From the NCBI GenBank assembly GCA_036676985.1, contig JAKFBU010000075.1, forward strand, positions 1 to 27,024: a DNA stretch of 27,024 nucleotides. The letters run 5' to 3'. Below, piece by piece: positions 1 through 27,024 of the stretch (position 1 is its first letter; each line of letters starts with the position of its first letter). The notes beneath the pieces were generated by a model, which made no database searches, had not been told where the DNA came from, and saw only the letters and a program-made list of their open reading frames with translations. The position numbers were made by a program, and so were the translations under genes. This DNA is from Candidatus Sericytochromatia bacterium. Its GTDB lineage: Bacteria; Cyanobacteriota; Sericytochromatia; S15B-MN24; UBA4093.

Positions 1-590
1 GCCTCCTGGACGAGGCCTTCGACGTCGCGGGCCTTGAGCTCGTTCAGGGTCGCCGTCAGCCCGGCGTGCCGGTGGGTGCGCGTGACGGCGTCGTAGGTGA
101 CCTTGCCGAGCACGTCGGCGGCCGTGAGGCCGTGCAGGTCCCAGAGGAGAGAGACGGCGGTGGTGGCTGCCGAGAGCTGGACCGTCGTGCCCGAGACCGA
201 CGTCCAGCCCGTGGCCGTGAGCTGAACGAGCGTGCGCAGGCGAAACAGCGCGCTGGAGGCGCCGCCCAGGGTCTTGGTGGACTCGAGCAGGTAGAGCGTG
301 CCGAGGGTCGGCGTGAAGGTGCCGAGCGCCTGGACGGTGAAGGTCCCGTCGCTCGCGGTGAGGCCCGTGCCCTTGGCCTGGAAGGTCGCGGGGTCGATGA
401 GCGTCACCGTCGCGTTGGCCTTCACCTGCCCGGAGCTCGCCTGGGCATGATAGCTTGCCGGCACCAGGAGCTCGCCCGTGAGCAGCGGAAGGCCCTGCGC
501 CGTCGGCTGCCCGATCGGGGTCATGGGCGATGGGCGGCATCCCAGGGTCAACAGGGCCGCGAGCAGGAACGTGACGAACAACCTCATCAT
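1..590 (-). CDS. Lipoprotein with conserved QA-motif N-terminal domain; 3' end runs off the window (not in the ORF track)
   Basis: Hand translation from ATG 590: MMRLFVTFLLAALLTLGC (lipobox) ... LTGELLVPASYHAQASSGQVKANATVTLIDPATFQAKGTGLTASDGTF ... YLLESTK ... FRLRTLV ... GWTSVSG ... DVEGLVQE. Open to base 1. GGAG SD lies within the end of the upstream gene. Clear paralog of 595-2862 and 4801-5793. Confidence 0.88.
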   Translation of the reverse strand, partial: MMRLFVTFLLAALLTLGCRPSPMTPIGQPTAQGLPLLTGELLVPASYHAQASSGQVKANATVTLIDPATFQAKGTGLTASDGTFTVQALGTFTPTLGTLYLLESTKTLGGASSALFRLRTLVQLTATGWTSVSGTTVQLSAATTAVSLLWDLHGLTAADVLGKVTYDAVTRTHRHAGLTATLNELKARDVEGLVQE

Positions 591-594
591 GGCA

Positions 595-2862
595 TCACTC
601 CTGCACGAAGCCCTTGGCCGCACGGGCGATCTCGTCCGGCGTCCTGGCGTAGTCGTAGAGGCGGAACTGGTCGATGACGGCGTTGGAATGGCCGCTCACG
701 CCGTCCGCCTCGGAGCCGACGATGAACTGGGGGGCCGTCCCGAAGGTGAAGCTGGGCGTCGCTCCGCTCGTGAAGCTGCGGTACTCTACGCCGTTCAGGT
801 AGAGACGCACGTCCGCCGAGGAGGAGACCCAGGTCGCCGCCACGTGGTGCCACTGACCCTTCTGGATGAGCCGCTGGGTGTCGGCGGCGCTGAGGCCCGT
901 GCGGCGGGTCCGCGACTCGTCGCCCGGGACGTCGACGATGCCGAAGTACAGGCCCATGGTCGACATGTCCCCGAAGCGCGTCACGAACCGTAGGGTGCCG
1001 TTGTCGAGCGCGAAGTGCATCCGGTTCGCCCAGTCCGAGCTGTTGGTGAGCGGCTTGAACCAGTATTCGACCGTCCCGGTGGAGTAGTTGAAGTTTCCGG
1101 CCGTGGGGAAGGCCATGGGCGGGTTGGTGGGCGTTAACTTCTGGAGCCGGTGGCTGCTCTGATCCGCCACGAAGAGTCCGCCGTCCGGTGCGAACGCGGC
1201 GTCTCGGACGGTCTGGAACTGCCCGGGCCCGTAGCCCTGGGACCCGAACGTGCCCAGGGATCTGCCGGCCGGGTCGAACTTTTGAATGCGCTGGCCGTAG
1301 TACTCCGTCACCCAGATGTTGCCCGCGTTGTCGAGGACGATGTCCTCCGGACCGTTCATCTGCCCGGCGCCGGTGCCCAGGGTGCCCCACTGGCCCAGGT
1401 AGGTCCCGTTGGAGGCGAAGCGCTGGATGCGGTGGTTGATGCGATCGGCGACCAGGACCTCGCCGGTGGACGTGAAGTTGAAGCCCAACGGCCCGTTGAA
1501 GGCCCCGTTCACCGAGCCGCTCGCGGTCTGGACGCCCGCGGCGGTGGTCCAGACCGTTCCGTTGCCGATGCCCAGGAGGAAGGTGCCGTTCGCATCGTAC
1601 TTGAGCATCCGATTGTTCGCGTAGTCGGATACCCAGACGTTGCCCTGGGGATCGAAGCGGGCCATGTGCGGCGCGTTGAGGAAGTTGTGGCCCCCGGCGC
1701 TCGCGATGGCCGGCGCGGTCGTCCAGCCGCTCGTGCCCCCGCCGATGCCGAAGAGCAGGTTGCCCTGCTGGTCGAGCTTGAGGACTCGGCCGTTGGAATA
1801 ATCCGTCATCAGCATGGCCCCCGAGCCGTCGAGGTCGATGGAGTGGGGGTTGCTGAAGGTGCCGACGCCCGAGCCGACCGTGGCAAGGTTCCAGAGGTAG
1901 CGCAGGTCGGGCGAGAATTTCTGGAGCCGGTTGTTGTTCCGGTCGGTGGCGAAGACGTTGCCGAACCGGTCGACGGCCACGCCGGTGGTGTTGACGAAGA
2001 GGCCGGGCGCGGTGCCGTAGCCGCCGACCTGGGTGTCGGGGAGCACGAGCGAGTTGGCGAACGCCACGGCCTTGCCGCCGTCGCGCCCCGCGACGAGCGT
2101 GGCCCCCACCCCGGAGCTCGAGCCGACGGCCAGGGCGTCCTCCAGGTCGAAGATCACGTTACCGCCCTTTGGGCCGAGGCTCAGGCCGTACGTGCCGCTC
2201 GACGCGGTGTAGGTCACCCAGCGCATGGGATCCAGGTTGGCGGCGAGCGCCTGGGTCACCAGGCCCGCCACCGTGTCCACGTCCGCGGTCGTGATCCCCC
2301 CGGTCGGCGTGAAGGCCGCGCTCCCCGGGTCCAGCGTCCCCAGGAGGGACGAGGCCGACACGGATCGCAGGTCCTTGATCGCGGCGAGGGCCGTCGTCCG
2401 GGCCGTCAGCAGCACGCCCGACCCGCCGGACTGGGCGGCGGTGGTGCCGCTCAGGGACTTCCAGCGGGTCCCGTCCCACGACACCAGGGTGCGGAGGCGC
2501 AGGACGGCGCGATCGCTCGACCTGTCGAAGCTCTTGACCGCGTCCAGCGCGTAGACGGCGTTGGTGGTCGGCGTCCAGGTCACGAAGGGGTTGAGCCCGA
2601 AGGCGCCCGAGGCGTCCGTGAGGCCCGTGGCGACCACGGCGTTGCTCGCATCGAGCAGCGTGACGGTGGCGTAGGGCATCAGGTCGCTGGCGAGCGCCTG
2701 CGCGGAGCGGCCGCCCTCGACCCGGCCCCACAGCCGATCGGGCTCGGTGACGATCGCCCCGGCGCCCGTCGGTCCCGCTCCGGTCGGGGCGAGGGCCGGC
2801 TGGCACCCTCCGAGGAGGGCCAGGGTCAGGATCAAGCAGGCGCGGCGCACTGGGAAGCTCAT
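595..2862 (-). CDS. Lipoprotein (755 aa): QA-motif N-domain + NHL beta-propeller + LamG/ConA-like domain
   Basis: The true start is ATG 2862 (MSFPVRRACLILTLALLGGC), overlapping the upstream TAA (TAATG). The 5' part of the 1372-aa ORF is a shadow frame. NHL blades include GVAVDRFGNVFATDRNNNRLQKF and PEDIVLDNAGNIWVTEYYGQRIQKF. LamG motifs are GTVEYWFKP, WHHVAATW, LYLNG and IDQFRLYDYA. Confidence 0.9.
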   Translation of the reverse strand: MSFPVRRACLILTLALLGGCQPALAPTGAGPTGAGAIVTEPDRLWGRVEGGRSAQALASDLMPYATVTLLDASNAVVATGLTDASGAFGLNPFVTWTPTTNAVYALDAVKSFDRSSDRAVLRLRTLVSWDGTRWKSLSGTTAAQSGGSGVLLTARTTALAAIKDLRSVSASSLLGTLDPGSAAFTPTGGITTADVDTVAGLVTQALAANLDPMRWVTYTASSGTYGLSLGPKGGNVIFDLEDALAVGSSSGVGATLVAGRDGGKAVAFANSLVLPDTQVGGYGTAPGLFVNTTGVAVDRFGNVFATDRNNNRLQKFSPDLRYLWNLATVGSGVGTFSNPHSIDLDGSGAMLMTDYSNGRVLKLDQQGNLLFGIGGGTSGWTTAPAIASAGGHNFLNAPHMARFDPQGNVWVSDYANNRMLKYDANGTFLLGIGNGTVWTTAAGVQTASGSVNGAFNGPLGFNFTSTGEVLVADRINHRIQRFASNGTYLGQWGTLGTGAGQMNGPEDIVLDNAGNIWVTEYYGQRIQKFDPAGRSLGTFGSQGYGPGQFQTVRDAAFAPDGGLFVADQSSHRLQKLTPTNPPMAFPTAGNFNYSTGTVEYWFKPLTNSSDWANRMHFALDNGTLRFVTRFGDMSTMGLYFGIVDVPGDESRTRRTGLSAADTQRLIQKGQWHHVAATWVSSSADVRLYLNGVEYRSFTSGATPSFTFGTAPQFIVGSEADGVSGHSNAVIDQFRLYDYARTPDEIARAAKGFVQE

Positions 2863-4790
2863 TAGTACGTTACCCCCACGTCCTGGACTTCGGGCGAGTT
2901 GGCAGGGTTGCTCGTGGTGAGCGACAGGCGCACCTTGAGGTATCGCCCGGTGACGCCGACCAGGTTCCGGGCGTTGTTGCCCACGCTCGTCGCGCCCGCC
3001 ACCGCCGACCAGCCGCTCCAGGTCGCGTTGTTGGTGCTCGTCGCCACGCTCACCGTGACGTCGGTGCCCGCGGGCAGCGCCGCGACGTTGTAGAAGACCG
3101 TGCCCCAGGTCGTGCCGGTCTTGCCGCTGTCGACGCCCGGCGTCTCGTAGGTGCCGGCCGCGGCGTAGGCGCTCACGGCGGGCGTGCGATCGCCCGTCAG
3201 GCGCAATCCGCCGGTCGCGTCCGTGGGGTTGACCCCCCGCCACCGGTTGACGCGCGAGCCGTCGCGGTCGACGGTGAAGAACGTCCCGTCCGAGGCCCAG
3301 GCGATGCCCTCCGGGTTCTGGAGCTGGCCCGGAGCGGCGCCGTTGACGCCGAACCGCGAGAGCAGGGTGCCCGTGGGGGTGAAGACCTGGTAGTGGTTCG
3401 GGGTTCCGCCGTAGGCGGCCACGTAGAGCAGCCCCTGCGGGCTGATCTCGAAGTAGCCGGCGGAGCCCGCGGGCTTGTCCGCCGTGGTGCAGGACCACTC
3501 CCGCAGGAAGGTGCCGTTCGGGTCGAAGACCTGGACGCGATCGCTGCCGTCGGTCGTGTACATGTTGCCGGCCGCATCGAGGCGAATGTGCCAGGACGGG
3601 TTGAAGGAGCTCGGGGTGCTGCCCGTGGCCGTGGTGGCCGGCGGGGCGGCGCCCGCGGCCCACGTGACGCCCTGGCCGATGCCGCGCACGAAGCGGCCCG
3701 AGGCGTTGAAGACGTGCATGCGGCTCGCGATGCGGTCCGCGATGTAGACGTTGTTGCCCGCGTCCACGTCGATGCCGTAGGGCTCGAAGTGGCCGTTCGC
3801 GTTGCTGTAGGCCTGGACCGCGGGGGCCGCGGCCGGGACCGTCCAGACGGTGTTGTAGCCGAAGCCCATCAGGAAGGTGCCGTTGGCGTCGTACTTCAGG
3901 ATCCGGCGGTTGTTGCGATCGGCGACGTAGAGGTTGTCCTCCCGATCGACCATGACGCCCGCGGGCGCGTTGAAGCCGTAGTTGGTGACGCCCACCGCGG
4001 GCACCGGGGCCGCCGAGGGCGTGGCCCAGGTCGTGTCGCTGCCGATGCCGCGCAGGAAGTTGCCGTTGACGTCGAACTGCTGGACCCGGTGGTAGACGTC
4101 GTCGCTCACCCAGATCCGGTCCTTCGAGTCGATGGTGAGCATCTGGAGGTGGGTGGAGAACTGGCCGCTCAGGTTGCCGGTGCTTCCGAAGCGCGAGAGG
4201 AAGGTGTTCTGCCCCGGGTAGAACACCTCGACGCTCGAGGCGGCGCCGGCCGACAGATCGTTCATGGACGTGAAGACGCGCTGGAAGCCCAGCTGAACCG
4301 CACCGCTGCCGGCAGGGCCGTTCACCAGGCTGTCGGTGCCGGTACCCGAGCGCACGGCGACCGAGAGGCTCAGGGCGAGGTTGTTGGTGCCCGAGGCGAG
4401 CGTCACGGGCATCCGGCCCCAGCTCATCATGGTGCCCGAGGCGTTGGTGCCCGACCACCCGGCCGCATAGAGGGTGTAGGCCCCGGTCGGCAGGCCCTTG
4501 AAGTTGACGCTGGTCGCTCCGCCCGTGTTGACGGTGGCCGTCTGGTCGGGGACGCCCGCGGCCCGCAGGAGCACCTGCACCGACTGGGTGTTGGAGACGA
4601 TGGCCTGGCCGGTCCGGGGCAGGGCCACCTGGATGGTCACGGTCGCGAGCCCCGAGGCGGCCGGGGCCTGGACGGAGGTGGCGGGAGCGGCCAGGGGCCG
4701 CGCGGGCTGGCACGAAGGCAGGGCCAGCGCCGACAGGGCCATGAGCCCCCAGGTCAGATGAGTCTTGGCTGCTCGAGCGACGTTCCGCAT
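2862..4790 (-). CDS. Lipoprotein (642 aa): transthyretin/CarboxypepD_reg-like N-domain + NHL beta-propeller + C-terminal beta-sandwich
   Basis: Signal peptide ends ALALPSC. NHL blades include PAGVMVDREDNLYVADRNNRRILKY and PEGIAWASDGTFFTVD. C-terminus is WSGWS...GRYLKVRLSL...SPEVQDVGVTY. GGAAGG SD precedes ATG 4790. Confidence 0.88.
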   Translation of the reverse strand: MRNVARAAKTHLTWGLMALSALALPSCQPARPLAAPATSVQAPAASGLATVTIQVALPRTGQAIVSNTQSVQVLLRAAGVPDQTATVNTGGATSVNFKGLPTGAYTLYAAGWSGTNASGTMMSWGRMPVTLASGTNNLALSLSVAVRSGTGTDSLVNGPAGSGAVQLGFQRVFTSMNDLSAGAASSVEVFYPGQNTFLSRFGSTGNLSGQFSTHLQMLTIDSKDRIWVSDDVYHRVQQFDVNGNFLRGIGSDTTWATPSAAPVPAVGVTNYGFNAPAGVMVDREDNLYVADRNNRRILKYDANGTFLMGFGYNTVWTVPAAAPAVQAYSNANGHFEPYGIDVDAGNNVYIADRIASRMHVFNASGRFVRGIGQGVTWAAGAAPPATTATGSTPSSFNPSWHIRLDAAGNMYTTDGSDRVQVFDPNGTFLREWSCTTADKPAGSAGYFEISPQGLLYVAAYGGTPNHYQVFTPTGTLLSRFGVNGAAPGQLQNPEGIAWASDGTFFTVDRDGSRVNRWRGVNPTDATGGLRLTGDRTPAVSAYAAAGTYETPGVDSGKTGTTWGTVFYNVAALPAGTDVTVSVATSTNNATWSGWSAVAGATSVGNNARNLVGVTGRYLKVRLSLTTSNPANSPEVQDVGVTY

Positions 4791-4800
4791 GCGCCCTTCC

Positions 4801-5793
4801 TTACCGGAGCCCCGAGATGGAGAGGTTCGCCGTGGACAGCACGACGAAGGTCGGCAGGCCGTAGGTCGCCCCGTCGAACGAGACCACGAGCGGCCCGGTC
4901 GTCGCTCCGGCCGGCACGGTGCAGGTCAGCGTCCGGCGGTCGGGCGTGAGGCCCGTGACCGTCGCGGGCACCCCGTTGAAGGTCACGACGTTGTTGCCGG
5001 CCGTGGCGTTGAAGGTGAGGCCCGTCAGCGTCACGGTGTCGCCGACGCTCGCGCCCACGGCCGGGTCCGGGGTGGTCGTAACCCGGCTCGAGCCGGCGTT
5101 TGGCAAGAGGAAGGCGTTGGCGACGCTGTCGTAGGCGACAGAGGCGAAGGGGTCCTGGTCCTGGTCGAGGGCGGCCTTGGCCATGCCGAAGACCCCGTGG
5201 AACTCGCTGTTGGTGAGGTTGGCGTAGTCCTGACGCCCGTTGAAGGTGTCCGTCGTGGCGGGCGCCAGCGTGGAGTCGCTCACGAAGGTCGCGACCTTTC
5301 CGAGCAGCCCCAGGGCGTTCACGGCGCGGGCCGTGCCGCTGCGGTGGCTGACGATGACGCTGACGGTCGTCGTGCCCAGGGTGATGGCGATGGGGCTGCC
5401 GGGAATGTCGCTGGAGAGCGAGGTCCAGCCGTCCTGGTAGCTGATGATCGTCCGCAGCCGGGCGGCGTCCTTGCCCGCGCGGTTGGTCGAGAGCCCCTTG
5501 ATCGCCTCCAGGTAGTAGGTGGTGTTGGCCGCCGGTCGGAACCCCGCTCCGAAGCTCAGTCGGAAGGAGCCGGAGGCCGTGGTGAGGCTGGTGCCGAGGG
5601 TCTGGTTCGAGATCACGTCGATCAGGCTGACGGTCGCGGCGTTCCCCACGTCGCCGATGGAGGCCTGCGTCCGGTAGCCGAGGCTCGGCAGGTGGACCTG
5701 TCCGACCAGATCGGGCACGCTCGGCAGGGGGCCGAGGGTGGCACAACCGGTCAGGATGAGGCCGAGCAAGCCCAGGGTCGTTTGGCGTGGCAT
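4801..5793 (-). CDS. Lipoprotein (330 aa): QA-motif N-domain + C-terminal IPT/TIG domain
   Basis: Start ATG 5793 after GGGAG: MPRQTTLGLLGLILTGC lipobox, then YRTQA. IPT/TIG signature GDTVTLTGLTF...NNVVTFNGVPATV...LTCTVPAGATTGPLVV. Confidence 0.9.
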   Translation of the reverse strand: MPRQTTLGLLGLILTGCATLGPLPSVPDLVGQVHLPSLGYRTQASIGDVGNAATVSLIDVISNQTLGTSLTTASGSFRLSFGAGFRPAANTTYYLEAIKGLSTNRAGKDAARLRTIISYQDGWTSLSSDIPGSPIAITLGTTTVSVIVSHRSGTARAVNALGLLGKVATFVSDSTLAPATTDTFNGRQDYANLTNSEFHGVFGMAKAALDQDQDPFASVAYDSVANAFLLPNAGSSRVTTTPDPAVGASVGDTVTLTGLTFNATAGNNVVTFNGVPATVTGLTPDRRTLTCTVPAGATTGPLVVSFDGATYGLPTFVVLSTANLSISGLR

Positions 5794-5829
5794 GAGCAGC
5801 TCCCTGAGGGCTAGTCCCTCAAGCAAGGC

Positions 5830-5856
5830 ATACCCTTCAATCTTGCTCGCCAAACC
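5830..5856 (-). promoter_or_regulatory. SigB/SigF-type promoter for the lipoprotein operon
   Basis: Minus strand reads GGTTT-N16-GGGTAT, 36 nt upstream of ATG 5793. This matches the known Bacillus SigB and mycobacterial SigF consensus. Confidence 0.6.
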
Positions 5857-5976
5857 GCTCGGTGGGCGCCCTGAGCGGCATGTGAGCCGCCAGGTCCCTG
5901 GAGACGCGCGTTACGGCGCAGAAGACGCCGTTATTACGGTCGTCATGACAGGCAGGATTCTTGGAGGGGGGGCGAC

Positions 5977-7098
5977 CTAGAGGTCGGACGGAGCCGGATC
6001 CTCGTCCTGGCCCGGTCCCAGCGGCACCTGGTCCGCGGGCTCCGGCTCGGACAGCACGGGATCGACGGGCTCGGGGGTCGCAGGAGCGGCGAGCTTCGGC
6101 TCGTCCGCGCGCAGCACGCCGTTCTCGGGCAGGGGCGTCGCCTCGAGCTTCTTTTTCTTGATCCGCTTCTTCTTGTGGTGGATCCGGTACTCCTCGAGGG
6201 GGGCCGGCGTCCACATCATGGGCGGGCTCGTCTTGTCGGAGATGCGGAGCATGTAGGGCAGGTTGAAGCGCGGGTTGTCGTCCACCCGTCCCGGCACGAT
6301 GAAGCGGGCCTTGTTGCCCTGGTCCAGGTAGTAGGCCTCGACGAGCCCGTGCGACTTGGCGACCCAGCTCGTGGTCGTCATGGGCATGGGCAGGGTCTTC
6401 ATGACCACGAGCATGCCCTCGGCGTTCTTGCCGACCAGGAGCCGCTCGCGCGGGATCATGTTGTGCAGCTCCTGCTTGAGGCCGGTGTAGGGATCGCTGT
6501 AGTCAGAGGCCGGCCCGTAGTCGCTGTACAGGTGTCCGAGGCCGCCCACGAAGGCCACGTACTTCTCCTCGTAGCCCGGCCGCCAGCCGCTGTAACCGAA
6601 CTCGACGGTGCCGTAGCGCGTGAGCGCCATGTAGTAGCGCCGATCCGCGAAGGCGCGGCTGATCTCGGAGGCGACCTCCAGGTGGCCGTTGATGAAGAGG
6701 TCGCCGATGGCGTGGGCGAAGTAGTTGTTGCCCTTGTGCTCCTCGAAGAAGGGGCCGCTGAAGAAGAGCATGGCCGTCGTGTCGTTGAAGGCCATGCGCT
6801 CGACCTCCCAGCCGCGCGCCAGCTCCAGGCGGATGCCGCGCGGGTCGATGACGGCCACCTTGGCGTCCTGCGTGACCTCGAGCTTCATCTCGTCGGCGCG
6901 CGCCGCGGCCGCCGGGCTCATGTCGTCCACGATCCGGGTCATGACCATGGACTTGGCGTATTCCCCCGAGATCATGCCGACCAGAAACAGCCCCGGCAGG
7001 CCGGCGAGGCCGACCAGGAGGGGAGCTAGCCATGGGCGAGCGGGCGTGGCGCCGCGGGTCCGGGGGGCCCGTCGTTTCGAGGGAATGGATCGACTCAC
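5977..7098 (-). CDS. Membrane-anchored protein, divergent phosphodiester glycosidase (NAGPA/DUF2233)-like
   Basis: N-terminal TM segment. Motif order FSGPFF / GDLFING / RERLLVG / EAYYLDQGNK parallels family motifs INGGFF / G.li.nG / PRTAVG / A.NLDGGGS. Poly-Lys stretch, then a Pro/acidic tail. GTG start is uncertain. Confidence 0.6.
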   Translation of the reverse strand: MSRSIPSKRRAPRTRGATPARPWLAPLLVGLAGLPGLFLVGMISGEYAKSMVMTRIVDDMSPAAAARADEMKLEVTQDAKVAVIDPRGIRLELARGWEVERMAFNDTTAMLFFSGPFFEEHKGNNYFAHAIGDLFINGHLEVASEISRAFADRRYYMALTRYGTVEFGYSGWRPGYEEKYVAFVGGLGHLYSDYGPASDYSDPYTGLKQELHNMIPRERLLVGKNAEGMLVVMKTLPMPMTTTSWVAKSHGLVEAYYLDQGNKARFIVPGRVDDNPRFNLPYMLRISDKTSPPMMWTPAPLEEYRIHHKKKRIKKKKLEATPLPENGVLRADEPKLAAPATPEPVDPVLSEPEPADQVPLGPGQDEDPAPSDL

Positions 7099-7178
7099 GG
7101 ACAGTGGAGGGGCAAAGGGGCTCGGGGCGAGCCGCGAAGGGGGATCACAAGCGTTATCCTACCCAGCAGGACCCTCCA

Positions 7179-7187
7179 ATTCTACCA
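7179..7187 (-). promoter_or_regulatory. Extended -10 promoter (TGGTAGAAT) for the 5977-7098 gene
   Basis: TGn-TAGAAT on the minus strand in the divergent intergenic region. Confidence 0.45.
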
Positions 7188-7235
7188 TGGGCGCCCTTTG
7201 GGGCGCGAAGATGCTGGATCCTGAGCCCGCCTGAG

Positions 7236-7244
7236 TGTTACGAT
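7236..7244 (+). promoter_or_regulatory. Extended -10 promoter (TGTTACGAT) for the permease
   Basis: TGn-TACGAT, 32 nt upstream of ATG 7277. Confidence 0.4.
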
Positions 7245-7276
7245 GATCGCATCGTCCCTATGTACAAGAGGTGCCC

Positions 7277-8740
7277 ATGCGCGACATCGTCCTTCGCAAG
7301 AAGTCCCTGGAGTCCATCCGGCGCGAGCAGGAGCAGCACGGCCATGGGCTCAAGAAGGTGCTCGGACCCTGGTCGCTGATCGCGATCGGCATCGGCTGCA
7401 CCATCGGCTCGGGCATCTTCATCATGCCGGGGATCGTGGCGGCCACCCATTCGGGTCCGGCCGTCGTCATCTCCTTTTTGCTGGCGGCCCTGGCCTGCGC
7501 GCTCGCGGCCCTCAGCTACAGCGAGCTGGCCGCGATGATCCCCATCTCGGGCAGCGCCTACAGCTACGCCTACGCCACGCTGGGCGAACTCGTCGCGTGG
7601 TTCATCGGGTGGAACCTGCTCCTGGAGTACGGTCTTGCCAACGCGGCCACCGCCGCGGGCTGGGGCGGCTACCTCGACCACTTTCTCGGCGCCTTCGGCC
7701 TGTCCATTCCGCCGCAGCTGCTCTACACGCCCGGCGCCCCCATCCCGGGCACGGACCTGGTGGGCTGGTTCAACGTGCCGTCGGCCGTCATCGTCCTCCT
7801 GGTGACGCTCCTGATGGTCGTGGGCATCCGCGAGAGCGCCCAGACCAACACGATCATCGTGGGCTTCAAGATCGCGGTGCTCGCCCTCTTCGTCGCGCTG
7901 GCGGCCCCGCACTTCCAGCCCCAGCTGATGACCCCGTTCATGCCCTTCGGCTGGCACGGGGTCATGACGGGCGCGGCCATCCTGTTCTTCCTGTTCGTGG
8001 GCTTCGACGCGGTCTCGACGGTGGCCGAGGAGGCCAAGAACCCTCAGCGCGACGTGCCCATCGGCATCCTCGGGGGCCTCGCCATCGTGACGGTGCTCTA
8101 CGTGGCCGTCGCGGTGGTGCTGACGGGCGTGCTGCCCCTCGACAGGCTCAACGTCAAGGAGCCGCTCGCCATGGTGCTCACGGCCTTCAACCACCCCTGG
8201 GCCTCCTTCATCCTCTCGGCGGTGGCGGTGGTGGGCATCGCGAGCGTCCTCTTGGTCGGCTCCATCGGCCAGACGCGCATCCTCTACGTCATGAGCCGGG
8301 ACGGCCTCATGCCCCGCTTCATGTCCAGGGTGCACGCCCGCTTCGGCACGCCGGTCGAGACGACGCTCATCCTGGGCGTCATCACGGCCATCCTGGCGGG
8401 CAGCGTGCCCCTCGACGCGCTGGCGGATCTGGTGAGCATCGGCACGCTCGCGGCCTTCTCGGCAGTGTCCTTGGGCGTGCTCGTGCTGCGCCGGACCGCC
8501 CCCGACATGCCGCGCGGCTTCCGGACCCCCTGGGTGCCCGTGGTGCCCATCGCGGGCATCGCCATCAACCTGTACCTGATGAGCAGCCTGAGCCTGCAGG
8601 TCTGGATCCGCTTCCTCATCTGGCTGGCCATCGGCATCGCCATCTACTTCTGGTGGGGCCACAAGTCGGCGAGCCGCGTGATGGCGGAGCGCGCCGCGTC
8701 GGTCCCCGCCGAGCTGCATCCGTCGCCGGAGGTGCGCTAG
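7277..8740 (+). CDS. APC-family amino acid permease (cationic amino acid transporter/YfnA-like)
   Basis: GIGCTIGSGIF, ALSYSELAAMIPISGSAYSYAY, GWNLLLEY, FVGFDAVSTVAEEAKNPQRD, many TM helices. ATG 7277 follows AAGAGG; GTG 7271 is an alternative start. Confidence 0.95.
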   Translation: MRDIVLRKKSLESIRREQEQHGHGLKKVLGPWSLIAIGIGCTIGSGIFIMPGIVAATHSGPAVVISFLLAALACALAALSYSELAAMIPISGSAYSYAYATLGELVAWFIGWNLLLEYGLANAATAAGWGGYLDHFLGAFGLSIPPQLLYTPGAPIPGTDLVGWFNVPSAVIVLLVTLLMVVGIRESAQTNTIIVGFKIAVLALFVALAAPHFQPQLMTPFMPFGWHGVMTGAAILFFLFVGFDAVSTVAEEAKNPQRDVPIGILGGLAIVTVLYVAVAVVLTGVLPLDRLNVKEPLAMVLTAFNHPWASFILSAVAVVGIASVLLVGSIGQTRILYVMSRDGLMPRFMSRVHARFGTPVETTLILGVITAILAGSVPLDALADLVSIGTLAAFSAVSLGVLVLRRTAPDMPRGFRTPWVPVVPIAGIAINLYLMSSLSLQVWIRFLIWLAIGIAIYFWWGHKSASRVMAERAASVPAELHPSPEVR

Positions 8741-8765
8741 TCCCCGGAAGTCGCCTCTCCCCAAT

Positions 8766-8801
8766 CGATCCCCGAGTCTGGTACAACGGACTCGGGGATC
8801 G
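8766..8801 (+). terminator. Stem-loop after the permease
   Basis: CGATCCCCGAGTC-N10-GACTCGGGGATCG, 13-bp perfect stem, followed by TCTT. Confidence 0.6.
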
Positions 8802-8819
8802 TCTTGGAAGGAGCGAGCC

Positions 8820-9413
8820 ATGAGCGACATGGGCCTGGTGCTGAAGGCGGCGACCGTGGCGGCCGACGCGCATGCCCGCCAGCGACGCAAGGGGAACGAC
8901 GAGCCCTACATCAACCATCCCTTGCGGGTGGCGCACCATGCCGAGCGCTGCGGCCTGTCGCCGCCGGCGATCGCCGCCGCCCTCCTCCACGACGTGGTGG
9001 AGGACACGCCCGTCACCTTCGAGGACCTGCGCCGCGAGTTTCCCGCGGAGGTGGTCCACATGGTCCACCTCCTGACCAAGTGGTGGGCCGATGACGCCCC
9101 CGCCGAGGTCAAGGCCGTCGAGAAGCCCAAGTACTACGGCACGCTCCTCTCCGAAAAGGGCGAGGCCATCGACGTCAAGCTCCTGGATCGCGCGGACAAC
9201 CTGGTCGACATGGCCCGCATGCTGCCCCGCTCGCGGGGCTGGGCCGAGCGCTACCTCAGAAAGACGCTCAAGGAGTTCGAGCCCGTCGTGGCCGTCTGCC
9301 AGAACGAGCGGGTCCTGGAGATCTACCGGGCGGCCGTCACCCGCCTCCAGAAGGCCCTCGGGGGAGCAGAGTTCAAAGCAGCAAATTCATCCGCTCGATC
9401 CCGTCGGCGCTGA
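8820..9413 (+). CDS. Stand-alone HD-domain protein, Mesh1-like small alarmone ((p)ppGpp) hydrolase
   Basis: HARQRRK...EPYINHPLRVA, AALLHDVVEDT, VKLLDRADNL. AGGAG SD. Confidence 0.85.
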   Translation: MSDMGLVLKAATVAADAHARQRRKGNDEPYINHPLRVAHHAERCGLSPPAIAAALLHDVVEDTPVTFEDLRREFPAEVVHMVHLLTKWWADDAPAEVKAVEKPKYYGTLLSEKGEAIDVKLLDRADNLVDMARMLPRSRGWAERYLRKTLKEFEPVVAVCQNERVLEIYRAAVTRLQKALGGAEFKAANSSARSRRR

Positions 9414-10575
9414 GGAAGTACAGCGTCTTGCCGTCCGGGTCCAGCACGAACGACCGCTTGTCGTTGTGCCGGGTGTAGCCCACGATCTCGGTGCCCTCGC
9501 GGAAGTTGCCCGGGTAGTCGAGCGCGCGGCGCCGCACCGAGCCGCCGATGCCGAGGTAGATGGCCTTGCCGTCCGCCGACCAGCAGTGCCCCTCGTAGCT
9601 GTAGTAGTAGATCTTCGTGGGCGCCTGGGCCCCGTCCGCGAAGTAGTAGATGCCGTCTCCCGCCTCGGCCGGCGGGATGGGCAGGCCGGTGTCCGGATCG
9701 GTGCGCTCGGAGACCGTTTTGCAGGTCATGGCGCGGTGGTAGAGCAGGCCCCACTGGTTCCAGCTCAGGGGCTCGATGCCCTTGTAGATGGGGTTGATGG
9801 GCATGTCCTCCAGCCGCTGGGGAGCGCTGCCGTCGGCGCCCGCCACGTACAGGTCCACGTGCCCGTAGCCCGTCTCCGCGGAGTCCGTGGTGCGATCGCG
9901 CAGGTAGGCGACCCGCGCGGCATCCGGTGACCAGACGGGGGTCGTCAGCGGGTAGGAGTCCTGCACGAGCGCGCCCGGCCGGGCCGCTCCCGGCTGCTGG
10001 GAGCACAGCGCGAACGAGCCCGCCGCCGCTCGCACGTACAGCAAGCCGGCAGGTCCCGACCAGTCGAACCACCGCACCGTCTCACCCGCCTCGAGCGGCA
10101 GATCGCAGAGCTTCTGGGGCGCTCCGCCGGCAACCGGCTGGAGCATCGCGGCGTTGCCCTTCAGGTAGGCCAGATGCCTGGCATCGGGCGAGAGCACGAG
10201 GTTGGTGCCCTCCAGGAGGGCCGGGTCGGGGCGCAGGACCTCGTGGTTCGCGATCGTCAGGGTGGGGCCCGTTCCTCCCGCAAGCTCGGTCGAGAAGGTG
10301 GCGGACTGGGTGAAGTAGCGGGGATAGGTGGCCGTGATGGTATGGACACCGGCCTTGAGGCCCGCGAAGCGGTAGACTCCCTCTGCGTCGGTCGTGACCT
10401 CCATGGGGCCGCTGGGGCCCGTCAGCATGACCTTCGCGTCCTTGGCGGATCCGACCACCTCCAGGCGCACGATGCCCTTCACGTCTGAGCTCGCGGAAAC
10501 GGTCCGGGGCGCCGGGCAGCCTGCCAGCAGCAGGGCGCCCGACAGGGCGAGGAGGCGTCGTATCACCTGGTGCAT
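9373..10575 (-). CDS. Lipoprotein with CarboxypepD_reg-like domain + TolB-like beta-propeller
   Basis: LLLAGC lipobox; TTDAEGVYRFAGLKAGVHTITA; PD40-like blades LSPDARHLAY, PVWSPDAARVAY, WSADGKAIY, LDPDGKTLYF. Confidence 0.85.
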   Translation of the reverse strand: MHQVIRRLLALSGALLLAGCPAPRTVSASSDVKGIVRLEVVGSAKDAKVMLTGPSGPMEVTTDAEGVYRFAGLKAGVHTITATYPRYFTQSATFSTELAGGTGPTLTIANHEVLRPDPALLEGTNLVLSPDARHLAYLKGNAAMLQPVAGGAPQKLCDLPLEAGETVRWFDWSGPAGLLYVRAAAGSFALCSQQPGAARPGALVQDSYPLTTPVWSPDAARVAYLRDRTTDSAETGYGHVDLYVAGADGSAPQRLEDMPINPIYKGIEPLSWNQWGLLYHRAMTCKTVSERTDPDTGLPIPPAEAGDGIYYFADGAQAPTKIYYYSYEGHCWSADGKAIYLGIGGSVRRRALDYPGNFREGTEIVGYTRHNDKRSFVLDPDGKTLYFLSADGIERMNLLL

Positions 10576-10664
10576 GGGTCACCTGCGGCAAGGGCCGCGC
10601 CGATCGGTGGAGGGCCGAGCCTCATGTTCCCATGTCGGCCGCAATCTAGACAGGCGCGGAGCGA

Positions 10665-10696
10665 CCTCGGGCGGCCTCGTTCGAGGCCGCCCGAGG
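10665..10696 (-). terminator. GC-rich stem-loop after the 10727-11227 gene
   Basis: CCTCGGGCGGCCTCG-TT-CGAGGCCGCCCGAGG, 15-bp perfect arms, no U-tract. Confidence 0.55.
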
Positions 10697-10726
10697 GGCG
10701 TCGTGAAGGGGGCGAGGAGGTGAGGG

Positions 10727-11227
10727 CTAGTAGGAGCGGACGCGCTGCACGCGCTTGAGGGCGTCGACGATGACCGTCTGCATCTGGTTGGCGATCTCGC
10801 GCTGACGGTTGATGTCGCCGGTGTTGGACCACTGGTAGCGCAGATCCTCGTAGCGGGCGATGGCCTGGTCGGCGATGTCGAAGACCTGGCGGGAATCGTA
10901 GCCGCTGGCGCCGGACTCGCCCGAGACGGCGTCCCGGACGTCGCCGATGCCCTGCGAGAGGACGACGAGCATCTGGTCCTCGATGCGATCCTTCTCGCGA
11001 TCGCTCCAGGCCCGCAGCCAGGAGTCACGCAGGCGATCGTAGCTGCGCAGCGTGTCGGCGGCGACGGTCTTGGCGCGGCTGACGGTGTAGTAGTCCTTGG
11101 CCTGGACCGCATCGGCCGTCGCCGACTTGATGCCGGCGGTCGTGCCGCCGGGGGCCGCGCCGCAACCGGCAAGCAGGGTGGACGCCAGGGCGAGGGTGGC
11201 AAGGACCGACGCGAGATGCTTGGCCAT
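10727..11227 (-). CDS. Small alpha-helical lipoprotein with an internal duplication (166 aa)
   Basis: ATG 11227 after AGGAG. MAKHLASVLATLALASTLLAGC lipobox. Two similar helical-hairpin halves. Confidence 0.85.
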   Translation of the reverse strand: MAKHLASVLATLALASTLLAGCGAAPGGTTAGIKSATADAVQAKDYYTVSRAKTVAADTLRSYDRLRDSWLRAWSDREKDRIEDQMLVVLSQGIGDVRDAVSGESGASGYDSRQVFDIADQAIARYEDLRYQWSNTGDINRQREIANQMQTVIVDALKRVQRVRSY

Positions 11228-11382
11228 GGATGGGTCTCTCCTCTTATCGACGCGGCGCAAAGGTTCGACTTTGCTTTCACTACGCTTTGACAAGGAGCTT
11301 GTCGTTTTCGGAGCGGGCGATCCTTCTTATCGGATGGCTAACGTTGCGTTAAGGATCGGTGAAGAAGCGGCGCCGCCAACGC

Positions 11383-11414
11383 CAGGCCGCCGGGCGCATG
11401 CGCCCGGCGGCCTG
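11383..11414. terminator. 32-bp perfect palindrome downstream of the LysM-GH19 gene
   Basis: CAGGCCGCCGGGCGCATGCGCCCGGCGGCCTG is its own reverse complement. Confidence 0.55.
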
Positions 11415-11443
11415 ATTGGTGCAACGGTGATCGGGTGGGTTCG

Positions 11444-12652
11444 CTAGGCGACCGCGACGTCGTCCAGCCGGTTCACGGCCGCGATGAAGGTGCTGTAGCC
11501 GTTCAGACCGCCGTTCACGGCCCGGCGCACGTCCTCCCAGTCTCCGCGATTGGCCATGGCGGGGATGCCGCGCCGCTTGAAGTACTCCACGAACACCCGG
11601 GCGGCGACGTTCGGATCGAGGGCCAGGTTGGGGTTGCCCTCCAGGTCGACGCCGAGCGCCTGGCCGTACGTGCGGTAGTTGGCGCGGCCCGTCAGCTGGA
11701 TGAAGCCCCGGCCCTTGAAACGGGGGCCGTCTCCGGGTTGGGTGTTGCCGAGATCCGAACGACCGTTGTAGGCCTCGCCGCTGGCGTACTCGGGGATGGG
11801 CTCGAAGCGTCCCACCTCGACCTTGATGGTCGCGAGCGCGGCCATGACCACCTGATCCGAGGTCATTCCTGCCTCTTCGAGGGCCCGAGCCATCAAGGGC
11901 CAGTACTTCTCGACGTTCTCCCGGGGCGCGCCCAGCGAGCGGGTGACCTCGTCGATGGTGAAGCGCGCGAGGATGCTGCCCGCCGCGGCCGGTGCCGCGG
12001 GCTTGCTGGGAGCGGGGGCCGCGCTGCCGCCGGGCAGCTTCAGGACCTGGCCGGGGAAGATGCGATCCGGGTTGCTGACCTGGTGCCGGTTGAGCTCGAA
12101 GATCTCGCGCCAGCGATTGCCGTCGCCGAGCGTCTTCTGGGCGATGCGGCTCAGGCTGTCGCCGGACTGCACCGTGTAGGTGGGATCCGGAGCCGGAGCG
12201 GGCTTGGCCGGTTCGGGCTTCGGAGCTTCGGCCTTGGGAGCTTCGGGCTTCGGAGCTTCGGGCTTGGCCGGTTCGGGCTTCGGGGCTTCGGCCTTCGGGG
12301 GCTCGGCAGGAGGAGTGGCCGCCGCCTGGGCCTGGGGCGAGAGCTGAAGGCTGTCTCCCGGCAACTTGCCGAGGGGTAGCGCGGTGAGCGCTTCCTGAAC
12401 GACCTGATGGAATTGTGCCAGCGTGGGATTGGCCTGGGGGGAGGCGTAGTAGGCCTGTGGAGCAGCCGGCTGGGGCTGATAACCCTGCTGTGGCGGATAG
12501 TAGGCCTGCGGAGGGGCCGGCTGGGGCTGATAACCCTGCTGCTGAGGCGGATAGTAGGCCTGCGGAGCCGCCGGCTGGGGCTGATAGCCCTGCTGCTGAG
12601 GCGGATAGTAGGCCGGCTGGACCGGCTGAGCATAGTAGTAGGTCGGCTGCAT
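11444..12652 (-). CDS. LysM + GH19 (endolysin-type) muramidase with low-complexity N-terminus (402 aa)
   Basis: ATG 12652 after AGGAGG. LysM: YTVQSGDSLSRIA...WREIFELN...NPDRIFPGQVLKLP. GH19: LATIKVE...E..., LGNTQPGDGPRFKGRGFIQLTGRANY, VRRAVNGGLNG. Confidence 0.9.
   Translation of the reverse strand: MQPTYYYAQPVQPAYYPPQQQGYQPQPAAPQAYYPPQQQGYQPQPAPPQAYYPPQQGYQPQPAAPQAYYASPQANPTLAQFHQVVQEALTALPLGKLPGDSLQLSPQAQAAATPPAEPPKAEAPKPEPAKPEAPKPEAPKAEAPKPEPAKPAPAPDPTYTVQSGDSLSRIAQKTLGDGNRWREIFELNRHQVSNPDRIFPGQVLKLPGGSAAPAPSKPAAPAAAGSILARFTIDEVTRSLGAPRENVEKYWPLMARALEEAGMTSDQVVMAALATIKVEVGRFEPIPEYASGEAYNGRSDLGNTQPGDGPRFKGRGFIQLTGRANYRTYGQALGVDLEGNPNLALDPNVAARVFVEYFKRRGIPAMANRGDWEDVRRAVNGGLNGYSTFIAAVNRLDDVAVA
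12200..12304. repeat. Seven 15-bp coding tandem repeats (EAPKP/EPAKP/EAPKA linker)
   Basis: Units gggcttggccggttc / gggcttcggagcttc / ggccttgggagcttc ..., with a 60-bp higher-order period. Confidence 0.9.
12447..12614. repeat. About three 51/54-bp coding tandem repeats (AYYPPQQQGYQPQPAAPQ)
   Basis: TAGTAGGCC recurs at 12447, 12498, 12552 and 12606. Confidence 0.9.
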
Positions 12653-12748
12653 AGGATCCCTCCTGAGGGGGTTATCGCGGACGCCCATGCAAACCCGGTA
12701 AAGCGAACAGGAAAAGCAGCTTAAGTTCTGGTGAAAGGTTGGGGCGGC

Positions 12749-12970
12749 CTACCCATGTCGGGACGCCTTGGGCAGCGTGGGCCAGATCCGCCACTGCCCG
12801 GCGACCTCGCGCGCGACCAGTTGACCCAAGAAGCGGCCCTTGCTGTAGACCCCCGCGCCCCACACGTCGTCATCCGGGCGGTAGTCGACGACGACCCGCG
12901 CGTCGGGGGCGAGGTTCAGCCGGGCGTACAGGTAGAAGAGGCTTTCGAGTTGCGCGCGCTCATCCGACAT
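12749..12970 (-). CDS. Hypothetical 73-aa protein coupled to the sigma factor gene
   Basis: MSDERAQLESLFYLYARLNL...WRIWPTLPKASRHG. GC3-rich codons. The start overlaps the sigma stop by 11 nt, with an AAGGA SD. ATG 12979 is an alternative start. Confidence 0.65.
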   Translation of the reverse strand: MSDERAQLESLFYLYARLNLAPDARVVVDYRPDDDVWGAGVYSKGRFLGQLVAREVAGQWRIWPTLPKASRHG

Positions 12971-13679
12971 GCGTGGCATCCTTTCCTGCGACGTAGCGTC
13001 CGAGTTCCTTGAGGGCAAGCCTCAGGCGCCGGGAAACCTGGGCCTGGGAGATGCCGAGCCGGCGGCTGGCCTCTTGCTGAGAGAGATCCTGGTAGTAACA
13101 GAGATCGATCACCTCGCGATGGCTCGGGCGGAGGCGCTCCAGCCCCTGGCACACCACGATGCGCTCTTCCGGGGTCAGGGCGGGGAGGCCGGGATCGGCC
13201 AGGTCCAGCGGCCGCCCCCCAGAGGAGGTGGCGGCGTCGAGCGAGAGCGGCCGCATCTGGTGCTCGAGGGCCAGGACCTCCGCGACCTTGTCGGGGCTGA
13301 GGCCCATGACGCGCGCGATCTCGCGGGCCGAAGGGTCCCGGTGCTGCGCCTGCGTGAGGCGGGCGACGGCCGTGCGGATGGCCGGCCGGAGCTCCAGGAG
13401 GTCGCGCGGCGGCCGTACCAGGTGCAGGAGGTCCCGCTGGAAGTGGGCGATCTCGCCCGAGATGAGACGGCTGGCATAGGCCTCGAAGGTGAAGCCGAGG
13501 CCCGGGTCATACCGCTGGAAGGCCCTCAAGAGGCCGATGCAGCCGACCTGGAACAGGTCCTCCAGCTCGGCCCCGCTGCGCCGCTGGTAGGCGCGCGCCA
13601 GGCGGCGGACCAGGGGCAGGTACTGCCCCAGTTGCCGTGGGGTGAGGGCGACCTTCGAGGCGGACGTGGCGGAACGCAT
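12960..13679 (-). CDS. Group 3 sigma-70 factor, SigB/SigF/SigG family (cyanobacterial SigF-like)
   Basis: Region 2 EDLFQVGCIGLLRAFQRYDP...ISGEIAHFQRD, region 3 RDPSAREIA, region 4 LSQQEASRRLGISQAQVSRRLR. AGGAGG SD. Confidence 0.92.
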   Translation of the reverse strand: MRSATSASKVALTPRQLGQYLPLVRRLARAYQRRSGAELEDLFQVGCIGLLRAFQRYDPGLGFTFEAYASRLISGEIAHFQRDLLHLVRPPRDLLELRPAIRTAVARLTQAQHRDPSAREIARVMGLSPDKVAEVLALEHQMRPLSLDAATSSGGRPLDLADPGLPALTPEERIVVCQGLERLRPSHREVIDLCYYQDLSQQEASRRLGISQAQVSRRLRLALKELGRYVAGKDATHVG

Positions 13680-13754
13680 GGAACACCTCCTGCCGGTTGA
13701 CCATGCGAACGATACCCCTGGGACGCCCCCGGGGGGATCCGGGGGAGAACGGAG

Positions 13755-13784
13755 GCGGCGGTAGGCAAATTTGCCTACCGCCGC
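13755..13784. terminator. 30-bp perfect palindrome between the 13809-14066 gene and the sigma gene (terminator or operator)
   Basis: GCGGCGGTAGGCAAATTTGCCTACCGCCGC is self-complementary. Confidence 0.55.
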
Positions 13785-13808
13785 GACGGATGGTTCAGGG
13801 CCTGCGAC

Positions 13809-14066
13809 CTACCACTCGGTGGCGTCCAGGACGACGCCCGGGTCCTCCGGAGGCACCGGACGGATCTCGTCCTCGAGGGCGGCGAAGTTGTTGCCGTTCG
13901 GCAGCAGGATGACATAAGGCCCTGCCCCCCGGCCGAGCTCCTCGTCGGTGGCGTAGCGGACGAACTCCACCGTGCGGCCGATGTAGCGCGGCTGGGTGCA
14001 GAAGTAGTCCGAGTTCTGGATGACCAAAGGGTCGCCCGGCTCGAGGTTCGGGTACTTGAGGCCCAT
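13809..14066 (-). CDS. Hypothetical 85-aa protein, possibly an SH3/KOW-like barrel
   Basis: Starts 5 nt after the exonuclease stop. LEPGDPLVI...YIGRTVEFV...PYVILL...EDEIRPV pattern. Good codon bias. Confidence 0.7.
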   Translation of the reverse strand: MGLKYPNLEPGDPLVIQNSDYFCTQPRYIGRTVEFVRYATDEELGRGAGPYVILLPNGNNFAALEDEIRPVPPEDPGVVLDATEW

Positions 14067-14071
14067 GCGGA

Positions 14072-14647
14072 CTAGCCGAACAGGCTCATCTGGGACGCGG
14101 GCTTGAACTCGGAGAGCTTGCGCATGGCCTGGCAGAGCATCTCCACGTCGAACATGGCGCGGTGATGGCCCTCGCTCGAGAGGTTGAAGGCGCCGAGCAG
14201 GCTCTTGAGGCCGTGGCCCTTGAGCTGGCCGTGGCGGCCCAGCGTCCAGACGGCGAGCGCCTGCGTGTCGATCTTCAGCTTCTCCAGGGGGGCGAGCCAG
14301 AGCTTGTGGCGGCTCTCGGCGGCCTTGAGGAAGTCCCAGTCGAAGTCGATGTTGTGGGCGACGGCGTACATGGTGCCGTGGCGGAAGGCGAAGTCCTTGA
14401 GGCGCTGGAAGGCGACCTCGGCGTCGGGAGCCGACTTGAGCTCGTCGGGGGTGATGCCGTTGACCTGCATGGCCTCGCGATCCACCTCCGCACCCTCGAA
14501 CGGCTTGATGAGCGTCTCGAAGCGATCGACCTCCTTGAGGGTGGCCATGTCGAGGATGATCACCGCGATCTCGATGGGCGCGTGGCGCGCCGGATCCGTG
14601 CCGGTGGTCTCGAAGTCGAACACGAAGAACTTGGTGGGCAGGCTCAT
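14072..14647 (-). CDS. DEDDh 3'-5' exonuclease, DnaQ/epsilon-like, with C-terminal beta-clamp-binding motif
   Basis: ExoI VFDFETTG, ExoII VAHNIDFD, IDT, ExoIII HRAMFD, C-terminal QMSLF. AGGAG SD. Confidence 0.9.
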   Translation of the reverse strand: MSLPTKFFVFDFETTGTDPARHAPIEIAVIILDMATLKEVDRFETLIKPFEGAEVDREAMQVNGITPDELKSAPDAEVAFQRLKDFAFRHGTMYAVAHNIDFDWDFLKAAESRHKLWLAPLEKLKIDTQALAVWTLGRHGQLKGHGLKSLLGAFNLSSEGHHRAMFDVEMLCQAMRKLSEFKPASQMSLFG

Positions 14648-14682
14648 GGGATCTCCTGGCGCGCTAGGGGCGTGACCCGGCC

Positions 14683-14691
14683 ATTATAGCA
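14683..14691 (-). promoter_or_regulatory. Consensus extended -10 promoter (TGCTATAAT) for the exonuclease operon
   Basis: Perfect TGnTATAAT, 35 nt upstream of ATG 14647. Confidence 0.7.
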
Positions 14692-14749
14692 AGCGGCAAG
14701 TCGCGCTGTCGCCCTGGTGGTGCGTGATTGGGAGCGACGTTTTGTTGCG

Positions 14750-16642
14750 TCAGGCGTCCGGTGCGGCGGGCAGGGTGAACCAGAAGACGCAGCCCTCGCC
14801 CGGACGGCTCTCGACGCCGATCTCCCCGCCGTGCCCCTCGACGATGGCCTTGCAGATCGAGAGGCCCAGGCCGCTGCCGCCCTTCTGCTTGCCGGCGGAG
14901 AGCTGGGAGAATTTCTGGAAGAGCCGCGGCAGGTCCTCAAGGGCGATGCCGGGGCCGGTGTCGCGGACCTCGACGCGCAGGCGATCGCCCTCCCGGAAGC
15001 CGCACACCGTCACGTGCCCGCCGGGCGGCGTGAACTTGATGGCGTTGCCCGCGAGGTTCAAGAGCACCTGGCCGAGCCGCTGCGGGTCCCCGAGCATGGG
15101 GAGGGCACCTTCGGCCGTGACCTCCAGCACGACGTGGCCCTTCTCGGCCTGCGGCACCAGGCTGCTCACCATCTTCTGGATCTTGTGGGCCAGGTCGATG
15201 GGTTCCGAGCGCAGCTCGAAGGTTCCCGCCTGGATGCGCGCGAAGTCCAACAGGTCGTCGACCAGGCGGGTGAGGCGCAGGGCGGCCCGGTCGATCTCTC
15301 CGACGAACTCGGCGTGCTGGGGGCTGAGCTCGCCGCCGATGCCGTCCTCCATGAACTCGAGGTAGCCGCGGATGCTCGTGAGCGGCGTGCGCAGCTCGTG
15401 GGAGACGGCGTTGACGAAGTCGTTCTTGAGGCGATCCAGCTGCTTGAGCTGCTCGTACTGCTCGTGGAAAGCCGCTTCGAGGCGATTGCGCTCCGTGATG
15501 TCGCGCGTGATGACGACGATGCCCTGGATGGACTCCTCGCGGACGTAGGGGTACTTGATCGAGAAGTAGGTGCGCGGCCCGAGCGGGGTCGCGACCGTGA
15601 TCTCGTAAGCCTCGCCCTGCCCCGTCGCCAGGATCCGCTCGTCGATGGCGGTGATCCGCCGGGCCGTCTCCGGGTCGTAGAGGTCCGCGTCCGTGCGCCC
15701 GAGGGCCGTCTCGACCGTATTGCCCGAGATGGCCGCGCCCGCGGCGTTGATGAGCAGGTAGCGGCCTTGCAGGTCCTTGATCCAGATGCCGTCGGAGGCG
15801 TTGTGAACGATGGCGCCGAGCCTGGCCTCGCTCTCGCGCAGGGCGGCCTCGAGTCGGAGCGGCTCGGTGACGTCCTGGATGGTGCCCACCACCTGGAAGG
15901 GGCGACCGTCGGGACCCCGCCGGACCCTGCCGCGGCAGTGCAGCGTCCGCACCAGGCCGTCCGGCCGCACGATGCGCGTGTAATAGGTGAAGGGCTCGCC
16001 GTCGGCCAGGGCGCGCTCGATCACGGACTGCACGTGGGATTGGTAGGACTCGTGAATGATCTGCAGGTAGCCCTCGTAGCTCGGCGTGTACCGGTCCGGC
16101 TCCTGCCCGGCGATCCGGTAGAGCTCGTCGGACCATGTGACCCGGTTGCTGGCCAGGTCCCAGGTCCAGCTGCCGATGTGCGCGAGGCGCTCCACCTCCG
16201 CGCGCTGCAGCTCATGCTGGCGGTCCTTGGCTTCCGCAGCCACGCGGAGGCTGATGTCGCGGACGACCAGGACGAGGTAGGCATCGGCTTGACCCTCGAG
16301 GGGGGCCACGCTGATCTCGACGGGCAAGCGACGGCCGTCGGGTCGTACGGCCAGACCCTCCAGGAGGGGGCTGTCGGCGGCCGCGAGGCTCGTCAGCGTC
16401 TGGTCCGGCAAGAGGTGATCGAGGCATAAGCCCGCGGCCTCGCCGGAGCTCAGTCCGAACATGCGCTCGGCGGCGGGGCTCAAAAGCGCCACCCGCTCCG
16501 ACGCGCGCTCGATCAGCAAGAGGGCGTCCGGGAGGACCCGGAACAGCACACCGAAGCCCAGGTCCGATGGCACCAGCAACCGATCGGATGATGATGCCCG
16601 ATCGGTCCGTGATTCGGCTGGGCTCCCGTGTTGATGCCTCAT
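14750..16642 (-). CDS. Cytoplasmic triple-PAS sensor histidine kinase
   Basis: Three PAS/PAC domains. H-box VSHELRTPL, N-box QVLLNLAGNAIKF, G1 DTGPGI, G2 GSGLGLSIC. No TM helices. Confidence 0.95.
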   Translation of the reverse strand: MRHQHGSPAESRTDRASSSDRLLVPSDLGFGVLFRVLPDALLLIERASERVALLSPAAERMFGLSSGEAAGLCLDHLLPDQTLTSLAAADSPLLEGLAVRPDGRRLPVEISVAPLEGQADAYLVLVVRDISLRVAAEAKDRQHELQRAEVERLAHIGSWTWDLASNRVTWSDELYRIAGQEPDRYTPSYEGYLQIIHESYQSHVQSVIERALADGEPFTYYTRIVRPDGLVRTLHCRGRVRRGPDGRPFQVVGTIQDVTEPLRLEAALRESEARLGAIVHNASDGIWIKDLQGRYLLINAAGAAISGNTVETALGRTDADLYDPETARRITAIDERILATGQGEAYEITVATPLGPRTYFSIKYPYVREESIQGIVVITRDITERNRLEAAFHEQYEQLKQLDRLKNDFVNAVSHELRTPLTSIRGYLEFMEDGIGGELSPQHAEFVGEIDRAALRLTRLVDDLLDFARIQAGTFELRSEPIDLAHKIQKMVSSLVPQAEKGHVVLEVTAEGALPMLGDPQRLGQVLLNLAGNAIKFTPPGGHVTVCGFREGDRLRVEVRDTGPGIALEDLPRLFQKFSQLSAGKQKGGSGLGLSICKAIVEGHGGEIGVESRPGEGCVFWFTLPAAPDA

Positions 16643-16648
16643 GAGCCT

Positions 16649-16677
16649 ATCGTCGCACGCGAAACCTGCGCTGTCAA
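16649..16677 (-). promoter_or_regulatory. Sigma70 promoter TTGACA-N17-GACGAT for the kinase
   Basis: Perfect -35 overlapping the PKS stop codon. The -10 ends 6 nt before ATG 16642. Confidence 0.55.
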
Positions 16678-17744
16678 AGCAAATTCGTCGCTAAGTCGGA
16701 TCTCCCGCCGTGTCCCCAGCGAAGCAAGCAGGCCTCCATGGTCAGCCCCGGGCCGAAGGCCATCATGACGGCGTACTCGCCGGGCTTGGGACGGCTGGTC
16801 CGCATGAGGTCGTCGAGCACGAACAGCACGGTGGGCGAGCTCATGTTGCCGTAGTCGCGCAGGACGCGCCGCGACGAGGCCACCTGCTCGTCCGTGAGGC
16901 CGAGGCCTTGTTGCAGGTGGTCGATGATCTTGCGGCCGCCCGGATGGATCCCCCAGTGCCGCACGTCGGCGGGCGATAGCCCGTTGCGGGAGAGCAGGCC
17001 GCGCAGGAGGTCCTCGACCTTGGTGCCGAGAATCTGGGGCACGTAGCTGGACAGGAACATCTTGAAGCCGTTGTCGGTGAGTGAGAACGTCATGTGCTCG
17101 GCCGTGTCGTACTGCGTGAGCGTCTCGGCGTCCACCACCGCGAGGCTCCCCTCGCCCTCGAGCAGCACGGCGGCGGCCCCGTCCGCGAAGAGCGCGCAGC
17201 TCACGACGTGGTCGTCGCTGCCGCCCGGCTGGAAGTGCAGCGAGCAGAGCTCGACGGCCACCATGAGCGATCGACTGCCCTTTTTGGCGAGGACCGCGTC
17301 GCGCGCCCGCGCGAGCCCCGGAAACGCCGCGTAGCATCCCATGCCGAGCACGCAGGTGCGCCGCACGTCCGGCCGCATGCCGAGCTCCTTGGCGAGCGTC
17401 AGGTCGAGCCCCGGGATCTCGTAGCCCGTACACGAGACCACCACGAAGGTGTCCACGTCCTGGGCCGCAAGGCCCGCGTTGTCCAGGCAACGCCGACAGG
17501 CCTCGGCCGCGAGCCGGTGGGCCTCGGCGACGTAGACCTCGTTGCGCGCCTGGGTGCTTGGGTTGGCGAGGATGAAACCGGGGTCGGCGAGCACGCTGTG
17601 CCGGGTGGCGATCGCCGAGCGCTCGAAGATGGCCCGCGCCTTGGAGTCGGGCCCGTGCTCCCGGCCGAACAGCAGCGCGAAGATCTCGCCCTGGTCGTAG
17701 CGGTGCGGGGGGACGGCGGTCGCGAGGCTGGTGATGTGGGTCAA
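16674..17744 (-). CDS. Type III polyketide synthase (chalcone-synthase-like, 356 aa)
   Basis: TTG start at 17744 after AGGAGG, with a TTGA overlap with the upstream stop. Catalytic triad GMGCYAA, WGIHPGG, YGNMSS; also ALFADGAAA and AFGPGLT. Confidence 0.95.
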   Translation of the reverse strand: MTHITSLATAVPPHRYDQGEIFALLFGREHGPDSKARAIFERSAIATRHSVLADPGFILANPSTQARNEVYVAEAHRLAAEACRRCLDNAGLAAQDVDTFVVVSCTGYEIPGLDLTLAKELGMRPDVRRTCVLGMGCYAAFPGLARARDAVLAKKGSRSLMVAVELCSLHFQPGGSDDHVVSCALFADGAAAVLLEGEGSLAVVDAETLTQYDTAEHMTFSLTDNGFKMFLSSYVPQILGTKVEDLLRGLLSRNGLSPADVRHWGIHPGGRKIIDHLQQGLGLTDEQVASSRRVLRDYGNMSSPTVLFVLDDLMRTSRPKPGEYAVMMAFGPGLTMEACLLRWGHGGRSDLATNLL

Positions 17745-18985
17745 GGGATCCTCCTGTCGGGTATCGGCGCCGGGCGGCTCGTTGCATGCCAGGTCCTGGG
17801 GGAGACCGTGAGCCGGGCGAGGTCGGAGAAGAAGCGCTGGGCGGGCAGGATGGCCCCCTGGTATCCCGCCATGCGGCTCGCCAGATCCGGGTGGTGGGCG
17901 AGGGCGCGCACGGCGAGGTTGACGGCGGCCTCGCTGCGGGTCAGGGCGACCACCGCCCGTACGAAGCGGTAGGTCCAGTCGAACTCGCGCGCCATGCCCC
18001 GGCGATAGCCCGCGAGGGCCTCGCGCGAGGTGGCGCCCTGGGCGAGGGCGAGGGCGAGCACGCTCGCGGCGAGCTCGGCGCTGCGCAGGGCGCGGTACAT
18101 GCCCTCGCCCGTGAGGGGATCGAAGAACCCCGTGCAGTCGCCGATGGCCACCAGGCCGTCCGCGGGGACGGGATCGCCCCGGTAGGGATCCAGCGTGAGC
18201 CCCTTGAGGGCAGTGAGGGGCTGGGCGCCCGAGAGCCGCTCGGCGAGCGCCGGATCCTGTTTCAGCAGGCGGAAGAAGCCCTCCATGGGCGGGGTGCCGA
18301 GGATGTCGGGCGCAAGGCCCGTCAGGACCGCCGAGACGGCGGCCCGCTCTCCGCCCTGCGGACTGAGGACGGTCTGGATCGGGGCGCTCCGGACCGTGAG
18401 CTCCAGGAGGTCCGAGAGCCCCCGCACGCCGTCGAAGGTCGCGACGAAGACCCGGCGCCGGCGCGCGGCGGGCCGGGGCGATCGCGCGAGGTGCGGGTGC
18501 AGCTTGCTGAAGCGTCCCTCGGCGAGCAGGACGGCCCGGGCACGCACGGGCCCGTCCTTGGTCCGGATACCCGCACACCGGTCGCCGTCCCAGAGGAGCT
18601 CCACGGCCTCGGTCCGCTCGCGAAACTCGGCGCCGGCGCGCACGGCCGCCTGGATGAGCACGGGATCGAAGGCGAGCCGCGGCACGGACAGGCCGTAGTC
18701 GGGCAGGTCGGGCAGCCGAGGATAGCGGCCCTCGCAGGCCAGCCCCTCCGGCGAGTGGATCCGGACGCCGCCGAGCCGGAAGGCCATGGCCTCGATCTCG
18801 GCGAGCACGCCGAGGCGCTCGAGGATCGGGGCGGCCGCCGGACTGAGGGCCTCGCCGCAGATCTTGTCGCGGGGAAAGGCCGCCTTGTCGAGCAGCAGCG
18901 TGCGATGACCGCTCCCGGCAAGGAGGGTCGCCGCGGCGGAGCCCGCCGGCCCGGCGCCCACGATGATGAGGTCGAAATCGTGCAT
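17741..18985 (-). CDS. FAD-dependent oxidoreductase, geranylgeranyl-reductase/aromatic hydroxylase family
   Basis: IIVGAGPAG, FPRDKICGE, IGDCTGFFDPLTGEGMYRAL. Start is ATG 18985 (or 19039). Confidence 0.9.
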   Translation of the reverse strand: MHDFDLIIVGAGPAGSAAATLLAGSGHRTLLLDKAAFPRDKICGEALSPAAAPILERLGVLAEIEAMAFRLGGVRIHSPEGLACEGRYPRLPDLPDYGLSVPRLAFDPVLIQAAVRAGAEFRERTEAVELLWDGDRCAGIRTKDGPVRARAVLLAEGRFSKLHPHLARSPRPAARRRRVFVATFDGVRGLSDLLELTVRSAPIQTVLSPQGGERAAVSAVLTGLAPDILGTPPMEGFFRLLKQDPALAERLSGAQPLTALKGLTLDPYRGDPVPADGLVAIGDCTGFFDPLTGEGMYRALRSAELAASVLALALAQGATSREALAGYRRGMAREFDWTYRFVRAVVALTRSEAAVNLAVRALAHHPDLASRMAGYQGAILPAQRFFSDLARLTVSPRTWHATSRPAPIPDRRIP

Positions 18986-19041
18986 CGTCTTGCGTTGGCC
19001 TTCTTGTCCGACCGCCCCCGAGGCGGTAGCATACATCATAT

Positions 19042-19998
19042 ATGTTTACAAACAAAAATAAACGGCCCTTGAGTCTGGAGCAGCCGCTCTGCAACTTCTG
19101 CGGCCAATCGGACGCCGTCATCCTCTACGGCGCGCGGGACCACCTCTACACGATGGATCCGCGCGAGTTCCGGGTCATGCGCTGCTCATGCGGCCTGGTC
19201 TTCCTCTCGCCGCGCCCGGTGCGCCCGGACCTGCCCCGCGCCTATCCGCCGGAGTACTTCTGGAACGCCTTCGACGTGGTCCCGGTCGCGCGGCCGATGG
19301 ATGCCGTCTGGAACGCCTGGGCCACCCAGCTGGTCCGCCGCCGGGTGCGGTACCTGCGGCGCGCCCTCGGCGAGCTGCGGGGTCCGGTCCTCGACGTGGG
19401 CTGCGGGCGGGGACTCTTTTTGCGCGAGCTGCAAGGGCTCACCGGCTGGGAGGTCCACGGCGTCGACCTGCAGGAGAGCAACGTGCGCTTCCTCGCCGAG
19501 GAGCACCCCCAGGTGCGGGTCCACCATGCGGACTTTCTGGACTGGGCGGGGCCCGAGGGCGGTTTTGCGGCCGTGACCATGTGGCACCTCCTCGAGCACC
19601 TGCACGATCCGCGCCGGGCCCTGCGCCAGGCCCATGAGCTCCTCATGCCGGGCGGGGTCCTCGTGCTCGGCACGCAAAACTTCGAGGCCTTGAGCCGCAG
19701 GGTCATGAAGGAGCGCTGGACGCTCAACGACGTGCCCCGGCACCTGTACCACTTCACGGAGCCCACGCTGCGTCGGCATCTCGAGGCCGAGGGCTTCCAG
19801 GTGGCCTGGGTCTCCCACTTCACCGAGTTCTTCCCGACCCTGGGCGCTCACCTCTTCGCCGAGTCCATCCTCGACGAGCGGCGGCAGGTGAGGCCGTTGC
19901 GCGGCCTGCTCGCCAACGTCGCCATGAGCCCCTTGGAGGCCGTGGCGGTCCTCATGCGGCGCGGCTGCCTCATGACGCTCGCCGCCCGCAGGGTCTAG
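19042..19998 (+). CDS. Class I SAM-dependent methyltransferase with N-terminal zinc ribbon
   Basis: CNFC...CSCGLVFLSPRP, VLDVGCGRG, VTMWHLLEHLHDP, PRHLYHF. Start is ambiguous (ATG 19042 or TTG 19069). Confidence 0.9.
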   Translation: MFTNKNKRPLSLEQPLCNFCGQSDAVILYGARDHLYTMDPREFRVMRCSCGLVFLSPRPVRPDLPRAYPPEYFWNAFDVVPVARPMDAVWNAWATQLVRRRVRYLRRALGELRGPVLDVGCGRGLFLRELQGLTGWEVHGVDLQESNVRFLAEEHPQVRVHHADFLDWAGPEGGFAAVTMWHLLEHLHDPRRALRQAHELLMPGGVLVLGTQNFEALSRRVMKERWTLNDVPRHLYHFTEPTLRRHLEAEGFQVAWVSHFTEFFPTLGAHLFAESILDERRQVRPLRGLLANVAMSPLEAVAVLMRRGCLMTLAARRV

Positions 19999-20011
19999 CA
20001 AGGAGGCGCGC

Positions 20012-21253
20012 GTGATCGGCCATCGCCTGTCCGAGGGGCTCGCGGACGAGTTCCGGCGCGTCCGCGCGCGCACCGAGGGGATCTTCGACCGGGTGGCGCC
20101 CGAGGCCTTCTACGAGCGGCCGATTCCGCTCAGGCATCCGATCGTCTTCTATGCGGGCCACCTGGACGCGTTCAACGACACCCGCCTGCAGCGCCGGCTG
20201 GGGCTCGCCTCGCTGGACCCGGTCCTGGACAGGCTATTCGAGCGCGGGATCGATCCGACGGACGCCGCCGCCGCCGCGCGGCATCGGGTGGCGGCCTGGC
20301 CCTCGCGCGAGGAGGTGCGCGCCTACACTGGGCGCCTGCGCGATCGCCTCTTCACGAGTCTAGAGGGGGTGCGATCGCCCGAGGAGGCGGATCTGTACCG
20401 GCTGCTCCTCGAGCATGAGCTCATGCACCAGGAGACGCTGCTCTACATGCTGCATCAGCTGCCCTACGAGCTGAAGCGCCCGCCCACGGACATTGCTCCC
20501 TTGCCCGCGGGGCGAGTCCGGCCCGGCCGGATGGTCGAGGTGCCGGAGGGTGTGGCGGTGCTCGGGCAGTCGCAGGGCTTCGGCTGGGACAACGAGTTTC
20601 CGCGTCACGAGGTGGCCGTACCGGCCTTTGCCATGGACGCGACGAACGTCACCAACGGCGACTTTTTGGCCTTCGTGGACGCGGGGGGCTATCGGCGACG
20701 GGAGTTCTGGACGGACCGCACCTGGGCGTGGCAGGCCGAGCGCGGGGTGGAGCATCCCCCTTACTGGCGCCGGGTGGGCGGCGAGTGGCGGTTGCGCGGG
20801 ATGTTCGCCGAGACCGAGCTCTATTGGGATCATCCGGTGGTCGTGACGCACGCGGAGGCGTCGGCGTACGCGCGGTACGTGGGCAAGGAGTTGCCGAGCG
20901 AGGCGGAGTGGCACCGGGCGGCGGGCGATGTTCCGGTATCGGTGGGCAACTTCGACTTCCGGCACTGGTCGAGCGTGCCGGTGGGGGCGTATCCGCCGGG
21001 CGCGCACGGGGTGCACGACCTGGTGGGCAACGGCTGGGAGTGGACGCGTACGCCGTTCGGGCCCTTCGAGGGCTTCGTGCCGTCGGAGGTGTACCCCGAG
21101 TTCTCGGCGGATTTCTTCGACGGGGCGCACTACGTCATGAAGGGGGCGTCCTGGTTCACGGACCGGAGCCTGGTGCGGCCGTCGCTGAGGAACTGGTTCT
21201 ACTGGCACTACCCGTACATGTACGCGACGTTTCGGTGCGTTTCCCGGTCGTGA
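20012..21253 (+). CDS. egtB: Iron-dependent sulfoxide synthase (DinB_2 + FGE-sulfatase), EgtB/Egt1/OvoA family
   Basis: Iron ligands FYAGH and EHELMHQE. FGE motifs FGWDNEFPRH, LPSEAEW, DLVGNGWEWT, RNWF. AAGGAGG SD + GTG. egtD is adjacent. Confidence 0.85.
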   Translation: MIGHRLSEGLADEFRRVRARTEGIFDRVAPEAFYERPIPLRHPIVFYAGHLDAFNDTRLQRRLGLASLDPVLDRLFERGIDPTDAAAAARHRVAAWPSREEVRAYTGRLRDRLFTSLEGVRSPEEADLYRLLLEHELMHQETLLYMLHQLPYELKRPPTDIAPLPAGRVRPGRMVEVPEGVAVLGQSQGFGWDNEFPRHEVAVPAFAMDATNVTNGDFLAFVDAGGYRRREFWTDRTWAWQAERGVEHPPYWRRVGGEWRLRGMFAETELYWDHPVVVTHAEASAYARYVGKELPSEAEWHRAAGDVPVSVGNFDFRHWSSVPVGAYPPGAHGVHDLVGNGWEWTRTPFGPFEGFVPSEVYPEFSADFFDGAHYVMKGASWFTDRSLVRPSLRNWFYWHYPYMYATFRCVSRS

Positions 21254-21277
21254 CTCACCCTGCACCCACAACAATTT

Positions 21278-21416
21278 CCCCCCTTTGCCGATAGGCAAGG
21301 GGGGGCTAGGGGGGGTGCTCCTCCAGTGCATGACGACCACGTGAGTTGCCGGGAGTGGCAGCGCAAGACGATTAACAAGGCGGACCCCCCCAACCCCCCC
21401 TGCTTCGCAAGGGGGG
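21278..21416. repeat. Inverted pair of C6-hairpin-G7-N2/3-G7 REP-like elements between convergent egtB and egtD
   Basis: Copy 1 (21278-21316) is CCCCCCTTTGCCGATAGGCAAGGGGGGGCTAGGGGGGGT. Copy 2 (21384-21416) read on the minus strand is CCCCCCTTGCGAAGCAGGGGGGGTTGGGGGGGT. Confidence 0.7.
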
Positions 21417-21465
21417 CTTTCGATGGCTGGGGGGGGGGCAGGGGTTGGTGATTGTTGTGGGAGGG

Positions 21466-22518
21466 CTACCCTTCCCGCTTGAACAACATCAGGCTGAAAT
21501 CCTGCCGCTCGTCCGTCCAGTGCTGGACCGCCCGGAACTCCCGGTCCTCGAACCAGCCCGCCAGCTCGCTCGGATCGAAGCGCCGCGAGATCTCCGTCAG
21601 GATGCACTCGCCCGCCTGGAACTCGACCGTCAGGTCCAGGCCCTCGAGCCGCACCGCCTGCGCCTCCCGGCTCTCCAGGTACATCTCGATCTGGTGCTCC
21701 AGCGGGTTGTAATGCGCCCGGTGCGACCACGCCGCGGGCCGGAAGTCCGCGCCCAGCTCCCGGTTCATCCGGGCGAGCAGGTTCAGGTTGAAGCGCGCCG
21801 TCGTCCCCTGCGCGTCGTTGTAAGCCGCATGGATCCGGCTCACGGGCTTGCGGCCATGCGGCCGCCGATCGAAGCCCAGGAGCAGGTGGCTGCCGGGCGC
21901 CATGCACCCGGACAGGCGCTCGAAGAAGGCCTCCTGGTAAGTCGGCGTGAAGTTGCCGATCGTCCCGCCCAGGAAGAGCACCAGCCGCTGAGAGCTCGGC
22001 GGCAACATGTCCAGGGCGTCCTCGAACTGCCCGGCCAGCCCCATCACGCGCAGCGTCGGGTACTCCTCGACCAGCCGGCCGGCCGTCTCGAAAAGCATGC
22101 GCTGGCTCACGTCGATGGGCATGTAGGTGATCGACCGCCCACCCCCCGTGAACGCCTCGAGCAGGTGACGCGTCTTGGCCGACGAGCCGCTGCCGAGCTC
22201 CACGATCTCGGGGTTGCCGAGCGCTTGCGCCAGGAACGGCGCCACCCGCTGCAACAGGGCCGCCTCGGTCCGGGTCTGGTAGTACTCGTCGAGCCGGGTG
22301 ATCTCCTCGTAGAGGACCGATCCCGCCGCGTCGTAGAAGTAGGTCGGGGGGATGCAGCGGGGCTGCGTCTGGAGGCCCGCTGCGACCTCGGCGCGCATGC
22401 GCGCCGGGACATCGTCGTCCTGCAGCTTGAGGACCGAAAGGCGCGGTCCCGCACAGGACAGACACCCCTGCGCACCGCCTGCCTGAGCCGGAGTCGAGGT
22501 TTCGGGTTTGCCGATCAT
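21466..22518 (-). CDS. egtD: L-histidine N-alpha-trimethyltransferase
   Basis: IPPTYFYD..GS.LYEEITRLDEYYQTRTE, VELGSGSSAKT, FLGGTIGNF, AAYND..G.TA.FNLNLL, IEMYL, TEISRRF. Confidence 0.93.
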   Translation of the reverse strand: MIGKPETSTPAQAGGAQGCLSCAGPRLSVLKLQDDDVPARMRAEVAAGLQTQPRCIPPTYFYDAAGSVLYEEITRLDEYYQTRTEAALLQRVAPFLAQALGNPEIVELGSGSSAKTRHLLEAFTGGGRSITYMPIDVSQRMLFETAGRLVEEYPTLRVMGLAGQFEDALDMLPPSSQRLVLFLGGTIGNFTPTYQEAFFERLSGCMAPGSHLLLGFDRRPHGRKPVSRIHAAYNDAQGTTARFNLNLLARMNRELGADFRPAAWSHRAHYNPLEHQIEMYLESREAQAVRLEGLDLTVEFQAGECILTEISRRFDPSELAGWFEDREFRAVQHWTDERQDFSLMLFKREG

Positions 22519-22638
22519 GCGTCTCCCTTTCTGCCCCGCCGCGCGAACCCTTTGAGCGAGGGTTTTCTTGTCACTTTACATATGTTAATACAATTCCGTT
22601 AAGCCGAGAACAGGGTGCCTGAAAAGGGGGGCCGTCAC

Positions 22639-24888
22639 GTGCTCCAGGACGTGAATCGCCTCAAGATGTTCCCCGATACCTTGGCCGCCTACCAAGGGCA
22701 TTCGATCTGCATCACGGGAGTCCATGGCCATCTACTCGAGGGGATCGAGGGCTTCTATCACCACAACACGCGCTTCTTGAGCCGCATGGCGGTGCGCATC
22801 GACGGGTGCGATCCGCTCTTCGTGTCCGCCAACCCCGTCGATGCCTACTCGTTCATCGCCTACTACCTGTGCCCGCATCCCGGCGGGCGGGAGGCCGGTC
22901 CCTTGGCCGACGACCCCGCGGACGACGGCGGCGAGATCGTCCGCAGCGGCATCGAGCTGCAGATCAACCGCTTCGTGGGCGACGGCATGCACCAGGACGT
23001 GTGCCTCACCAACCACGCCCTCGCCGAGGCCGTGGTGGAGCTCGCATGGGAGTTCGACGCCGACTACGCGGACCTCACGGAGGCCGTCACGGGGCAGCGG
23101 ACCCAGTTCGCCCCGGTCGACCGGGAGTGGCGGGACGACGGCCTGCACTTCACCTACCGGCACGAGACGCTGCGCCATGGGACGTTCGTTCGTTTCCTTC
23201 ATCCGCCCTCGCCCCCCGTTTACCGCGACGGCCGGGTCGTCCTCACCTTGCGCCTGCCGCCCCGCACGCCCGTCGCGTTCTGCCTCAGCATCCACCCCAT
23301 CTTCTGCGGGCGGCAGTCGGATCCCCTGTACGACTGCAACTCCTTCCGGTCGCACGACACGGCCTGGGACCGGGTCCGCGACGACTGGGCTCGGGACCTC
23401 GCGAGCCTCAAGACGGGCAACTCGAACGTCCAGGCGGCCTGGGACCGGGCGGTCTCGGACCTGGGCTCGCTCTTCATGTACGACGGGGCGGGCGACGAGC
23501 GGTACACACCCGCCGCAGGCGTCCCCATCTACCAGGCGCTCTTCGGGCGGGACAGCCTGACGACCGCATGGCAGTCCAGCCTCGTCAGCCCGCGCATGCT
23601 CAAGGGGACCCTCGAGACCATGGCCCGCTGGCTCGGCGATCGCACCGACGATCGCTTCGACGAGCAGCCAGGCCGGATCATCCACCAGCGCCAGCTCAAC
23701 CCCCTGTCCCTGCTCGGCAAGAACCCCTTCCTCCACTACTACGGCGACTACGCCGGCCCGGGCATGTTCCTCACGTGCATCGCCTGGTACTTCATGCAGA
23801 CAGGCGATCGCGAGTTCGTGCGGCGCCTCCTGGAGCCCATCGAGCGCGTGCTCGCGTGGATGGACCGGGACGGCGATCGCGACGGCGACGGCTTCTACGA
23901 GTACGCGACCCGGGCCGGTGCCTGGGGCACCAAGAACCAGGGATGGAAGGACTCGGGCGAGGCCATCCTCTACCCGGACGGCCGCTGCGTGCCGAACCCC
24001 ATCGCCTGCGTCGAGATCCAGGGCTACTGCTTCGTGGCCAAGCACCTCATCGGGCAGGTCTTCCTGGCCATGGGTCAGGTGGCCCGCGGAGTGGAGCTCT
24101 TGCGCGAGGCCGAGGACCTCAAGCGCCGCTTCAACACGGCCTACTGGTGGCCGGAGGAGGGCTTCTACGCGATCGCCCTCGATCCCGACAAGCGCCAGGT
24201 GCGCAGCGTGGCCTCGAACCCGGGCCACTGCCTCACTGCCGGCATCGTGGACCAGGACAAGGCGGCCGCGGTGGGCCGGCGCCTCATGGCGCCCGACATG
24301 TTCAGCGGCTGGGGCATCCGGACGCTGTCGAGCGAGCATCCCGCCTTCAATCCCTTCTGCTACCACCTGGGCTCCGTCTGGCCGCCCGAGAACGCCTCGA
24401 TCGCCCTCGGGCTCAAGCGCTATGGCCTCAACCCCCTGGTCCACGACCTCGCGCGCGGCCTCTTCGAGGCGACGGCCCTCTTCTACCTCGGTCGCCTGCC
24501 GGAGGCTATCGGCGGCCATCAGCGCGACGCCCTGCACCCTCACCCGGGCATCTACCCGCAGTCCAACGCCCCGCAGGCCTGGTCCTCCAGCGCGGTCGTC
24601 ATGCTCGTGCACGCGCTCATCGGCCTGAGGCCCTATGCCCCCCTCAACTCGCTGCTGATCGACCCGGACCTGCCGGACTGGCTGCCGGAGCTCACGCTCG
24701 AGAGCCTCCAGGTCGGCGCCTCCCGACTCAGCCTGCAGTTCCGGCGCGACGCCTCGGGCCACACGGACTACCGGGTCCTCGAGGCGTCCGGGAACCCTCG
24801 CGTGCTGCGCCAGCCGCCGGCCAACAGCCTCAGCGCGGGCCTGTTCGACCGGCTGGGGGATCTGGTCGAGACGCTGTTGCCGCACTGA
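22639..24888 (+). CDS. Amylo-alpha-1,6-glucosidase (glycogen debranching enzyme N-terminal domain + (alpha/alpha)6 catalytic domain)
   Basis: TRFLS, PAAGVPIYQALFGRDS, EQPGRIIH, NQGWKDS, YHLGSVWP, LPEAIGG, PQAWSS. GTG 22639 follows AAGGGGG; GTG 22615 is an alternative start. Confidence 0.9.
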   Translation: MLQDVNRLKMFPDTLAAYQGHSICITGVHGHLLEGIEGFYHHNTRFLSRMAVRIDGCDPLFVSANPVDAYSFIAYYLCPHPGGREAGPLADDPADDGGEIVRSGIELQINRFVGDGMHQDVCLTNHALAEAVVELAWEFDADYADLTEAVTGQRTQFAPVDREWRDDGLHFTYRHETLRHGTFVRFLHPPSPPVYRDGRVVLTLRLPPRTPVAFCLSIHPIFCGRQSDPLYDCNSFRSHDTAWDRVRDDWARDLASLKTGNSNVQAAWDRAVSDLGSLFMYDGAGDERYTPAAGVPIYQALFGRDSLTTAWQSSLVSPRMLKGTLETMARWLGDRTDDRFDEQPGRIIHQRQLNPLSLLGKNPFLHYYGDYAGPGMFLTCIAWYFMQTGDREFVRRLLEPIERVLAWMDRDGDRDGDGFYEYATRAGAWGTKNQGWKDSGEAILYPDGRCVPNPIACVEIQGYCFVAKHLIGQVFLAMGQVARGVELLREAEDLKRRFNTAYWWPEEGFYAIALDPDKRQVRSVASNPGHCLTAGIVDQDKAAAVGRRLMAPDMFSGWGIRTLSSEHPAFNPFCYHLGSVWPPENASIALGLKRYGLNPLVHDLARGLFEATALFYLGRLPEAIGGHQRDALHPHPGIYPQSNAPQAWSSSAVVMLVHALIGLRPYAPLNSLLIDPDLPDWLPELTLESLQVGASRLSLQFRRDASGHTDYRVLEASGNPRVLRQPPANSLSAGLFDRLGDLVETLLPH

Positions 24889-25039
24889 CGGAGGCCGGCG
24901 CCGTTTTCGGACCCAGCCGCAACATGACGCCGCACAACCTGGTATTCTGGTCGTAATCGGGCCGTGCCGGGCTCGCCCCATCAGACCGTCGCCCATGACT
25001 CGGAGTGAACCGAGCCACCCCGGAGAAGGAGTATCCGTC

Positions 25040-26230
25040 GTGTCGGAGCATCGCCCCCTACGCGTCCTCTGTATCGCCACCGCGCTCGTCGGGCGCCCGT
25101 TCATGTACAAGCTCAAGGAGATGGGCCACACGGTCGTCGTGATGACCTCCGCCAAGCGCCTGGACGAGGCATGGCCGCGCGACATCCTGGAGGACGTCTT
25201 CGCGGTGCCGGATCCGTTCGACTTCAAGACGGTCCGCGACGTCGTCAGCTACCTCAACCGCACCAAGAAGTTCGACCGCGTCGTGCCCATGGGCGACTTC
25301 GACGTCGAGATCGCGGCCATGCTGCGTGAGCACCTGCGCCTGCCCGGCATGGGCGAGACGACCATGCGTTACTTCCGCGACAAGCTCGCCATGCGCATGA
25401 AGACCCAGGAGGACGGCATCCCCGTGCCGGCCTTCACGGCGCTCTTCAACTACGACGACATCCACCAGTACCTCCGCACCGTCCCGGCGCCCTGGGTGCT
25501 CAAGCCCCGCCAGGAGGCCGCCTCCTTCGGCATCAAGAAGATCACGTCCGCCGAGCAGCTCTGGCAGGAGCTGGAGCAGCTCGGCGACAAGCAGTCGACC
25601 TACCTGCTCGAGCAGTACACGCCGGGTGACGTCTTCCACGTGGACTCGGTGGTCTCCGAGAAGGAGGTCGTGTTCGCGACCGCGTCGCGCTACGGCACGC
25701 CCATGCTCGACCTCAACACCACGGGGGGCCTCTACACCACCCGGCTCATCAAGCGCGGCACCGCGGACGAGAAGGCCCTCCAGGAGCTCAACCAGCAGGT
25801 CATCAAGAGCCTCGGCCTGGTGCGCGGCGTGACCCACATCGAGTACATCAAGAGCCGCGAGGACGGCCGGTTCTACTTCCTCGAGGCCGGCGCGCGCGTC
25901 GGCGCGGCCCGCATCCCGGATGTCATCTGGCATGCGACCGACCTGTGCCTCTGGCACGAATGGGCCAAGCTCGAGATCTCGCAGGGCAAGGAGCCCTACC
26001 AGCTCCCCAAGATCCGCAAGGACTACGCCGGCACCGTCATCACGCTGGCGCGCCAGGAGAACCCGGATCTGTCGGGCTACACCGACGAGGAGATCTGCTA
26101 CCGCCAGGCGCGCAAGCACCACGCGGGCCTCATCGTGAAGTCGCCCAAGCAGGAGCGCGTGGAGGACCTCTTGACCGAGTACGCCCAGCGCTTCACGCAG
26201 GACTTCGCCACCCACGTCGTCCGCGCGTAA
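25040..26230 (+). CDS. ATP-grasp carboxylate-amine ligase of unknown substrate
   Basis: FRDKLAMR, WVLKPRQEAASFGI, YLLEQY, HVDS, THIEY, FYFLEAGARVG. GTG 25040 after AAGGAG. A TGGTATTCT extended -10 lies at 24940-24948. Confidence 0.9.
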   Translation: MSEHRPLRVLCIATALVGRPFMYKLKEMGHTVVVMTSAKRLDEAWPRDILEDVFAVPDPFDFKTVRDVVSYLNRTKKFDRVVPMGDFDVEIAAMLREHLRLPGMGETTMRYFRDKLAMRMKTQEDGIPVPAFTALFNYDDIHQYLRTVPAPWVLKPRQEAASFGIKKITSAEQLWQELEQLGDKQSTYLLEQYTPGDVFHVDSVVSEKEVVFATASRYGTPMLDLNTTGGLYTTRLIKRGTADEKALQELNQQVIKSLGLVRGVTHIEYIKSREDGRFYFLEAGARVGAARIPDVIWHATDLCLWHEWAKLEISQGKEPYQLPKIRKDYAGTVITLARQENPDLSGYTDEEICYRQARKHHAGLIVKSPKQERVEDLLTEYAQRFTQDFATHVVRA

Positions 26231-26249
26231 CCCCCACCAGACCCTTTCG

Positions 26250-26286
26250 GCAGGAGCAAGGGCCTTGCCCCTTGCTCCTGCATTTT
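26250..26286 (+). terminator. Intrinsic terminator after the ATP-grasp gene
   Basis: GCAGGAGCAAGGG-N6-CCCTTGCTCCTGC followed by ATTTT. Confidence 0.7.
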
Positions 26287-26314
26287 GCACCAACCCTCGA
26301 CACAGGAGACACCA

Positions 26315-26716
26315 ATGTCCGACTACACGTCCCTCATCCGGTTGCGCATGGGCGAGCACGATGCCCACTATGCGGGCAGCCTCGTCGCGGGCGCCAAGAT
26401 GCTCGAGCTCTTCGGCGACGTGGCCACCGAGCTGCTGATCCAGCTCGACGGCGACGAGGGCCTCTTCGTGGCCTACAGCAACGTGGAGTTCCTCAAGCCG
26501 GTCTACGCGGGCGACTACATCGAGGCCACGGGCCGCATCGTCAAGGTGGGCAACACCTCGCGCACTATGGAGTTCGAGGCCAAGAAGGTCATCCGTCCTC
26601 TCAAGGGCGATGGCTACGCGGATTCCGCGGCCGAGCTGATGGCGGAGCCCGAGGTGGTGTGCCGCGCGACGGGCACCTGCGTCACGCCCAAGGACAAGCA
26701 GCGCGTCACGCGCTAA
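26315..26716 (+). CDS. kal: Hotdog-fold 3-aminobutyryl-CoA / beta-alanyl-CoA ammonia-lyase family protein
   Basis: [66 protein letters not shown] matches Kal/Acl. AGGAG SD + ATG 26315. Confidence 0.8.
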
Positions 26717-26726
26717 CGACCCATCG

Positions 26727-26755
26727 GGGAGCGCCGGCCAGATGCCGGCGCTCCC
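26727..26755. repeat. REP-like hairpin (GGGAGCGCCGGCATC-type), probably also ends the kal transcript
   Basis: GGGAGCGCCGGC-CAGAT-GCCGGCGCTCCC, 12-bp perfect stem. Confidence 0.55.
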
Positions 26756-26779
26756 TGGCGTTTGGACCCGTTGTGTTAG

Positions 26780-26808
26780 TCGCCAATTCACCGTCCTGAC
26801 GGTATAAT
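26780..26808 (+). promoter_or_regulatory. Sigma70 promoter for gmd
   Basis: TCGCCA-N17-TATAAT, 51 nt upstream of ATG 26860. Confidence 0.65.
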
Positions 26809-26826
26809 GAGCCGTCGTGCCGATGA

Positions 26827-27024
<198 letters not shown>

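What the first reader, a model, noticed from the sequence alone, without database searches (positions are those of the whole stretch)
1..5793. Operon of lipoproteins sharing a lipobox-strand-xxxQA architecture: candidate protease-matured surface filament or adhesin system
Seen: at least 4 closely coupled genes (gaps of 10, -1 and 4 nt). Each has lipobox Cys, a Pro/Ala linker, one beta-strand (LVGQVHL, VTIQVAL, LWGRVE, LTGELLV) and then a conserved QA motif: YRTQA 5662-5676, RTGQA 4602-4616, RSAQA 2695-2709, YHAQA 438-452. Three continue into the same ~200-aa domain (ATV[ST]L[IL]D...[GA]T.LT...G.F...P....Y.L[ED]..K...RLRT[LI][VI]...W.S[LV]S...TT...[LV]LG[KT]), which I cannot assign to a named family, fused to different cargo (IPT/TIG; NHL+LamG). 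Established: Bacteroidota type V pilins are exported as lipoproteins, lose their first strand by proteolysis and polymerise by strand exchange. Inference: QA marks a maturation or sorting site, and the shared domain is a modular display or assembly unit for variable adhesins. This would be an analogous but apparently distinct system.
Basis: partly seen in the sequence, partly recalled or inferred. Interest (0 to 1): 0.82.

Follow-up and report, generated by a model that had tools for sequence, protein, structure and literature searches.

The report
New lipoprotein pedestal domain family
Four adjacent lipoprotein genes of a cyanobacteria-related bacterium share a conserved start, three of them through a previously undescribed domain that carries variable binding heads, and nothing found here shows that they are cut or build filaments.

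Summary
Four tightly packed minus-strand genes (A 4801-5793, B 2862-4790, C 595-2862, D 3-590, cut by the window edge) each encode a lipobox Cys, a Pro/Ala tether, one beta-strand and a QA motif at the stated coordinates. A, C and D share a ~190-residue N-terminal module.

- **Family size:** the module matches no Pfam or NCBIfam model. A profile search found 641 clusters at 50% identity, and the module is N-terminal in all 150 listed.
- **Lipoproteins:** 131 of those 150 have a lipobox-like Cys upstream.
- **Cargo:** variable, including TIG, NHL or Kelch propellers, LamG and CBM domains.
- **Taxa:** every named source is a Sericytochromatia or cyanobacterial MAG.
- **Fold:** AlphaFold models give one transthyretin/CarboxypepD_reg-like sandwich plus a helical subdomain.
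- **QA conservation:** about 88%, but other residues are more conserved.

Of six testable type V pilin features, one is met, one is inconclusive, and four are not met. The unmet ones are a second sandwich, a family-wide C-terminal donor strand, sequence or fold similarity, and Bacteroidia origin.

I read the module as a membrane-proximal pedestal. Cleavage at QA remains untested.

The parts
4801..5793 (-). Gene A: 330-aa lipoprotein with the N-module, one IPT/TIG domain and a short C-terminal tail
   Evidence: TIG E 1.3e-6, residues 246-309. Orthologues start at the same MPRQT.
5743..5745 (-). Lipobox Cys17 codon of A (LTGC)
5116..5724 (-). N-module of A (residues 24-226): strand A, QA loop, beta-sandwich and helical subdomain ending in D214-P215
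5662..5676 (-). YRTQA motif of A (residues 40-44), in the loop between strands A and B
   Evidence: residues 44-50 have pLDDT below 50.
4804..4845 (-). C-terminal tail of A (residues 317-330, LSTANLSISGLR) after the TIG domain
2862..4790 (-). Gene B: 642-aa lipoprotein with its own N-terminal beta-sandwich (not the N-module), an NHL propeller and a C-terminal sandwich
4602..4616 (-). RTGQA motif of B; Q62-A63 are invariant in 9 of 9 B-family proteins
595..2862 (-). Gene C: 755-aa lipoprotein with the N-module, an NHL propeller and Laminin_G_3
   Evidence: An identical-module protein, P0028, is in the database.
2188..2754 (-). N-module of C
2695..2709 (-). RSAQA motif of C
3..590 (-). Gene D, cut by the window edge: lipoprotein with the N-module. 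Its orthologue in L001 is 767 aa and continues into CBM_4_9 and Laminin_G_3
438..452 (-). YHAQA motif of D

Best explanation
This is a tandem array of lipoprotein genes from a high-GC, Sericytochromatia-like relative of cyanobacteria.

**Architecture.** Three of the four proteins (A, C, D) open with a previously unmodelled ~190-residue N-terminal module, in this order:
1. A lipidated Cys.
2. A flexible Pro/Ala/Gly tether of 7-79 residues (median 21).
3. One transthyretin/CarboxypepD_reg-like beta-sandwich.
4. A small helical subdomain that ends in an invariant Asp-Pro.

The 'strand' is strand A of the sandwich. The QA motif sits in an enlarged loop between strands A and B, with consensus R/Y-x-[TVA]-Q-A-T-phi-x-[DE]-phi-A.

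**Proposed role (inferred).** The module works as a membrane-proximal pedestal. It holds variable ligand-binding or enzymatic heads away from the membrane: a TIG stalk, NHL or Kelch propellers, and LamG or CBM lectin domains. This resembles the Ig-like domains of Bacteroides SusE/F and SGBP-B lipoproteins.

**What is shown and what is inferred.**
- Shown: gene structure, paralogy, family size, N-terminal position, lipobox, variable cargo and predicted fold.
- Inferred: the pedestal role, the surface or periplasmic location, and that QA is a structural or recognition element and not a cleavage site.
For: **Genes and paralogy.** Searches give the gene structure and the paralogy.

**Family.**
- A profile of 7 module sequences found 641 cluster representatives at E<=1e-3. 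Of these, 593 are at <=1e-10 and 241 at <=1e-30.
- In the 150 listed, the module starts at residue 1-125 in every protein, and lengths run from 220 to 1201 aa.
- A lipobox-like x-x-[GASC]-C lies upstream of the module in 131 of 150. Of the other 19, 3 have a signal peptide with an atypical Cys box, and 16 lack any visible signal and look truncated.

**Cargo.** I scanned 75 of the 150. By my reading:
- TIG in 51
- NHL or TEN_NHL in 22
- Kelch in 9
- Laminin_G_3 in 6
- CBM_4_9 in 3
- no family in 12

Only these C-terminal domain families were listed, apart from a few stray low-scoring names.

**Fold.**
- The AF2 model of full-length A (53-row alignment) has mean pLDDT 85.8.
- It shows strand A at 29-33, the sandwich to residue 137, helices at 139-151 and 195-210, and TIG at 239-316.
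- The sandwich's nearest structures are transthyretin-like: EMC7 (probability 0.96-0.99) and 5-hydroxyisourate hydrolase (0.97). All have E above 1e-3.
- Weak CarboxypepD_reg matches start at strand B.

**Conservation.** The most conserved positions are spread through the whole module and are not centred on QA:
- T30 147/150, G51 146, F53 147, Y69 146
- E72 144, K75 146, R88 149, R90 150
- W100 146, T119 149, D183 150, P184 149

**Gene neighbourhood.** No dedicated partner gene recurs. Neighbours differ in the window, L001, L002, L003 and L004.

**Functional analogue.** SGBP-B is a lipoprotein of tandem Ig-like domains that projects a distal binding site away from the membrane (PMC4850273, passages read).
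Against: **The QA loop is conserved yet poorly modelled.**
- Positions 16-26 of the profile are conserved, yet the region has pLDDT below 50 (residues 44-50; 16-24).
- That pattern is also what an exposed recognition or processing site would look like.
- B shares P-R-x-x-Q-A after its first strand (9 of 9 homologues) although its domain is otherwise unrelated. A purely structural role does not explain this well.

**Invariant charged residues.** E72, K75, R88, R90 and D183 suggest a specific binding site, which is more than a passive spacer.

**No experimental data.** Nothing is available on location, lipidation or ligands.

**No coordinates.** Model coordinates could not be inspected, so the burial of Q43/A44 was not measured.
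Confidence: 0.58

Rival explanations
1. **Docking or oligomerisation module.** The N-module binds a common envelope partner (an outer-membrane protein, peptidoglycan or a polysaccharide), or binds the modules of its paralogues. The operon's products would then assemble into one complex on the membrane, with the QA loop and the invariant E/K/R/R/D residues forming the interface.
For: - Polar residues are invariant: E72 144/150, K75 146, R88 149, R90 150 and D183 150.
- Several paralogues occur per genome and in tandem: 3 in the window, and at least 5 in the genome that holds L001-L003.
- B-type and C-type proteins list the same longest-contig length in four cases (12934, 713659, 69408, 46641). 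I take this to mean they share a contig.
Against: - No partner was identified.
- In L004 a module gene stands alone between a methionine gamma-lyase gene and an amidohydrolase gene.
- No conserved neighbour appears in the 5 contexts examined.
Confidence: 0.2
2. **Release site.** The loop is cut at [TVA]-Q-A|T, an AXA-like pattern, by a signal-peptidase-like or other envelope protease. This would free the ectodomain from its lipid anchor (shedding or secretion) without any polymerisation.
For: - Profile position 18 is T, V or A in 129 of 150.
- Position 20 is A, T or S in 145 of 150.
- Position 19 is Q in 132 of 150.
- The loop is modelled with low confidence.
- The same motif is present in the unrelated N-domain of B.

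The comparison with AXA signal-peptidase sites comes from my own knowledge, not from a call.
Against: - The site lies more than 20 residues beyond the lipobox, far from where signal peptidase I normally cuts.
- An invariant Q at -2 is not a signal-peptidase requirement.
- Removing strand A would open the sandwich.
- No protease gene is linked.
Confidence: 0.1
3. **The first reader's model.** This is a type V-pilus-like system. Cleavage at QA removes strand A, and a strand from another subunit fills the groove. That strand could be the short tail after the TIG domain of A-type proteins. A-type proteins would form the stalk, and C and D would act as tip adhesins.
For: - The geometry resembles Mfa1 (Cys20, cleavage at Arg49|Ala50 in the beta1-beta2 loop; PMC13655056, passages read). 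Here the order is Cys17, strand 29-33, then R41-T-Q-A44.
- R is the commonest residue at profile position 16 (88 of 150).
- The sandwich is transthyretin-like, as pilin domains are.
- Short A-type proteins are common (59 of the 155 examined) and 28 of them end in a phi-x-G-G-phi-x-P-like tail. Only 4 of 96 long proteins do.
- The tail is sometimes repeated 2-4 times.
- Cargo-bearing members lack the tail, as tip pilins lack donor strands.
Against: - There is one sandwich plus helices, not two sandwiches.
- No FimA or Mfa family appears in Pfam for the 4 window proteins at E<=1 or for 75 relatives at E<=1e-5.
- Foldseek gave no hit at E<=1e-3. One Parabacteroides fimbrial protein appeared at rank 19 (E 0.038, TM 0.26) among generic sandwiches, and none appeared in the rows listed.
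- The tail motif also occurs at internal domain boundaries, and some A-type proteins lack it (P0033, P0108).
- In the monomer model the tail is not tucked against the module.
- No protease gene is linked.
- The lineage is not Bacteroidia.
Confidence: 0.07

Closest known systems
Bacteroides SusE/SusF and SGBP-B surface glycan-binding lipoproteins
   Same: - Both are lipid-anchored by an N-terminal Cys.
- In both, N-terminal beta-sandwich domains act as a stalk and binding domains sit distally.
- Both families vary widely in length and in their heads (PMC4850273, passages read).
- The TIG domain of A superposes on the TIG of the Bacteroides TIG+propeller lipoproteins BT_3476 and BACOVA_00264: probability 1.0, rmsd 2.0-2.3 over 87-88 columns, E about 4e-3.
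   Different: - There is no sequence homology in the N-module.
- The module has a helical subdomain and a conserved QA loop.
- The genes are not in a SusC/SusD locus.
- The lineage is Cyanobacteriota-related.
- No glycan binding has been shown.
Type V pilins (FimA/Mfa1) of Bacteroidia
   Same: - Lipoprotein precursor.
- A first beta-strand followed by a conserved loop about 25-30 residues after the Cys.
- A transthyretin-like sandwich.
- Operon neighbours with and without adhesin-like cargo (for the pilin features).
   Different: - One sandwich plus helices, not NTD plus CTD.
- No conserved C-terminal donor strands across the family.
- No sequence or significant fold match.
- No Arg-specific protease context.
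- Not Bacteroidia.
CarboxypepD_reg / transthyretin-like beta-sandwich domains (Pfam PF13620 and relatives)
   Same: - The opening strand pattern L-x-G-x-V, then A-T-V-x-L, then G-x-F, then Y-x-L.
- Weak hits to PF13620, bMG3 and Big_6.
- The nearest folds are EMC7 and 5-hydroxyisourate hydrolase.
   Different: - Scores are far below the Pfam cut-off: 13-14.9 bits against 32.3.
- The hairpin between strands A and B is enlarged into the 14-18-residue QA loop.
- About 85 residues of helical subdomain are fused on and co-conserved, including an invariant D-P.

Membership tests
Type V pilins (FimA/Mfa1) | Exported as a lipoprotein with a lipidated N-terminal Cys | tested here: met
   A lipobox is present in A, B, C and D, and in 131 of 150 family members. 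Lipidation itself was not tested.
Type V pilins (FimA/Mfa1) | An anchor strand followed by a loop with a conserved protease (Arg) cleavage site | tested here: inconclusive
   The strand and a conserved loop exist. R is at profile position 16 in 88 of 150, and QA in 132-133 of 150. Cleavage cannot be tested with these tools.
Type V pilins (FimA/Mfa1) | Two transthyretin-like beta-sandwich domains (NTD and CTD) | tested here: not met
   The AF2 models show one sandwich followed by a helical subdomain. The pilin features come from PMC13655056.
Type V pilins (FimA/Mfa1) | Conserved C-terminal donor strands in stalk and anchor subunits | tested here: not met
   C-termini vary across the family: propeller, LamG or TIG. 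A short tail motif occurs in 28 of 59 short members, but it also occurs at internal domain boundaries.
Type V pilins (FimA/Mfa1) | Sequence or fold similarity to the FimA/Mfa families | tested here: not met
   No such Pfam family was found. Foldseek against the PDB gave 0 matches at E<=1e-3 with either model.
Type V pilins (FimA/Mfa1) | Restricted to Bacteroidia | tested here: not met
   The named sources are Sericytochromatia or cyanobacterial MAGs.
Type V pilins (FimA/Mfa1) | Polymerisation into filaments | not testable with these tools
   This needs biochemistry or electron microscopy.
CarboxypepD_reg (PF13620) | Match above Pfam's gathering score | tested here: not met
   C scored 13.0 bits and D 14.9 bits, against a cut-off of 32.3.
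Transthyretin-like beta-sandwich fold | Structural superposition on members of the fold | tested here: inconclusive
   EMC7 gave probability 0.96-0.99 with target TM 0.43-0.48. HIUase gave probability 0.97 with target TM 0.51. All have E above 1e-3.
SusE/F-like SGBP lipoproteins | Encoded in a polysaccharide utilisation locus next to SusC/SusD homologues | tested here: not met
   No SusC/D-type domains were found among the window ORFs scanned or the neighbours in L001-L004.
Bacterial lipoproteins (signal peptidase II substrates) | A signal peptide ending in a lipobox L-x-[GAS]-C | tested here: met
   The lipoboxes read LTGC, LPSC, LGGC and TLGC.

The most novel reading that the evidence does not exclude
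The conserved R-x-[TVA]-Q-A loop is a processing site. Cleavage there would remove the lipid anchor together with strand A. The opened sandwich would then accept a strand from another subunit, for example the phi-x-G-G-phi-x-P tail of the short TIG-ended paralogues. That would make this a strand-exchange surface polymer, or a hetero-complex with cargo-bearing tips. It would have arisen independently of Bacteroidia type V pili, in the Sericytochromatia/cyanobacterial lineage.
Probability: 0.07. Interest if true: 0.85.

Novelty: new variant of a known kind. Interest (0 to 1): 0.4.

Why it matters
The module defines a large protein family with no family model: 641 clusters at 50% identity. It heads many of the big TIG, propeller and lectin lipoproteins of Sericytochromatia-like bacteria, a group whose cell envelope is almost unstudied.

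- **Annotation.** Naming the module would improve the annotation of hundreds of 'hypothetical' or 'IPT/TIG domain-containing' proteins.
- **An experimental handle.** It offers a way to ask how relatives of cyanobacteria display proteins on or under their outer membrane.
- **If QA is a cleavage site.** It would be a new lipoprotein maturation step. If strand exchange followed, it would be a second, independent origin of a type V-like assembly principle.

Tried and rejected
**Complex prediction.**
- I ran complex prediction on two copies of A cut to residues 45-330 (after QA), with the 53-row alignment.
- The verdict was no answer: score 0.01 against a mark of 0.42.
- This counts neither for nor against binding.

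**ESM Atlas look-alikes of the module.** Only unnamed clusters came back at 0.90-0.92, with low shared-feature counts. This gave no usable lead.

**PDB sequence search with the module profile.** There was one hit, at E 0.24 (a lectin), which I reject as noise.

**Is B's N-domain a divergent module?** I rejected this on hhalign probability 0.5% and the absence of an HMM hit.

**A dedicated protease or secretion partner.**
- The neighbours in the window, L001, L002, L003 and L004 have nothing in common.
- They include a permease, LeuRS, an FtsH-type protease 4 kb away on the other strand, a histidine kinase, NDK, a methionine gamma-lyase and an amidohydrolase.

**Promoter and terminator scan of 1-7400.** Nothing was found above the shuffled expectation, so the operon status rests on gene spacing alone.

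**Searches that failed or could not be made.**
- The search for related loci with alignments A2 and A3 failed for lack of a conserved stretch. A smaller alignment worked. Its patterns were narrow, so 4 module loci in 2 genomes is a lower bound.
The taxonomic range of most of the 641 clusters is therefore unchecked.

**Literature.** A search for 'Sericytochromatia' plus 'lipoprotein' found 1 paper, which was irrelevant. I did not find this module described in print, but this one search is the only basis for saying so.

Full report
**Observation**

The window is about 69% G+C. Its first 5.8 kb carries four minus-strand genes:
- A: 4801-5793, 330 aa
- B: 2862-4790, 642 aa
- C: 595-2862, 755 aa
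- D: 3-590, running off the window

The gaps between them are 10, -1 and 4 nt. Each protein starts with a signal peptide and a lipobox Cys (LTGC, LPSC, LGGC, TLGC). A Pro/Ala-rich tether, one beta-strand and a QA dipeptide follow.

A, C and D are paralogues over about 150-250 residues (32-37% identity, E 2e-12 to 7e-18).

B lacks that domain but keeps P-R-x-x-Q-A after its first strand. That motif is invariant in 9 of 9 B-type homologues.

**The shared module is a real, large and unnamed family**

Pfam and NCBIfam give nothing for it except sub-threshold CarboxypepD_reg, bMG3 and Big_6 matches. A PDB sequence search gave nothing either.

A profile of seven module sequences (alignment A2) was searched against 1.84 billion cluster representatives:
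- 641 proteins at E<=1e-3, 593 at <=1e-10 and 241 at <=1e-30.
- In all 150 listed, the module lies at the N-terminus, starting at residue 1-125.
- Those proteins are 220 to 1201 aa long.

A lipobox-like Cys precedes the module in 131 of the 150. Of the other 19:
- 3 have an atypical Cys box.
- 16 show no signal peptide and look truncated or mis-started.

The tether from the Cys to the module is 7-79 residues, median 21.

I scanned 75 of the 150 against Pfam. By my reading:
- TIG in 51
- NHL-type propellers in 22
- Kelch in 9
- Laminin_G_3 in 6
- CBM_4_9 in 3
- nothing in 12

The other 74 were not scanned.

**Whose genes are these?**

Source names attached to relatives:
- 'Stenomitos sp.' and 'Pantanalinema sp.' (MAG TPA records)
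- 'Candidatus Sericytochromatia bacterium'
- 'Cyanobacteria bacterium REEB65'
- an unclassified 'bacterium'

The GTDB genome scan found the module in four loci of two genomes.
- L001-L003 are in the 'Stenomitos sp.' MAG, and L004 is in a Sericytochromatia MAG.
- The other 13 loci were TIG-only matches.
- The scan patterns were narrow, so these counts are lower bounds.

L001 is syntenic with the window: it carries A, B, C and D in order, with A 77% and B 82% identical.

Most of the 641 clusters carry no taxonomic label that I could reach.

**Structure**

The module alone (7-row alignment) gave pLDDT 74 and pTM 0.77. Full-length A with a 53-row alignment gave mean pLDDT 85.8. The second model shows:

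| Residues | Element |
|---|---|
| 29-33 | Strand A (blocks 21-30 and 31-40 have mean pLDDT 90 and 76) |
| 44-50 | Loop with pLDDT below 50, starting at the QA alanine (A44) |
| 54-137 | Beta-sandwich |
| 139-151, 195-210, 215-218 | Helices |
| 239-316 | TIG domain |
| 317-330 | Loosely modelled tail |

Foldseek against the PDB gave no match at E<=1e-3 with either model.
- The sandwich's nearest neighbours are transthyretin-like folds: EMC7, 5-hydroxyisourate hydrolase, transthyretin, and CnaB- and X-module-type sandwiches.
- One Parabacteroides fimbrial protein appeared at rank 19 (E 0.038, TM 0.26). It was no better than the generic sandwiches, and none appeared in the rows listed.

The strand consensus L-x-G-x-V-x-F, then A-T-V-S-L-I-D, then G-x-F, then Y-x-L-E follows the pattern of CarboxypepD_reg-type domains. 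The name of that pattern is my recollection. The weak Pfam alignments begin at strand B.

QA lies in an enlarged hairpin between strands A and B.

**How conserved is QA?**

Among the 150 best hits, Q is present in 132 and A in 133.

The surrounding consensus is R/Y-x-[TVA]-Q-A-T-phi-x-[DE]-phi-A. Its hydrophobic spacing fits a short amphipathic helix; that is my inference.

Many positions elsewhere are more conserved: R90 in 150 of 150, D183 150, R88 149, P184 149, T119 149, T30 147, F53 147, and G51, Y69, K75 and W100 at 146 each.

QA is thus a real family feature, but it is not the family's signature. The invariant charged residues point to a specific binding surface somewhere on the module.

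**Test of the type V pilus analogy**

The defining features were taken from passages of PMC13655056.

| Feature | Result |
|---|---|
| Lipoprotein precursor | Met |
| Anchor strand plus conserved loop | Present, cleavage untestable here |
| Two sandwich domains | Not met |
| Conserved C-terminal donor strands | Not met across the family |
| Sequence or fold similarity | Not met |
| Bacteroidia origin | Not met |
| Linked protease or secretion gene | None in the 5 contexts examined |

One point favours the analogy, and I record it as such.
- TIG-ended members often finish with a short phi-x-G-G-phi-x-P-like tail.
- It occurs in 28 of 59 short proteins against 4 of 96 long ones, about six-fold enriched at C-termini.
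- It is sometimes repeated 2-4 times between Pro/Thr linkers.
- Cargo-bearing members lack it, as tip pilins lack donor strands.

Against this:
- The same motif occurs at internal domain boundaries.
- Some short members lack it.
- In the monomer model it is not tucked against the module.

**Most likely mechanism**

These are lipid-anchored modular proteins. The N-module is a membrane-proximal pedestal, possibly with a docking surface, and it presents variable binding or enzymatic heads.

The nearest functional parallel is the SusE/F and SGBP-B class of Bacteroides lipoproteins. Their tandem Ig-like domains project a distal glycan-binding site away from the membrane (PMC4850273, passages read).

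The tandem arrangement looks like local duplication with exchange of heads. B-type and C-type proteins list the same longest-contig length in four cases. I take this to mean they share a contig, which hints at a functional pairing.

My confidence in each reading:

| Reading | Confidence |
|---|---|
| Pedestal | 0.58 |
| Docking or oligomerisation module | 0.20 |
| Release by cleavage at QA | 0.10 |
| Type V-like strand exchange | 0.07 |

**Novelty and verdict**

The filament and maturation part is unsupported but not excluded.

The module is a new domain family within a familiar kind of protein, so this is a new variant of a known kind. It is of moderate interest.

One literature search ('Sericytochromatia' plus 'lipoprotein') found nothing relevant. 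I make no wider claim about what is in print.

Noticed in passing
window 4804-4845 (-); proteins P0029-P0176: Family members that end in a TIG domain often carry a short C-terminal motif, roughly phi-x-G-G-phi-x-P (for example PLVSGGLQP, PSVTGGFKP, TDIGGSFSAK). In the window's A protein the tail is LSTANLSISGLR. The motif is sometimes repeated 2-4 times between Pro/Thr-rich linkers, and a similar motif occurs at some internal domain boundaries. Its role is unknown.
   Followed up: partly
window 5977-7098 (-): The gene just upstream of A, on the same strand, encodes a 373-aa protein. It has an N-terminal membrane anchor, a Lys-rich stretch and a Pro/Glu-rich tail. It matches no Pfam or NCBIfam family. 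It may be the first gene of the operon.
   Followed up: partly
window 9373-10575 (-), 10579-11280 (-), 11444-12688 (-): Another cluster of envelope proteins. The first has CarboxypepD_reg (E 6e-8) plus a PD40 repeat. The second is a 233-aa ORF with no family. The third has LysM plus a weak GH19 chitinase-like match.
   Followed up: no
window 16674-21253: A possible small-molecule biosynthesis cluster. It holds a type III polyketide synthase (chalcone/stilbene synthase domains) and a FAD-dependent oxidoreductase or halogenase-like protein (17741-19039, -). It also holds a SAM methyltransferase (19042-19998, +) and a DinB_2 + FGE-sulfatase protein of the EgtB/OvoA type (20012-21253, +). The EgtB/OvoA comparison is my recollection.
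   Followed up: no
L001-L003 (record DATNQJ01, titled Stenomitos sp.): The closest genome is labelled as a Leptolyngbyaceae cyanobacterium. However, its relatives by this protein family are labelled Sericytochromatia, and the window is about 69% G+C. The record's genus name may not reflect its true placement.
   Followed up: no
L001 5283-7586: The CBM_4_9 region of the D orthologue also matches NCBIfam 'phage head spike fiber domain' (NF048003, E 4.9e-18). This is probably a shared carbohydrate-binding jelly-roll and not a phage origin.
   Followed up: no
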